Shown here: positions 1-64,000 of the stretch, piece after piece
Layout of the letters: every line of letters starts with the position of its first letter
Numbering within the stretch: the stretch's first letter is position 1
NCBI GenBank assembly: GCA_964626335.1
Contig: CAZVFN010000001.1
Span: 11,482-75,481, forward strand
DNA length: 64,000 nt
Direction of reading: 5' to 3'
Source: an uncultured Ectothiorhodospiraceae bacterium
GTDB lineage: Bacteria; Pseudomonadota; Gammaproteobacteria; XJ16; Halofilaceae
Notes under the pieces: generated by a model
What the model was told of the DNA's origin: nothing
The model's database searches: none
Seen by the model: the letters and a program-made list of their open reading frames with translations, nothing else
Position numbers and translations under genes: made by a program

Positions 1-1820
1 TCAAGGTCGCTGACGCCCCAGAACTGCTCGAACTTGCGCCGCACCTCGTCGTCCCCGACCGGCTGATAATCGGGGTAGACCATGGGGATCAGGCCGGCAT
101 CCGAGGCGCCCTGCACGTTGTTCTGCCCGCGCAACGGATGCAGGCCGACGCCGGGCTTGCCGACGTTGCCGGTCATCAGTGCCAGCGCGATCAGGCAACG
201 GCTGTTGTCCGTGCCGTGGATGTGCTGGGAGATGCCCATGCCCCAGAACATGATCGACCGGGTCGTCGCGTAGATGCGCGCGACCTCGCGGATCGTCTCG
301 GCCGGGATGCCGCAGACATCGGCCATGCCTTCGGGGCTGTAGGCGTTCATCACGACCTGCTTCAGCTCTTCGAAGCCCTCGGTGCGCGCCTCGATGAACT
401 CGTCGTTGGTCAGCCCTTCCTCGATGATGGTGTACATCATCGAGTTGAGGAGCGCGACGTCGGTGTCCGGCTTGAACTGCAGCGTGTGCGTGGCGTGCCG
501 CGCCATTTCGATGCGCCGCGGATCGATCACGATCAGGTTCTTGCCGTTTTCGGCCTCGTTCTTCATGAACGTCGCCGCGACGGGGTGATTCGACGTCGGA
601 TTGGCGCCGATCACCACCATGGTTTCGGCGTCCTCGACATCGCGCACCTGGTTCGACACACCGCCGGAGCCGATCCCCTCGATCAGGGCCGCCACCGAGG
701 AGGCGTGACACAGCCGTGTGCAGTGATCGATATTGTTCGTGCCGAAACCGGTACGCACGAGTTTCTGGAACAGGTAGGCCTCCTCGTTCGAGCCCTTCGC
801 CGAACCGAAGCCGGCGAGTGCCTGGGGACCACTCTGCTCGCGGATCGCCAGCAACCCGGAAGCCGCGCGCTCCATTGCCTCTTCCCAGGTCGCCTCGCGG
901 AAGATGTCCTCGGGGCGGCCCGGATCGAAGTCGCTCCTGAGCTCCTTGGGCACACCCTCCTTGCGGACCAGCGGCTTCGTCAGCCGATTCGGGTGATCGA
1001 CGTAGTCGAAGCCGTAGCGGCCCTTGACGCACAGGCGCTCGTGGTTGGACGGCCCGTCGCGGCCCTCGATGTGCAGGATCCGGTTGTCCTTGACGTTGTA
1101 TTGCAGCTGGCAGCCGACGCCGCAGTAGGGGCAGACCGAGTCGACCTTCTCGTCCTCCTCGATCATGCCGACCCCCTGGGCCGGCATCAGCGCCCCGGTC
1201 GGACAGGCCTGGACGCACTCGCCGCAGGCGACGCAGGAGGACTCGCCCATCGGGTCGCCGAGGTCGAACACGATCTCCGCCTGGTCGCCGCGGAAGGCGA
1301 AGCCGATGACGTCGTGGACCTGTTCCTCGCGGCACGCACGCACGCAGCGCGTGCACTGGATGCAGGCATCGAGATTGACCGCCATGGCCGGATGCGAAAG
1401 GTCCGGTGCGGGCTGCTTGCGCGACGGGAAACGCGGTGTCGGCACGCCGGTCTCGCGGACCCAGTAGTCCAGTTCGCTGTCCGGCGTGTACTCGGTGTCC
1501 GGCATGTCCGACTGCAGCAGCTCGAGCACCATCTTCTGCGACAGGCGGGCCCGCTCTGTGCCACTGCGCACGACCATGCCCGCCTTCGGCAGCCGCCAGC
1601 ACGATGGCGCGAGCGCGCGCTCGCCGTCGATCTCGACCATGCAGGAGCGGCAGTTGCCGACCGGACGCTGGCCCTCCGTATAGCAGAGCCGCGGGATCTC
1701 GGTGCCGAGACCCTCGCGGTCCGCGGCCTGGAGAATGGTCTCGCCCTCGAGGGCGGTGATCTGCTCACCGTCGAGGGTGAAGGTGACGGTTTCGACGACG
1801 TGCTCGGGTTGGGCAGCCAT
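1..1820 (-). CDS. fdsA: NAD-dependent formate dehydrogenase alpha subunit (FdsA-like, molybdopterin/Fe-S). N-terminal ~606 codons only; the gene runs off the left edge.
   Basis: Absent from the supplied ORF track. Hand translation of the reverse strand from ATG 1820-1818 gives MAAQPEHVVETVTFTLDGEQITALEGETILQAADREGLGTEIPRLCYTEGQRPVGNCRSCMVEIDGERALAPSC (NuoG-type 2Fe-2S spacing C-x10-C-x2-C-x13-C), and later VNLDACIQCTRCVRACREEQ (4Fe-4S). The ATG overlaps the TGA of fdsB (ATGA). Confidence 0.85.
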   Translation of the reverse strand, partial: MAAQPEHVVETVTFTLDGEQITALEGETILQAADREGLGTEIPRLCYTEGQRPVGNCRSCMVEIDGERALAPSCWRLPKAGMVVRSGTERARLSQKMVLELLQSDMPDTEYTPDSELDYWVRETGVPTPRFPSRKQPAPDLSHPAMAVNLDACIQCTRCVRACREEQVHDVIGFAFRGDQAEIVFDLGDPMGESSCVACGECVQACPTGALMPAQGVGMIEEDEKVDSVCPYCGVGCQLQYNVKDNRILHIEGRDGPSNHERLCVKGRYGFDYVDHPNRLTKPLVRKEGVPKELRSDFDPGRPEDIFREATWEEAMERAASGLLAIREQSGPQALAGFGSAKGSNEEAYLFQKLVRTGFGTNNIDHCTRLCHASSVAALIEGIGSGGVSNQVRDVEDAETMVVIGANPTSNHPVAATFMKNEAENGKNLIVIDPRRIEMARHATHTLQFKPDTDVALLNSMMYTIIEEGLTNDEFIEARTEGFEELKQVVMNAYSPEGMADVCGIPAETIREVARIYATTRSIMFWGMGISQHIHGTDNSRCLIALALMTGNVGKPGVGLHPLRGQNNVQGASDAGLIPMVYPDYQPVGDDEVRRKFEQFWGVSDL

Positions 1821-3517
1821 CAGGACAGTTCCTCCGGGAAGTACTTGATCACGCAACGCATCGGATTGGGCGCGGCCTGGCCGAGCCCGCAGATCGAGGC
1901 ATCGACCATGCAGGTCGCCAGCTCGTCCAGCAAGTCGGTGTCCCAGCGCCGCTGTTCCATCAGGTGCGCCGCCTTGGCCGTGCCGACCCGGCAGGGGGTG
2001 CACTGGCCACAGGATTCGTGGTGGAAGAAGCGCATCGTGTTCAGCGCGGCCTGCTTCGCGCTGTCGCGGTTCGACAGCACGACAATCGCCGCCGAGCCGA
2101 TGAAGCAGTTCTCGTCGGCATCCTGCAGGGTGTCGAAATCGAGCGGGACATCGGCCTTGGAGGCCGGCAGGATGCCCCCCGATGCCCCGCCCGGGAAGTA
2201 GCCGTACAGCCGATGGCCGTCCTGCATGCCGCCGCAGTACTCGTCGATCAGCTCGCGCAGGGTGATGCCTGCGGGCGCGACGTGCACGCCCGGCTGCTTC
2301 ACGCGCCCGCTGACGGAGAACGAGCGGAACCCGGTGCGGCCGTTGCGCCCGTGCTGCGAGAACCACTCGGGCCCCTTCTCGAGCACGTCGCGCACCCAGT
2401 GCATCGTCTCCAGGTTCTGCTCGAGCGTGGGGCGGCCGAAGATGCCGATCTGGGCGACCAGCGGCGGGCGCAGGCGCGGCATGCCGCGCTTGCCCTCGAT
2501 CGACTCGATCATGCCCGACTCCTCGCCGCAGATGTAGGCCCCGGCCCCGCGGCGGATGTGGATCCGCGGCAGCGCGCACGGCGCGTCCGCGATCAGCTCG
2601 GCGACGGTCCGATGCAGCACTTGCTCGGCCGCGGCGTACTCGTCGCGCAGGTACAGGTAAACGTCGGGCGCGTTGATCGCCCAGGCGCCGATGAGCGTGC
2701 CCTCGAGGAAGCGATGCGGGTCGCGTTCGAGGAAATGGCGATCCTTGAACGTCCCGGGCTCGCCCTCGTCGATGTTGATGGCCACGTAGCGCGGCTCGGG
2801 CTCGTTGCGCAGGGCACGCCACTTCTTGCCGGCCGGGAAGCCGGCCCCTCCGAGGCCGCGCAGCTTCGCGTTCTCGAGCGTCGTGACGACGTCCTCGACC
2901 TCGCGCTCGCCATTGACACACTCGGCGAGCACCCGGTACCCGCCATCGGCACGGTAATCGGCGTAGTGCACCGTCTCCGCGGGCGGCGCCGGCATCGTTT
3001 CCCGGGCCTCGACCGCGGAACGGACGCCGTCGAGCGACGCCTCCGGGACCTGGTTGCGACCGACGACCGCGACGGGTGCATCGTAGCAACGGCCCACGCA
3101 GGGCACGCGCTGGACGCGGACATTGCTGCCGAGCCCCTCCTCGAGCTGATCGACCAGCTCGTCACAGCCGTACATCTCGCAGGTGATGGAGTCGCACACC
3201 CGCACGGTGAGCCCGGGGGGTGCCTCCTCGCCCTCTTTCACCACGTCGAAGTGATGGTAGAACGTGGCCACCTCGTAGACCTCGGCCGGCGAGAGCTTCA
3301 TCTCGCGGGCCAGCGCGACCAGGTGCTCGGCCGAAATGCAGCCGTAGTGATCCTGGATCTTGTGCAGGTGCTCGATCAGCAGGTCTGATTGGCGCGAGGC
3401 GTCGCCGAGCAGCGCCTGGATGTCCACGAGCGCCTCGGGGTCGACCGATCGCCCCTTGGGCTTGGCCCGCTTGCGGATCGGCTTGACGGGCGCTTCGCCT
3501 TTCGCACTGTCGGCCAT
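1820..3517 (-). CDS. fdsB: Formate dehydrogenase diaphorase subunit, a NuoE-like (FdsG) plus NuoF-like (FdsB) fusion
   Basis: ORF 1820..3589. I moved the start to ATG 3517 (MADSAKGEA...), which has AGGAGA a few nt upstream. The N-terminal part is NuoE-like 2Fe-2S (VCDSITCEMYGC ... CVGRC). The C-terminal part is NuoF-like (LRGLGGAGFPAGKKW, ESCGQCTPCR). Confidence 0.9.
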   Translation of the reverse strand: MADSAKGEAPVKPIRKRAKPKGRSVDPEALVDIQALLGDASRQSDLLIEHLHKIQDHYGCISAEHLVALAREMKLSPAEVYEVATFYHHFDVVKEGEEAPPGLTVRVCDSITCEMYGCDELVDQLEEGLGSNVRVQRVPCVGRCYDAPVAVVGRNQVPEASLDGVRSAVEARETMPAPPAETVHYADYRADGGYRVLAECVNGEREVEDVVTTLENAKLRGLGGAGFPAGKKWRALRNEPEPRYVAINIDEGEPGTFKDRHFLERDPHRFLEGTLIGAWAINAPDVYLYLRDEYAAAEQVLHRTVAELIADAPCALPRIHIRRGAGAYICGEESGMIESIEGKRGMPRLRPPLVAQIGIFGRPTLEQNLETMHWVRDVLEKGPEWFSQHGRNGRTGFRSFSVSGRVKQPGVHVAPAGITLRELIDEYCGGMQDGHRLYGYFPGGASGGILPASKADVPLDFDTLQDADENCFIGSAAIVVLSNRDSAKQAALNTMRFFHHESCGQCTPCRVGTAKAAHLMEQRRWDTDLLDELATCMVDASICGLGQAAPNPMRCVIKYFPEELS

Positions 3518-3634
3518 CGGATCTCCTCTTGCTGCACCGTTGCCCCACGCGGCGAGCCGCATCATAGCCTTTTTGGCACGCTGCGGCACAGCCTCATGCG
3601 ACGCACTGCTTGTCGCGATACGACATCCTAAAAC

Positions 3635-3651
3635 GATTTCGATTCGAAATC
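3635..3651. promoter_or_regulatory. 17-bp perfect palindrome GATTTCGA-T-TCGAAATC in the fdsB/livG divergent intergenic region; candidate operator
   Basis: Read directly. It is AT-rich in a GC-rich spacer, contains a T-N11-A core (TTTCGATTCGAAA), and lies between the divergent starts at 3517 and 3751. Confidence 0.3.
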
Positions 3652-3750
3652 ATAACGTCGTGCCCGGGCCGTGGGGAAGCCGTCCCAGCTTGAGGTGCGC
3701 CGGGGCCGTGTGTATCGTCGCGTGCCTCCCATCCGCGTCATGCCCGTGCA

Positions 3751-4527
3751 ATGATCGAGGTCGAAGACATCGTCAAGACCTTCGGCGGACTGCGTGCCGT
3801 CGACGGCTGTTCGTTCGGGGTGACGGAGGGGTCCATCACGGGCCTGATCGGCCCCAACGGCGCCGGCAAGACGACGCTGTTCAACATCGCCGCCGGGTTC
3901 CTGCAGCCCGACTCGGGCCGGGTGCTGCTTGACGGCACGGACATCACGGCGCTGCCCGCCCACCGCCGCTTCCACCGGGGTCTCGTGCGCACCTTCCAGA
4001 TCCCGCACGAGTTCGGGCGCATGTCGGTGATCGAGAACCTGATGATCGTGCCCCCGGGCCAGTCCGGCGAGAGCGTGGCGTCGACGCTGTTGCGCTTCGC
4101 TCGCGTGCGCCGCGAGGAGCGTGCCGTGCGCGAGCGCGCGGAGGGCGTCCTCGAGTTCCTGCAGCTTGCCCATCTGCGCGACGAGCTGGCCGCCAATCTG
4201 TCGGGCGGCCAGAAGAAGCTCCTCGAGCTGGGCCGCACGATGATGACCGAGGCGCGGGTGGTGCTTCTCGACGAGCCCGGCGCCGGCGTCAACCGCACAC
4301 TGCTGGGCCGCCTCGCCGAGGACATCCGCCGCCTCAACCGCGAGCACGGCTACACCTTCTGCATCATCGAGCACGACATGGACCTGATCGCCGAGCTGTG
4401 CGACCCGGTCGTGGTCATGGCGCAGGGGCGGGTGCTGACCCAGGGCACGATGGCGGAGATCCGCTCGAATGACGCCGTGCTCGAGGCCTACCTGGGCGGC
4501 GGCGCCGCCGCCGAAGCCGAGTCATGA
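3751..4527 (+). CDS. livG: Branched-chain amino acid-type ABC transporter, ATP-binding protein (LivG family)
   Basis: Walker A GPNGAGKTT, signature LSGGQKKLLE, Walker B VVLLDEP, and a LivG-type C-terminal extension. Confidence 0.85.
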   Translation: MIEVEDIVKTFGGLRAVDGCSFGVTEGSITGLIGPNGAGKTTLFNIAAGFLQPDSGRVLLDGTDITALPAHRRFHRGLVRTFQIPHEFGRMSVIENLMIVPPGQSGESVASTLLRFARVRREERAVRERAEGVLEFLQLAHLRDELAANLSGGQKKLLELGRTMMTEARVVLLDEPGAGVNRTLLGRLAEDIRRLNREHGYTFCIIEHDMDLIAELCDPVVVMAQGRVLTQGTMAEIRSNDAVLEAYLGGGAAAEAES

Positions 4528-5228
4528 CCCTGCTCGCGGCGGAGGCGATCCACGGCGGCTACGGCGGCGCCGACATCCTGCACGGGGTGTCGCTGCGTGT
4601 CGAGGCCGGCGAGATTGTGGTCGTCGTCGGCCCCAACGGTGCCGGCAAGTCGACCGCGATGAAGGCGCTTTTCGGGCTGGTCAACGTGCGCTCCGGGCGC
4701 GTGACGCTCGACGCCGAGGACATCAGCCGGCTCGCGCCGAACAAGATCGTCCGCCGCGGCATCTGCTACGTCCCGCAGGAGGCGAACGTGTTCCCGTCGC
4801 TGACGGTGCGCGAGAACCTCGAGATGGGCGCGTTCATTCGCCGCGACGACTTCCGCGCGCAGGCCGATCGGGTGTTCGAGCTGTTCCCCCCGCTCAAGGA
4901 GAAGCGCGGCCAGACGGCGGGCACGCTCTCGGGCGGTCAGCGCCAGATGGTCGCGATCGGCCGCGCGCTGATGCTCGAGCCGAAGGTGCTGCTGCTCGAC
5001 GAACCCACGGCCGGCCTGTCGCCGAGGTTCATCGAGCTGATCTTCGAGCGCGTTCGGGAGATCAACGCCGCCGGCGTGAGCATCCTCATGGTGGAGCAGA
5101 ACGCGCGCCAGGCGCTCCGCCTCGCCGACCGCGGCTACGTGCTGGTGCTCGGGGCCAATCGCCACGAGGACACCGGGGCCAACCTGCTTGCCGACCGCGA
5201 GGTCGCCGAGATGTTCCTGGGCGGATGA
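4524..5228 (+). CDS. livF: Branched-chain amino acid-type ABC transporter, ATP-binding protein (LivF family)
   Basis: GPNGAGKST, LSGGQRQMVAIGRAL, LLLDEP. The start overlaps the livG stop (ATGA). Confidence 0.85.
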   Translation: MTLLAAEAIHGGYGGADILHGVSLRVEAGEIVVVVGPNGAGKSTAMKALFGLVNVRSGRVTLDAEDISRLAPNKIVRRGICYVPQEANVFPSLTVRENLEMGAFIRRDDFRAQADRVFELFPPLKEKRGQTAGTLSGGQRQMVAIGRALMLEPKVLLLDEPTAGLSPRFIELIFERVREINAAGVSILMVEQNARQALRLADRGYVLVLGANRHEDTGANLLADREVAEMFLGG

Positions 5229-5237
5229 GGTGAGCCG

Positions 5238-6104
5238 ATGATCGATCTGCTGCAGCTCCTCATCTACGGCATCGTCCTCGGCAGCATCATCGCCCTGGGC
5301 GCGATCGGGGTCTCGCTGATCTTCGGCATCCTGCGCTTCGCGCATTTCGCGCACGGCGACCTGATGACCCTCGGTGCCTATTTCGCGCTGGCCGGTGTCG
5401 CGGGCATGGGCATGCCCATGTTCGCCGCCTTCGGCCTCGGCCTGGTCGCGACCGGCGCCGTCGCGGTGGTCATCGACCGCGCCCTCTACAGCCGCCTGCA
5501 GCGGGTCTCGCCCATCATCCTGCTGATCAGCTCGGTGGGTGTCGCGCTGATGCTGCGCAGCCTGATCCAGATGATCTGGGGGCCGGACAACGCCGTCTAC
5601 CAGGCCGGGATCTCGCAGCCGTGGGTCCTCGCCGGCGGGCTGCGCATCCAGCCGACCCAGGTCCTGATCATCGCGGGTGCGGCCACCCTGATGCTGGCGC
5701 TGCACCTGTTCCTGCAGCGGACACGCTTCGGCAAGGCCATGCGGGCGATGTCGGACAATCCCGACCTCGCGCGGCTGTCGGGCATCGACACCGACAAGGT
5801 GGTGATGCTGACCTGGGTCATCGCGGGCGTACTCGCGGCCGCGGCCGGCATCTTCCTCGGCATGGACACCCGGCTGCACCCGATCATGGGCTGGAAGCTG
5901 CTCCTGCCCGTGTTCGCCGCGGCGATCTTCGGCGGCATCGGCAAGCCGTACGGCGCGGTCGCCGGGGCACTGGTGATCGGGCTCGCGCAGGAGCTGTCGA
6001 CGCTGGTCATGCCGGCGGCCTACAAGCCGGCGGTGGCGTTCGCCCTCATGGTGATCATGCTCGTGTGGCGGCCCACGGGGCTGTTCAGCGGCAAGGTGCT
6101 TTGA
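5238..6104 (+). CDS. livH: ABC transporter permease (LivH family)
   Basis: 288-aa polytopic membrane protein with LivH-like ends (MIDLLQLLIYGIVLGSIIALGAIG ... VWRPTGLFG). Confidence 0.8.
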   Translation: MIDLLQLLIYGIVLGSIIALGAIGVSLIFGILRFAHFAHGDLMTLGAYFALAGVAGMGMPMFAAFGLGLVATGAVAVVIDRALYSRLQRVSPIILLISSVGVALMLRSLIQMIWGPDNAVYQAGISQPWVLAGGLRIQPTQVLIIAGAATLMLALHLFLQRTRFGKAMRAMSDNPDLARLSGIDTDKVVMLTWVIAGVLAAAAGIFLGMDTRLHPIMGWKLLLPVFAAAIFGGIGKPYGAVAGALVIGLAQELSTLVMPAAYKPAVAFALMVIMLVWRPTGLFSGKVL

Positions 6105-6106
6105 CC

Positions 6107-7081
6107 ATGGAACTCGCCGGGCTGCTCGGCTACTTCTTCTACTTCCTGTCGATGGCCACGATCTACGCCGTGCTCGCGCTCGGCCTGAACATCCAGTGGG
6201 GCTACACCGGCCAGCTCAACATCGGCGTGGCCGCGTTCTTCGCGGTGGGCGCCTACACCAGCGCCATCGCCACCAGCCCGGCCAGCGCGGACCACCTCGG
6301 GGGCTTCGCCCTGCCCTTCCTGGTCGGGCTGGTGCTGGCCATGGTCATCGCCGGCATTGTGGCCCTCGCGGTCGGGCTGATCACCCTCAACCTGCGCTCC
6401 GACTACCTGGCGATCGCCACCATCGGCATCGCCGAGATCGTGCGTCTGTTCCTCAAGAACGAGGCCTGGCTGACCAACGGGGTGCGCGGCATGTCGTCGA
6501 TCCCGGGGCCATTCGAGGGCATCGCGGGCGACGGCGAGGCCATGGCCTACCTGCTGGCGCTGCTGGCCCTGGCGGGGGGGGTGTACTGGACCTGCCAGCG
6601 GCTGTTCCGCTCGCCCTGGGCGCGCGTGCTGCGCGCCATCCGCGCGAACGAGGACGCGGTCCTGGCGGCGGGCAAGAACGTGCTGCGCTTCCGGGTCGAG
6701 GCGTTCGTGCTCGGCTCCATGTTCATGGGCCTCGGTGGGGCTCTCTACGCGCACTTCGTGGGCTTCATCAGCCCGGGTGCGTTCGACCCGATGTTCGCCA
6801 CGTTCGTCGTCTGGGTGATGCTGATCGCCGGCGGGAGCGGCAACAACCGCGGCGCCCTGCTGGGCGCCCTGGTCATCTGGGGGGTGTGGACCATGAGCGA
6901 GTCGATGGTCGGGGGCCTGATCGACATCGGCCTGCTGCCCGACCAGCTCAAGACCCAGGCCTCGGCGCTGCGCATCTTCGTGATCGGGCTGCTGCTGGAG
7001 ATCATCCTGCTGACGCGACCCCAGGGCCTGCTGCCGGAACGCCCGCCGCGGGCCATCGACCTGGCGCGCGAGCGCGACTGA
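6107..7081 (+). CDS. livM: ABC transporter permease (LivM family)
   Basis: In-frame tail of ORF 5621..7081. Start set at ATG 6107 (MELAGLLGYFFYFLS), 3 nt after the livH stop. Polytopic, with LNIQWGYTGQLNIG and SDYLAIATIG motifs. Confidence 0.8.
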   Translation: MELAGLLGYFFYFLSMATIYAVLALGLNIQWGYTGQLNIGVAAFFAVGAYTSAIATSPASADHLGGFALPFLVGLVLAMVIAGIVALAVGLITLNLRSDYLAIATIGIAEIVRLFLKNEAWLTNGVRGMSSIPGPFEGIAGDGEAMAYLLALLALAGGVYWTCQRLFRSPWARVLRAIRANEDAVLAAGKNVLRFRVEAFVLGSMFMGLGGALYAHFVGFISPGAFDPMFATFVVWVMLIAGGSGNNRGALLGALVIWGVWTMSESMVGGLIDIGLLPDQLKTQASALRIFVIGLLLEIILLTRPQGLLPERPPRAIDLARERD

Positions 7082-7217
7082 GCCCGGCCCGGTCGTCGCC
7101 CCGGCACCTCGGCACACCCCGGCCGCCCCGCTCCCCGGGACCACCCGGCGCCTCGCCCCCCGCCCCGGCATGCGAACGCGGCGGCACCTGCACGGCGAGA
7201 CCGCGGGGCGGCGCGGC

Positions 7218-8582
7218 TCAGAAGGCCGGCTGGATCGCCTTCATGCTCGCGCGCACCTTGTCCGGGGCGTGCCCGTACGGCGCGGCGAGCGCGTCGAACA
7301 GCCGATCGAGCTGGTCGTTCGCACGTTGCAGCGCATCGCCCTCGAGTGCGCCCTGCTGCGACAGCGTGTCGACCAGGCCCGCCAGCGCCATGGCGGCCTG
7401 GTCCGACCAGCCGCGGTCGGCGTAGCCGCTGGCCGCGCCGGCCGCCGCGATCCGCCGGGCGATGCCCTCGACCGCGGCCGTGTCGATCGGCGTGCCGGCG
7501 AGGCGCCGCTCCGCCTCGCGCGCCAGCGACAGCAGCCGCTCGGCGGCCTGTTCCACCGCCGGCACGCCGCTGCCCTGCGACCGGTGCAGCGCCTTCAACG
7601 CGTCGATCCAGCGGTTGCGCAGTTCCGGGGCGAGCTCGGCGAGCACATAGCCGAGCATGCGGAAGGTCGCGTCCTCGAACGGCACGGTGCCAGGCCCCTG
7701 GTCGACGATCGGGCGCGCGACCCAGCTCGTGTCGCCCAGTCCGTGGTGACAGCTGCGGCAATCGAAGTAGTACAGCTCGGGGAAGAGCCCGCCCCGCGCC
7801 AGGTCGTCGCGCACCTGCCGGACCTTGGTGCGCGCGGCCACGGCCTGCCCGATCGCCCAGGTCTCGGCGGCGGAGGCCGCCGTCTTGCGTTGCCGATAAT
7901 CGGCGTCGACGCGGTGATGCCGGGGCCGGATGCGGCTGAACGTGTCCGCCTCGAACAACAGCGACGGGTGGCCCGCGGCCATGATCCGGTGCGTCATGGG
8001 CGACGCCGGGTGGCTGTAGTGGCAGGACATGCACAGGCGCGTGCGCTCGACCGGTCGGTCCGTGGGATAGAGGCCATTCGCGACGTTGTCCGCGTGCGTC
8101 ACCCCGCTGTTGGTGTGCGTCTCGATCCAGTCCTCCGCTCCGCCGTGACAGGCCTCGCAGCCGACGCCGTCGCTCACCTGGAAGCGCCTGCCACGGCGCT
8201 CCTCGGGCACGTTGTCGGTGTGGCAATCCAGGCAGGTGTCGGCCGCCGTCGCGGCCCCCAGGCCCAGCCGATCCGCGATCCGCTGCGATTCATCCGTGCG
8301 CAGCACGGCGTAGGCCTTGGAGTGGGGATCCTTGCGGTGCCAGGTCAGGAACTCGTTCTGCAGCACGTCGGTACTGTCGGACGCCCGCCCGGCGCCGTGG
8401 CAGGTGCTGCCGGCGCAGGTGGCCACGCCGAGGTGCTTGCTGTCGCCGAGGCGCGGCAGGGGGGGATCGTCCTGCGCCGGCGCCATGCCGGCCACCCCCA
8501 GCAGCAGGGCCGCGCCGGCAGCTGCGCGCCGGCGCGCGAGCGGATTGCCTCGGTACACGGTCCTGCCGTAGTGTTGCCACAT
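7218..8582 (-). CDS. Secreted multihaem cytochrome c (five sites: one CX4CH and four CXXCH) with a haem-free helical C-terminal half
   Basis: GGAGAAGGAA lies upstream of ATG 8582. Signal-like N-terminus RRRAAAGAALLLGVAGMAPAQ. Haem sites CAGSTCH, CLDCH, CEACH, CMSCH, CRSCH. Divergent from the 8786 gene. Confidence 0.8.
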   Translation of the reverse strand: MWQHYGRTVYRGNPLARRRAAAGAALLLGVAGMAPAQDDPPLPRLGDSKHLGVATCAGSTCHGAGRASDSTDVLQNEFLTWHRKDPHSKAYAVLRTDESQRIADRLGLGAATAADTCLDCHTDNVPEERRGRRFQVSDGVGCEACHGGAEDWIETHTNSGVTHADNVANGLYPTDRPVERTRLCMSCHYSHPASPMTHRIMAAGHPSLLFEADTFSRIRPRHHRVDADYRQRKTAASAAETWAIGQAVAARTKVRQVRDDLARGGLFPELYYFDCRSCHHGLGDTSWVARPIVDQGPGTVPFEDATFRMLGYVLAELAPELRNRWIDALKALHRSQGSGVPAVEQAAERLLSLAREAERRLAGTPIDTAAVEGIARRIAAAGAASGYADRGWSDQAAMALAGLVDTLSQQGALEGDALQRANDQLDRLFDALAAPYGHAPDKVRASMKAIQPAF

Positions 8583-8785
8583 GGTGGGTTCCTTCTCCGG
8601 GGACTTCGCCGCAAGCTAAAGGGTCGGACCGGGTTCGAGCGTAGCGGCTCGCGGCGTTCTTTCCCAGTCCCCGGCGATCACATCGCGCCATGCGCGGTCG
8701 CCGATCGCCGGGTGATGCGGCCCGAACAAGGGGCCCGGCACTCCGCCGCCGCGCGGGTGTACCGGGTCGAGGGGGAACAATCGGC

Positions 8786-11218
8786 ATGGACCGTTACCCG
8801 GTTGCGATCGTGGGATCCGGCCCGGCCGGGCTGAGTGCAGCCTGCCGGGCCGCGGAGCGGGGCGTCGAGCACATCCTGCTCGAGGGTGCCGACCACTACG
8901 CCCACACGATCTACCGCTACCAGAAGGGCAAGCACGTGATGGCGGAGCCCAACGTGCTGCCGCTGCGCGCACCGATCCCGTTCGATGCCGGCCGGCGCGA
9001 GGAGATCCTCGAGGGCTGGGCATCCGGCGCCGGGGAGAAGGGCGCGAATACCCGCTTCAACGCCTCCGTCAAGGGCATCACGGGTGAGCGCGGCGACTTC
9101 CGCCTGACGCTCGCCGACGGCGCGGAGATCGCGGCCGAGCACGTCGTCCTGGCGATCGGCGTCCAGGGCAACCCGCGCACCCTGGGCCGCCCGGGCGAGG
9201 ACCTGCCCTTCGTCCAGTACCAGCTCGACGATCCCGGGGCCTACAGCGACGAGACGATCGTGGTCGTCGGCGCCGGCGATGCGGCGATCGAGAACGCGCT
9301 CGGCCTCGTCGAGCAGAACCGCGTGATCAGCGTCAATACGCGCGACGAGTTCACGCGCGCCAAGGACGCCAACAACCAGGCCATCCTGCAGGCGATCGAG
9401 AGTGAGTCGACGCCCATGGAGTGCTTCTACAACAGCACCGTGGACCGGGTCGATGCCCTCGAGGACGACAGCGGGTTCGCCGGCCAGATCACGCTCGACA
9501 CCGCCGAGGGCAAGGCCGAGATCAAGTGCCACCGGGTGATCGCCCGCATTGGCGCCATCCCTCCGCGCCGGTTCGTCGAGTCCTGCGGCGTCACGTTCCC
9601 CAACGACGACCCGAACTCCGTCCCGGAGGTCTCCAGCCAGTACGAGTCGAATGTCTCCGGGCTCTACATCATCGGCGCCCTCGCCGGCTATCCGCTGATC
9701 AAGCAGGCCATGAACCAGGGCTACGAGGTCGTCGAGTACATCCTCGGCCACGAAGTCGAGCCCGCCGACACGCCGCTGCTGCGCGACAAGTTCGCCGCCA
9801 TACCCGGTGGCGACGACGTCCCCGCGACGCTCGCACTGATCCAGGAGCGCGTGCCGATGCTCGCGCCGATCACGCAGCTGCAGCTGCGGGAGTTCCTGCT
9901 CGACAGCGACATCCACGCCCCCGCCGAGGGTGACACGATCTTCCGGTACAAGGACTACACCAACTCCATCTACTCGATCCTGCAGGGCGAGGTGCACGTC
10001 CACCCGGGCGATCCGAACGACCCGAAGACACCGCGCGCGGCGATCACTCTCACCCAGGGCCAGTTCTTCGGCGAGATGAGCCTGATCTCCGGGCGCCGGC
10101 GCTCGGCGACCGTGACCGCGGGCCGCGACTGCATCGTCATCGAGAGCTCGCGCCGGTCGCTGCTGACGCTGATGTACTCGGTCGAGGGCGTGCGCCGGGT
10201 GGTCGAGGAGTCCTTCCTGCTGCGCGCCATCCAGTCGCAGATCGCGCCCGGCTGCAGCGCCGAGGACCTGGGCGAGCTGGTGCGCACGGCGACGATCGAG
10301 AAGTACGCGGCCGGCGACGAGATCTTCCACGAGGGCGACGCCGGCGACTGCCTGCAGCTCATCCGCCGGGGCTCGGTGACGGTCTCGCGCCAGATCGGTG
10401 GGCGCGAGGTGGTGCTGGCGTACGTCCCGGCGGGCCAGTACGTCGGGGAGATGGCACTGGTCTCGGACGCGCCGCGTACGGCGACCGTGCGCGCCGCCGT
10501 CGCGACGGAGACGGTGCGCCTCGACGGCGACGCCTTCAAGCGCCTGCTCGAGGAGCACCCGGACGTGCGCAAGCGCGTCCAGCAGGTCTACAAGAACCGG
10601 CTGACCAGCGACATGGACCGCGGCCAGCAGCCCGAGGCCGGCGACATCATCTCGTTCCTGGTGGAGCAGGGCCTGGGCGAGGCCACCGACGTGCTGCTGA
10701 TCGACGAGTCGCTGTGCATCCGCTGCGATTACTGCGAGAGCGCCTGCGCCGATACCCACGGCGGTGTGTCGCGGCTCGACCGCGAGGCCGGCCCGACGTT
10801 CGCCCATGTGCACGTCCCGACCTCCTGCCGTCACTGCGAGCACCCGCACTGCATGAAGGACTGCCCGCCCGACGCGATCCACCGCAATCCCAACGGCGAG
10901 GTGTACATCGACGACACCTGCATCGGCTGTGGCAACTGCGAGAAGAACTGCCCCTACGGCGTGATCCAGATGGGCGTGGAGACCCGCCGCGAGCCCAGCC
11001 TGTGGGCGTGGCTGCTGACGGGGCTGGGCCCCGAGCCGGGCTCCGAGCTCAAGCCGAAGAAGAAGGAAAGCGACCAGAAGAAGGCGGTCAAGTGCGATAT
11101 GTGCAAGGATCTGCCGGGCGGCCCCGCCTGCGTGCGCGCCTGCCCGACCGGCGCGGCCCTGCGCATGAGCCCCGAGGCCTTCTTCGAGATGACGGAGAAC
11201 ACGTCGACGCGTGACTAG
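8786..11218 (+). CDS. Cytoplasmic fusion protein: FAD/NAD(P)-binding oxidoreductase, two cyclic-nucleotide-binding domains and a poly-ferredoxin (4Fe-4S) domain
   Basis: ORF 8690..11218. Start set at ATG 8786 (MDRYPVAIVGSGPAGLS), with GAGGGGGA upstream. Dinucleotide folds VAIVGSGPAG and IVVVGAGDAAIENA. cNMP cassettes FFGEMSLISGRRRSATV and YVGEMALVSDAPRTATV. Fe-S motifs CIRCDYCESAC, CRHCEHPHCMKDCP, CIGCGNCEKNCP, CDMCKD...CVRACP. Confidence 0.85.
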   Translation: MDRYPVAIVGSGPAGLSAACRAAERGVEHILLEGADHYAHTIYRYQKGKHVMAEPNVLPLRAPIPFDAGRREEILEGWASGAGEKGANTRFNASVKGITGERGDFRLTLADGAEIAAEHVVLAIGVQGNPRTLGRPGEDLPFVQYQLDDPGAYSDETIVVVGAGDAAIENALGLVEQNRVISVNTRDEFTRAKDANNQAILQAIESESTPMECFYNSTVDRVDALEDDSGFAGQITLDTAEGKAEIKCHRVIARIGAIPPRRFVESCGVTFPNDDPNSVPEVSSQYESNVSGLYIIGALAGYPLIKQAMNQGYEVVEYILGHEVEPADTPLLRDKFAAIPGGDDVPATLALIQERVPMLAPITQLQLREFLLDSDIHAPAEGDTIFRYKDYTNSIYSILQGEVHVHPGDPNDPKTPRAAITLTQGQFFGEMSLISGRRRSATVTAGRDCIVIESSRRSLLTLMYSVEGVRRVVEESFLLRAIQSQIAPGCSAEDLGELVRTATIEKYAAGDEIFHEGDAGDCLQLIRRGSVTVSRQIGGREVVLAYVPAGQYVGEMALVSDAPRTATVRAAVATETVRLDGDAFKRLLEEHPDVRKRVQQVYKNRLTSDMDRGQQPEAGDIISFLVEQGLGEATDVLLIDESLCIRCDYCESACADTHGGVSRLDREAGPTFAHVHVPTSCRHCEHPHCMKDCPPDAIHRNPNGEVYIDDTCIGCGNCEKNCPYGVIQMGVETRREPSLWAWLLTGLGPEPGSELKPKKKESDQKKAVKCDMCKDLPGGPACVRACPTGAALRMSPEAFFEMTENTSTRD

Positions 11219-11232
11219 GAGCCTGTCCGGGG
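11213..11232 (+). repeat. Solo copy of the motif CTAGGAGCCTGTCCGGG, overlapping the TAG stop of the 8786 gene
   Basis: The same 17-mer forms the left terminal repeat of the element at 39501. A diverged copy (CTAGGCGCCTGTCCG) is at 22014. No matching right end is seen downstream of this copy. Confidence 0.5.
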
Positions 11233-11426
11233 ACGGCATTCCAGGGCGCTGCGCGGGGAACCGGGTCCGCGGCGGGCGCGCGCTGCGCCGGGCTGCGCGC
11301 GGGGGAGTCGGATGACAGCGCCGCTGCACGCGTCGTGCGGCGCCGAAAGAGACCGGCCCACCGCGGCCGGCGGAGAACGAGCCGGGCGCAACCCGGCCAG
11401 AGGGAGCACCGGATGACCGCAGGTCC

Positions 11427-12365
11427 ATGCACGCCTCGTTCCTGACCTACGAGCGCTTCCGCCACCTCAAGCTCGCCCTGGCGCTCGCGCTCGCGGCGAT
11501 CGTGGCCTATGCATGGCACGACCCGGTCGGCGAGCCCAACGGCGGCACCTGGCTCGGCTACACCCTGGGGGGACTCGGGGCGGCGCTGATCCTGCTGCTG
11601 CTGTGGTACGGCGTGCGCAAGCGCCGTTTCCGGTCGCGCATGGGCACCGTCCGCGGCTGGCTGTCGGCGCACGTCTACCTCGGGCTCGTGCTGGTGGTGA
11701 TCGCGACCCTGCACACCGGCTTCGAATTCGGCTGGAACATCCACACGCTCGCCTACGCGCTGATGATCGCGGTGATCGTCAGCGGCATCTACGGCGTCTA
11801 CGCCTACCGCCGCTATCCCAACCTGATGACGGGTAACCGCACCGGCGTCGGTCCCCAGGCGATGCTCGACGAGATCGGCTCGCTCGAGCAGCAGGCCGTC
11901 GAGCTCGCCGACAGCATCGACGACCCGACCCACCAGGTCGTACTGCGCTCGATCCGCAACAACACCATCGGCGGCGGCGTGCGCGACCAGCTGCGCGGCG
12001 GACGCCCGAAGCAGGCGCGCCAGGAGGAAGACCGCGCGGAGGAGTTCCTCGAACAGAAGAACAGGACGCTGGTCGCCGACCTGGAGAAGATCAAGGCGCA
12101 GGAAGCCGACCGCATCATGCGGGCCGAGTCGACCATGCAGTTCGTCGCCGGCCATCTGGCGGCGGCCGAGCCGGGCCAGCAGGTGGAGCGCATCCGCCGC
12201 CTCATGGATCTCCTGTCGCGGCGCCGCGCCCTGGTGCGCCGGCTCAACCAGGACATCCAGCACCGCGCGCTGCTCCAGATCTGGCTGTACCTGCACGTGC
12301 CGCTTTCGCTCGGGCTGCTGGCAGCCCTCGTGGCGCACGTCGTCGCCGTGTTCACCTACTGGTAG
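11427..12365 (+). CDS. Five-TM membrane protein with two H-x13-H helices (candidate di-haem b transmembrane electron carrier) and a long charged coiled-coil insert
   Basis: TM3 reads SAH-VYLGLVLVVIATL-H and the last TM reads LH-VPLSLGLLAALVA-H, each with exactly 13 residues between the histidines. About 150 aa of charged helical sequence separates TM4 from TM5. Weak SD. The stop is 6 nt before the next gene. Confidence 0.6.
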   Translation: MHASFLTYERFRHLKLALALALAAIVAYAWHDPVGEPNGGTWLGYTLGGLGAALILLLLWYGVRKRRFRSRMGTVRGWLSAHVYLGLVLVVIATLHTGFEFGWNIHTLAYALMIAVIVSGIYGVYAYRRYPNLMTGNRTGVGPQAMLDEIGSLEQQAVELADSIDDPTHQVVLRSIRNNTIGGGVRDQLRGGRPKQARQEEDRAEEFLEQKNRTLVADLEKIKAQEADRIMRAESTMQFVAGHLAAAEPGQQVERIRRLMDLLSRRRALVRRLNQDIQHRALLQIWLYLHVPLSLGLLAALVAHVVAVFTYW

Positions 12366-12371
12366 GCCGCC

Positions 12372-14132
12372 ATGCGCGTTCTCGTTCGCCACATTACGCG
12401 CAGGTCGCAGACCGGCCTCGGCCACACCGACAAGACGGTCGCGGGCGACAGCCTCACCATTGGTCGCGGCGCGGACGCGGATGTCTTCCTCTCCGACCTG
12501 CACGTCGCCCTGCACCACGCCGTGCTGCGGCGTGTGTCGAGCGGCAGGTTCAGCGTTCAGGCGCGCACGCCGAGTGGCATCAAGATCAATGGCCGCACGC
12601 TGCAGACCGGCATCGTGCGCGCCGGCGACCGCATCGGCGTCGGCCTCAGCACCCTGCGCCTCGAGCGCGGCGACCAGGAGCACGACGTCGTCCTCGAGGT
12701 CGACGAGGCGCGGACCCGTGGCGGCGAAAAGGCGGACTCCGGGCCGACGACGCTGCGCGCGGCCGGTCTCGGCCGCCGGCGCTGGGCCTGGGCCGCCTTC
12801 CTGGTGGTGCTGGCGATCGGCCTGGGCCTGCCGCTGGCCGAGATATTCGGCGAGCGCGATGGCCTCGCCCTCGACGGCGGCAGCGCCGACGCTGCGGCGC
12901 GCGACGGCGGCGGGATCACGCGACACGTCGACTGGCTGCTGGCGGGCAGCGACCGCATCTGGGAAACCGGGCCGATGAGCAAGCCCCACCGCTCCTTCGG
13001 CGCCGATTGCGGCCAGTGCCACCGGCAGCCGTTCCAGCGCGTGAGCGACGCTGCCTGCCTCGACTGCCACGAGAACCAGCCGCACCACGCCGACGACACC
13101 GGCCTGATGCGGAGCGCCGGGCTCTCCGCTCGGCGCTGCGCGAGCTGCCACGTCGAGCACAGCGGCACCGAGGCCCTGCGCGCCGCCGACGCCGACATCT
13201 GCTCCGACTGCCACTCGGCGCCCGAGAGCAACATGCCGGGCAGCGACCTGCAGGCGGTTTCCGGCTTCGCCGGCGACCGGCACCCGCAGTTCCGCGTGCG
13301 CCTGGTGTCGTTCAACGAGGGGGGCGAGCCCGCCTGGAAGCGCGTGCCCATGGACGGGCCCGTGAGCGAGCAAAGCGGGCTCGCATTCCCCCACGACGCC
13401 CATCTGGCCGCGGACGGCGTAGAGGGTCCACAGGGCAAGGAACAGCTCGCGTGCGGCGACTGCCATCGCCCCGGGCCGACGGGCGTGACGATGCAGCCGG
13501 TGCGTTTCGAGCGCGACTGCCAGCGCTGCCACCAGCTGAACTTCGAGCCCGAGGACCCGGACCGCCAGCTACCCCACGGCCGCCCCGGGCTGGTGGTGTC
13601 GATGCTCGAGGAGTACTACTCGCGGGTCGCGCTCGCGGGCGGCTTCGACCGCGCGGACGCCGAGGTCGACCCCCCGGACGTGGTCGAGCGCGAGCGCACC
13701 GCCTCGAGCGAGCTCGAGGAGGGCGGGCGGCGTGCCGCGCTCGCCTGGGCGCGGGAACAGGCCGGCGTGGTCGCCAGCGAGATGTTCGACTACCGCGCCT
13801 GCAGCACGTGCCACCAGGTCACGCGCACGCCCGATGACCCGGCCGGCTGGCGGGTGCACCCCGTGGCGCTGACGCAGCAGTGGTTCCCGCAGGCGGATTT
13901 CACGCACGCGCGCCACGAGCAGATGGCCTGCAACGACTGCCACGAGGCCGGCGGCTCCGAGGCGGCGAGCGACGTGCTGATGCCCGGGATCGCGACCTGC
14001 CAGGAATGCCACGGCGGTTCCGGGGCGAGCGACCGGATCGCTTCCGGCTGCGTCGATTGCCACGGCTTCCACACGGCGACCGATCTGCGGATGGGGGCGA
14101 ACGATGAGGGGATGGCCCATGCGCAGCGCTAG
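12372..14132 (+). CDS. FHA domain - single TM - periplasmic decahaem cytochrome c fusion
   Basis: N-terminal FHA-like sequence (LTIGRGADADVFLSDLHVALHHAVL...IKINGRTL...GDRIGVG). TM helix WAWAAFLVVLAIGLGLPLA. Ten CXXCH sites follow: CGQCH, CLDCH, CASCH, CSDCH, CGDCH, CQRCH, CSTCH, CNDCH, CQECH, CVDCH. Confidence 0.8.
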   Translation: MRVLVRHITRRSQTGLGHTDKTVAGDSLTIGRGADADVFLSDLHVALHHAVLRRVSSGRFSVQARTPSGIKINGRTLQTGIVRAGDRIGVGLSTLRLERGDQEHDVVLEVDEARTRGGEKADSGPTTLRAAGLGRRRWAWAAFLVVLAIGLGLPLAEIFGERDGLALDGGSADAAARDGGGITRHVDWLLAGSDRIWETGPMSKPHRSFGADCGQCHRQPFQRVSDAACLDCHENQPHHADDTGLMRSAGLSARRCASCHVEHSGTEALRAADADICSDCHSAPESNMPGSDLQAVSGFAGDRHPQFRVRLVSFNEGGEPAWKRVPMDGPVSEQSGLAFPHDAHLAADGVEGPQGKEQLACGDCHRPGPTGVTMQPVRFERDCQRCHQLNFEPEDPDRQLPHGRPGLVVSMLEEYYSRVALAGGFDRADAEVDPPDVVERERTASSELEEGGRRAALAWAREQAGVVASEMFDYRACSTCHQVTRTPDDPAGWRVHPVALTQQWFPQADFTHARHEQMACNDCHEAGGSEAASDVLMPGIATCQECHGGSGASDRIASGCVDCHGFHTATDLRMGANDEGMAHAQR

Positions 14133-16182
14133 CCGGCTACTGCTCGCGACTGCCTGCCTGGCCGGCCTGCTCGCCGCCTGCGGCGGCGGCTCGCGCAGCG
14201 GCGGCTCCGATGCCGGCTCGAGCCAGGACACCGACTGCACCGGCTTTTGCCAGGACGCCGCGACCCGGCTCACGGCGAGCGATGTGCGCACCGTGATCGC
14301 CCAGGCGGCCGCAGAGGCGGACGCCCGCGGCGAGCCCGCGACCATCGCCGTCGTCGATCGCGTCGGCAACGTCCTGGGCCTGTTCCGCATGAACGGGGCC
14401 GACGCCAGCGTCGAGATCACGTCCACGCCCGGCCAGAGCGACGGCGTCGACGGGGGCCTGGAGGGCGTCAACATCATCCCCGACACGCTGGCGGCGATCG
14501 CCAAGGCCGTGACCGGGGCCTACCTCTCGTCCGAGGGCCATGCGTTCACCACCCGCACGGCGAGCCAGATCGTGCAGGCCCACTTCAACCCGGGCGAGGA
14601 CTTCCAGCCCGGGGGCCCGCTGTTCGGCGTGCAGTTCAGCCAGCTGCCCTGCTCGGACCTGGCGACCCGCTTCGACGGCGCCGACCCGATCAATGCCGGT
14701 CCCCACCGCTCGCCGCTGGGCCTGTCCGCCGACGCGGGCGGCCTGCCGCTGTACAAGAACGGCACCCCCGTCGGCGGGATCGGCGTGATCGCCGACGACG
14801 TCTACGGCCTGTCGCCGAAGGAGCTGGGCGGCGACCAGCCAACGAGCGTCGACGAGCTCGCGGCGGTCGCCGGCAGTGCCGGCTTCGCCGCGCCCGCCGC
14901 CCGGCGCGGCAACCGCATCACGGTCGAGGGCAAGCTGCTGCGCTTCGCGGCGGCGCAGCCGGGCGACCTGCGAACGGAGGCGTCGAACGCCCCCGCCTTC
15001 GCCAGCCTGGCCGGCACGACCGCGGCGGTGCCCGGCTACACCGATGGCACGATCCGCGGCGGCACGGCCTTCTCCAAGCCGGAATCGGGCATCCGCGCGA
15101 GTACCCACGCGGCCTTCAGCGGCCAGGACGCATTCGTGCTCGTTGACGATGCCGACAACCCGCGGTTCCCGCCCACGGCGGGCAGCGCCCCCGGCGGCGG
15201 CAACGCGCTCACGCAGAACGAGGTGGAGACGCTCCTCTCGGAGGCCCTCGCGGTCGCCAACCGGAGCCGTGCGCAGATCCGCCGCCCGCTCGGCAGCCGG
15301 GCCCGCGTCACGGTTTCCGTGGTCGACACCGACGGCAATGTCCTCGGCATCGTGCGCGGCCGCGACGCGCCCGTGTTCGGCATCGACGTCTCGCTGCAGA
15401 AGGCCCGGACGGCCGCGTTCTTCTCCGGCAGCGACGCGGCCACCGAGCTGCGGGCCGTGCCCGACGCCGAGTATCTCGACGGCGGCCTGTCGAGCCTGCG
15501 CAACGAGCCGATCAGCCATTACATCGACGGCGACCCGGGCGACGAGCGCCAGACGGGCGTGCGCGCCTTCCTCGGCGAGCCCAGCGCCCTCACCGGCGGT
15601 GTTGCCTTCGCCGACCGCTCCGGCGGCAACCTGTCGCGGCCGTTCTTCCCCGACGGCATCGACGGCAACCGCCACGGGCCCTTCAGCAAGCCGGGCGGCA
15701 TCGAGCCGCCCACGGAGTGGAGCCCGTTCTCCGTGGGCCTGCAGCTCGACCTGGTCTACAACGCCCTGATCCGCCACGTCGGCTTCATCGCCGGAGTGGC
15801 CGGCAGCGACGTGCCGATGAACTGCACGGGCATCCGCGGCCTGACCAACTCCGGTGGTGCCGGCCCCCTGACCCAGGCCGACACGATCGACACGGTGCGC
15901 AACGGCATCCAGATCTTCCCCGGCAGCGTGCCGATCTACCGCGGCAGCACGCTGGTCGGCGGCATCGGCGTCTCCGGCGACGGCATCGAACAGGACGACC
16001 TGATCGCGTTCCTGGGGCTGCACAACGCGGGCGAGAAGCTGGGCACGATCGACAATGCGCCGACGGCGATTCGGGCCGACAAGCTGAGTCCGGTCGACTT
16101 CGGCGTGAATTTGCGCTACGTGCAGTGCCCGCAGAAACCGTTCCTCGACAGCGATGAGCAGACCGTCTGTGAAGGCAAGTAA
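14119..16182 (+). CDS. Lipoprotein with two GlcG/HbpS-like (DUF336, haem-binding-type) domains
   Basis: ORF 14104..16182. Preferred start is ATG 14119 (MRSASRLLLATACLAGLLAAC, lipobox LAAC). DUF336-like segments ATIAVVDRVGNVLGLFRM, VTVSVVDTDGNVLGIVRGRDAPVFGIDVSLQKARTAAFF and PIYRGSTLVGGIGVSGDGIEQDDLIA. The start overlaps the upstream stop. Confidence 0.6.
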   Translation: MRSASRLLLATACLAGLLAACGGGSRSGGSDAGSSQDTDCTGFCQDAATRLTASDVRTVIAQAAAEADARGEPATIAVVDRVGNVLGLFRMNGADASVEITSTPGQSDGVDGGLEGVNIIPDTLAAIAKAVTGAYLSSEGHAFTTRTASQIVQAHFNPGEDFQPGGPLFGVQFSQLPCSDLATRFDGADPINAGPHRSPLGLSADAGGLPLYKNGTPVGGIGVIADDVYGLSPKELGGDQPTSVDELAAVAGSAGFAAPAARRGNRITVEGKLLRFAAAQPGDLRTEASNAPAFASLAGTTAAVPGYTDGTIRGGTAFSKPESGIRASTHAAFSGQDAFVLVDDADNPRFPPTAGSAPGGGNALTQNEVETLLSEALAVANRSRAQIRRPLGSRARVTVSVVDTDGNVLGIVRGRDAPVFGIDVSLQKARTAAFFSGSDAATELRAVPDAEYLDGGLSSLRNEPISHYIDGDPGDERQTGVRAFLGEPSALTGGVAFADRSGGNLSRPFFPDGIDGNRHGPFSKPGGIEPPTEWSPFSVGLQLDLVYNALIRHVGFIAGVAGSDVPMNCTGIRGLTNSGGAGPLTQADTIDTVRNGIQIFPGSVPIYRGSTLVGGIGVSGDGIEQDDLIAFLGLHNAGEKLGTIDNAPTAIRADKLSPVDFGVNLRYVQCPQKPFLDSDEQTVCEGK

Positions 16183-18034
16183 GCGCACAGTCATCGGCCT
16201 TGGCCTCGCCGCCGTCGTCCTCGCGCCGTTCGCCGCGGCCGCGGACGACGTCCGGCGCCGCCCGGGCAGCGACCGCGACCGGGTCATCGAGCGCGAGATC
16301 CCGGGCGAGCGCGACCGCGAGCGCCCGGGCAGCGATCGCCCCCGGGAGCGCGACAAGGTCGAGCAATCCCCCGATCGAGCGCAGCAGCCGCGCGAGCAGC
16401 CCGACCCCAACAGGGCCGCCGGGATCGGGCGCGTCGAGCCGGCTTCGGCGCCGGACGAGCCCGGGCGCTTGACCCTGCCCGTGCCCGATCGGTGGCGTAT
16501 CGTCAATTCGCTCGGGCTGATCGATCAGCGCTGGTGGGACCCCTACGATCAGAACACGTACAAGGCGGACAAGCCGATCCACGACGACTGGTTCCTCAAC
16601 GTCGACTTCACCTCGGACACCGTCGTCGAGCCCAGGCAGTTCCCCGTCCCCGTCTCCCCGCAGGGCACGGCACGCAGCAACGAGCTCGACCTGGTCGGCA
16701 ACGGCGAGCAGATGGTCTACGCCCAGACCTTCATCGCCGGTCTCGTCTACTACAAGGGCAACACCGTATTCAAGCCGCCCGACTGGGAATACCGGCTGAC
16801 GCTGGCCGGCCAGTACAACCACGTCGAGTCCGAGCAGGCGCGCCTGCTGCGGGCGGACCCGGACCGCGGTACCGACCGCTCCGACCAGCACCTCGGCGTC
16901 CAGGAGCTGTTCGTCGACAAGCACCTCAGAGATGTCTCGCCGCGCTATGACTTCGACTCGGTGCGCTTCGGCATCCAGCCGTTCAACGCCGATTTCCGCG
17001 GCTTCCTGTTCCAGGACGAGCCCTTCGGGGTACGCCTGTTCGGCACGCGCGACAACAACATCTTCCAGTACAACCTGGCCTGGTTCCGCCGCATCGAGAA
17101 GGACACCAACAGCGGCCTCAACGACCTCGCCGAGGGCCTGCGCGACGACGACGTCTTCGTCGCCAACCTGTTCTGGCAGGACTTCCCCGTGCTCGGCTTC
17201 GACAGCCAGGCCACGATCCTGCACAACCGCAATGAGGAAGGCGACGAGAGCGCGCACTTCAACCAGAACAACTTCATCGAGCGCCCGGCCTCCATCGGCC
17301 TGGAGAAGCCGCGCAACTACGACGTGACGTATGTCGGCCTCTCGGGCGACGGCCACTTCGGACGCACGAACTTCACCGGATCGGTGTATTACGCCCATGG
17401 CGAGCAGGACCGCGGCGTCTTCGTCGAGGAGCCCACCGACATCCGCGCCGGCTTCGCCGCCGGCGAGCTCTCCTGGGACTTCGACTGGACGCGCCTGCGC
17501 GTCTCCGGCCTCTATGCCAGCGGCGACGACGACCCGTTCGACGACGTCTCCAACGGCTTCGACGCCGTGTTCGAGAACCCGCTGTTCGCGGGCGCCGACA
17601 CCAGCTTCTGGATCCGCCAGCCCGTGCCGCTGATCGGCGGCGGTCGGGTCGCGCTGTCCGGCCGCAACGGGATACTCAACTCGCTGCGCAGCTCCAAGGA
17701 GGAAGGCCAGTCCAACTTCGACAATCCGGGCACCGTCCTGCTCGGCATCGGCACCGACCACGACGTCACGCCGCAGCTGCGTGTCTCGACCAACGTCAAC
17801 CAGCTGTGGTTCGACACGACCGAGACCGTGGAGGTCGCGCGCCAGCAGACGAACGTCGATGACGAGATCGGCACCGACATATCGGTCTCGGCAATCTACC
17901 GGCCGCTGTTCACGCAGAACATCGTCTTCCGCGGGTCGGCCGCCGTTCTCGAGCCGGGTGATGGCTACGAGCAACTGTTTGGCACCGACGACGAGGCCTA
18001 CTCCGTGCTCTTCAACCTGGTGTTGCGGTACTGA
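16154..18034 (+). CDS. Outer-membrane beta-barrel protein (porin-like) with an N-terminal Arg/Asp/Glu/Pro-rich repeat
   Basis: Signal peptide KRTVIGLGLAAVVLAPFAAAA. Repeat RPGSDRDR...RPGSDRPRERD. Long run of alternating beta-strand-like sequence. The C-terminus, ...VLFNLVLRY, ends in an aromatic residue. Overlaps the upstream gene by 29 nt and the downstream gene by 1 nt. Confidence 0.65.
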   Translation: MSRPSVKASKRTVIGLGLAAVVLAPFAAAADDVRRRPGSDRDRVIEREIPGERDRERPGSDRPRERDKVEQSPDRAQQPREQPDPNRAAGIGRVEPASAPDEPGRLTLPVPDRWRIVNSLGLIDQRWWDPYDQNTYKADKPIHDDWFLNVDFTSDTVVEPRQFPVPVSPQGTARSNELDLVGNGEQMVYAQTFIAGLVYYKGNTVFKPPDWEYRLTLAGQYNHVESEQARLLRADPDRGTDRSDQHLGVQELFVDKHLRDVSPRYDFDSVRFGIQPFNADFRGFLFQDEPFGVRLFGTRDNNIFQYNLAWFRRIEKDTNSGLNDLAEGLRDDDVFVANLFWQDFPVLGFDSQATILHNRNEEGDESAHFNQNNFIERPASIGLEKPRNYDVTYVGLSGDGHFGRTNFTGSVYYAHGEQDRGVFVEEPTDIRAGFAAGELSWDFDWTRLRVSGLYASGDDDPFDDVSNGFDAVFENPLFAGADTSFWIRQPVPLIGGGRVALSGRNGILNSLRSSKEEGQSNFDNPGTVLLGIGTDHDVTPQLRVSTNVNQLWFDTTETVEVARQQTNVDDEIGTDISVSAIYRPLFTQNIVFRGSAAVLEPGDGYEQLFGTDDEAYSVLFNLVLRY

Positions 18035-21000
18035 TGACAGCGCAAGCGAACCGAAACACGCCGATGAGCGAACCCGTCGCCCCCGGGCGCACGCCGAATC
18101 GCGCCCGGGCGTGGCTCCACGCCGGTGCCCTCGTGCTCGCGGCGACGCTGGCCTGGGGACCCGGCGACCGCGCGCAGGCGGCCTCCGCGCTCGGCGAGCC
18201 GCAGGACGTCGATTACGACCCCGCCCCGCCCGCGCCGAAGAACCAGCTGCCGGGCCAGGCCGAGGACAAGAGCGACGGCTGCCAGTCGTGCCACACCGAG
18301 ACCGACCAGAAGGACATGCACGACAACCCGGCGGTCGTTCTCGGCTGTACCGACTGCCACGGCGGCGATCACGACGTCATGCGCCCGGCCGACAGCGAAC
18401 AGGGCGATCCCGCCTACCAGAACGCGATGAAGGAAGCGCACGTCAAGCCGCTGTACCCGGGGGCGTGGAATTGGCCGAACAGCGCGACGCCGAAACGCAC
18501 GTACACGCTGCTGAACGAGGAATCGCCGGAATTCGTCCGCTTCGTGAACCCGGGCGACTACCGCGTCGCGGAGAAGGCGTGCGGCAACTGCCACGGCGAC
18601 ATCGTCGCCGCCGCCCAGCGCAGCCTGATGGCGACCTCGGCGATGTTCTGGGGCGGGGCGGCGTACAACAACGGCATCCTGCCCAACAAGCGCTACATCC
18701 TGGGCGAGGCCTACACCGACGAGGGCAAGCCCGCCAGGATCGAGAACCCGGTCGAGGTCACGGAGCCGATGAAGCGCGCCGGTGTCCGCCCCGAGCTGTG
18801 GCCCCTGCCCGCCTGGGAGACCGTGCCGCCGGCCGACGTCTTCCGCGTGTTCGAGCGTGGCGGGCGCAACAAGGAGAACCTGTTCCCCGAGACCGGCCTG
18901 CCGAACCCCGAATTCGACATCCAGGTGCTCGAGGAGCCGGGCCGCCCGGACATCCGCCAGTCGAACCGGGGCCCGGGCACCGGGCAGCGGATCGCCGTGC
19001 CGGTGCTCAACATGACCAAGACGCGGCTGAACGACCCGACCATGTGGTTCATGGGCACCAACGACAACCCGGGCGACTTCCGCTCCTCGGGCTGCTCGTC
19101 GTGCCACGTCGTCTACGCCAACGACCGCAAGGAAAAGTCCGCCGGCCAGTACGCCGAGCACGGCCACTGGGGCAAGAGCATCACCGCGGACCCGACCATC
19201 CCGAAGGATGAGAAGGGCCACCCCCTCGAACACAAGTTCACCGAGCAGATCCCGACCAGCCAGTGCATGATCTGCCACATGCACCAGCCGAATTCGTTCG
19301 TGAACTCGTTCCTCGGCTACACCATGTGGGACTACGAGTCCGATGCACCGCGCATGTGGCCCGAGGAGCAGCAATACCCGAGCTCCGAGGAGCAGCGCCG
19401 GATCAACGCCCGCAACCCCGAGGGCGCGGCCGTGCGCGGCAAGTGGGGCGACGTCGACTTCCTCTCCGGCGTATCGGAGCTGAACGACCAAATGGAGCAC
19501 ACGCAGTTCGCCGACTACCACGGCCACGGCTGGAACTTCCGCGCCGTGTTCAAGAAAGACCGCGAGGGCAAGCTGCTCGACGCGAAGGGCGACGTGGTGT
19601 CCCACGACGACCCGGAGAAGTTCGACAAGGCCGTGCACATGTCGTCGATCCACGCCGACAAGGGCATGCACTGCGTCGACTGCCACTACAGCCAGGACAC
19701 GCACGGCAACGGCCACATCTACGGTGAGGTCGCGCAGGCCATCGAGATCGAGTGCTCCGACTGCCACGGCACTGCCGAGCGCTACCCGGACCTGCTGACC
19801 AGCGGCCCGGCCGCGCCGCCGGGCGGGCGCGACATGTCGACGATGCGCACGCCCGACGGTCGCCAGCGCTTCGTCTGGCGTAACGGCGACCTGTACCAGC
19901 GCTCGCAAATGGACCCCGAAAAGGAGTGGCAGGTCAGCCTGGTCAAGGACACGGTGACGCAGGGCAGCGGCAGCTACAACGAGCGCGCCGCACGCTCCAA
20001 GCTGATGTCGTCGGACGAGCACAAGCAGGACTGGGGCCGAGACGTGGCGAAGGAGAACCGCGCGCACAAGGAATCGGAGATGATGTGCACCACCTGCCAC
20101 ACGTCCTGGACGACGAGCTGCGCGGGCTGCCATCTGCCGATCGAGGCGAACTGGAAGACCAAGCGCCATCACTACGAAGGCGGGGCCACGCGCAACTTCG
20201 CCACCTACAACCCCCAGGTGGTGCGCGACCAGATGTTCCAGCTGGGCCTGCACGGGCCCGCCAAGGGCAACCGCGTCGCACCGGTGCGCTCGTCCTCTGC
20301 GCTGGTGCTGTCGTCGCGCGACGCCGAGCGCGGGCTGATCTACACCCAGCAGCCGCCGATCTCGTCGGCCGGTTTCTCGTCGCAGGCGTTCGCGCCTCAC
20401 TTCGCGCACACCGTGCGCAAGACCGAGACGAAGTCGTGCGAGGACTGCCATCTCTCCGAGGAAGGCGACAACAACGCGATCATGTCGCAGTTGTTGCTCC
20501 AGGGGACCGATTTCGTCGATTTCGTCGGCTACAACGCCTGGGTCGGCGAGGCCGGCGGCCTGTCCGCCGTGCGCGTCAGCGAGTGGGAGGAGCCGCAGGC
20601 CGTGATCGGCAGCTACCTCCACGAGTACGCCTACCCCGACTGGTATGCGCAGCACAACAAGCGCGATCGCCAGCTGGACCAGGCCTATGACCACGGTGCC
20701 GGCGGCGAGGTCGGCTGCCTGCAACTGCGCGGCGAGTATGTCTACGCCGCCGAAGGGCCCGGGGGCTTCCAGGTCTACGACGCACAGGCGATCGGCAACA
20801 AGAACTTCTCGCAGCGCCTGATCACGCAGCCGTTCTCGCCGCTGGGCCACGACACCCAGGTCGACACGAGGAACGCGACCTGCGTCGCCCTGCCGACCAC
20901 CCAGCCGATCCACCCGGACCGCAATCAGGGCGAGCTGATGCGCGAGACCAACATGGAGCAGCCGTTCCACCCGGTCTACGACTACGCGGGCATCACCGAC

Positions 21001-21855
21001 AGCGAGGAGGGGCTGATCCTCGTCGACGTCAACACGCTCGCCGACGGCGAGCCGCGCAACAACTTCCTCGAGCGCGCGGTGACGTTCAACCCGAACGGCG
21101 TGCTCGACGGTGCGCGCGACATCACGTTCGGTGGGCACTTTGCCTACGTGGCCACCGATGACGAGCTCGTGGTGGTCGACCTGGATCAGCCCGGGCAGCC
21201 GCGGATCGCCGAGCGCATCCGCCTGCAGGATCCGCGTGCGAGTTTCGTCCAGTTCCGCTACCTGTTCGTCACCGATGCCACGGGTCTGCGGGTGATCGAC
21301 ATCACCCATCCGCAGGAGGCCGAGCTGGTTGCGGGCGCACGGGTCGAGCTGGCCGATGCGCAGGGCCTGCACGTGGCACGCACCTACGCCTACATCGCCA
21401 ACGGCGGGCAGGGTCTCGCGATCGTCGACGTGACGCGGCCGGAGGCGCCGGAGCTCTTCCAGCGCTTCGACGGCGGCGGGCGGATCGGCGACGCCCGCGA
21501 CGTCGTCGCCGGGGCCAGCTACGCCTCGGTGTTCGCCTACGTCGCGGACGGGCGCAACGGCCTGCAGGTCGTGCAGCTCACCTCGCCGGAGCGCACGCCC
21601 GGTTTCTACGGCTACAGTCCGCCGCCCGACCCGAAGTGGATCGCCGGTTACCCGACCGAGCGGCCGGCGCTGGCGCTGTCCGAGCCGCTGGAGCGCGACC
21701 GGGCAGTCGACGAGACCGGCCACCAGATCGCCGTGTTCGGGCGCATCGGCTCGCGACCGTTTGACTGGGAAGAGATGAAGCAGCTCTACCTCGACGACCA
21801 GGGCAAACCCTGGTACGTCAGCGATCCCCCGGGGGCCACCGCGGCCGGCAACTAG
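18034..21855 (+). CDS. Large secreted decahaem cytochrome c fused to a C-terminal LVIVD-repeat beta-propeller
   Basis: Signal-like ARAWLHAGALVLAATLAWGPGDRAQAAS. Ten CXXCH sites are spread over about 850 aa: CQSCH, CTDCH, CGNCH, CSSCH, CMICH, CVDCH, CSDCH, CTTCH, CAGCH, CEDCH. LVIVD-type repeats follow: GLILVDV, ELVVVDL, GLRVIDI, GLAIVDV, GLQVVQL. The ATG overlaps the upstream TGA. Confidence 0.8.
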   Translation: MTAQANRNTPMSEPVAPGRTPNRARAWLHAGALVLAATLAWGPGDRAQAASALGEPQDVDYDPAPPAPKNQLPGQAEDKSDGCQSCHTETDQKDMHDNPAVVLGCTDCHGGDHDVMRPADSEQGDPAYQNAMKEAHVKPLYPGAWNWPNSATPKRTYTLLNEESPEFVRFVNPGDYRVAEKACGNCHGDIVAAAQRSLMATSAMFWGGAAYNNGILPNKRYILGEAYTDEGKPARIENPVEVTEPMKRAGVRPELWPLPAWETVPPADVFRVFERGGRNKENLFPETGLPNPEFDIQVLEEPGRPDIRQSNRGPGTGQRIAVPVLNMTKTRLNDPTMWFMGTNDNPGDFRSSGCSSCHVVYANDRKEKSAGQYAEHGHWGKSITADPTIPKDEKGHPLEHKFTEQIPTSQCMICHMHQPNSFVNSFLGYTMWDYESDAPRMWPEEQQYPSSEEQRRINARNPEGAAVRGKWGDVDFLSGVSELNDQMEHTQFADYHGHGWNFRAVFKKDREGKLLDAKGDVVSHDDPEKFDKAVHMSSIHADKGMHCVDCHYSQDTHGNGHIYGEVAQAIEIECSDCHGTAERYPDLLTSGPAAPPGGRDMSTMRTPDGRQRFVWRNGDLYQRSQMDPEKEWQVSLVKDTVTQGSGSYNERAARSKLMSSDEHKQDWGRDVAKENRAHKESEMMCTTCHTSWTTSCAGCHLPIEANWKTKRHHYEGGATRNFATYNPQVVRDQMFQLGLHGPAKGNRVAPVRSSSALVLSSRDAERGLIYTQQPPISSAGFSSQAFAPHFAHTVRKTETKSCEDCHLSEEGDNNAIMSQLLLQGTDFVDFVGYNAWVGEAGGLSAVRVSEWEEPQAVIGSYLHEYAYPDWYAQHNKRDRQLDQAYDHGAGGEVGCLQLRGEYVYAAEGPGGFQVYDAQAIGNKNFSQRLITQPFSPLGHDTQVDTRNATCVALPTTQPIHPDRNQGELMRETNMEQPFHPVYDYAGITDSEEGLILVDVNTLADGEPRNNFLERAVTFNPNGVLDGARDITFGGHFAYVATDDELVVVDLDQPGQPRIAERIRLQDPRASFVQFRYLFVTDATGLRVIDITHPQEAELVAGARVELADAQGLHVARTYAYIANGGQGLAIVDVTRPEAPELFQRFDGGGRIGDARDVVAGASYASVFAYVADGRNGLQVVQLTSPERTPGFYGYSPPPDPKWIAGYPTERPALALSEPLERDRAVDETGHQIAVFGRIGSRPFDWEEMKQLYLDDQGKPWYVSDPPGATAAGN

Positions 21856-22017
21856 TGTCCTTTAACGGAAGTTCGCCGAGGTTTCTCGGCGAGGCATCGT
21901 GGTGGCTGGCACGGCGCGCCGACGAGCCATGGCGCATCCCATGGTGAGGAGGCGCAACGCCGCCAGGCGCCGCGAGGCCCGGCGAAAAGCCGGTGAACTC
22001 TCGTTAAAGGACACTAG
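21852..22017. mobile_element. MITE-like element A (~160 bp) with terminal inverted repeats TGTCCTTTAACG, flanked on both sides by CTAG
   Basis: Left end CTAGTGTCCTTTAACGGAAGTTC. Right end GAACTCTCGTTAAAGGACACTAG. That is 16 of 16 matching positions including CTAG, with further imperfect matches inward. No internal ORF. The left CTAG contains the TAG stop of the 18034 gene. Confidence 0.6.
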
Positions 22018-22146
22018 GCGCCTGTCCGAGAGATTCGCGCCGTCGCGAGCGCGTGGGACCAGCGAGCAGGTTTTGGCGATCGTGAAACGAGCATGGTGGT
22101 TCCCATGTGCGTCGAGCGCTCGCCGAAAGATGCTGCTGGGGCACGC
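22012..22146 (+). mobile_element. Diverged, right-end-degraded copy of MITE-like element B (paralogue of 39501..39677)
   Basis: By eye it aligns with 39505..39636 at roughly four-fifths identity (CTAGGCGCCTGTCCG...GCCGTCGCGAGCGCGTGG...GATCGTGAAACGAGCATGG...GTCGAGCGCTC...GATGCTGCTGGGGCACG). Element A sits exactly at its left CTAG. Confidence 0.5.
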
Positions 22147-22385
22147 GCGCACCGAGGCCACGGCTTCTGGGAGCGGCGCCCGGGCAAGCCCTGGTCCATG
22201 CCCTGTCGCCCGGTTTCGCCTGCCGAGCACCCGTGCCAGGCGCGCGGCCGGCGCCGGATCGCCCAATACGGGCAAGCCGCACAACGCCGCGAGTCGACCG
22301 GGCACGCGCACGGCTCGACAGTCCCTCCAACGACTGGCGTGCCCGCGCGCTTGGCCGCGACGTGCGTGTGCTATCCTGCCGCGCC

Positions 22386-23063
22386 ATGCAGTCGAGCACC
22401 CCCGCATCGCAGCCCGGATCCGACCCATTCGCCACCGGCGTCCTGCAGGTGCAAGGGCTCGGCTGCAGCCGCGGAGATCAAGTGCTGTTCGACGCACTCG
22501 AATTCCGCATCGAGCCGTCCGGGGTGCTGCTGATCGAGGGACCCAACGGTAGCGGCAAGACAACGCTGCTGCGCGCCATCTGCGGACTGGTGCCGATCGA
22601 CGCGGGTCGGATCAGCTGGAACGACCGCGCCGTGGAAACGGCCTTCGACGAAACCTACCGTGACGCGATCGCCTACGTAGGCCACGCAAGCGGGATCAAG
22701 GAAGATCTCACGGCCGCCGAGAACCTGACCGCCGCCCGCGCACTCGGCGGCGGTGGTGGCCGCGAGGGGCTCGCCCCGACCGCGGCGCTCGAGCAGCTGG
22801 GCCTCGGCTGGGCCGGCGAGCGATTGGTCCGACGCCTGTCCGCCGGACAGCGTCGCCGGGTCGCGCTGGCACGCCTGCTCACGGCACCCGCACCACTGTG
22901 GATCCTGGACGAGCCCCTGGCGGCACTCGACACCGACGGCAAGCGCTTGCTCGAGACACTGATCAGCGAGCACGCGAGCGCGGGCGGACTGACACTCATA
23001 TCGACGCATCAACCGCTGGCCCTGCCGGACGTCGGTGTCGAGCATCTCTACCTGGCCGCGTGA
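22386..23063 (+). CDS. ccmA: Cytochrome c biogenesis (System I) haem exporter, ATP-binding protein CcmA
   Basis: In-frame tail of ORF 22107..23063. Start set at ATG 22386 (MQSSTPAS). GPNGSGKTTLLR, LSAGQRRRVALARL, LWILDEP. Followed directly by ccmB. Confidence 0.85.
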   Translation: MQSSTPASQPGSDPFATGVLQVQGLGCSRGDQVLFDALEFRIEPSGVLLIEGPNGSGKTTLLRAICGLVPIDAGRISWNDRAVETAFDETYRDAIAYVGHASGIKEDLTAAENLTAARALGGGGGREGLAPTAALEQLGLGWAGERLVRRLSAGQRRRVALARLLTAPAPLWILDEPLAALDTDGKRLLETLISEHASAGGLTLISTHQPLALPDVGVEHLYLAA

Positions 23064-23065
23064 CC

Positions 23066-23734
23066 ATGCTCCGCGCTTTTGCCGCAATCCTCGTGCGCGA
23101 TTTGAGGCTGGCCCTGCGGCGACGCGGCGAGCTGGTCCAGCCCCTCGTCTTCCTGGTCGCGGTGATCACCCTGTTCCCGCTCGCCCTGGGCCCGGAACGC
23201 GAGCTGCTTGCCCGCATCGCGCCCGGCATTGTCTGGGTCGCCACCCTGCTTGCGGTTCTGCTGCCCGCGGATCGCATGTTCCGCTCGGACTATGACGACG
23301 GCAGTCTCGAGCAGCTGTTGCTCGCGCCGCAACCGACCTCGGTACTGGCACTCGCCAAGGTCGCGGCGCACTGGCTGACGTCCGCGCTGCCGATCGTCAT
23401 CCTCGCGCCGTTGGCAGGGCTGTTCCTGCAGCTACCCCTCGATGCGCTCCCGATCCTGGTCGCGACACTGGCCCTCGGCACACCGGTGCTCGGGCTGATC
23501 GCGGCCATCGGCGTGGCGCTCACCGTGGGGCTGCGCAGCGGCGGGCCGTTGCTGGCACTGCTGGTGCTGCCGCTCTACGTACCCGTGTTGATCTTCTCGG
23601 CCGGCGCCGTGGACCGGGCGATCGCGGGCCTGCCCGTGGCGGGTCCGCTGTACATGCTCGCCGCCCTGTTCGCACTGGCGCTGACGCTGGCGCCGCTGGC
23701 CGTTGCGGCGGCGCTGCGGATCTCGGTCGCGTAA
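23066..23734 (+). CDS. ccmB: Haem exporter permease CcmB
   Basis: Start ATG 23066 (MLRAFAAILVRDLRLALRRRGELVQPLVFLV). 222 aa, six hydrophobic segments, typical CcmB N-terminus and size. Confidence 0.85.
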   Translation: MLRAFAAILVRDLRLALRRRGELVQPLVFLVAVITLFPLALGPERELLARIAPGIVWVATLLAVLLPADRMFRSDYDDGSLEQLLLAPQPTSVLALAKVAAHWLTSALPIVILAPLAGLFLQLPLDALPILVATLALGTPVLGLIAAIGVALTVGLRSGGPLLALLVLPLYVPVLIFSAGAVDRAIAGLPVAGPLYMLAALFALALTLAPLAVAAALRISVA

Positions 23735-24005
23735 CCCGCAACGCGGCGCGGCGTGAATGGCGTCGCCGGCGCGGAGCGAGGTGGCGGTCAACCGATGCGA
23801 TGCGCCCCGGCGGTCGGGGTCGCCGGAGCGGATGCGGTCGAGCGCACCGCGCGCGGGCACGAGACCGCGGCGGCCAGTGGACCGCGCGGCGTGCCGGTGC
23901 GCCCCGCGAGGCCGGCTGCCGACTCGCTGCGCTGCAAGCCGCGACGCCTCGGGCAGACGCCGCCGCCTCCGCGTCGGCGGGGCAGCGTCCGGGTCCGGCG
24001 CGAAT

Positions 24006-24239
24006 CTAGCCGCGGCGGCGTCGCACCACGGCCAGGGTTGCACAGGCCACGGCCGCGAAGACCACGATGGCCGGCCCGCCCCAGGCCCAGCTCGGGATGC
24101 CCGCGAGCCAGTGGCCAACGGCCGCGAGCATGCCGTGGCCCGGATGGGCATGCGGCGCATGTCCCGTGTGGGCCATGGCCGCGAACGCGTGGAGTCCGCC
24201 GACCGCCGCGATGATGGGTGTGACAATGACCCTGCGCAT
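24006..24239 (-). CDS. Small (77 aa) His-rich membrane/secreted protein downstream of hynL
   Basis: C-terminal part of spurious ORF 24006..24995. GGAGAAATCG lies before ATG 24239. Sequence: MRRVIVTPIIAAVGGLHAFAAMAHTGHAPHAHPGHGMLAAVGHWLAGIPSWAWGGPAIVVFAAVACATLAVVRRRRG. It has an N-terminal hydrophobic segment, the stretch HTGHAPHAHPGH, and a C-terminal TM helix. Confidence 0.55.
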   Translation of the reverse strand: MRRVIVTPIIAAVGGLHAFAAMAHTGHAPHAHPGHGMLAAVGHWLAGIPSWAWGGPAIVVFAAVACATLAVVRRRRG

Positions 24240-24268
24240 CGATTTCTCCTCGTGCGTCCGCCGTTCGC

Positions 24269-26008
24269 CTATTGCACCTTGACCTTGAGGAGCTCCTCGC
24301 CTTCCGGATCGTGCACGTGCACGGCGCAGGCAATACACGGATCGAAGCTGTGGATCGTGCGCAGTATCTCCAGCGGCTGTTCCGGATCGGCCAGCTGGTG
24401 ACCCTTCAGCGAGGCCTCGTATGGACCGTCCTGACCTTCCGCGTCGCGCGGGCCTGCATTCCAGGTACTCGGCACCACCGCCTGGTAGTTCGATATCTGG
24501 CCGTCGTTGATCACGATCCAGTGTGCGAGCGCCCCGCGCGGCGCCTCCATGTAACCCACGCCGCGGGCCTCCTGCGGCCACGTCGAGGGGTCCCAGAACT
24601 CCGGGTTGAAGGTGCTCACGTCGCCCGCGTTGACGTTGCTCATCAGGTTGTCGTACCAGGTACTCATCGCGTCCGCGAAGATCTTCGTCTCCAGCGTCCG
24701 CGCGGCGACGCGGCCCATCGTCGAGAACATCGCCTCGAGCGGCAGGTCCAGCTGCTTCAGCGCCTTGCCGGCGAGCTCGCGCGTGGGCCCGTGACCATTG
24801 GCGTAGAGCATGAGCACGCGCGCCAGCGGCCCCACCTCCATCGGCTGGCCGCGCCATCGCGGTGATTTCAGCCAGGAGTACGCGGCATTGGTGTCGAGAT
24901 GGTCGAACGGCGGCCTCGGGCCGGTGTAATTCAGCGCCGTCTCGCCGTCGTATGGATGCAGGCCGACCTCGTCGCCCCCGCTGTAGTCGTACCACGAATG
25001 GGTCACGAATTCCTGGACCTGGTCCGGCGCATCGAGATCCATGTCGTGGATCTTCGACAGATCACGGCCGAGGATGACGCCGCGCGGCACGAGGAGATCC
25101 GAGTCCTGCGTCCCGCTCAGGGGGAAGTCGCCGTAGGTCATGAAATTGCCGATGCCCTCGCCGTGGCCGGTCTTGAACCAGTCCTTGTAATACGACGCGA
25201 TCGCGAGCGTATCCGGCAGGTAGACCTCGTCGACGAATTTCTGCATCTGCTCGATGATCTGGCCCACCTTCTGCAGGTTGCCCATGTTGACGGCCGTTCC
25301 GCTGGCGCCCTGGCCCTCGTGCACACTGATCCCGACGGGGGCACCGCCGACCAGGAAGTTCGGATGCGGATTCTTGCCACCGAATATGGTGTGCAGCTGC
25401 GCGACCTCGCGCTGCCACTCCAGCGCCTCCAGGTAGTGCGCCACCGCCATCAGGTTCGCCTCGGGCGGCAGCTTGTAGGCCGAGTGCCCCCAGTACGCAT
25501 TGGCGAATATGCCGAGCTGCCCCGATTCGACCAGGCCCTTGACCTTCTGCTGGACGTCGCCGAAGTAGCCGGGCGAAGACTTGGCGTGGTTCGAGATCGA
25601 CTGGGCCAGCTGCGACGTCGCCTTGGGGTCGGCCTTCAGCGCCGACGTGACGTCGACCCAGTCGAGGGCGTGCAGATGGTAGAAGTGCATGACGTGATCG
25701 TGCACGTACTGGGCACCGATCATCAGATTGCGTATCAACTGGGCGTTAGCGGGGATGTCGTAGCCCAGCGCATCCTCGACCGAGCGCACCGAGGCGATGC
25801 CGTGGACGAGCGTGCACACGCCGCAGATGCGCTGTGCGAACGCCCACGCGTCCCGCGGGTCACGGCCTCGCAGGATGATCTCGATACCCCGCACCATCGT
25901 GCCGGCGCTCGAGGCCCTGGCGATGGTCTGGCCATCGAGCTCGGCCTCGATCCGCAGATGGCCCTCGATCCGCGTGACCGGATCGACGACGACGGTCTCC
26001 GAGCTCAT
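24269..26008 (-). CDS. hynL: [NiFe] hydrogenase large subunit (membrane-bound uptake type, Isp-type operon)
   Basis: N-terminal RICGVC and C-terminal DPCIACAVH Ni-Fe ligands, followed by a 15-aa tail for proteolytic maturation. 579 aa. Confidence 0.95.
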   Translation of the reverse strand: MSSETVVVDPVTRIEGHLRIEAELDGQTIARASSAGTMVRGIEIILRGRDPRDAWAFAQRICGVCTLVHGIASVRSVEDALGYDIPANAQLIRNLMIGAQYVHDHVMHFYHLHALDWVDVTSALKADPKATSQLAQSISNHAKSSPGYFGDVQQKVKGLVESGQLGIFANAYWGHSAYKLPPEANLMAVAHYLEALEWQREVAQLHTIFGGKNPHPNFLVGGAPVGISVHEGQGASGTAVNMGNLQKVGQIIEQMQKFVDEVYLPDTLAIASYYKDWFKTGHGEGIGNFMTYGDFPLSGTQDSDLLVPRGVILGRDLSKIHDMDLDAPDQVQEFVTHSWYDYSGGDEVGLHPYDGETALNYTGPRPPFDHLDTNAAYSWLKSPRWRGQPMEVGPLARVLMLYANGHGPTRELAGKALKQLDLPLEAMFSTMGRVAARTLETKIFADAMSTWYDNLMSNVNAGDVSTFNPEFWDPSTWPQEARGVGYMEAPRGALAHWIVINDGQISNYQAVVPSTWNAGPRDAEGQDGPYEASLKGHQLADPEQPLEILRTIHSFDPCIACAVHVHDPEGEELLKVKVQ

Positions 26009-27342
26009 CGGTTGGACTCCTCATTGGGTTCGATGTGGTCGGCAACGAGCTCCAGCAGGCTGCCGGCCGTGTAGTGACCACGCGAGTGCTGCAGCGCGTC
26101 GTCGAAGCTGTAGCGACAGCCCGCGCAGCTCGTCAGCAACTGGTCCGCATCGGCGGCGTCGACCTCGGCCAGTTTCAGCTCGACCGCGTGATGACGCAGC
26201 TCGTCCGCGCGCTTCAGCAGGTTGACGCCGCCGCCGCCGCCGCAACAGAAGCCGAATCCGCGATGCGGTGTCTGCTCCCGCACGTCGATGCCCATTGCGC
26301 GCAGCAGCGACCGCGGTGCATCGCCGGCGCCGCCCTTGCGCACCAGCTGGCAGGGGTCGTGGAAGGCGACACTGCCGACGTCGGCGCTGTTCAGCCGCAG
26401 TCGGCCGGCGTCCAGCTCCTCGGCAAGGTATTCCGTGACGTGCAACACCCGGAAGGGCAACGACTCACCCTCGAGTTCGGCGGCCTCCCAGCGCAGCGCG
26501 GTGTAGCAATGGCCGCATTCGGGCACCACGACGACCGCGGCGCCGCAGGCGCGGGCCTCGTCGATCAACCGCCGGCTCAGCGCCTTCTGCCATTCCCGGC
26601 CGCCCGCGTAATAGGCGTAGTTGTCGGCGAGCAACGCGTCGCTGCGGAATGTGTAGCTTCCGCCCACACGCTCCATCACCTTCGCCAGCGCCGCGACCTG
26701 GGCGGGATACTGATCCACCTCCATGCTCGACAGCGTGATCATCGCATCCGCCTGCGACCGGTCGACGGGCACCGAGACCCCGTGTTCGTCACCGATCGCC
26801 AACAGCTTGTCGCGGTAGGGCTCCTCGCCCGGTCGCGGCACCCCCGTGCGATACTGATTCGCTGCCGCCTCGTAGAGCGCCTGCGGGGCGAGCCCGGCAT
26901 CGAACATGCCCTGCCGCGTCTCCTCGACCAGACCGGCGACGTCGATCCCCACGGGACAGACCAGGCTGCAGCGGCCGCAGAGATTGCAACTGTCGTAGAC
27001 GAGGTGCTGCCACTCCGCGAGCTCGTCTTCACTGATGGGGCGCTTGAGGCCGAGCCACCGGTAGATCGGGGCAAACGCCCCGTTCTCGCGCTTGTAGGCC
27101 TGCTTCAGCGGTTCGGCCTTGAGGATCGGGGTATACTTCGGATCTTCCGTACCCAGGTAGAAATGGCATGCCTCGGCACACATGCCGCAGTGGATGCAGG
27201 CGTCCAGGTTCATCGCCGTGCGCGCATTGATGCTGCGGGCGAAGCTGGCCATGGCCGCATCGACCCGCTCCGCGGGGCCCAGCTCGCCCTGGCGGTCGGC
27301 GGAGAAATGCTGACGCGAATCGGCTGTCGTGGTCGATGTCAA
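26005..27342 (-). CDS. isp2: Isp2: HdrD/DsrK-like Fe-S protein encoded between the hydrogenase subunit genes
   Basis: CIHCGMCAEACHFY and CNLCGRCSLVCPVG ferredoxin motifs, plus C-terminal Cys-rich CCG-type repeats (HDPCQL, FGFCCGGGGG). Start and stop overlap the flanking genes. Confidence 0.85.
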   Translation of the reverse strand: MTSTTTADSRQHFSADRQGELGPAERVDAAMASFARSINARTAMNLDACIHCGMCAEACHFYLGTEDPKYTPILKAEPLKQAYKRENGAFAPIYRWLGLKRPISEDELAEWQHLVYDSCNLCGRCSLVCPVGIDVAGLVEETRQGMFDAGLAPQALYEAAANQYRTGVPRPGEEPYRDKLLAIGDEHGVSVPVDRSQADAMITLSSMEVDQYPAQVAALAKVMERVGGSYTFRSDALLADNYAYYAGGREWQKALSRRLIDEARACGAAVVVVPECGHCYTALRWEAAELEGESLPFRVLHVTEYLAEELDAGRLRLNSADVGSVAFHDPCQLVRKGGAGDAPRSLLRAMGIDVREQTPHRGFGFCCGGGGGVNLLKRADELRHHAVELKLAEVDAADADQLLTSCAGCRYSFDDALQHSRGHYTAGSLLELVADHIEPNEESNR

Positions 27343-27998
27343 GACGCACCCCCTTTTCGGTCCAGGGCATAGGCATTGATGCCCCGCGACGGGAACAGGT
27401 AGAACGCATGCACGAGCTTGCCGAAGGGGAACCAGATCAACAGCAGGTCGAAGCTCAGTATGTGCACGGCCAGGAGCAGCTCGTAACGGGCACCGATGTG
27501 TCCGGTCGCCATGAGGCCCGTGACGACCACCAGCGTGGTGACGAACCAGCTGAAGTAGTCATCGAAATTCGAGAGCCGCTTCAACACCTTGTGGGTCAGT
27601 CGGCGTACCAGTACCGCGAGCAGCAGCGCCAGCGTGATCACCGAGAGGACGTGGATCACCGGGCTCGGCAGGGCGGGCCAGCTCACGCCGAAGATGCCGT
27701 CGACGACGGCGATGTGGGGCGCAAAGAACAGGATCACGAGGAACAGCGTGATGTGGTAGCTGTAACCGAGCATCTCGCCGTACATCGTCTGGCCGATGAA
27801 TTCCTTGTGCGGCCAGGACCGGTCGCCCATGGCATACACGGCACGACCGAGGGAACGCCCCGTCGGGCGGCGCGGCGCGGATTGGCGGCCCCGATGACGC
27901 TGCAGCAGGACCGCCGTGATCCGCCAGGCCATGCCCAGGAAGAAGATCGCGATCGCGATCGCGAGCATTGGTCCGCGTGCGAAAGTGAGCAGATCCAT
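27339..27998 (-). CDS. isp1: Isp1: NarI/DsrM-like membrane b-type cytochrome
   Basis: 219 aa, five hydrophobic helices with conserved His. It occupies the isp1 position between hynS and isp2. Confidence 0.8.
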   Translation of the reverse strand: MDLLTFARGPMLAIAIAIFFLGMAWRITAVLLQRHRGRQSAPRRPTGRSLGRAVYAMGDRSWPHKEFIGQTMYGEMLGYSYHITLFLVILFFAPHIAVVDGIFGVSWPALPSPVIHVLSVITLALLLAVLVRRLTHKVLKRLSNFDDYFSWFVTTLVVVTGLMATGHIGARYELLLAVHILSFDLLLIWFPFGKLVHAFYLFPSRGINAYALDRKGGAS

Positions 27999-28000
27999 GG

Positions 28001-29113
28001 TTACTCCTCCTCGCCGCCGGCGGCTTCGGACTGACGCGCCTTCTGCCGGTGCCGGCTCCAGGTGGCGGCAGCGCCGCCGACGACGGCACCGGCGGCCACC
28101 GCGCCGCCGGCAATCCCTCCGAGTTCACGCGTATTCATCTGTCCGTCACGGCCGAAGATCGCATTCGCCTGGGCCTGGTAGAAACTGCCGTTGTCCCAGA
28201 AGTTCGGCTCGGAGCAGCCGAGACATGGATGGCCGGACTCGATCGGGAAGCTCGTGCCGTCGTTCCACTTCATCGTGGCACACGCGTTGTAGGTCGTCGG
28301 GCCCTTGCAGCCGAGCTCGTACAGGCACCAGCCGTTGCGCGCGCCCTCGTCGTCGAAGCTCTTCGCAAACAGGCCGGCGTCATAGAACGGACGGCGGTAG
28401 CAACGGTCGTGGATGGTCTGACCGAAGAAGACACGCGGACGCCCGAGGTGGTCGAGCTCCGGCAGCTGGCCCTGGCTGTAGTAATACACCAGCGTGCCCG
28501 TCATCACGCCCGGGATCGGCGGGCACCCGGGCACATTGATCACCGGCTTGCCGGCGACGGCGTCGGATACGGCGACCGCCCCGGTCGGATTCGGGTCGGC
28601 GTGCGGGATGCCGCCGAAGGCGGCGCAGGTGCCGACCGAAACGATCGCGGCCGCCCCTTCCGCCACGTGCCGCAGCTCGTCGACGGCGCTCTTGCCGCCG
28701 GAGGTGTGATAGACACCGCCGTCGGCCATCGGGATCGAGCCGTCGACGATGACCAGATAATCGCCCCAGTTCTGCTCGATGGCGTTCTCGATCGCCTGCT
28801 CGGCCTGATGCCCGGCGGCCGCCATGATCGTGTGATTGTAATCGAGGGAGATGACGTCGAAGAGCAGCTTCTCGATCGAGGGCGAGGCGGCGCGTGTCAG
28901 CGATTCGAAGCAGCCCGTGCACTCCTGGAAGGGCATGTAGAGCACCGACGGGCGACGCTTTTTCGTCAACGTCTCGGCCCACGCCTCGCCGACGATGGGC
29001 GGCATGCCCATCATGGCCGCGGTGGCGGTGCAGAACTTGAGGAACCGGCGGCGGCTGACCCCCTTCTTCGAGAGCGTCTCGCCCACTGTCGGTGGCGCTT
29101 GTCTGTCAGGCAT
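28001..29113 (-). CDS. hynS: [NiFe] hydrogenase small subunit with a Tat signal
   Basis: ORF 28001..29191. Start set at ATG 29113 (MPDRQ...). Tat motif SRRRFLKF. ECTGC proximal-cluster motif. C-terminal hydrophobic anchor. Confidence 0.93.
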   Translation of the reverse strand: MPDRQAPPTVGETLSKKGVSRRRFLKFCTATAAMMGMPPIVGEAWAETLTKKRRPSVLYMPFQECTGCFESLTRAASPSIEKLLFDVISLDYNHTIMAAAGHQAEQAIENAIEQNWGDYLVIVDGSIPMADGGVYHTSGGKSAVDELRHVAEGAAAIVSVGTCAAFGGIPHADPNPTGAVAVSDAVAGKPVINVPGCPPIPGVMTGTLVYYYSQGQLPELDHLGRPRVFFGQTIHDRCYRRPFYDAGLFAKSFDDEGARNGWCLYELGCKGPTTYNACATMKWNDGTSFPIESGHPCLGCSEPNFWDNGSFYQAQANAIFGRDGQMNTRELGGIAGGAVAAGAVVGGAAATWSRHRQKARQSEAAGGEEE

Positions 29114-29582
29114 GCTCGTTACCCCCCGCGCTCGAGCCGTGATCTGCGTACGCCGCGAGCCGCTGCCGGATCCGCTCGACGCCCGCGGCAAGGTCGGCCT
29201 CGTCCGTCCGCAGGATCCGCGGCATGGTTGTCACCTCGATCGACTCGGCAAGCACATTGCCTTCCGGGTCGCGGTGTCCGATCCACCAGACCCCGTGGAC
29301 CGCAGTCTCGCGGACACGGGAGACGCCGTCCGCGAACACCTGGGCATCCACTTCCCCTTCTCCGAGCGCATCGCGCAACTGCTCGTAGTCCGCGTGCGAC
29401 AGCGGCATCGTTGCAAGATCGACGCAACCCGCCTCGCCCGCGCTCGCGAGCCGCTCCAGGTGCGCGGCGATCTCGTGGAACACCGCGGTCACGCCCCCGC
29501 CGAGGCCGCGCTGGCTCTCGGGCGTGCCCGACGCGACGGGGCCCGATTCGACGGTGACCGGGATCTGCGACAGGCGACTCAT
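29106..29582 (-). CDS. HupH/HyaF C-terminal-domain-like hydrogenase accessory protein (short form)
   Basis: ATG 29582 overlaps the TGA of hynD (ATGA). The segment LATMPLSHADYEQLRDALGEGEVDAQVF resembles the HupH C-terminal domain signature. Only about 158 aa. Confidence 0.5.
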   Translation of the reverse strand: MSRLSQIPVTVESGPVASGTPESQRGLGGGVTAVFHEIAAHLERLASAGEAGCVDLATMPLSHADYEQLRDALGEGEVDAQVFADGVSRVRETAVHGVWWIGHRDPEGNVLAESIEVTTMPRILRTDEADLAAGVERIRQRLAAYADHGSSAGGNEHA

Positions 29583-30097
29583 GGGCGCCACGCCTCGATC
29601 AGCTCGACGACCGCCTGCGCGGCAAGCGGCAGCGCCGTCGCGCCCGCGGTCCCGGGACGCGAGCCCCAGTCGAGCTCATCGGGCTCGATCGCGACCAGCG
29701 CCCGGCGCCCCGGCAGCTCGTCGCGCAGCCGGGCCATGTCCATCAGCTCCGCGATGCTCACCTCGTGCACGCTGACGGCGCCGCGACGGTTGAGGAACCT
29801 GTCCATGTCCGTGCCCGCAAACACCTGCACCGTGCCCGGGGCCGCACCCAGCTTCGCGGCGTCGATCACGATCAGGCCATCGGTGCCCGCGATCGTCTCC
29901 AGGAGGGAAAAGCTGAGTGTACCGCCGTCGACCAGCGTGACGTCCGCGTGAACGCGGTCGGTCAGCTCGGCCAGCACGTGAACGCCGACCCCGTCGTCGC
30001 TGCGCAGGGTGCTGCCGACACCGAGGACGGTGACCGGGGCACCGTCTGCCGCACGGGCCGGGGCGCCCGCGGCGGGATGGGTCGATGGTTCGTGCAT
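29579..30097 (-). CDS. hynD: Hydrogenase maturation endopeptidase (HupD/HyaD/HynD family)
   Basis: VLGVGSTLRSDDGVGVHV ... IVIDAA ... SVHE are typical motifs of the [NiFe] large-subunit C-terminal protease. Confidence 0.85.
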   Translation of the reverse strand: MHEPSTHPAAGAPARAADGAPVTVLGVGSTLRSDDGVGVHVLAELTDRVHADVTLVDGGTLSFSLLETIAGTDGLIVIDAAKLGAAPGTVQVFAGTDMDRFLNRRGAVSVHEVSIAELMDMARLRDELPGRRALVAIEPDELDWGSRPGTAGATALPLAAQAVVELIEAWRP

Positions 30098-30157
30098 ACC
30101 CCGCGGCCTCTGGCAAGGGGACGCTGTAATTACACCCCGAACACCGCGCCTCCCGAA

Positions 30158-30171
30158 TTGACCTGCATCAA
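30158..30171. promoter_or_regulatory. FNR/CRP-family box TTGACCTGCATCAA, about 67 nt upstream of the hynD ATG
   Basis: Matches TTGAT-N4-ATCAA with one mismatch. Lies in the hynD/hypA divergent spacer. Confidence 0.55.
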
Positions 30172-30217
30172 CGACACGGTTGCCAGTATGGGGCCGGGCC
30201 CGGAGCTTCGGCGGAAC

Positions 30218-30231
30218 TTGATGTGGATCAA
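30218..30231. promoter_or_regulatory. Perfect FNR consensus box TTGATGTGGATCAA, about 65 nt upstream of the hypA start
   Basis: Exact TTGAT-N4-ATCAA in the same divergent spacer, placed as a mirror image of the first box. Confidence 0.6.
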
Positions 30232-30289
30232 CTCCCGCAGGGGCTGGCCCCGACTAGGATGGAAGCGTCTTCTCAGCGGACAGTCTGCC

Positions 30290-30691
30290 GTGCACGAGCT
30301 GGCCCTGTGCCAAGGTCTGCTGGATCAGGTCGGCCACGTGGCCGTTGCGCAGCGTGCCGATGCGGTCACGCGGATCGTGGTGCGCGTCGGCCCGCTGTCG
30401 GGGGTCGAGCCGCCGCTGCTCGAGAGCGCCTTCACGCTCGCCCGCGCCGGAACGGTCGCCGCGCAGGCCGCGCTGGAGATCGAATTCACGGCGGTGCGCG
30501 TGGCCTGCCTCGAATGCGGGGCCGAATGCGAGGTGGCGGCCAATCGACTGGTGTGCGCCGCCTGCCACAGCTACCGCACTCGGCTCGTCGAGGGCGACGA
30601 AATGCAGCTGGTCAGGGTGGAGCTGAACCGCACCGACGGGGGCAATGCCCCCTGCGAGCCGCAACCGAGCGAGGCAGCCGATCATGTGTAA
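30290..30691 (+). CDS. hypA: Hydrogenase nickel-insertion protein HypA
   Basis: GTG start at 30290, (V)HELALCQGLLDQV. Zn motifs CLECG and CAACH. In frame with ORF 29765..30691. Confidence 0.85.
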   Translation: MHELALCQGLLDQVGHVAVAQRADAVTRIVVRVGPLSGVEPPLLESAFTLARAGTVAAQAALEIEFTAVRVACLECGAECEVAANRLVCAACHSYRTRLVEGDEMQLVRVELNRTDGGNAPCEPQPSEAADHV

Positions 30692-31445
30692 CACGTGCGG
30701 ATGCAACATCACCGAAGGCAACCGCCACGCCGCGCACGCCCATGACCACGACCACGGCCATTCCGCCGTCGAGGTCCTCTCCAGTCTGCTCGCGGGCAAC
30801 GACCGCCAGGCGGGGCACAACCGGGCCCATTTCGATGCCCACGGAGTCCGCGCGATCAATCTCATGTCCTCGCCCGGCGCCGGCAAGACCGCGCTGCTCG
30901 AGCAGACGATCCGCGCGCTCGAGGGCGACTACCGGGTCGGCGTGATCGTCGGCGACCTGGAGACGGAAAACGACGCGGATCGCCTGCGCAGCCACGGCGT
31001 GAGCGCCCGTCAGATCACCACCGGCAGCGCCTGCCATCTGGACGCCCACCTCGTCCACGAGGCGCTGCACGCGCTGGATCTGGACGCGATCGATCTGCTC
31101 TTCATCGAGAACGTCGGCAACCTCGTGTGCCCCGCGAGCTTCGACCTCGGACAGCACCGCAACGTCGCGCTGCTCGCCGTGACCGAAGGCGACGACAAGC
31201 CCGCGAAGTATCCGGTCATGTTCCGCGCCGCCGACCTGGCGTTGCTGACCAAGTGCGATCTGCTCGAAGTGCTCGATGATTTCGATCCGGCCCGCGCCCG
31301 GGCAACGCTCGCCGCACTCGGGACCGGGGCTCCCCTGCTCGAGGTCGCTGCGCGCCGCACCCGGGCACTGGAGCCGTGGCTCGACTGGCTGCACTCCGAG
31401 ATGGATTCGAGCGCGACCGCACGGGCCGCGCTCGCCACGAGCTAG
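30684..31445 (+). CDS. hypB: Hydrogenase nickel-incorporation GTPase HypB
   Basis: Start ATG 30684 (MCNTCGC high-affinity Ni motif). His-rich HAAHAHDHDHGH. P-loop SSPGAGKT. ENVGNLVCP. Confidence 0.92.
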   Translation: MCNTCGCNITEGNRHAAHAHDHDHGHSAVEVLSSLLAGNDRQAGHNRAHFDAHGVRAINLMSSPGAGKTALLEQTIRALEGDYRVGVIVGDLETENDADRLRSHGVSARQITTGSACHLDAHLVHEALHALDLDAIDLLFIENVGNLVCPASFDLGQHRNVALLAVTEGDDKPAKYPVMFRAADLALLTKCDLLEVLDDFDPARARATLAALGTGAPLLEVAARRTRALEPWLDWLHSEMDSSATARAALATS

Positions 31446-31474
31446 TGGGCGCTGCGGCAAGGGAGGATACGACA

Positions 31475-31732
31475 ATGTGCCTGGCCGTTCCCGCTCGGGT
31501 GGTGGACATCGACGGCGACGATCGCGCCGAGATCGACGTCGGCGGTACCCGCAACCAGATATCGCTGGCGCTCGTGGACGATGTGAGCGTGGGCGACTAC
31601 GTCATCGTCCACACGGGCTTCGCGATCGCACGGCTCGACGTCGAGGAAGCCGAGAAGACGCTGGCGCTTTTCGCCGAGATCGCAGAGCACATCGGGGAAT
31701 CGGGTGATGCGATATATCCGCGAGTTTCGTGA
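31475..31732 (+). CDS. hypC: Hydrogenase assembly chaperone HypC
   Basis: GGGAGGA precedes ATG 31475. MCLAVPARVV N-terminus (Cys2). 85 aa. Confidence 0.9.
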   Translation: MCLAVPARVVDIDGDDRAEIDVGGTRNQISLALVDDVSVGDYVIVHTGFAIARLDVEEAEKTLALFAEIAEHIGESGDAIYPRVS

Positions 31733-32855
31733 CGGCGACACCGCCAAGGGGCTGAGACGGGCCGTGGCCGAGGAGGCCGATCCGGGGCGCGTCTACAACC
31801 TGATGGAATTCTGCGGCGGTCACACGCACGCCATCTTCCGCTACGGCGTCCAGGACCTCCTCCCGGACAACGTGCGCATGGTGCACGGCCCGGGGTGCCC
31901 CGTGTGCGTGCTGTCGACCGCGCGCCTGGACATGGCGATTCGCCTGGCGCGCACCCCGGGCGTCATCCTCGCGACCTACGGCGACATGATGCGTGTGCCC
32001 GCGTCGCGCAAGCAGAGCCTGCTCCGGGCCCGGGCCGAGGGCTGCGACGTGCGCATGGTGTACGCGGCCACCGAAGCGCTCGAGATCGCGCAGGCCAACC
32101 CCGACCGCGAGGTCGTGTTCTTCGCCATCGGTTTCGAGACGACCACGCCGCCGACGGCGGTGGCCGTGCTCGAGGCCCGGCGCCTCGGGCTGTCGAACTT
32201 TTCCGTGTTCTGCAACCATGTCCTGACGCCGTCGGCGATCCAGTCGATCCTGGACTCGCCCGACGTGCGGTCGCTCGACAGCGTGCGCGTCGACGGCTTC
32301 CTCGGCCCGTCGCACGTCTCCACGATCATCGGCAGCCGTCCCTACGAGTTCTTCGCCGAGGAGTACGAGCGCCCGGTGGTCATCTCCGGTTTCGAGCCCC
32401 TCGACGTGATGGCCTCGATCCGCATGCTCCTGCGCCAGCTCAACGAGGGTCGCACCGCGGTCGAGAACCAGTTCACGCGCGGTGTCTCCCGCGACGGCAA
32501 TGCCAAGGCGCAGCGGATGGTGGCCGAGGTCTTCGAGCTGCGCGCCCGCTTCGACTGGCGCGGCCTCGGCGAGGTCCCCTACAGCGGCCTGCGGATCCGG
32601 TCGGCCTATGCCGACCTCGACGCCGAGCAGCGATTCGAGCTGCAGGCGAAGCCCGTGCGCGAGAACAAGGCCTGCGAGTGCCCGGCGATCATCCGGGGTG
32701 TGAAGAAGCCGACCGATTGCACGATCTTCGGCACCGTGTGCACGCCGACCAATCCGATCGGGTCCTGCATGGTCTCGTCCGAGGGGGCCTGCGCCGCGTA
32801 CTACAAGTACCGGCATCGCAAGACCGCGCCGGCCGATACCTCGGAGAGTGCGTAG
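31707..32855 (+). CDS. hypD: Hydrogenase maturation Fe-S protein HypD
   Basis: MRYIREFRD..., EFCGGHTHAI, GPGCPVCV motifs. The ORF track starts at GTG 31704 and ATG 31707 is adjacent. Confidence 0.92.
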   Translation: MRYIREFRDGDTAKGLRRAVAEEADPGRVYNLMEFCGGHTHAIFRYGVQDLLPDNVRMVHGPGCPVCVLSTARLDMAIRLARTPGVILATYGDMMRVPASRKQSLLRARAEGCDVRMVYAATEALEIAQANPDREVVFFAIGFETTTPPTAVAVLEARRLGLSNFSVFCNHVLTPSAIQSILDSPDVRSLDSVRVDGFLGPSHVSTIIGSRPYEFFAEEYERPVVISGFEPLDVMASIRMLLRQLNEGRTAVENQFTRGVSRDGNAKAQRMVAEVFELRARFDWRGLGEVPYSGLRIRSAYADLDAEQRFELQAKPVRENKACECPAIIRGVKKPTDCTIFGTVCTPTNPIGSCMVSSEGACAAYYKYRHRKTAPADTSESA

Positions 32856-32862
32856 CCCCGCC

Positions 32863-34598
32863 ATGCGCGTACTCCTGCTGACCGAGGCTTTCAACAGCCT
32901 GACCCAGCGCCTGCACGTCGAGCTCTCCGAGCTCGACCACCGGGTCTCGGTCGAGTTCTATATCAACGACGCCATGACCACCGAGGCGGTCGAGCTCTTC
33001 CGCCCCGACGTGATCGTCGCGCCCCTGCTCAGGCACCGCATCCCGGACCCCATCTGGCAGAACCGGCTGTGCCTGGTGGTTCATCCCGGCGCACCGGGCG
33101 ATCGCGGCCCGTCGTCGCTCGACTGGGCCGTCCAGGAAGGCCATGACGAGTGGGGCGTCACCGTGCTGCAGGCCGACGCGCGCTTCGACGCGGGGCCGGT
33201 CTGGGCCTACCGGCTCTTCCGCATGCGCGCGGCGCGCAAGAGCAGCGTGTATCGACTCGACGTCACCGAAGCCGCCACCGCGGCGGTGCTCGAGGCATTG
33301 ACGCGCGTCGGCGACTCGACGTTCCGCCCGGCACCGCCCGCGGAGCTGGCGGTGAGCCGCGGCAACGGCTGGCGCGACCCCATCCGCCAGTCCGAGCGCG
33401 CGATCGACTGGACGCGCGACGACACGGAGACGGTCCTGCGCCGCATCCGTGCGGCCGACGGCGCGCCCGGCGTGGCCGACGAGCTCCTCGGCGTCCCGTG
33501 CCGGCTGTTCGACGCGCATCCCGAGGCGAGGCTCCGGGGCGAGCCGGGCACGGTGATCGCGCGGCGCGCGGGTGCCGTGTGCGTGGCAACGACCGACGCG
33601 GCGGTCTGGATCGGCCACCTTCGCGCCACCACCGAGGATGCCCCCGGGTTCAAGCTGCCGGCGACCACCGTGCTCGGGCAGCGCCTGGACACCGTCCCCG
33701 AATCCCCCCTCGGCCCCGACGAGGACGACGGCGGGGCGACGTTCCGCGAGATCCGCTACGAGGAGATCGGCCGCGTCGGGATCCTGCACTTCGACTTCTA
33801 CAACGGGGCGATGAGCACGGCCCAGTGCGAACGCCTCCTGGCCGCCTACCGGCTCGCGTGCGGACGGCCCACGCGCGTGCTCGTGCTCGCGGGCGGACGT
33901 GATTTCTGGTCCAACGGCCTGCATCTCAACGTGATCGAGGCGGCCGACAGCCCCGCGGACGAGTCCTGGCGCAACATCAACGCGATGGACGATCTCACCG
34001 AGGCCGTCATCCGCACCACCGACCGCCTGACGGTCACCGCACTCGGCGCCAACGCGGGTGCCGGCGGGGTGTTCCTGGCCCTGGCGGCCGATCATGTCGT
34101 CATGCGCCGCGGTGTCGTGCTCAATCCCCACTACAAGAACATGGGCAACCTGTACGGATCCGAGTACTGGACCTACCTGCTGCCCCGGCGCGCCGGCGAC
34201 GCGGGCGCCACCGCCGTCATGGAGCGTCGCCTGCCGCTGGGCGTGGACGCGGCCCTGCGCGCCGGGCTGGCGGACAGCGTCGGGCCGGGCGATCCGCCGG
34301 GCTTCGCCGAGCACAGCCGGGCGCTCGCCCGGGGTTTCGCCGCCGACCCCGCCTTCGACGATCACGTCGCGGCGAAGGCGCAGCGCCTGGCCGCCGACGA
34401 GGCCGAGCGTCCCCTGGCCGACCATCGCGAGGCCGAGCTCGAGCGGATGCGGCTCAACTTCTACGGTTTCGATCCGAGCTACCACGTCGCGCGTTACCGC
34501 TTCGTCCACCACTGGCAGCCCGGCTGGACACCGCGGCATCTCGCGATCCACCGGCGCCTGGACTGGAAACGGCCGGGGGCCGGCGACGCCGCCGCCGG

Positions 34599-34602
<4 letters not shown>
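32863..34602 (+). CDS. hypX: HypX/HoxX-type maturation protein (formyltransferase-like N-domain plus enoyl-CoA hydratase-like C-domain)
   Basis: MRVLLLTEAFNSLTQRLHVEL...HPGAPGDRGPSSLDWA (formyl-transferase fold), and later GILHFDFYNGAMS...LAGGRDFWSNGLHLN (crotonase fold). Sits between hypD and hypF. Confidence 0.8.
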
Positions 34603-36937
<2,335 letters not shown>

Positions 36938-36950
<13 letters not shown>

Positions 36951-37945
36951 AGCGGATCGGACTCGCCCACGGCAACGGCGGTCGCTACATGCGCGAGCTG
37001 ATCGACGACCTGTTCGCGCAGCGCCTGGCCAACCCCTGCCTGGATGTCACCGTGGACGCGAGCCCGCTCGAGCTGGGCGATGGCCGCCTGCTGGTGACGA
37101 CCGACGGCTTCACCGTCGACCCGCTCGAGTTTCCCGGCGGCAACATCGGCTCGCTCGCCGTGCACGGCACGGTCAACGACCTCGCGGTGGCCGGGGCGCT
37201 GCCGCGCTACCTCACGCTCAACGCGTTCCTCGAGGAAGGCACGGAGATCGCGCTGCTCGAGCGGATCGTGGACGCCCTGGCAGCCGCGGCGCGCGACTGC
37301 GGCGTCGCCGTCGTGGCCGGCGACACCAAGGTCGTCGGGCGCGGCGAGTGCGGCGGCGTGTATCTCGTGACCACGGGGCTCGGCAGCCCGATCGACGGCC
37401 CCCGGCTGGGCGCCGCCGCGGTCCGGACCGGCGACCGGATCGTGGTCAGCGGTCCGGTCGGCGACCACGGCGCGGCGGTGATGCTCGCGCGCGAGGAATT
37501 CGGCATGCGCGGGGACCTCCACTCCGACACCGCCAGCGTCGCGCCGGCCGCGCACGCGCTGATGGGCTGCCCGGGCGTTCGCTTCATGCGCGATCCGACC
37601 CGGGGCGGGCTGGCCACGGTGGTCAACGAGATCGCACGCCAGACGGGGCTCGGGATCAGGCTCCACGAGGGCGACGTCCCGGTCAGTGAGGCGACCGCCG
37701 GGGTTTGCGAGCTGCTCGGTTACGATCCGCTGTATCTGGCCTGCGAGGGCCGGCTCGTCGCGGTGCTCGCCGCCGAGGAAACCGAGCGCGCACTGGAGCT
37801 GCTCGCCGCCTGCGGCGCCGCGCCGCGGCCGGCCGTGATCGGCGAGATCGGGTCGCCGCCGGGCGAGGTCGCCCTCGAGACCGAGCTCGGCGGCCAGCGC
37901 GTCCTCGACGAGCTCGAGGAGGATCCCTTGCCGCGCATCTGTTGA
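36938..37945 (+). CDS. hypE: Hydrogenase maturation protein HypE
   Basis: Start ATG 36938 (MEQVKRIGLAHGNGG). AIR-synthase-like fold. C-terminal ...DPLPRIC (PRIC motif). Confidence 0.92.
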
Positions 37946-38011
37946 CCGCGCGTCGGGGCACCGGCCGCCCCGCGCACGCACGGCACCGCGCCCGCGAGCG
38001 CGCGCGGGCCC

Positions 38012-39508
38012 ATGGCCGCCATCGACCCGCGCGAACCCGCGACTCGGGCACGACCCCCTATGGCACCCAGTGACGACACCCCGGGGCTGCGCCTCGTCTT
38101 CGGCGCCAGCGGCTACATCGGCCGCCATCTCGTGCCGTACCTGCGGGCTCGCGGTCTTGCGGTCCGGGCGGTCGCGAGACGCCGGGGCCCGCTCGCGGCG
38201 CGCGCGTGGCCCGGCGTCGAGATCGGCGAAGCCGATGCCCTGCAGCCCGATTCGCTCGAGCCAGCGCTCGCAGGCGTCAGCGTGGCCTACTACCTGGTCC
38301 ATTCCATGGCGGCCGGACAGGGCTTCGGTCGGATCGACGAACTCGCCGCGGACCACTTCCGCCTGGCGGCCGCCGCGGCCGGTGTCGAGCGCATCGTCTA
38401 CCTCGGGGGACTGGTTCCGCCCAACGCGGCCAGCGAGCATCTGCTCTCGCGAGCGCGCACGGGCGAGATCCTGGGCCGGGGGACGGTGCCGGTCACCGAG
38501 ATCCGCGCGGGGATCGTCGTCGGCCCCGGCTCCGCGGCATTCGAAACGATGCGCGACGTGGTCCTGCATCTGCCGCTGGTCCTGCTTCCGCGCGCCGCGC
38601 GGCGCGCGACCACGCCGATCGCCCTGGACAATCTGCTCGAGTACCTGCACCGGGTGCCCGACGTCCCCGAGACCGCCGATGCCATCTATGACGCCGGGGG
38701 CCCCGAGGACGTCACCTATGAGCAGATGATGCGCCAGATCCCGGCGACGCTGGGCCGGCGGGCACCGCCCATGCCGTGCGTGCCCGGCGTGTCGCCGCGG
38801 GTCTTCGCGCTGGGGTTCCCGCTCGTGACGACGGTGCCGACCCCGATTGCCCGAGCGCTGATCGAGGGCATGAACAACGACTTCACGACGAGCGACCGGA
38901 GGTTGTGCCGGCTCGTCGACCAACCACTGATCCCCCTCGAAGCGTCCGTGCGGGCGGTCTTCGAGGCCGAACGCAGCGAGGGGGCCTGCGATCGCTGGGT
39001 CGAGGGAGCATTCTCCATGCGCCACAACCGTCACGATTACGCCTACTACCCCAAACGCGCGAGTGGCAGCCACACGACAACCGCGCCGCCCGCACAGGTC
39101 TGGTCGGTGCTGCAGTCGATCGGCGGCGTCAACCGCTATTTCTACCTCAACGGCCTGTGGACGCTGCGCGAGGTGCTGGACTGGATGGCCGGGGGTCCGG
39201 GACTCCGCCATGGCCGAAGCCATCCCACCGAGCTGCACGAGGGCGACCACGTCGACTCCTGGCACGTCATCGGCCTCGAGCCCGAGCGCCGGTTGACCCT
39301 GGGCTTCGGCATGAAAGCACCCGGCGCCGGCGTGCTGGAGTTCACCCTGGCGCCGCTCGACAACGGCGGAACCCGCCTCGCGGCGACCGCGTACTGGCAA
39401 CCGGCCGGGATCGCCGGCCTGCTCTACTGGTATCCGCTCGCCCCGTTCCACCAGCTCATCTTCGAAGGCATGACGCGCGAGATCTGCGAGCGCGCCGAGC
39501 GCCACTAG
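38012..39508 (+). CDS. NAD(P)-binding SDR/NmrA-like protein with a DUF2867-like C-terminal domain
   Basis: FGASGYIGRHLVPYL Rossmann motif. C-terminal half WHVIGLEPERRLTLGFGMKAPGAGVLEF. Start uncertain (38012 or ATG 38060). The stop codon lies inside the repeat at 39501. Confidence 0.6.
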   Translation: MAAIDPREPATRARPPMAPSDDTPGLRLVFGASGYIGRHLVPYLRARGLAVRAVARRRGPLAARAWPGVEIGEADALQPDSLEPALAGVSVAYYLVHSMAAGQGFGRIDELAADHFRLAAAAAGVERIVYLGGLVPPNAASEHLLSRARTGEILGRGTVPVTEIRAGIVVGPGSAAFETMRDVVLHLPLVLLPRAARRATTPIALDNLLEYLHRVPDVPETADAIYDAGGPEDVTYEQMMRQIPATLGRRAPPMPCVPGVSPRVFALGFPLVTTVPTPIARALIEGMNNDFTTSDRRLCRLVDQPLIPLEASVRAVFEAERSEGACDRWVEGAFSMRHNRHDYAYYPKRASGSHTTTAPPAQVWSVLQSIGGVNRYFYLNGLWTLREVLDWMAGGPGLRHGRSHPTELHEGDHVDSWHVIGLEPERRLTLGFGMKAPGAGVLEFTLAPLDNGGTRLAATAYWQPAGIAGLLYWYPLAPFHQLIFEGMTREICERAERH

Positions 39509-39677
39509 GAGCCTGTCCGGGCAATCCGTGCCGTCGCGAGCGCGTGGCACAGCGAGGCAGGTTGAGCGATCGTGAGACGAGCATGGGGGTCGCCATGTGA
39601 GTCGAGCGCTCACCAAAAGATGCCGCTGTGGCACGGGCACAGTCGGTACAGGGTTGCCGGGACAGGCTCCCAGTGGC
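39501..39677. mobile_element. MITE-like element B (~177 bp) with ~24-bp terminal inverted repeats GCCACTRGGAGCCTGTCC.GGCAA
   Basis: Left end GCCACTAGGAGCCTGTCCGGGCAA. Right end TTGCCGGGACAGGCTCCCAGTGGC. No ORF inside. A paralogue is at 22012 and a solo end at 11213. Confidence 0.6.
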
Positions 39678-39800
39678 CCGCCGCCTCGCCTGGCCGGATT
39701 CGCCGTTGCACGGTCCGTCCGGCGCCGCCTCGCACGGCGAACCGCGGGCGGACCGGGCATGCGCCGGCCCGTGCGAGCCGGCTATCGCCGGCCGGGGTGA

Positions 39801-40283
39801 TCAATAACGGCCATGGGCCTTCATGACGTAGTTCGCGAGTTCCGACGCCTCTTCGTTCATGCGCAGCAGGTTGCGGTGGGTGATGCGGAAGATAGCCCGC
39901 ATGACGCGATAGACGAGCCACGGGTCGGAATCGATCAATGCCTCGAAGTCCTCGGGCAGGAGGCCGTACACCTCCGCTTCGCCGCGGGCGCGCAGTGTCG
40001 CCCGCCGCGGCGACCGATCGACGAAGGCACGCGTTCCGGCGCATTCGCCCGAGTGCATCACATGGACGATCTCCCGTTCACCCGACCGGGTCGCGACGAC
40101 CTCGAGCTGCCCCCGAACCAGCAGGAAGAGTCGCAGATTCCGTTCGCCTTCCTCGACCAGGACCTCGCCGTCGGCCAGTCGGATCGCGTGCATCCGGTCC
40201 GCGAGCCGCGCGCACTGCTCATCGTCGAGCTCGGCGACCACGGGCGACGGACCCAGTTTGCGCACATCGATCTCGTCAGTCAT
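39801..40283 (-). CDS. Stand-alone cyclic-nucleotide-binding domain protein
   Basis: ORF 39801..40292, with ATG at 40283 (MTDEIDV). cNMP beta-barrel pattern LFLLVRGQLEVV...GECAGTRAFVDRSPRRATLRA. No DNA-binding domain. Confidence 0.7.
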   Translation of the reverse strand: MTDEIDVRKLGPSPVVAELDDEQCARLADRMHAIRLADGEVLVEEGERNLRLFLLVRGQLEVVATRSGEREIVHVMHSGECAGTRAFVDRSPRRATLRARGEAEVYGLLPEDFEALIDSDPWLVYRVMRAIFRITHRNLLRMNEEASELANYVMKAHGRY

Positions 40284-41053
40284 CGCGACCACTCCGCGTT
40301 ATCGATCACCCAGGGGCGGTCGCCACCGGTCGCAATGACGACGGGGCACCCCGCCCGAATGCCTCCGTGCAACCCCCTCGTTCCCGGACGTCATGGGGCG
40401 CAACCGGCCGCGCACCGAACGCGCCGCATCCGGGTGGCCGCGGCGGCGGTCACGCGCTTTCCGTGCCGCCATGCGGCCGCACCAGCGGCCCATGACGCGC
40501 AGCGGCTCGGATTCGCCGTGAACGGCCGTTGCCCGCGGCTCCACGCGCCGGGGCGCCGCCCACGTCGATCCCGATGCCGGGGCTTGACCGCCGATCGCGC
40601 CACTGCGATCCGATCCGACGCGGCTCGACTGCGTGCCGTGGCCCGGATCGCGCACGCGCGCCATGAGACTATACCCCGGGGTGTCCGGTCTCAGCCAGAT
40701 CGGGCGCTGCGGTTGCGGTACGCCGCGCCGTGCATGCCTCGCGATGGCGACATGCGCAGCGCAGCCACGCCGCCGACGCGCCGCCTGCCCGCTGACGGGG
40801 CCGACAAGGGCCCCCGGACCTCGACGCGGCATGGCTCGCCGCGCGGGCGCTCGCCGCCTCCGGCGCGATCGACCCGCGGCCGCCGGACCCAGCCCCCGGC
40901 ACGACGGCTGCACGGCTTGCCCCGGTGCGGGCCGCCGACGGTACCCGGCCGCCGTTGGGCTGGTTGCGCCGCGGGCCTCAGTGCTATCGTCGCCGCCCCG
41001 GCGGCTCCACCCAGGGGCAGCGTCCGGTATCGCTCCCGCTGCGGAGGTCGTCC

Positions 41054-41746
41054 ATGCGTGCCGTGATCACGCAAGCCCTCGGCCCGGATGTGGCTGGTGA
41101 AACGCTGAGCCTGCTGGATGCCACATCGGATCAATTGCGCTTTCGCCCCAACGAGCTCGTCTATGCGCAGGACAGCGCCGCCGATGGCATATTCGTCGTC
41201 TGTCATGGATGCATACTGCTCGAATGGAAGGCGCACAACGGCTATGTAGCGGCCCTGCGCCTGGCGACCGCGGGGCAGTCCTTCGGCCATCGCAGCTTCT
41301 GCGCCGGCGAGCCACGCTCCACCGAAGCCCGCTGCGTGAGTTCTGCGCTCGTGTTGCATCTGCCGTCCCGCGTGATCTGCAATGCCGCGTCGACGGACCC
41401 CGACTTCTATCGCATCCTGGCACGCCTGCTCGGGCGCGACGAGGGGCCCAAGCTCTCCAAGGTCGCGCGCAACGGACGCACGCCCGTGCGCCAGCGCCTG
41501 GCCTACGTGCTGGCGACGCTGACCGCGCGGCTCCAGAGCTCGGCTGTCGACGACGGCACGGTCTGGTTCGAATTCCCGCTCAAGCAGAAGGATCTGTCCA
41601 ATCTCCTCGACGTCACCCACGAAACGGTGTCGCGCTGCCTGCACGAACTCGAGCACGAGGAATTGCTGCGCGTCGAGCACAGCCCGCGGCGTCTCTGGAT
41701 CCGTGATCCAGCCGAACTGGAGCTCATCGCCGCGGGGCGCGACTGA
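41054..41746 (+). CDS. Crp/Fnr-family transcription regulator with an FNR-type E-x-x-S-R recognition helix and no N-terminal Cys cluster
   Basis: Start ATG 41054 (MRAVITQAL). Effector domain IFVVCHGCILLEW...SFGHRSF. HTH KQKDLSNLLDVTHETVSRCLHELEHEELL. Confidence 0.8.
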   Translation: MRAVITQALGPDVAGETLSLLDATSDQLRFRPNELVYAQDSAADGIFVVCHGCILLEWKAHNGYVAALRLATAGQSFGHRSFCAGEPRSTEARCVSSALVLHLPSRVICNAASTDPDFYRILARLLGRDEGPKLSKVARNGRTPVRQRLAYVLATLTARLQSSAVDDGTVWFEFPLKQKDLSNLLDVTHETVSRCLHELEHEELLRVEHSPRRLWIRDPAELELIAAGRD

Positions 41747-41977
41747 ACCGGCAAGTGCACGCGGCGCACCGTCAGACCCTCGCGGCCCGCCATCGGATCC
41801 GGGCCCTCGCGCCGGGTTGCAACCATCCTCGATCCGGCTCCGCGCCCGTGCTGGCCAGCAATCACGCGCAGCGGGCCCGGGTTGATCCGACAGCCCCGAA
41901 CGGCGCTTACCCGGGGGCATCCACCGCCGACGGCGACGGGGTCAAGCGCCGCGGACTCCGGGGAGGTTGCCCGCTTG

Positions 41978-42017
41978 CCTGCCCGGCCTCCGCCCTCCCT
42001 GTCGTGCGCCGGGCAGG
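41978..42017. terminator. 10-bp perfect inverted repeat (CCTGCCCGGC ... GCCGGGCAGG) between the convergent regulator gene and mtrB; possible bidirectional terminator
   Basis: Read directly. The loop is 20 nt and there is no clear U-tract. Confidence 0.25.
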
Positions 42018-42035
42018 TGCCATTCTCGACCGGCC

Positions 42036-44195
42036 CTAGAATCGCAACGCCACCGAGACCCGCAGCACTTGCACGGTGTCGTCGTACGATTCATCGCCCA
42101 GCGTGAGCACCGTGGGGATCGTGTCCGGCTCGACGCCGTCCTTGAAGAAATTGTCCTCGCGCAGATCCTCGACCAGGTAGCCGAGCTGCAGGTCCACATT
42201 CTGGCGCAGCGGACGCTGGGCACTGAGCTCGAGGCTCAGGCGCTCGGTGTTCAGGTCGGGAAACGGCGGTGCCGTGACGCCCTGCTTGTCGATGCTGTAA
42301 TCGCCGTCGGCGTGCGAGTAGGTGAAGTCGAGTCTTCCCTTCTCCCACTTGCCGGGCAGCTCGGCGACCTCCAGGCCGGCGCCGAAGGTCCAGAACCGGT
42401 CCACCTGGTCGGCGGTCCAGGCCGCACCGTTGATATTGTCGGCCCCGGCGACCTCCGCCTCCAGCCGCTGGGTGGAGACGAAGCCGTTCGTCGTGATCCC
42501 CTCGGCCGGTGCCGTCGAAACATCGAAGGTGATGCTGCGCGTCTGGCCCTCGGTCAGTCCCACGATCGTGTCCGTGTAGTCCTCGTTACCGAATTCCACC
42601 GCCAAGCCGACGGTCGTCGTCGTGCCGACCAGGTAATCCACGCCGACGCGTGTCGCATAGCGTTCGCGCTCGGCGAGATGGTAGCGGCGCAGGTCCGGGT
42701 TCTCCGTCGGGGTCAAGCGGAACGGGTCGCGGTCCGCCGAGCGGTCCTCGAACGTCTGGCGCGCGCGGACATTGAGCCGGGGCGTCGGATTCGCGCGCGC
42801 CTCCAGCCAGACGGTATCCGTCTCGACCTCCTCTGCATCCTGGAACGTGCGGTCGGTCTCCTGGTGCTCGACGGCACCGGCGAACGTCAAGCTGTTCGAC
42901 CAGCGGTAATCGAGCCCCAGGTCGACGCCGATGCGCTCATGGCTGTACGGCCGGTTCCTGCGCACGTCGGCAATGACCGAGTCGGTGCTCACCTGGGTGA
43001 AGGCGTCGCGCGGGGTATCGTTGTCGCGCTCGTCGTAGTCGAGCTCGGCGATGCCCGACAGGCGCTCCGTGAGGTCGCTGGTGACGCGCAGGTTCGCGGT
43101 CCGCGTGTTGACCTCGCCCTCCAGATCGCTGCGCGGCAGGGCCGGCGTCGAGATCCCGCCATTCACCGTCGTCGGCAGGAATGCCTCGTCCTGTTCCATG
43201 CGGCCCAGCGCAAGGCGCCCCGCCACGGTCGTCGAGCCCGGGGCCCGCCAGGAGCCGGAGACGGCGACCTGGTGGAACTCGTTGTCCGGGGCCAGTGACA
43301 GCTGACCCTCGTCGGCGCCGAACGCGGAGGTGAACGGGTTCTCCCAGCGCACGGCGTCGTTGTCGTTGTCGAACGTCGACACGCGGTAGGCGGCCTTGAG
43401 CTGCCAGCGGTCGCGGACATAGGCGGCCGACGCGTCGAGGGTCCTGGTTTCGTAGTCGACCGGCGTGATCAGCTCGGACGAACGGAACAGGAAGCTGCCG
43501 CCCTTGACCTTGCTCCCTTCCTGCCTCGATTCGCTGTAATCGAGGTTGAATCGCCATGCGTTGCCCTGGAGGAGCTCCGCGCCGAGGTCGACCTGCTCGC
43601 GCTCCTGCGCGATGTCGACATCCCGCAGGCTGGCGTCGAGCGCGGTCATGCCGCCTGTGGAACCCGAGCGCACCCACCCGCCGGGCAGCCGCTGATCCGT
43701 CGAGCCCGCGCCGCGGAAGATGGTCTGCGTGTCGTTGAAAGGGAACTCGGGTATCTCGGTGTAATCCAGATAGAGGCTGTAGCGACCCTGGCGGCCACCC
43801 TCCACCCGCAACGAGCGGCTGTCGATGCCGAGGTCCTCGCCGAGGATGTCGATGTAGCGGGCGTCATCGCCGCGATAGATCGCATCGGCGCCCAGGATCG
43901 CGAATCCCCCTTCTTCCTCGAGGCCCCGGTAATGGCCGAAGGCGAACGAATCCTCCGAGACATAGCCGCCGCCGAGGCTCAGGCTGCCGTTCCAGCCCGA
44001 CGGGAACTCGCAGTCATTGCACGCCCAGCCCTCCGTGTCCGCCGGGGGCAGGGAGAACGAGCCGTACTCGCCATCGGACGGGCCGTTGCCCTGGTCGCCG
44101 TCTTCGGCCACCACCGGCGCCGCGGCGATCAGCAGGCAGCCGGCGACCATCAGTGTCAGCCGGTCGTTGCAGCGCATCGCATCGTCGCTCGACAT
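42036..44195 (-). CDS. mtrB: MtrB/PioB-family outer-membrane beta-barrel of a porin-cytochrome complex
   Basis: Signal peptide. N-terminal CNDC (CxxC) motif. About 700 aa of beta-strand-like sequence ending ...VSVALRF. Immediately downstream of the decahaem mtrA. Confidence 0.85.
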   Translation of the reverse strand: MSSDDAMRCNDRLTLMVAGCLLIAAAPVVAEDGDQGNGPSDGEYGSFSLPPADTEGWACNDCEFPSGWNGSLSLGGGYVSEDSFAFGHYRGLEEEGGFAILGADAIYRGDDARYIDILGEDLGIDSRSLRVEGGRQGRYSLYLDYTEIPEFPFNDTQTIFRGAGSTDQRLPGGWVRSGSTGGMTALDASLRDVDIAQEREQVDLGAELLQGNAWRFNLDYSESRQEGSKVKGGSFLFRSSELITPVDYETRTLDASAAYVRDRWQLKAAYRVSTFDNDNDAVRWENPFTSAFGADEGQLSLAPDNEFHQVAVSGSWRAPGSTTVAGRLALGRMEQDEAFLPTTVNGGISTPALPRSDLEGEVNTRTANLRVTSDLTERLSGIAELDYDERDNDTPRDAFTQVSTDSVIADVRRNRPYSHERIGVDLGLDYRWSNSLTFAGAVEHQETDRTFQDAEEVETDTVWLEARANPTPRLNVRARQTFEDRSADRDPFRLTPTENPDLRRYHLAERERYATRVGVDYLVGTTTTVGLAVEFGNEDYTDTIVGLTEGQTRSITFDVSTAPAEGITTNGFVSTQRLEAEVAGADNINGAAWTADQVDRFWTFGAGLEVAELPGKWEKGRLDFTYSHADGDYSIDKQGVTAPPFPDLNTERLSLELSAQRPLRQNVDLQLGYLVEDLREDNFFKDGVEPDTIPTVLTLGDESYDDTVQVLRVSVALRF

Positions 44196-44215
44196 AACCA
44201 GCCCCCCAGGCGGCC

Positions 44216-45193
44216 CTACCGGCTCAGGTTGGATCCCGATGGACTATTGGAGCCGTGCACCTGCGTATGGCAGTTCGTGCAACTGCCCGACAGCAGGAAC
44301 GCCGACGGCGTCCCCGAGGGCAGGTCGTTACCGGTGCGACCGATGCTCGGGTGGCCCAGGCGCGAATGGCATTCCTGGCACAGCAGCGGCGACCGCTGCG
44401 TCAGCATGCCCTCGTGATTCGAGCCATGTGGCCGATGGCACAGCGAGCAGTCCTCGGTTACCGGTGCGTGTTCCCACAGGTGCGGGCCGCGCTTCTCCGC
44501 GTGGCACTCGTAGCAGGTCTGGTTGAGCGTCGGGCGCTTGAGCATCGCCTCGGTCAGCGAGCCGTGCGGCTTGTGGCAGGACGCGCAATCCATCTGGCCA
44601 TGGCGGAGCGGGTGCGTGTACGCGCGGCTCGCCTGCGCCTTCTGCTCGGTGTGGCAATCGAAGCAGACGCCCGCCTGCCGTGAAGTCACCGTCGTCGGGT
44701 CGCGCCGCGCGTGCGACTCGTGGCAGTCGGCGCAGCCGACCTCCTGGCGCTGGTGGACGCTGCCCGCCCAGGCCCCGTGGGACTGGCCGCGGTGGCAGTC
44801 CGCGCAGATCCGGTTCTCGCGCTCCTCGGACCAGAGCGAGTTGGGCCCGAACGCCGGCATCGGCGGACGCTCCTCGCCGAAGCCGACGCGCCCGGCGTGG
44901 TCGCCCCCGGGGCCGTGGCAGGCCTCGCACTGGGAGCCCGCGAACGGCGTGTCCGGGTCGCCGATCACGCCGTGCGGGCCCTTCATGACCGCGCCGATGT
45001 GCGGCTCGTCCTCGCCGCCGTGGCACTTGAGGCAGGTGTCGGCGCCCGCCTCGGTATAGGTGGGCATCGGCGCCTGGTCGCCATCGCCGCCGCCGTCCTC
45101 GGCCGCCCGCGCGGGCGTGCCGAGCACGATTCCGCCGACCAGCAGGGCCACCGCGGCGGCCCCACGGGCAGTCACACGGTGATGATCAGGCAA
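44216..45193 (-). CDS. mtrA: MtrA/DmsE-family periplasmic decahaem cytochrome c
   Basis: Ten CXXCH in about 300 aa: CLKCH, CEACH, CADCH, CADCH, CFDCH, CASCH, CYECH, CSLCH, CQECH, CTNCH. Signal peptide. The start is non-ATG (TTG 45193 or GTG 45175), so it is uncertain. Confidence 0.88.
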   Translation of the reverse strand: MPDHHRVTARGAAAVALLVGGIVLGTPARAAEDGGGDGDQAPMPTYTEAGADTCLKCHGGEDEPHIGAVMKGPHGVIGDPDTPFAGSQCEACHGPGGDHAGRVGFGEERPPMPAFGPNSLWSEERENRICADCHRGQSHGAWAGSVHQRQEVGCADCHESHARRDPTTVTSRQAGVCFDCHTEQKAQASRAYTHPLRHGQMDCASCHKPHGSLTEAMLKRPTLNQTCYECHAEKRGPHLWEHAPVTEDCSLCHRPHGSNHEGMLTQRSPLLCQECHSRLGHPSIGRTGNDLPSGTPSAFLLSGSCTNCHTQVHGSNSPSGSNLSR

Positions 45194-45301
45194 ACCGGCA
45201 TTCCCGTTGATTGCTGTTGTTCTATGTCGCCCGCGCGGACGACCTCCCTTGCCGAGCCGCCCGGCCCGGGCCGCGCGGAGCGACCCGGGCCCGCCACATC
45301 C

Positions 45302-47827
45302 CTAATCGCCTAGATCGTGCGCATCGGCGATGTCGACGCTCCGCCCCGGGCCGTGGCAGAAGGCGCAGTTCTCGCTGTCGGGCATCGCGGCGTCGATCTT
45401 CGCCTGGGTATCGGCATTGGTGATGGCGTCATGGGCATCCGAACCGGCGACGCCGTCGGCGAACGGGTCGGCCACGAAGCCGTCGCCCTGCGAGTTGCCG
45501 GCCGTGCCGCGCCGGCTCATGTGATCGCGCGCCGAGTCCGAATCATGGCACGAGGTACACACGGCGGCCGTCGGACTAACGTTGTTATCGTCCGTCGGAT
45601 CCGTTGCGGTGCCGATGAAGGTCGCGCCACCGAACGAGCCGCCCGCTTGGGTGTCCCTCGCGGCCTCGTCCACGGTGGCCTGCGTCTGGTTCGTCGTCCC
45701 GAGGATGGCGGTCCGGCTGACCCCGCGCTCGACGGAGTTCGTGATCGGCAGCTCGTAGCTACCCTCCTCGTGGCAGGCGCGGCACTCGCCTGACGACCGC
45801 GGGTAGGCCACCTCGGCGAAGTTGTTCAGGCTGTGGCCGAACCCCATGAGTTCGTAGTCGTCCTCGCGGATGTCGGCGCCGTGGATCGCATGGATCATGT
45901 ACTTCATGTCGATCGTCTGCGACTCCAGGTCGTCCTCCGGGTCCTGGGTCCGACCGCTGAAGACATTGGCGACTGTGCCCTCATTGAGCCCGTTGACCGT
46001 GGTGTCGGGGTCAGCCGGCCGCACCTCCAGATCCGTGTTGTTCGGGTTGTGGCACATCACGCATTGCTGGATGTTGTCGGTGCGGTTGCTGCCGTGCAGC
46101 GACAGCCCGTCGTTCTGCTCGTGGCATGCCTGGCACTTGGCCAGATCCACCACGCTGCGCCGGGGCTGCGGACTCGCGTCGTTGATGGCAAAGGCCTTCA
46201 CCGCGCCTGTCACCGGGACCTCGTCGACCGCCTCGGCGTCGAAAGAGGTATCGCCCTCGAACTCGCCGGCCGGATGGCCCTCGATCGAGACCGCACCCGA
46301 GCCCAGCGGCGGCGTGGTCGCCGGCACGGTTAGCGGGCTCGGCAATTGCGACGTGAGCACGCTGTAGGTGCCGTCGCCGTTATCCTGGACGTATGAGGGG
46401 AGCCCGGTCCCATCCGCGACCAGCGAGACGCTCTTCGGGCTCGCCGGGGCGCCGCCGGTCACGGCCGTGCCGCTGGCGTTGGCGACGTTCGTGTAGTCGC
46501 TCGTCGGCCAGGCGAAGAGCATCTGGATGCGCGTGCTGCCGTCGGTCTGCGTGAACGGCGCATCGTTGGCGATGTCGTAGGCCTGGCCGTCGTTAGTCGG
46601 ATCCGTGAAGGAGAAAGTCACCACCGGCGACTGCCCCTCGCCCGTCTGCGAGATATCGAGGATGTTGTACTCGAAGCGCTTCGCGGCCTCCTGCGAGGGG
46701 ATCGTGTGGCTCGCCAGGATGGGCTCGACCAGTGCGCCCTCGGCGTGGCAGGTCGAGCAGCTCGAATTCGGCTGGGCGCCGGCGACGTGGTTGTCGTTGG
46801 CGTTGGTCAGGCCATTCTCGTCGAACGCCAGGTCCTCGTGACACGAGGCGCACTGCGCGGCCGTGGCGCGATTGTTGACGTTGACGGCCTGCGGAGTCTC
46901 AGGGTCCGCCGGATCGTGGCAGTTGGTGCAGTTGCGCACGTCCTGCGGGTGCTCGACCTCGCTGAAGTCATCGAGCGGGGAACCGAAGTTCTCGCAGGTG
47001 AAGCCGCAGAATTTCGCGTTGTCGCTCCCCTCGTGAATCTGGTGGATCATGCGGCCGAAGTCGATCGACACCGGATCGCCCTTGCGGTAGTCCTGCGCGC
47101 CCTTCTGGTGGCAGGTCACGCAGTACTCGACGTCTTGGCGCGGCCCGCCGTGGAAGGCGAACTCCTTCGTCCCGTGGCAGGTCGCGCAGCTGTCCTGCTT
47201 CACGACCTTGTGCTCGCTGAGGCCGGTCGTGTTGCCGCTCGACGGCTGGAAGTCGAAGACGCCGTCGCTGCCGGCGACCTCCTCCCCCAGCAGCACCGGG
47301 TCGCGGATCTCCATGCCGACGCGATGAGTGGACTCGGGCTCGAACGCGATGCCGTCGATCTCCTCGAGCGGCCGGTCGAAGGTGAACGAGTACATGCCGT
47401 TGCCGTCCGGGCTTGCGCGGAACGTGCCCTCGGCATAGGTGCCGGGCTGGAAATCGGGCTGGCCTTCGTCGTCGGAGAGGATGTAGGACTGCCAGTCCGA
47501 GTTCTCGCCGTCGGCGCCCGCCACGAGCTTGTTGACGGTGAAGCTGAACTCGACGTTCTCGCCCTGGCGCAGGCCGTTGACCGGCACGCCGCGGCCATCC
47601 TTGACCTGGAACTCGATGACGATCGGGCTCTCGACGCGGACGTCTGTGATGGTCGGGTTCAGGGCCTCTGGGGCCTCGTTGCGATCGAATCCGGGCGCGG
47701 GCTCCGGTGGCGGCTCGCCGCCTCCGGCGCTGCCGCCGCCACCGCCACCGCACGCGGTGAGTGCCAGTGAGAACAGCGCGGCGGCCAGACCGCCACACCA
47801 TCGACCGGAATCGATTCCACCCGCCAT
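45302..47827 (-). CDS. mtrC: OmcA/MtrC-family decahaem lipoprotein cytochrome c
   Basis: ORF 45302..48187 trimmed to ATG 47827 (GGGGGAGAAG upstream). Lipobox LALTAC followed by a Gly-rich linker. Ten CXXCH arranged as 5+5 around beta-domains. Confidence 0.8.
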   Translation of the reverse strand: MAGGIDSGRWCGGLAAALFSLALTACGGGGGGSAGGGEPPPEPAPGFDRNEAPEALNPTITDVRVESPIVIEFQVKDGRGVPVNGLRQGENVEFSFTVNKLVAGADGENSDWQSYILSDDEGQPDFQPGTYAEGTFRASPDGNGMYSFTFDRPLEEIDGIAFEPESTHRVGMEIRDPVLLGEEVAGSDGVFDFQPSSGNTTGLSEHKVVKQDSCATCHGTKEFAFHGGPRQDVEYCVTCHQKGAQDYRKGDPVSIDFGRMIHQIHEGSDNAKFCGFTCENFGSPLDDFSEVEHPQDVRNCTNCHDPADPETPQAVNVNNRATAAQCASCHEDLAFDENGLTNANDNHVAGAQPNSSCSTCHAEGALVEPILASHTIPSQEAAKRFEYNILDISQTGEGQSPVVTFSFTDPTNDGQAYDIANDAPFTQTDGSTRIQMLFAWPTSDYTNVANASGTAVTGGAPASPKSVSLVADGTGLPSYVQDNGDGTYSVLTSQLPSPLTVPATTPPLGSGAVSIEGHPAGEFEGDTSFDAEAVDEVPVTGAVKAFAINDASPQPRRSVVDLAKCQACHEQNDGLSLHGSNRTDNIQQCVMCHNPNNTDLEVRPADPDTTVNGLNEGTVANVFSGRTQDPEDDLESQTIDMKYMIHAIHGADIREDDYELMGFGHSLNNFAEVAYPRSSGECRACHEEGSYELPITNSVERGVSRTAILGTTNQTQATVDEAARDTQAGGSFGGATFIGTATDPTDDNNVSPTAAVCTSCHDSDSARDHMSRRGTAGNSQGDGFVADPFADGVAGSDAHDAITNADTQAKIDAAMPDSENCAFCHGPGRSVDIADAHDLGD

Positions 47828-48017
47828 TGGTCTTCTCCCCCGGTCTTGACGCCGAGCTTCGCCGGCTGGGCCGCCGACACTGCGTGGGCCGACCCGCGTT
47901 GCGTCGGCGGTCGTGGCTGCACCGCTCGCTGTTCGCCATCGGTGCGGATTACGTGTATTTAACCTAGCGCTCGGTGGACCGGCGCGCCACCGGTGACGAC
48001 CCTCGTGTTCGCGGAAG

Positions 48018-48031
48018 TTGACACACATCAA
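48018..48031. promoter_or_regulatory. FNR/CRP-family box TTGACACACATCAA in the mtrC/cytochrome c divergent spacer
   Basis: One mismatch to TTGAT-N4-ATCAA. The centre is about 86 nt upstream of ATG 48111 and about 197 nt upstream of the mtrC ATG. Confidence 0.55.
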
Positions 48032-48110
48032 ATTTGCTCCGCGTAAGCGCCGACAGCGATGACCGCCGGTGGTAGGTTTCAATCCCCATGCGCGACGCGA
48101 CGGAAGAAAG

Positions 48111-48752
48111 ATGACAATGAGATTGACTCGCATTTGCGTATTGAACGCCGGGTTGCTCATCACCCTGCTGGCCTCGCCCGCAGCCATGGCCGCCGACGCG
48201 CCGGACGTGGTCGAGCAGAAGTGCGCCGACTGTCACGGCAAGGATGGCATCAGCAGCGACGAGAACCTGCCGAGCATTGCGGGCGCCTCCGGATTCTTCC
48301 TCGAGAACCAGATGGCGATCTTTCGCGAGGAGGCGCGTCCCTGCGAGGCGGATGCCTTCGAAGGCGAAGAGGACGCCTCGGCGGCCAACCACTGCAAGCT
48401 GGCGGCCGGGCTGGCCGATGACGCGATCGCGGCCGTCGCGAAGCATTACTCTGCGCAGCCGTTCGAGCCGGCCGACCAGCCGGTCGACCAGGCACTGGCG
48501 GACAAGGGCGCGTCGATCCACGAGGCCGCGTGCAGCAAGTGCCACAGCAACGGCGGCAGCCTCGCCCTGGACGACGCCGGGATCCTCGCCGGGCAGTGGA
48601 AGCCGTACCTGATGGAACAGCTCGAGTACTACAAGGCCGGCAAGCGGTGGCAGCCGGAGAAGATGAAGCCGACGATCGACGAGCTGAGCGAGCCGGACAT
48701 GAAGGCGCTGGTCGAGTACTACGCCAGCCAGGGCGAGAAGCGGTTCGAGTAG
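48111..48752 (+). CDS. Periplasmic dihaem class-I (c4-like) cytochrome c
   Basis: Start ATG 48111 (MTMRLTRICVLNAGLLITLLASPAAMA signal peptide). CADCH and CSKCH. Confidence 0.75.
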   Translation: MTMRLTRICVLNAGLLITLLASPAAMAADAPDVVEQKCADCHGKDGISSDENLPSIAGASGFFLENQMAIFREEARPCEADAFEGEEDASAANHCKLAAGLADDAIAAVAKHYSAQPFEPADQPVDQALADKGASIHEAACSKCHSNGGSLALDDAGILAGQWKPYLMEQLEYYKAGKRWQPEKMKPTIDELSEPDMKALVEYYASQGEKRFE

Positions 48753-48864
48753 TCCGGGCGGCGCGGTGCGCGGTGCCGACCGGCGCCGCGCCGTCGGCGC
48801 CGGGGATGACCGCCGTTGAGGACGGCCCGCACGGGGTCGCCCGCCGGATACGAGGAGGGCCCGC

Positions 48865-49476
48865 ATGAGCGATAACGAAGACCCCGGGCGGCATTCGAAG
48901 CGCAATGGCCTCTGGTCACGGCTCTGGCGCCAGCCGCGCCAGCGGTTCCTGCTCGGCATCCCGATTGGCGCGGTCGTGTTCCTGGTGCTGGGGATCGTGT
49001 TGACGGAGGGCTTCCACAAGAGCCTCGCGCTGTCGAATACGCAGGCATTCTGCACCTCCTGCCACGAGATGCAGGCGTTCGTCTATCAGGAGTTCAAGCA
49101 GAGCCCCCACTACAGCAACGTCAGCGGCGTGCGGGCGAAATGCGCGGACTGCCACGTGCCGAAGAGCTTCCTGCCGAAGATGCAGCGCAAGATCCAGGCG
49201 AGCTTCAACGAGGTGCCGGCCTGGATCACGGGCAAGATCGACACGCGCGAGGAGTTCGAGGCGCACCGCGCGGAGCTCGCACAGCGCGTCTGGGACCGCA
49301 TGAAGGCCCACGACTCGCGCAACTGCCGCAGCTGCCACACCTACGAGGCGATGGCCAAGGAGTCGCAGGGCCGCTACGCGCGCCGCAAGCACTCGGCGGA
49401 GTACCGCGAGGCCACGGGCAAGACCTGCATCGACTGCCACAAGGGTGTTGCACACAAGCTGCCGGAAGAGATGTAA
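48865..49476 (+). CDS. cymA: NapC/NirT/CymA-family membrane-anchored tetrahaem quinol dehydrogenase
   Basis: N-terminal TM FLLGIPIGAVVFLVLGIVL. CTSCH, CADCH, CRSCH, CIDCH. AGGAGGG before the ATG. Confidence 0.85.
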   Translation: MSDNEDPGRHSKRNGLWSRLWRQPRQRFLLGIPIGAVVFLVLGIVLTEGFHKSLALSNTQAFCTSCHEMQAFVYQEFKQSPHYSNVSGVRAKCADCHVPKSFLPKMQRKIQASFNEVPAWITGKIDTREEFEAHRAELAQRVWDRMKAHDSRNCRSCHTYEAMAKESQGRYARRKHSAEYREATGKTCIDCHKGVAHKLPEEM

Positions 49477-49589
49477 TCTAACGGCTGCGACCGGCCCCGT
49501 GGATCCCGGCCGCTGGCACCATCCGGCGGCCCGGACCGGGGGCTCGCACCCGAGCCGCCCCGGCATGACCGTGCAGCGAGGAGCGCTTC

Positions 49590-50417
49590 TTGAACCAGGC
49601 GTCATCGGCAGTCGAGTCGTCAACCGGCTCCCCGCAGCGTGGCCAGCGGGGGGGCGAACCGCGCCGCTGGCGCTGGTTCCACCGCCTGGGATCGCCGGCG
49701 CATTTCTACGCGCTGGCGCGGCGGCTGACGCCGTGGCTGGGCGCGTTGACGGCGATCCTGCTCGCCGTCGGCACCTACTGGGGGCTGGTGATCGCCCCGC
49801 CCGACTACCAGCAGGGCGAGAGCTACCGGATCATCTTCGTGCACGTGCCGGCGGCCTGGCTGTCGCTGTTCTGCTGGATGTTCATGACCGTCTGCGCGCT
49901 GCTGGTGCTGGTCTGGCGGATGAAGGTCGCGGCGTCGCTGATGCGCGCGGCCGCGCCCCTGGGCGCGAGCTTCACCTTCCTGGCGCTGGCCACCGGCGCG
50001 CTGTGGGGCAAGCCGATGTGGGGCACCTACTGGGTCTGGGACGCGCGCCTCACCTCGGAGCTGATCCTGCTGCTGCTGTATCTCGGCTTCATCGGCCTGC
50101 AGTCGGCGATCGAGGAGCGCAACACCGCCGCGCGCGCCGGCGCCGTGCTCGCGCTGGTCGGGGTGGTCAACATCCCGATCATCCACTACTCCGTCGAGTG
50201 GTGGAACACGCTGCACCAGGGGCCGACGGTGACGCGCTTCGACAGCCCGGCGATGAGCGTCGACATGCTGCTGCCGCTGCTGGTCATGGCGATCGCGTTC
50301 ATGAGCTATTTCGCCACCGTGGTGCTCAAGCGTGCGCGCTGCGATCTCCTCGAGGCCGAATCCTCCAGCCAGTGGGTGCGCGAACGCTTGCGAGGCGGCG
50401 GGGAGGCCTCTTCATGA
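49590..50417 (+). CDS. ccmC: Haem lyase/haem delivery protein CcmC
   Basis: TTG start with GAGGAG upstream. [18 protein letters not shown] tryptophan-rich (WWD) motif. Confidence 0.9.
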
Positions 50418-50578
50418 GCGGGCAGGAATTTCTCGCCATGGGCGGCTACGCCGCTTACGTCTGGCCCGCCTACGGCCTGGCGCTGGTCGTGCTCATCGCC
50501 AATGCCGTGCTGCCCCACCGGCGCGAGCGGCAACTCCTGCGCGCGGCGGACACCGCCGCCGGACGAACGAAACCATGA
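50414..50578 (+). CDS. ccmD: CcmD
   Basis: 54 aa, [33 protein letters not shown]. The ATG overlaps the ccmC TGA. Not listed as a separate ORF in the track. Confidence 0.8.
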
Positions 50579-51072
50579 CACCGCGACGACGCAAGAGACT
50601 CGCCCTCGTCGGCGCCCTCGTCGCCGGCGTGGGCATCGCCACCACGCTGGGGTTGCTCGCCTTCCGCGAAAACCTGGTGTACTTCTACACGCCCTCGGAG
50701 GTCGCGCAGGGCAAGGCCCCGGTCGAGCGCAAGTTCCGCATCGGTGGCCTGGTGGCGGACGGCAGCGTCGAGCGCGCCGACGAGTCGCTGCGGGTGCGCT
50801 TCGAGGTCACCGATCGTGCCAAGGCCGTCCCGGTCGTGTACGAGGGCGTCCTGCCCGACCTGTTCCGCGAGGGTCAGGGGATCGTCGCCGACGGCAGTCT
50901 CAACGGCAAAGGCCGATTCGTGGCCGAGCGCGTGCTCGCCAAGCACGACGAGAACTACATGCCGCCCGAGGCCACCGAGGCACTCAAGAAGGCGGAGACG
51001 GGCTATGGGGCCGATGGCAAGGCCGGGTATGCGCCCGACGGCAAGCCCGCATCCGCGGACGGGGGATCATGA
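50575..51072 (+). CDS. ccmE: Haem chaperone CcmE
   Basis: Start ATG 50575 ([13 protein letters not shown]...). [19 protein letters not shown] (haem-binding His). Confidence 0.9.
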
Positions 51073-53057
51073 TTCCCGAGATCGGCAATTTCGCCCTCTG
51101 CCTGGCCCTGGCACTGGCGCTGATCCAGGCGTTCTTCCCGCTGGCCGGCGCGCAGCAGGGCCGGGTGGCGTGGATGGCGCTCGCCCGTCCGGCCGCCCTC
51201 ACCCAGTTCGTGTTCGTCGCCGCCGCCTTCGTCGCGCTGTCGATCTCCTTCTACGTCAGCGACTTCTCGGTCGCCTACGTCGCCGAGAACTCCAACCGGA
51301 TCCTGCCGTGGTACTACCGCCTGACGGCGGTCTGGGGCGGGCACGAGGGCTCGATGCTGCTGTGGAGCCTGGTCCTGGCGGGCTGGACGCTGGCGGTCGC
51401 ACTCGCCTCGCGCACCCTGCCGCTCACCGTGCTCGCGCGCGTGATCGGCGTCATGGGGCTGATCAGCGCGGGGTTCCTGCTGTTCATGCTGCTCACCTCG
51501 AACCCGTTCGCGCGCCTCGACCCCGCACCGCTGGACGGCGCCGACCTCAACCCCCTGCTGCAGGACGTGGGCATGATCGTCCATCCGCCCATGCTCTACA
51601 TGGGCTACGTCGGCATGTCGGTCGCGTTCGGCTTCGCCATCGCCGCGCTGCTCGGCGGCCGTCTCGATGCGGCCTGGGCGCGCTGGGCCCGGCCCTGGGT
51701 GACCACGGCGTGGATCTTCCTGACCCTGGGCGTGACGCTCGGCAGCTGGTGGGCCTACTACGAGCTCGGCTGGGGCGGCTGGTGGTTCTGGGACCCGGTG
51801 GAGAACGCCTCGTTCATGCCCTGGCTGGTGGCCACCGCCCTGATCCACTCGCTCGCCGTCACCGAGAAGCGCGGCGCCTTCAAGAGCTGGACCGTGCTGC
51901 TGGCGATCACGGCGTTCTCGCTGTCGCTGCTGGGCACGTTCATCGTGCGCTCGGGGGTGCTGACCTCGGTCCACGCGTTCGCGACGGATCCCGCGCGCGG
52001 GGTCTACATCCTGGCCTTCCTCGGGCTCGTCATCGGTGGCAGCCTGGTGCTGTACGCCCTGCGCGGGCCGCAGACGCTCGGCGGCAGCCGCTTCGAGTGG
52101 CTGTCGCGCGAAACCATGCTGCTGGCCAACAACGTGCTGCTCGTCGTGTCCATGCTGACCGTGCTGCTGGGCACGCTGTACCCGCTCGTCGTCGACGCCA
52201 TGGGCCTCGGCAAGCTGTCCGTCGGACCGCCCTACTTCAACGCCACGTTCGTGCCGCTCATGGTGCTGCTCGCGTTGGCGGTCGGATTCGGCCAGCTGGT
52301 GCGCTACAAGCGCGACCAGGCGCGGCGCATCGTCGGCCACATGAGCTACGCCGCGGGCGCCGCGGTGGTGCTCGGGGTCGGGGCCGCCGTGATGCTCGGC
52401 GGCGAGCTCGGCACGCGCGCGGGCGTCGGGCTGGGCCTGGCGCTCGCCCTCTGGGTCGCGCTCGGCAGCGTGCAGGCCATGCGCACGCAGCTGTCGAGCC
52501 AGCGCGGGCTGGCCGGGGCGCTGCGCCGCCTGCCCGCCGGTGTCTACGGGATGTCGCTGGCGCACATCGGCTTCGCCGTCGCCATCGTCGGCGTGACCGT
52601 CTCGAGCGCCTACGCCGTCGAGGAGCGCCTGCGCATGGCGCCGGGCGACACCGCGGAGGTCGCCGGCTACCGCTTCCGCTTCGAGGGCGTGAACCAGGTC
52701 CAGGGGGCGAACTACCGCTCGTCCATGGGGTCGGTGGTCGTCTCGCGCGGCGGCGAGCGGGTGGCCCGGCTGCAGCCGGAGAAGCGCCAGTACGCCTCGG
52801 GCGGGCGCCCCATGACCGAGGCCGGGATCGACGCCGGCCTGACGCGCGATGTCTACGCCTCGCTCGGCGAGCCGCTGGATGGCGACGGCGCCTGGAGCCT
52901 GCGGCTCTACCACAAGCCGTTCGTCCGCTGGATCTGGCTCGGTGGTGTCTTGATCGCCCTGGGCGGCGTCGTGGCGGTCGGCGACCGCCGGTACCGTGCC
53001 GAGCGGCAGCGGGTCTCGGCCGCGAGTCCGGGCGCCGCGACGGCGACGGGTCGCTGA
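51069..53057 (+). CDS. ccmF: Cytochrome c haem lyase subunit CcmF
   Basis: Start ATG 51069 ([14 protein letters not shown]). [18 protein letters not shown] motif. 662 aa, polytopic. Confidence 0.92.
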
Positions 53058-53058
53058 C

Positions 53059-53595
53059 TTGCCGCGCGCGCGTTACGTCATCCCGCTGGTCGTGTTCGTC
53101 GTGATCGCCGCCTTCATGGCGGTCGGCCTCACGCGCGATCCGTCACGCGTGCCCTCGCCGCTGATCGGCAAGTCCGTGCCGGGGTTCGAACTGGCCACCG
53201 TGGCCGAGCCTGGGCGCCGCGTGGCGCCGCGCGATTTCGAGGGGCAGGTCTGGCTGCTCAATGTGTGGGCCAGCTGGTGCGTCGCCTGCCGCGAGGAACA
53301 CCCGGTGATGATGCGGGCCTCGGAGCGCGAGGGCCTGACGCTGGTCGGCCTCGACTACAAGGACCAGCGCGGCTCGGCCGTCCAGTGGCTCGAGCGCCAC
53401 GGCGACCCCTACACGGTCTCCGCACACGACCCCGAGGGCAAGGTCGGGATGGACCTCGGCGTCTACGGCGTGCCCGAGACGTACGTGATCGACGCCGAGG
53501 GCACGATCCGCTACAAGCACGTCGGTCCGATCTCGCACGAGACGCTCGAGGAGGAAATCCTGCCGCTGGTCGACGACCTGCAACGGAGCTCCTGA
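53059..53595 (+). CDS. ccmG: Thiol:disulfide oxidoreductase CcmG/DsbE
   Basis: WCVAC active site, GVYGVPETYVID. Start uncertain: TTG 53059 just after the ccmF stop, while the track ORF begins at 52996. Confidence 0.85.
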   Translation: MPRARYVIPLVVFVVIAAFMAVGLTRDPSRVPSPLIGKSVPGFELATVAEPGRRVAPRDFEGQVWLLNVWASWCVACREEHPVMMRASEREGLTLVGLDYKDQRGSAVQWLERHGDPYTVSAHDPEGKVGMDLGVYGVPETYVIDAEGTIRYKHVGPISHETLEEEILPLVDDLQRSS

Positions 53596-54095
53596 TGCGC
53601 CGGACTGTCGTCCACATCCTGTTCGCCCTCGCGCTCGCCTGCATGCTGGCGCCCGCGCCGCTGATCGCCAACGACGAGAGCCTGCGCGAGTTCGACAGCG
53701 AGGCCGAGCGCGAGCGCTACTACGAGCTGCTCGAGGTCCTGCGCTGCCTGGTGTGCCAGAACGAGAGCCTGGCCAGCTCGAGCGCCGATCTCGCCCAGGA
53801 CATGCGCGACGAGGTCTATCGCCTGGTGGTCGAGGAGGATCGCTCGCGGGAGGCGGCGATCGACTTCCTCACCCAGCGCTACGGTGACTTCGTGCTCTAC
53901 CGCCCGCCCTTCCAGCCGACGACCTGGGCGCTGTGGCTGGGCCCGTTCGTCCTGCTGGCGATCGGCGCAGGGGCCGTGGTCCTCATCATCCGTCAGCGGC
54001 GCCGCGCGTCCCAACGCGCGCTGTCGCCGGACGAGCGGGCCCGTGCCGAGCAGTTGTTGCAGGATGACCCGTCCGCGGAGGACCCGGATCGATGA
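53595..54095 (+). CDS. ccmH: CcmH (apocytochrome thioreductase)
   Basis: Start ATG 53595 (MRRTVVHILFALALA). LRCLVCQNESL motif. C-terminal TM. Confidence 0.88.
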   Translation: MRRTVVHILFALALACMLAPAPLIANDESLREFDSEAERERYYELLEVLRCLVCQNESLASSSADLAQDMRDEVYRLVVEEDRSREAAIDFLTQRYGDFVLYRPPFQPTTWALWLGPFVLLAIGAGAVVLIIRQRRRASQRALSPDERARAEQLLQDDPSAEDPDR

Positions 54096-55807
54096 CGTGG
54101 TTCGTGCTCGTCGCCGCGATCATGCTCGTGGTCGCCGTCGCCACGGTCGTCCCCTGGATCCTGCGGCGATCCCTGCGGGCGCGGCGCGTCGCCGGCCACG
54201 ATCTGCGGCGCGTGTACCGCGAACGCCTGGCCGAGCTGGAGGCGGAGCGCGAGCGCGGCAACCTGTCCGAGACGGGCTTCAGCGAGGCCCGCGAGGAGCT
54301 CGAGCGCGAGGTGCTCGAGGACGCCGACCGGGCGGGCGAGGCGAGCGCGGTCGCGACCGCCGGACCCGCGCGGGCAACCGGTGCGGTCATCGCGGTCCTC
54401 GTGCCCGTGGTCACCGTGGCGGTGTACACGGCGACCGGGCGGCCGGACCTTGTCGGCAGCGGCAGCACGGACCGGCTTTCCAGCCAGGCCGCGCAGCGCT
54501 ACGCCGGCATGGAGCCCGGCCAGCGCATCCCGGCGCTCGAGGACTACGTCGACAAGCGCCCGCAGGCGCCGCGGGCCTGGCGCCTGCTGGGCGAGGCCTA
54601 CCTCGCCCAGCAGGAGTTCGGCGACGCCTACAGCGCGCTGCAGCGCGCGCGCAGGGAGGGGCGCGGCGAGGATGCGGGATTGATCGCGCGCCAGGCGGAG
54701 GCGCTGCTGATGGCCAATGACCGGCGCTTCACGCGCGGCGTGCGGCGACTCGTCGACAAGGCGCTGGACGTCGATGCACGCCAGCCGCTGGCCCTGCTGC
54801 TGGCCGGGCACGCCGACATGGCCGCGGGGCAAACGCAACAGGCCGTGGACCACTGGCGCGCGCTGGCGGACGCGATGCCCGAAGGCGACAGCAACCGCCG
54901 TGCGGTGGAGCAGATGATCGCGCGCGCGCAGAACGGGACCGCGGCCGCCGCGTCCGGGAACGGCGGACAGAACAGCGCCGAGGCAGCGACGGACGCGGGC
55001 GGGGCCCGCGTGGCCGCCCGCGTGCGCCTCGGCGATGGACTCGCCGGGGACGCCCCCGCCGACGCCCCCGTATTCGTCTTCGCCCGGCCGGCCGGCGCCG
55101 ACGGCGGACCACCGGTGGCCGTGATGCGCACGCGCGTGGACGCACTGCCCGCCGAGATCACGCTGACCGACGAACAGGCCATGGTCGACGGGCGTAACCT
55201 GTCCCAGGCCGGCCGCGTCGTGGTGACCGCCCGGGTTGCGAGCAGCGGCGACGTGCGCCCCCAGCCGGGCGACCTCGAGGGCAGCAGCGCCCCCGTGGCC
55301 GTCGGTGCCGATGCGCGCACCCGGGTGGTGATCGATCGCGTCATCGGTGATGGCGCCGCGGACGGCAGCAGCGCCGCCCCGAGTGCCGGGGCCGAGGCCG
55401 ATGCCGGCGACGGCAGCGCGGCCGAGGCCGCCCAGGCCGGCAGCGACACCGGCGCCGCGGGCGTGAGCGTGCAGGTCAGGCTCGCGAGCGGGCTGCGCGA
55501 GTCGGCGTCCGCCGACACCCCCGTTTTCGTCTTCGCCCGCGCCGCCGGCGACGGCGGCGGTGGCCCGCCGCTGGCGGTGGCTCGCTCGCGCGTCGGCGCC
55601 CTGCCCGCCCGCATCACGCTCACGGACGACGACGCCATGACATCCGCGCGCAAGCTCTCGCAGGCGGCGCGCGTACGAATCGTGGCCCGGGCCTCGCTGT
55701 CCGGCGGGGTCAGGCCGCAGAGCGGCGACCTGCAGGGCGAGAGCGGCGCCGTGGCCGTCGGGCCCGACGCCAACGCGGCGGTCACGATCGACCAACGCAT
55801 ACCCTGA
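54092..55807 (+). CDS. ccmI: CcmI/CycH (TPR apocytochrome chaperone) carrying two tandem copies of the C-terminal domain
   Basis: N-terminal TM plus YRERLAELEAERERG, then TPR-like AWRLLGEAYLAQQEFGDA. Two paralogous ~115-aa modules follow (VFVFARPAG...LPAEITLTDEQAM... and VFVFARAAG...LPARITLTDDDAM...). Confidence 0.8.
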   Translation: MTWFVLVAAIMLVVAVATVVPWILRRSLRARRVAGHDLRRVYRERLAELEAERERGNLSETGFSEAREELEREVLEDADRAGEASAVATAGPARATGAVIAVLVPVVTVAVYTATGRPDLVGSGSTDRLSSQAAQRYAGMEPGQRIPALEDYVDKRPQAPRAWRLLGEAYLAQQEFGDAYSALQRARREGRGEDAGLIARQAEALLMANDRRFTRGVRRLVDKALDVDARQPLALLLAGHADMAAGQTQQAVDHWRALADAMPEGDSNRRAVEQMIARAQNGTAAAASGNGGQNSAEAATDAGGARVAARVRLGDGLAGDAPADAPVFVFARPAGADGGPPVAVMRTRVDALPAEITLTDEQAMVDGRNLSQAGRVVVTARVASSGDVRPQPGDLEGSSAPVAVGADARTRVVIDRVIGDGAADGSSAAPSAGAEADAGDGSAAEAAQAGSDTGAAGVSVQVRLASGLRESASADTPVFVFARAAGDGGGGPPLAVARSRVGALPARITLTDDDAMTSARKLSQAARVRIVARASLSGGVRPQSGDLQGESGAVAVGPDANAAVTIDQRIP

Positions 55808-55868
55808 GCGGCGCGATCCGGTCGGCGCGCACGCCCCGACCGAGCCGACCGCGCAGCCCGCGTCGACC

Positions 55869-56024
55869 GCGAGCGGGCTCGCCCCCACAGGAATCCCGTC
55901 GCCCCCGGGCGCGGCAACCGGTGGGCGCGAGCCCGCTGCCGTCGATCACGAGCCAGCCCGCTCAAGCAGGGAACCGCTCAGTCGCGGGTTGAGTAAACGG
56001 GGGGAGCGAGCTTGCTCGCGATGG
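55869..56024. repeat. Cluster of three REP-like palindromic units (GTGGG.GCGAGC..GCTCGC family)
   Basis: GCGAGCGGGCTCGCCCCCAC (55869) is inverted relative to GTGGGCGCGAGCCCGCTGC (55921). A third unit, GGGGGAGCGAGCTTGCTCGCGA, is at 55999. The same family occurs at 59712. Confidence 0.6.
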
Positions 56025-56170
56025 CCTCGGATCCGTGACGCCTGATCGACGCCGATCACCCAATCACCCATCGATCGCACTCACGCCGCGGTGCACCGCC
56101 GCCTCCCGCGCCATGCGATCGTCGTACGGCGATGGGCTCCGCCGTGCGATGCCCGCAGAATCCGACGCAG

Positions 56171-56209
56171 AAAAAAACGGCCCGGCCCCGCGCGCTGCGG
56201 GACCGGGCC
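56171..56209 (-). terminator. Rho-independent terminator downstream of the binding-protein gene
   Basis: On the minus strand: GGCCCGGTCCCGC-AGCGC-GCGGGGCCGGGCC followed by GTTTTTTT. It lies 39 nt after the stop at 56248. Confidence 0.7.
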
Positions 56210-56247
56210 GCCGCCGATCGCGTCCGCCCGCGCGGCGCGGACCGGTG

Positions 56248-57564
56248 TTACTTGCCGGGCTCGAGCACCTCGACGGTCTCGATCTTGCCGTCGCGGATCA
56301 CCCAGTGGGCGAAGGACCCGCCGACGTCGCCATTGTCGTCGAAATCGACCGCGCCGGACGCGCCGTTGTAGTCGATGTCCTCGCCGTCGGCGAGCAGCTC
56401 GCGCGCCTTGCTCCATTCACCCGGCAGGATGTCCTCGCCCGGGGGATTGGCGACGTCGCGGAGGTTGTCGCGCACGGCCTCGGGATCGTTGCTGCCGGCG
56501 GCCTCGGCGGCGAGCGCGAGCAGGTAGGTCGCGTCATAGGCCGTGTCGATGAACGGCTTGGGCGGCAATTCGCCGTACTCGCCCTCGTAGGCCGACTTGA
56601 AGTTTTTCGCCGCCGGCGTGTCCGTTTGTGCCTGCGGGGCGGTGCCGTAACTGCCATCGAGCGCGTCCGCACCGACTGCGTCGATGATCTCCGGCGCCTT
56701 CAGGCCGTCGGTGAACACGAACTGGTCGAAATGCCCGCCCTCCAGCGCCTGGCGCAGGATGGTGGTGCCGTTCTCCGGATAGCCGATCAGGACCAGGGCC
56801 TCGGCGCCACCGTCGGCCAGCTTCGACAGCTCGCCGCGATACGAGGCGCTGCCCTTCTCGTAGGCTTCGCTGGCGTAGACCGAGCCGCCGTTGGCCTCGA
56901 ACGCATCGGTGAAGCTGTTCGCCAGCCCCTCGCCGTAGTCGTTGTTGACATAGAGGATGGACACAGTGGACAGCCCGTCGTCGGCCACCACCTGCGCCAG
57001 TGCCTTGCCCTGGAAGGCATCCGAGGGCACGGTCCGGAACATGAAGTCGTTGTCATCCAGGTCGGTGATCACCGGGGACGTGGAGGCACCCGAGATCTGC
57101 GCCACCCCTTCCTTGCTGGTGACGCTCTTGGCGACCGGGATGGTCACGCCGGACGACAGCGCCCCGACGATGCCGGAAACCCCCTGGATCGAGACGAGCT
57201 TCTTGGCCGCATCCGTACCCGCCTGCGGCTTGGTCTGGGTGTCGCCGACCTCGACGACCAGATCCTGGCCGAGCACGCCGCCGGCGCCATTGATTTCCTT
57301 GGCCGCGAGCTCGATGCCGTTGCCCGAGCTCTGGCCGTAGGCCTGCAGGTCGCCGGTCATCGGCAGGAGCGCGCCGAGCTTCACGGGGCCGCTGCCGCCG
57401 GAGCCGCTGTCCGCGGCCTGCTCCTCGGCGCCATCGCCGGCGTTGCCCTCGGCCTCGCTGGCCGACTCCTCGGACGAGCATCCAGCGAGCACGAGCGCGG
57501 CGGCCGCGGCCAGCGCCAGACCGCGCCAGCCGGCAAGCGCGTCGGTACGGATACGAGCTGCCAT
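56248..57564 (-). CDS. LivK-family periplasmic substrate-binding lipoprotein (orphan, no adjacent transporter genes)
   Basis: ORF 56248..57603 trimmed to ATG 57564 (GGAGGT upstream). Lipobox VLAGC. Type-I binding-protein pattern KLGALLPMTGDLQAYG...IVGALSSG...YVNNDYGEG. Confidence 0.8.
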   Translation of the reverse strand: MAARIRTDALAGWRGLALAAAAALVLAGCSSEESASEAEGNAGDGAEEQAADSGSGGSGPVKLGALLPMTGDLQAYGQSSGNGIELAAKEINGAGGVLGQDLVVEVGDTQTKPQAGTDAAKKLVSIQGVSGIVGALSSGVTIPVAKSVTSKEGVAQISGASTSPVITDLDDNDFMFRTVPSDAFQGKALAQVVADDGLSTVSILYVNNDYGEGLANSFTDAFEANGGSVYASEAYEKGSASYRGELSKLADGGAEALVLIGYPENGTTILRQALEGGHFDQFVFTDGLKAPEIIDAVGADALDGSYGTAPQAQTDTPAAKNFKSAYEGEYGELPPKPFIDTAYDATYLLALAAEAAGSNDPEAVRDNLRDVANPPGEDILPGEWSKARELLADGEDIDYNGASGAVDFDDNGDVGGSFAHWVIRDGKIETVEVLEPGK

Positions 57565-57751
57565 GGTGTTACCTCCGTCGAGTTGTTCTTGCAGGCCGCT
57601 CATTCTTGGCGGAGCGATACCGGGGTGTCAACGTAACTCCCCGTCAGAGCCGTGCGGTGAAAGGGTCCCGGGGGGGGCTTTGCCTCGGCGCAAAACCGTA
57701 CTAGACTGGTACCCAATTAGACGGGGTCTAAGACCGAGTCCAGGGAGTGCG

Positions 57752-58219
57752 ATGCTCAGGATCAGCAAACTGACCGATTACGCCACCGTCGTGCTGGCCG
57801 CCATGGCACGCGAACCGGAGCGGGTGCACACGGCGGCGGACCTGTCGGGCCGGACCGGTGTCGCGCACCCGACGGTGAGCAAGCTGCTCAAGCAGTTCGC
57901 GCGTGCCGGCATGCTCACCTCGTACCGCGGGGCGCACGGCGGCTATCTGCTGGCCGAGGCACCCGAAAGCGTCTCGGCCGCGCGGATCATCGACCTGGTC
58001 GAGGGACCGGTCGCGGTCACCGAGTGCAGCCGCGGCGACCACCAGTGCGAATTGGAAGGCATGTGCGGCGTGGGCCATCACTGGCAGCGCATCAATCGGG
58101 CGATCCGGGCCGCCCTCGAGGAAATCAGCCTGGCTGACCTCGCGGCGCCGACGACGGCGCCGCTGCCGCGGATCGATCTGCGGCGGGCCGTTACCGGCGA
58201 GGTCGAGGTCAACCACTAG
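57752..58219 (+). CDS. Rrf2-family (IscR/SufR-like) Fe-S-sensing regulator heading the suf operon
   Basis: Start ATG 57752 ([19 protein letters not shown]), AGGGAG upstream. Three Cys in [14 protein letters not shown]. Confidence 0.8.
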
Positions 58220-58233
58220 CAGCGGAGTCGACC

Positions 58234-59685
<1,452 letters not shown>

Positions 59686-59711
59686 AGTCCGGCACCACGC
59701 GCGAATACGGC

Positions 59712-59783
59712 ACTGTGGGAGCGAGCTTGCTCGGGATCGAGCGTCGCGGGCGCATCATTCGCCGGCTGGCTCGCTCCCACGGG
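59712..59783. repeat. Inverted pair of REP-like units between sufB and sufC
   Basis: CTGTGGGAGCGAGCTTGCTCGGG ... GGCTGGCTCGCTCCCACGGG. The 12-nt arms GTGGGAGCGAGC and GCTCGCTCCCAC can form a long hairpin. Confidence 0.6.
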
Positions 59784-59839
59784 AGAAATCGAACCATGGG
59801 GACGATATCCCCGACCGGATCCCAGAGGTAACCTTTTCC

Positions 59840-60610
59840 ATGACCGAACCGATGCTGAAGATCCGCAATCTGCACGCGAAGGCCGAGGATGCCGACATCC
59901 TTCGCGGGCTCGACCTCGACGTCAACGCGGGCGAGGTCCACGCGATCATGGGGCCGAACGGCTCCGGCAAGTCGACGCTGGCCCACATCCTCGCCGGCCG
60001 CGACGATTACGAGGTGACCGACGGCTCGGTGATCTATAAGGGCCAGGACCTGCTGGAAATGGAGCCCGAGGCGCGCGCGCACGAGGGCGTCTTCCTGGCA
60101 TTCCAGTATCCGGTCGAGATCCCGGGCGTGAACAACATCTACCTGCTCAAGTCGGCGGTCAACGCCAAGCGCAAGTACCAGGGCCAGGAGGAGATCGACT
60201 CGGTCGATTTCCTGACCGACGTCAAGGAGAAGATGAAGGTCATGGGCATGGACGAGAGCTTCCTCAAGCGCTCGGTCAACGAGGGCTTCTCGGGCGGAGA
60301 GAAGAAGCGCAACGAGGTGTTCCAGATGATGGTGCTGGAACCCGAGCTGTGCGTCATGGACGAGACCGACTCGGGGCTGGACATCGACGCGCTCAAGATC
60401 GTCGCCGAGGGGGTGGAGCGCATGCGCAGCCCCGACCGCGCGATCGTGCTGGTCACTCACTACCAGCGCCTGCTGAACCACATCGAGCCCGACCGGGTGC
60501 ACGTGCTCGCCGGCGGCCGGGTCATCAAGTCCGGCGACAAGGGCCTGGCCTACGAGCTCGAGGAGCACGGCTACGACTGGGTCCGCAAGGAGGAGGCAGC
60601 GAGCGCATGA
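59840..60610 (+). CDS. sufC: Fe-S cluster assembly ATPase SufC
   Basis: GPNGSGKSTL, FSGGEKKRNEV, CVMDETDSGLD. Confidence 0.93.
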   Translation: MTEPMLKIRNLHAKAEDADILRGLDLDVNAGEVHAIMGPNGSGKSTLAHILAGRDDYEVTDGSVIYKGQDLLEMEPEARAHEGVFLAFQYPVEIPGVNNIYLLKSAVNAKRKYQGQEEIDSVDFLTDVKEKMKVMGMDESFLKRSVNEGFSGGEKKRNEVFQMMVLEPELCVMDETDSGLDIDALKIVAEGVERMRSPDRAIVLVTHYQRLLNHIEPDRVHVLAGGRVIKSGDKGLAYELEEHGYDWVRKEEAASA

Positions 60611-61937
60611 AGGCCATCGACGACACCACGAGCCGCCTGCTCGAGCGCTTGCAGGGCGAGCGCCCCGGCGACGCGCACGCAGGCGTCGCCGCACTGCGGC
60701 GCCAGGGCGTCGAGCGCTTCGCCGCGCTCGGGCTGCCGCACCAGCGCATCGAGGACTGGAAGTACACGAGCACCAAGGCGATCGCCAAGCGCGACTTCGC
60801 GCGCCCGGACGCCGCCGGCGCGACGGCTGACCCCGGGCAGATCGAGGCGCTGCGCATCCCGGGCCTGGACGCCCACCGGCTGGTGTTCATCAATGGTCAC
60901 TACGCGGCCGCGCTCTCGGACGGCGATCCGGGCGATGCCGGGGTCCGCCTGCGCAGCCTGGCCGAGGTCCTCGCCGAGGACCCGGATGCGCTGATGGATC
61001 GGCTCGCCGCGGCCGCGCCGACCGATTTCAGCGGCTTCACCGCGCTGAACACGGCGTTCGCGGATGACGGCGCCATGGTCGAGATCGCAGCGGATCACCG
61101 CGCGCGACGGCCCATCGAGCTATTGTTCGTCTCGACCGCTCAGGAGCAGCCGATCGCCGCCCACCCGCGCATCCTGGTCGATGCCGGCCACCATGCCGAG
61201 GCGACGCTCGTGGAGCACTACGTGGGCCTGGACAATGCACAGAACCTGACCAACGCGGTCACGGAGGCCCGCCTCGAAACGGGCGCGCGCCTCGCTCATT
61301 ACCGCGTCCAGCGCGAGAGCCGCAAGGGCTTCCACATCGGCAGCCTGCACGTGAACCAGGCCGCGGACAGCCGCCTCGAGCAGCACAACGTGCTGATCGG
61401 CGCGTCCCTGTGCCGCACCGACATCAATACGGCGCTGAACGCGGAGGGGGCCGAGACCCTCTACAACGGGCTCTATCTGGCCAACGCGCGTCAGCACGTG
61501 GATACCCACACGCGGATCAACCACAACGAGCCCAACACGAGCAGCGAGGAGGCCTATCGCGGCGTCCTCGACGGCTACGCGCGCGGCGTCTTCAACGGGC
61601 GGGTCTACGTGGCGCCGCACGCGCAGAAGACCGCCGCCTACCAGTCGAACGACAACCTGCTGCTCTCCGGCAAGGCGGAGATCGATACGAAGCCGGAGCT
61701 CGAGATCTACGCCGACGACGTCGTCTGCACCCACGGGGCCACGGTCGGCCAGCTCGACACGCGGGCGCTGTTCTACCTGCGCTCGCGGGGCGTGGACCAC
61801 GAGACCGCCCGCGGGCTGCTGCTGTACGCCTTCGCCGAGGCGGCGATCGAGCGCATGTCGATCGAGCCGCTGCGCGAGTGGCTCCAGGGCTTCGTCATCG
61901 ACGAACTCCCCCATGCCGACAAGATCCAGGAGTTCGT

Positions 61938-61941
<4 letters not shown>
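60607..61941 (+). CDS. sufD: Fe-S cluster assembly protein SufD
   Basis: Start ATG 60607, overlapping the sufC TGA. EDWKYTS N-terminal motif. C-terminal beta-helix region EIYADDVVCTHGATVGQLD. Confidence 0.9.
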
Positions 61942-63191
<1,250 letters not shown>

Positions 63192-63204
63192 GGGAGTCGC
63201 GACC

Positions 63205-63753
63205 ATGATGCAGGACTACGAACCGATTACGCTGTCGCGCGGTGTCCAGGCGATCCGCGTGCCCTCGGGCGATCGGATCATCCTGCCCAAGGGCATGCAG
63301 GTCATGATCACGCAGGCGCTCGGCGGCAGCTTCACCGTCAACATCGGCGGCAACCTCGCCCGTGTCGCCAACGAGGACGCCGACGCCCTCGGCCAGGATC
63401 CGATGCAGGGGCCGGACGTCCCGGAGAACCCGAGCGACCGGGACATCGAGGCGGCGGTCTACCGCCAGCTCGAGACCTGCTTCGACCCGGAGATCCCGAT
63501 CAACATCGTCGATCTCGGCCTCGTCTACGATTGCGACGTGCACCGCGCCACCGATTCGACCTGGCACGTCGGTATCCGCATGACGCTGACCGCGCCCGGC
63601 TGCGGCATGGGTGACGTCATCGCCGACGACGTGCGCTACAGCGTCGAATTGATCCCCGGCGTGGAGCAGTGCGACGTCGAGCTGGTCTTCGAGCCGCAGT
63701 GGGGCCCGGAGATGATGTCCGAGGCCGCCCGGCTGCAGACGGGCATGATGTGA
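63205..63753 (+). CDS. sufT: SufT-like (DUF59/MIP18-family) Fe-S assembly protein
   Basis: C-terminal DUF59 pattern CFDPEIPINIVDLGLVY...TLTAPGCGMG. Position after sufS. Confidence 0.75.
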   Translation: MMQDYEPITLSRGVQAIRVPSGDRIILPKGMQVMITQALGGSFTVNIGGNLARVANEDADALGQDPMQGPDVPENPSDRDIEAAVYRQLETCFDPEIPINIVDLGLVYDCDVHRATDSTWHVGIRMTLTAPGCGMGDVIADDVRYSVELIPGVEQCDVELVFEPQWGPEMMSEAARLQTGMM

Positions 63754-63884
63754 CCGCGCCGGTACGCGCATGAACCGCCCCGACCATGGGTAGACGCCGC
63801 ACCTTCGCCGGACGGCGTCCCGTGGACCTCGGGCATCGGCGCGCGGCGCGCGCGCCGCGACCCCGGAACACCAGGAGCGAGCCC

Positions 63885-64000
63885 ATGACGGACTGGACCG
63901 ACGTCGCCAGGAAGGACGAGCTGCTGCCCGGCGAGTACCGGGTGGTCGATGTCGACGACGTCGACATCGTCGTGTTCAACATCGACGGCGAGTACTACGC
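63885..64000 (+). CDS. Rieske-type [2Fe-2S] ferredoxin-like protein, first 38 codons only (runs off the right edge)
   Basis: AGGAG 8 nt before ATG 63885. MTDWTDVARKDELLPGEYRVVDVDDVDIVVFNIDGEYY is a typical N-terminal strand pattern for small Rieske proteins. The cluster motifs would lie beyond the window. Confidence 0.5.
   Translation, partial: MTDWTDVARKDELLPGEYRVVDVDDVDIVVFNIDGEYY

Follow-up and report, generated by a model that had tools for sequence, protein, structure and literature searches.

A 64,000-nt stretch of DNA from an uncultured Ectothiorhodospiraceae bacterium (the whole of which is referred to here as the window) contains a long reading frame, g6, for which an original prediction proposed a decahaem cytochrome with enzyme-like haem spacing, fused to an LVIVD beta-propeller and possibly inserted into or docked on the outer-membrane barrel encoded just upstream. 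The question raised by this locus is what such a protein might do in the cell envelope, and with which partners. We find that g6 is the best-conserved part of an uncharacterised seven-gene redox cluster, the components of which are listed in Table 1.

Table 1. Coordinates of the cluster genes, the parts of g6 and other features of the window
Feature	Coordinates	Strand	Basis
Cytochrome c554-like pentahaem, signal peptide	7218..8582	-	Pfam PF13435; motifs, conserved ligands
g1, cytoplasmic FAD/NAD(P)H oxidoreductase (thioredoxin-reductase-like)	8690..11218	+	Pfam, NCBIfam, PDB hits; Cys motifs
g2, 5-TM membrane protein, predicted dihaem b-type cytochrome	11427..12365	+	weak PF01292; TM segments; His pairs
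g3, cytoplasmic FHA, one TM helix (aa 137-161), periplasmic decahaem	12372..14132	+	Pfam FHA, c3/c7; ten CXXCH
g4, lipoprotein, three HbpS-like/DUF336 domains, lipobox LAAC/G	14104..16182	+	Pfam PF03928, E 1.7e-24, three stretches
g5, outer-membrane AlgE-like beta-barrel, 18 strands, 626 aa	16154..18034	+	AF2, DSSP, Foldseek
g6, decahaem c-type cytochrome and LVIVD beta-propeller, 1273 aa	18034..21855	+	ORF and translation
g6, predicted Sec type I signal peptide, aa 1-49 (...RAQA/A), no lipobox	18034..18180	+	read from sequence
g6, cytochrome domain, aa 74-833, all ten haem sites	18253..20532	+	CXXCH motifs, conservation, generic c3/c7 hits
g6, LVIVD beta-propeller, about aa 834-1220	20533..21693	+	Pfam LVIVD; repeat motifs; DSSP and pLDDT; Foldseek
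g6, conserved C-terminal tail, motif RDRAVDETGxQIAVFGRxGSRPF	21694..21852	+	invariant columns R1148-P1169 (A1 numbering); pLDDT 80-92
Hairpin, nearly perfect, 39-nt arms, 98 nt between	21847..22022	+	dG -121.9 kcal/mol, z = -12.5
Canonical MtrCAB porin-cytochrome conduit (Shewanella type)	42036-48187
MtrA, 325 aa, DmsE-family decahaem	44216-45193	-	291 bits vs cutoff 192

A decahaem cytochrome joined to a beta-propeller

The g6 frame is open over its whole length, with a GC3 of 0.93, as in the neighbouring genes, and its product is a genuine decahaem c-type cytochrome joined to an LVIVD beta-propeller, the predicted fusion being upheld by ten conserved CXXCH motifs and a confident propeller in one chain. 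As also predicted, its ATG overlaps the stop codon of the barrel gene g5: the junction reads ...TAC TGA TG ACA..., and the A at 18034 is common to both codons, with M11 at 18064 as a possible alternative start. The cleavage site of the predicted signal peptide was judged by eye, with no predictor; all g6 homologues have an AxA-type signal peptide followed by a conserved mature N-terminus. The homologue search yielded >8000 matches, the best 120 of them full-length and 61-81% identical.

The ten motifs, at aa 83, 105, 183, 354, 411, 547, 574, 685, 696 and 802, take up 20 of the 22 cysteines (20,000 shuffles of g6 gave on average 0.0125 motifs and never more than 2), and all ten are present in 96 of 97 aligned homologues, with the motif cysteines and histidines invariant or nearly so. 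The predicted number of sites stands, while their spread has to be corrected from about 850 aa to 724 aa (83-806). Mean column conservation of the cytochrome domain is 0.70, with 198 invariant columns; its peaks lie outside the haem motifs, among them the segments DYHGHGWNFR, CHMHQPN and RQSNRGPGTG. No atypical haem motif (CXXCK, CXnCH) occurs in g6, and its 11 invariant non-motif histidines suffice in number for ten bis-His haems, so that nothing points positively to an open catalytic haem.

The case for enzyme-like spacing had been built on a comparison with the densely packed MtrA, which is indeed encoded in the same window, and it does not hold: MtrC, a surface wire cytochrome of that window, has 61 aa per haem versus 72 in g6, and spacing is non-discriminating. 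Pfam returned only generic c3/c7 haem-pair matches to the cytochrome domain, and HMM and PDB sequence searches assigned g6 neither to NrfA, HAO, Otr, MccA or MtrC nor to any characterised soluble periplasmic enzyme family.

The C-terminal part matched the Pfam LVIVD model with 66.9 bits on whole g6 and 76.6 bits on the last 407 aa (cutoff 20.2). To the five repeats recognised originally a sixth, degenerate one can be added (GFQVYD, aa 911), the others being located at aa 993, 1044, 1084, 1127 and 1176. In the AF2 model the propeller has pLDDT mostly above 90 and four-strand blades by DSSP, comprising six clear canonical blades and probably a seventh, closing one, and Foldseek retrieved 7-8-blade propellers at E about 1e-6, with propeller hits taking up all of the top 50 matches. 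It contains an invariant Cys895/Cys950 pair, and no invariant His, Cys or Met cluster of the kind expected at a metal or cofactor site. The pTM of 0.83 (mean pLDDT 77) suggests a fixed arrangement of the cytochrome and propeller parts in a model that is devoid of haems, was built from a shallow alignment (Neff about 2), and is least confident in the most conserved stretches (r = -0.35).

The conserved cluster and its outer-membrane barrel

The cluster consists of g1, g2, g3, a pentahaem cytochrome gene, g4, g5 and g6. At least 599 species representatives, most of them Proteobacteria, have it; we found no published characterisation of it. The order g2-g3-g4-g5-g6 is kept across 82 loci of Alpha-, Beta- and Gammaproteobacteria, with no conservation of the flanking genes. 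The pentahaem gene, its seventh member, is present in 58 of the 82 loci, accounts for a 45-locus cluster in the neighbourhood survey, and in other genomes usually lies just downstream of g6; g1 is found upstream of g2 or, in Betaproteobacteria, after the pentahaem gene, and g4 is missing from a few variant loci. In the same loci g6 is 60-81% identical, while the values for g5, g4, g2 and g3 are about 55%, 50%, 40% and 33%, respectively. Being the most conserved, g6 displays the pattern expected of a functional core rather than a passive wire.

The tight pairing with a barrel gene, which had been deduced from a single overlap, extends to every locus having an upstream flank: g5 adjoins g6 in 80 of 82 loci, the remaining two contigs begin at g6, and in 61 of 68 loci the distance between the g5 stop and the first possible g6 start is -4 to +20 nt. 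The g5 protein has a signal peptide and a disordered, charged N-terminal extension. Its AF2 model (pLDDT 88.7) has 18 strands by DSSP, AlgE is its best Foldseek match (E 1e-17), and it also resembles Occ-type substrate channels; it has no Pfam match, including Alginate_exp. An MtrB/PioB identity was rejected, as g5 did not match that model and is 18-stranded and AlgE-like. In the MtrAB structure the MtrB/PioB-type barrel sheathes MtrA, and an 18-strand barrel cannot house a cytochrome. Insertion of g6 into the barrel is therefore unlikely: g5 is too small to sheath a decahaem, making docking or a substrate channel likelier, and docking of g6 on the barrel is plausible. For the same reason electrons would have no obvious route across the outer membrane, and the periplasm may be where the system ends.

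The other members supply a potential electron path. Besides its oxidoreductase part, g1 contains a pair of cNMP-binding domains and a ferredoxin domain, HycB/DmsB-like, with four [4Fe-4S] clusters; it has no export signal. The sole family match of g2 is a weak one to cytochrome b561, and its His pairs H82/H96 (TM3) and H290/H304 (TM5), each 14 residues apart and 98-100% conserved in 59 orthologues, form on two TM helices the classic pattern of a predicted dihaem b cytochrome. Ten invariant extra (distal) histidines make g3 look like a wire-type cytochrome; a DmsE/MtrA identity was rejected for it (21.9 bits vs a cutoff of 192). The pentahaem cytochrome has four CXXCH motifs and one CX4CH, and it too looks like a wire, since in both proteins the invariant His/Met residues suffice to make every haem six-coordinate. 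The lipoprotein g4 has four conserved cysteines and no conserved histidine, and its PDB relatives are EfgA/GlcG and HbpS-like proteins. The hairpin that begins at the g6 stop codon belongs to no Rfam family and is absent from 83 related loci; it is possibly an operon-end structure or a MITE-like insert.

Probable role in the cell envelope

We favour, with a probability of about 0.5, the interpretation that the seven genes form a self-contained, regulated module for electron transfer across the envelope, with g6 as its terminal unit close to the outer membrane; the module looks made for carrying NAD(P)H electrons from the cell interior to the outer membrane. Electrons from cytoplasmic NAD(P)H would enter the FAD of g1 and its four [4Fe-4S] clusters, with the two cNMP-binding domains perhaps gating entry, and would traverse the inner membrane via the two b haems of g2. 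They would then pass to the decahaem wire of g3, inner-membrane-anchored and coupled to a cytoplasmic FHA domain, and through the c554-like pentahaem to g6, made together with the g5 barrel and usually the HbpS-like lipoprotein g4. The cytochrome core of g6 would be rigidly joined to its roughly seven-bladed propeller, acting as a docking or substrate-binding module, and g5 would more likely be a docking platform and/or a channel, bringing substrate to g6 or taking product away. We infer the outward direction of flow from thermodynamic reasoning alone; complex formation, any substrate and the siting of g6 at the outer membrane's periplasmic face are likewise putative. One distant family member has an additional 18-haem N-terminal extension, which fits electron entry at the N-terminus, and the lipobox-like N-termini of two distant members fit membrane attachment.

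It is possible, if doubtful, that g6 is instead a soluble multihaem enzyme of the periplasm, acting as terminal reductase or oxidase on a small and probably anionic solute, with the propeller forming or capping the active site, much as in cytochrome cd1 or hydrazine synthase, g4 serving as an accessory or binding protein, and g5 as an outer-membrane channel specific for the substrate, a role that has been proposed for ExtI with selenite. Although no catalytic multihaem family matches g6, its conservation is very high and enzyme-like, peaking in the three non-motif segments named above. The type I signal peptide without a lipobox, the similarity of g5 to AlgE and Occ-type channels, and the porin in the operon of ExtM, the sole detectable relative of g6, would all suit such an enzyme, as would the only hint from domain fusion, a C-terminal OmpA-like domain on the homologue from one Solimonas MAG (a singleton), which points to the periplasm. 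However, the histidine count, the standard haem motifs and the lack of a ligand cluster in the propeller argue otherwise, and a freely diffusing enzyme would hardly seem to need a supply chain of 25 c haems that includes a membrane-anchored decahaem.

Location on the cell surface, with g6 as an MtrC-like terminal cytochrome on the outer face of g5 delivering electrons to minerals, metals or O2 and the propeller as an adhesion or substrate-binding domain, appears unlikely, since an 18-strand barrel could not house a cytochrome linking periplasm to surface and the cluster encodes no secretion system. Propellers of the LVIVD and "choice-of-anchor B" types are characteristic of cell-surface proteins, g5 has a highly conserved 71-aa loop (L7, strands 13-14) that is extracellular by strand topology, and the haem density and the lipoprotein-like distant members recall MtrC; a weak likeness to MtrC domain II/IV in Pfam (E 1.4e-3) becomes stronger in distant members, but g6 lies outside the OmcA/MtrC family. 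Its 60-81% identity across proteobacterial classes would be unusually high for a surface-exposed protein, and the genome already has a canonical MtrCAB.

Electron uptake, in which g6 would oxidise an external or periplasmic low-potential donor and g3, g2 and g1 would reduce NAD(P)+, is improbable. In principle g2 and the multihaem components could run either way, and lithotrophy is indicated for the window and for some host taxa: NiFe hydrogenase genes adjoin in the window, and Spectribacter hydrogenoxidans has the cluster. A related inner-membrane module has been discussed in an Fe(II) oxidiser. Most hosts, however, are aerobic heterotrophs, and to reach the NAD(P)+ couple electrons would have to move against the membrane potential, from the positive side to the negative one, which only very low-potential donors would allow.

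Comparison with known systems

The trans-envelope module that we favour shares with MtrCAB a similar haem density in g6 and MtrC and a likely role in bringing electrons to the outer layer of the envelope. It differs in several respects: g5 is not of the MtrB/PioB type; g6 has a propeller and, unlike MtrC, is no lipoprotein; the start of the chain is apparently an NAD(P)H flavoprotein in the cytoplasm with a dihaem b protein, rather than the quinol-oxidising CymA; and cNMP and FHA regulatory domains are found within g1-g3. With AlgE/AlgK it has in common an 18-strand barrel and a lipoprotein gene immediately upstream, but there are no polysaccharide synthesis genes, and g4 is HbpS-like, not a TPR protein like AlgK.

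In eukaryotic NOX/FRE enzymes and in bacterial Fre-MsrQ-MsrP, electrons pass from cytoplasmic flavin/NAD(P)H via two bis-His b haems to a far-side acceptor. The His pattern of g2 suggests the same logic, although g2 is not a ferric-reductase-domain protein and the acceptor would be the 25-c-haem chain. Cytochrome cd1 nitrite reductase and hydrazine synthase likewise combine haem c module(s) and a propeller as one unit; the likeness is only at fold level and confined to the propeller. The cd1 structures (E about 3e-6) rank no better than WD40 proteins among the Foldseek matches, the g6 propeller lacks d1-type or other obvious cofactor ligands, and g6 carries ten haems where those enzymes have one or two.

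Among curated families only ExtM (GSU2935), from the extHIJKLMNOPQS cluster of Geobacter sulfurreducens, gave a significant match to g6 (67 bits, E 8e-19), collinear over haems 1-2, 6-7 and 8-10; with the family cutoff at 800 bits it is a distant, sub-threshold relative. Each cluster includes Fe-S proteins besides a porin and a b-type cytochrome, but ExtM, which has no established function (PMC5877670), has 12 haems in about 600 aa and no propeller. As a precedent for the favoured reading, propeller proteins are co-encoded with outer-membrane multihaem cytochromes of extracellular electron transfer in Desulfovibrio ferrophilus (DFE_0448-0451, 0461-0465; PMC5815863) and Tenderiales (uet; 10.1101/2022.05.06.490989), where they are proposed to be an interaction or stabilising module; those are separate NHL-type polypeptides, whereas in g6 the propeller is of the LVIVD type and forms one chain with the decahaem, and the hosts are mostly aerobic Proteobacteria.

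A parallel to g3-g2-g1, with homology judged by architecture only, is the three-gene "NHC" module of Ferrigenium straubiae, which was presented independently as novel and has no known function; it encodes an FHA-TM-nonahaem cytochrome together with a 5-TM and a [4Fe-4S] protein (10.64898/2026.01.22.701106). Its described neighbourhood differs in having no barrel, lipoprotein or decahaem-propeller genes, with nirK located upstream and an SHP-like gene downstream (10.64898/2026.01.22.701106).

The g6 cytochrome–propeller fusion and its family

The reading frame of g6, the protein under study, is open over 1273 aa, and its third-position GC (0.93) is the same as that of the adjoining genes. The translated sequence has ten CXXCH motifs (aa 83, 105, 183, 354, 411, 547, 574, 685, 696 and 802), compared with a mean of 0.0125 in shuffled g6 sequence, and these accommodate 20 of its 22 cysteines; the other two, C895 and C950, are invariant and lie within the propeller. 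All ten haem motifs are kept in 96 of the 97 aligned family members, in which 260 of 1200 positions are invariant. The N-terminus is a type-I signal peptide (...AQA/A) without a lipobox, and the 39 homologue N-termini that were inspected carry the same AxA-type signal, again with no lipobox in any of them; M11 is a possible alternative start. The g6 ATG was indeed found to overlap the stop codon of the upstream barrel gene g5, as predicted, the two sharing one base (TGATG). With conserved CXXCH motifs, an export signal and the haem maturation genes ccmA, ccmB and ccmC in the window, g6 has the generic make-up of a multihaem c-type cytochrome.

The C-terminal part matches the LVIVD family PF08309 at 66.9 bits for the whole protein and 76.6 bits for aa 867-1273, with a gathering cutoff of 20.2. 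The five LVIVD-type repeats of the original prediction were borne out, and a sixth, degenerate one was added at aa 911. In an AF2 model of aa 74-1273, built from the 97-sequence alignment (mean pLDDT 77, pTM 0.83), the C-terminal domain forms a confident propeller, with pLDDT mostly >90 and runs of four-strand blades. The blade count (6+1) was taken from the DSSP string of the model: there are six canonical four-strand LVIVD blades and a probable seventh, closing blade, which the strands flanking the six could build. The best 50 PDB matches of the model in Foldseek are all propellers of a generic 7-8-blade type (E ~1e-6), including WD40 proteins, cd1 nitrite reductase, BamB, BtuG and an uncharacterised Desulfotomaculum protein. 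The ten conserved haem motifs, the PF08309 match and the modelled propeller together uphold the assignment of g6 as a decahaem–LVIVD propeller fusion.

The cytochrome half is rich in helix and coil and is modelled with lower confidence than the propeller, as is expected for a cytochrome domain modelled without haems. Conservation and AF2 confidence are anticorrelated (r = -0.35): the most conserved stretches (aa 264-363, 404-443, 494-503 with the sequence DYHGHGWNFR, and 694-733) have pLDDT values of 30-60, and probably wrap haems or bind partners. Within the first of them, aa 265-363 (NLFPETGLP...RQSNRGPGTG...KTRLNDP...GDFRSSGCSSCH) are rich in Gly, Pro, Arg and Asn and show block conservation of 0.64-0.91, yet have the lowest AF2 confidence (pLDDT 30-57); the segment may wrap haems, contribute to an active site or bind a partner.

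A search of 5.8 billion proteins with g6 yielded at least 8000 candidates (protein clusters at 90% identity), the best 120 of which are full-length matches with 93-100% coverage and 61-81% identity, named only "hypothetical" or "LVIVD repeat-containing". An exhaustive search of 50%-identity representatives gave 2823 matches at E<=1e-3, of which 598 also reach E<=1e-30. At one genome per species, at least 599 species carry a relative, the closest among the matches listed being that of a Halofilum MAG (81%). Carriers are found in Nevskiales, Halieaceae, Steroidobacteraceae, Lysobacterales, Burkholderiales, Limnobacter, Methylococcales, Rhodospirillaceae and a few non-proteobacterial MAGs, and include the cultured Kineobactrum salinum, Limnobacter alexandrii, Spectribacter hydrogenoxidans, S. 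acetivorans and Fontimonas. Of seven distant representatives that were scanned, with 41-50% identity and lengths of 1171-1702 aa, six have LVIVD repeats, and the decahaem–propeller fusion is therefore old and conserved. Architectural variants occur among distant relatives from the representative search (P0255, P0256 and P0260), and haem site 3 is CX4CH in three distant members (P0245, P0256 and P0260). In a Solimonas MAG, the homologue P0073 (locus L083, 6001-10143) has an OmpA-like peptidoglycan-binding domain at its C-terminus, after a Pro/Ala-rich linker, which would put g6 in the periplasm, a weak pointer from a singleton. A targeted search for a second g6-OmpA fusion found none, and we dropped domain fusions as a means of locating g6, P0073 being the single case.

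The seven-gene cluster and its outer-membrane barrel

When the proteins of the window were compared by tblastn with 82 loci, the gene order g2-g3-g4-g5-g6 was constant across them, with g1 placed upstream of this block or, in Betaproteobacteria, after the gene for the cytochrome c554-like pentahaem protein. The latter usually lies just downstream of g6, and is divergent in the window. Neighbourhood clustering recovered only these seven genes as recurrent, besides which 13 of the 82 loci have a gene for a PP2C phosphatase and about 7 have one for an FHA protein; the flanks are otherwise unrelated. The g5 and g6 genes adjoin in 80 of the 82 loci, the remaining two ending at contig edges, and the distance from the g5 stop to the earliest possible start of g6 is between -4 and +20 nt in 61 of 68 loci. 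Among the cluster proteins, identity to those of the window, taken over the same loci, is highest for g6 (60-81%), followed by g5 and g1 (about 55%), g4 (about 50%), g2 (about 40%) and g3 (about 33%). Four variant loci from Methylobacter, Nevskia and Steroidobacteraceae MAGs (L049, L053, L065 and L076) are without g4; identity drops to 37-50% for their barrels, which have diverged much further, but stays near 62% for g6.

Positions of the cluster genes and of other features in the window
Feature	Positions	Strand	Description
Pentahaem	7218-8582	-	cytochrome c554-like
g1	8690-11218		thioredoxin-reductase-like FAD/NAD(P)H part, two cNMP-binding domains, HycB/DmsB-like four-cluster ferredoxin; predicted cytoplasmic
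g2	11427-12365		five TM helices; TM3 and TM5 each with an invariant pair of His spaced by 14 residues
g3	12372-14132		predicted cytoplasmic FHA domain, one TM helix, periplasmic decahaem part with ten invariant distal His
g4			predicted lipoprotein; three HbpS/DUF336 domains, no conserved His
g5	16154-18034		predicted outer-membrane barrel
g6	18034-21855	+	decahaem cytochrome–LVIVD propeller, 1273 aa
g6 aa 265-363	18826-19122		conserved segment of low AF2 confidence
Hairpin	21847-22022		starts at g6 stop codon
ccmA, ccmB	22107-23734		haem maturation
NiFe hydrogenase large subunit	24269-26008	-	hydrogenase operon
Fe-S/CCG protein	26005-27342	-	hydrogenase operon
Membrane protein	27339-27998	-	hydrogenase operon
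NiFe hydrogenase small subunit	28001-29191	-	hydrogenase operon
HupH and HycI-type maturation genes	within 24269-30097	-	hydrogenase operon
MtrB	42036-44195	-	457 bits, above NCBIfam cutoff
MtrA	44216-45193	-	above NCBIfam cutoff
MtrC/OmcA	45302-48187	-	437 bits, above NCBIfam cutoff
PdsA-like dihaem	48069-48752	+	adjoins MtrCAB
NapC/NirT CymA-like tetrahaem	48865-49476	+	adjoins MtrCAB
ccmC	49590-50417	+	haem maturation

In g1, the two cNMP-binding domains are inserted between the FAD/NAD(P)H and four-[4Fe-4S] modules, which is unusual for a redox enzyme; its translation probably begins later than annotated, M33, immediately ahead of the GSGPAG motif, looking like the true start. With g2 oriented by the positive-inside rule, its His pairs lie at equivalent depths in the membrane, the classic arrangement for two b haems. 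From its sequence, g2 looks to belong to a family of transmembrane dihaem-b electron carriers that has gone unrecognised. Its annotation is weak (cytochrome b561, E 5e-5), and it has a charged loop of about 150 aa that is predicted to be cytoplasmic. We rejected g3 as MtrA, since it scores 21.9 bits where 192 are needed; the real MtrA, which the original prediction had placed in the window, was located within a canonical MtrCAB cluster. In some genomes PP2C phosphatase and FHA-only genes flank the cluster, as in L001 (15009-17273), and together with the FHA domain of g3 they hint at Ser/Thr phosphorylation control of the electron-transfer chain. No Fur box or sigma-70 promoter was seen upstream of the operon.

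The AF2 model of g5 (pLDDT 88.7) has 18 strands, and its best Foldseek matches are to AlgE (E 1e-17, TM 0.55 by query and 0.69 by target), followed by Occ/OprD-type channels; judging by the model, g5 is predicted to be an AlgE-like 18-strand outer-membrane barrel. It had no Pfam match even at E<=1, including Alginate_exp (PF13372), and among 120 listed homologues one has PF13372 and another is named "Alginate export domain-containing" in UniRef. A role as an MtrB/PioB-type sheath was rejected, as g5 does not match TIGR03509, the model that detects the window's own MtrB, and has too few strands. MtrB needs about 26 to enclose MtrA, and the AlgE pore is narrow; insertion of the decahaem protein into g5, which had been suggested from the gene overlap, is therefore unlikely. 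The loop between strands 13 and 14 of g5 is 71 aa long and highly conserved; it is predicted to be extracellular by strand topology, and could fold into the lumen.

Proposed electron path and its alternatives

We propose that electrons would pass from NAD(P)H to the FAD and four [4Fe-4S] clusters of g1, then to the two b haems of g2 across the inner membrane, to the anchored decahaem of g3 and the pentahaem cytochrome, and finally to g6 at an outer-membrane assembly of g5 and, usually, g4. We favour outward flow because electrons leaving NAD(P)H in that direction would run downhill, with assistance from the membrane potential. The 25-c-haem chain and the invariant pairing of g5 with g6 argue for an end reaction at the outer membrane, and the small size of the g5 barrel argues for a channel or docking site instead of a sheath; the g6 propeller is likely to be a docking or substrate-binding module. 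Additional support for this polarity comes from distant g6 members, one of which has 28 CXXCH motifs in all owing to an 18-haem N-terminal extension, and two of which have a lipobox-like N-terminus.

It is also conceivable, if improbable, that g6 is a soluble periplasmic enzyme served by a dedicated porin, which would be consistent with its lipobox-free signal peptide and with the channel-type matches of g5. The "enzyme-like" haem spacing of the original prediction did not hold as a marker of catalysis, because MtrC, the surface cytochrome of the same window, is equally sparse (61 aa per haem, compared with 72 in g6 and 26 in MtrA). The ten haem sites are all plain CXXCH, and the sequence alignment contains 11 invariant and 6 near-invariant His outside the motifs, which could supply bis-His ligation for ten haems; the sequence of g6 therefore gives no positive sign of an open catalytic haem. 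Its separation from characterised soluble enzyme families withstood Pfam, NCBIfam and PDB sequence searches. With permissive E-values, neither the whole protein nor any of five fragments proved a member of NrfA, HAO, Otr, MccA or MtrC in Pfam and NCBIfam, the cytochrome part giving only generic c3/c7 motifs and sub-threshold ExtM matches; PF02335 (NrfA) reached 9.3 bits (E 0.64, cutoff 24.1) on one fragment, and the octahaem Otr model (TIGR04315) did not match. By sequence, g6 had no significant match among all PDB chains (NrfA, E 0.68), and the profile of its alignment found nothing with E <2.5 among all PDB sequences.

The one significant curated match is the equivalog ExtM (NF040943; 67.4 bits, E 8e-19, cutoff 800), collinear with g6 in three parts that cover haems 1-2, 6-7 and 8-10. 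By these profile matches ExtM appears to be a distant relative of g6, which is itself not a member of NF040943. In the Geobacter ext cluster ExtM is encoded as GSU2935, a 12-haem protein with no established function (PMC5877670).

A second alternative, that g6 is a surface-exposed terminal cytochrome resembling MtrC, would share the sparse haem spacing, and we consider it rather less probable than a periplasmic enzyme. Membership of g6 in the OmcA/MtrC family was rejected: TIGR03507 (cutoff 209 bits), which readily detects the window's MtrC, had no match to g6 at E<=0.01, and the lipobox is missing. The Pfam MtrC domain II/IV reached 18.6 bits against a cutoff of 30, and hhalign of the family alignment with the window's MtrC gave a probability of 5.9%; the family profile aligned over 11 columns with MtrC and 34 with g3, matches that span no more than one or two haem motifs. 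Inward electron uptake through the same carriers is the least probable of the three, given that it would run opposite to the direction that is downhill from NAD(P)H.

Within the favoured outward scheme, a bolder and still tentative proposal, to which we would give about one chance in four, is that Proteobacteria, most of them aerobic, use the cluster to export electrons under the control of signals, in a system that has so far escaped recognition and would be the two-membrane counterpart of NOX/FRE. Here, cAMP or cGMP acting on g1 and phospho-threonine acting via the FHA domain of g3 would switch on a flow of electrons from NAD(P)H; these would cross the inner membrane through the dihaem b, skip the quinone pool and continue over 25 c haems. 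The decahaem–propeller protein would then act at an AlgE-like channel of the outer membrane, as a terminal oxidoreductase of a novel type, possibly serving reductive metal acquisition or extracellular superoxide production.

Comparison with known conduits and other features of the window

Most of what is known of multihaem conduits across the envelope comes from iron oxidisers and from metal-reducing anaerobes; to our knowledge, every well-studied example takes its electrons from the quinone pool and has a large barrel of the MtrB or Pcc type. In contrast, the g6 module appears to be fed by cytoplasmic NAD(P)H through a dihaem b, has built-in cNMP and FHA regulatory domains, and terminates in a decahaem–propeller protein beside a small AlgE-like barrel, and it is carried mainly by aerobic members of the Alpha-, Beta- and Gammaproteobacteria (Halieaceae, Nevskiales, Steroidobacteraceae, Limnobacter and methanotrophs). 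We rate g6 as the marker of a widespread, strongly conserved and uncharacterised seven-gene redox module, a variant on the theme of the trans-envelope multihaem conduit. If the proposal is true, it would reveal, in bacteria that abound in the sea and in soil, a new route of regulated electron export or of redox chemistry in the periplasm, and provide a function for thousands of "hypothetical" or "LVIVD repeat-containing" proteins. The cultured carriers, such as Kineobactrum salinum, Limnobacter alexandrii and Spectribacter spp., make the question directly testable.

Full-text literature searches found no paper characterising the g6 family or its cluster. A preprint on Ferrigenium straubiae describes FHA-TM-nonahaem, 5-TM and [4Fe-4S] proteins as novel and of unknown function, and states that FHA-multihaem fusions had not been reported before (10.64898/2026.01.22.701106); it covers the inner-membrane module only, which from its description matches g3-g2-g1 by architecture alone. 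Separate NHL-type propeller proteins occur beside outer-membrane cytochromes in D. ferrophilus (PMC5815863) and Tenderiales (10.1101/2022.05.06.490989). The Methylobacter "PCC" paper was rejected as an account of the g6 cluster, the cluster described there being of the MtoAB type.

The canonical MtrCAB cluster (42036-48187) shows that the organism has a standard Mtr conduit besides the g6 cluster, and the window also contains a NiFe hydrogenase operon. The ccmA and ccmB genes lie just 3′ of the g6 cluster, with ccmC 26 kb away; no ORF in the ccmA/ccmB stretch passed the coding filter of GC3 >0.80. A nearly perfect hairpin of roughly 175 nt begins at the g6 stop codon, with imperfect inverted arms of 39 nt that include perfect 16-nt cores (CTAGTGTCCTTTAACG) and are separated by 98 nt. 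It matches no Rfam family, and further copies of the core were found neither in the window nor in 83 related loci. Its folding energy is -121.9 kcal/mol (z = -12.5 against shuffles), and it may represent an insert resembling a MITE or else a structure that marks the end of the operon.
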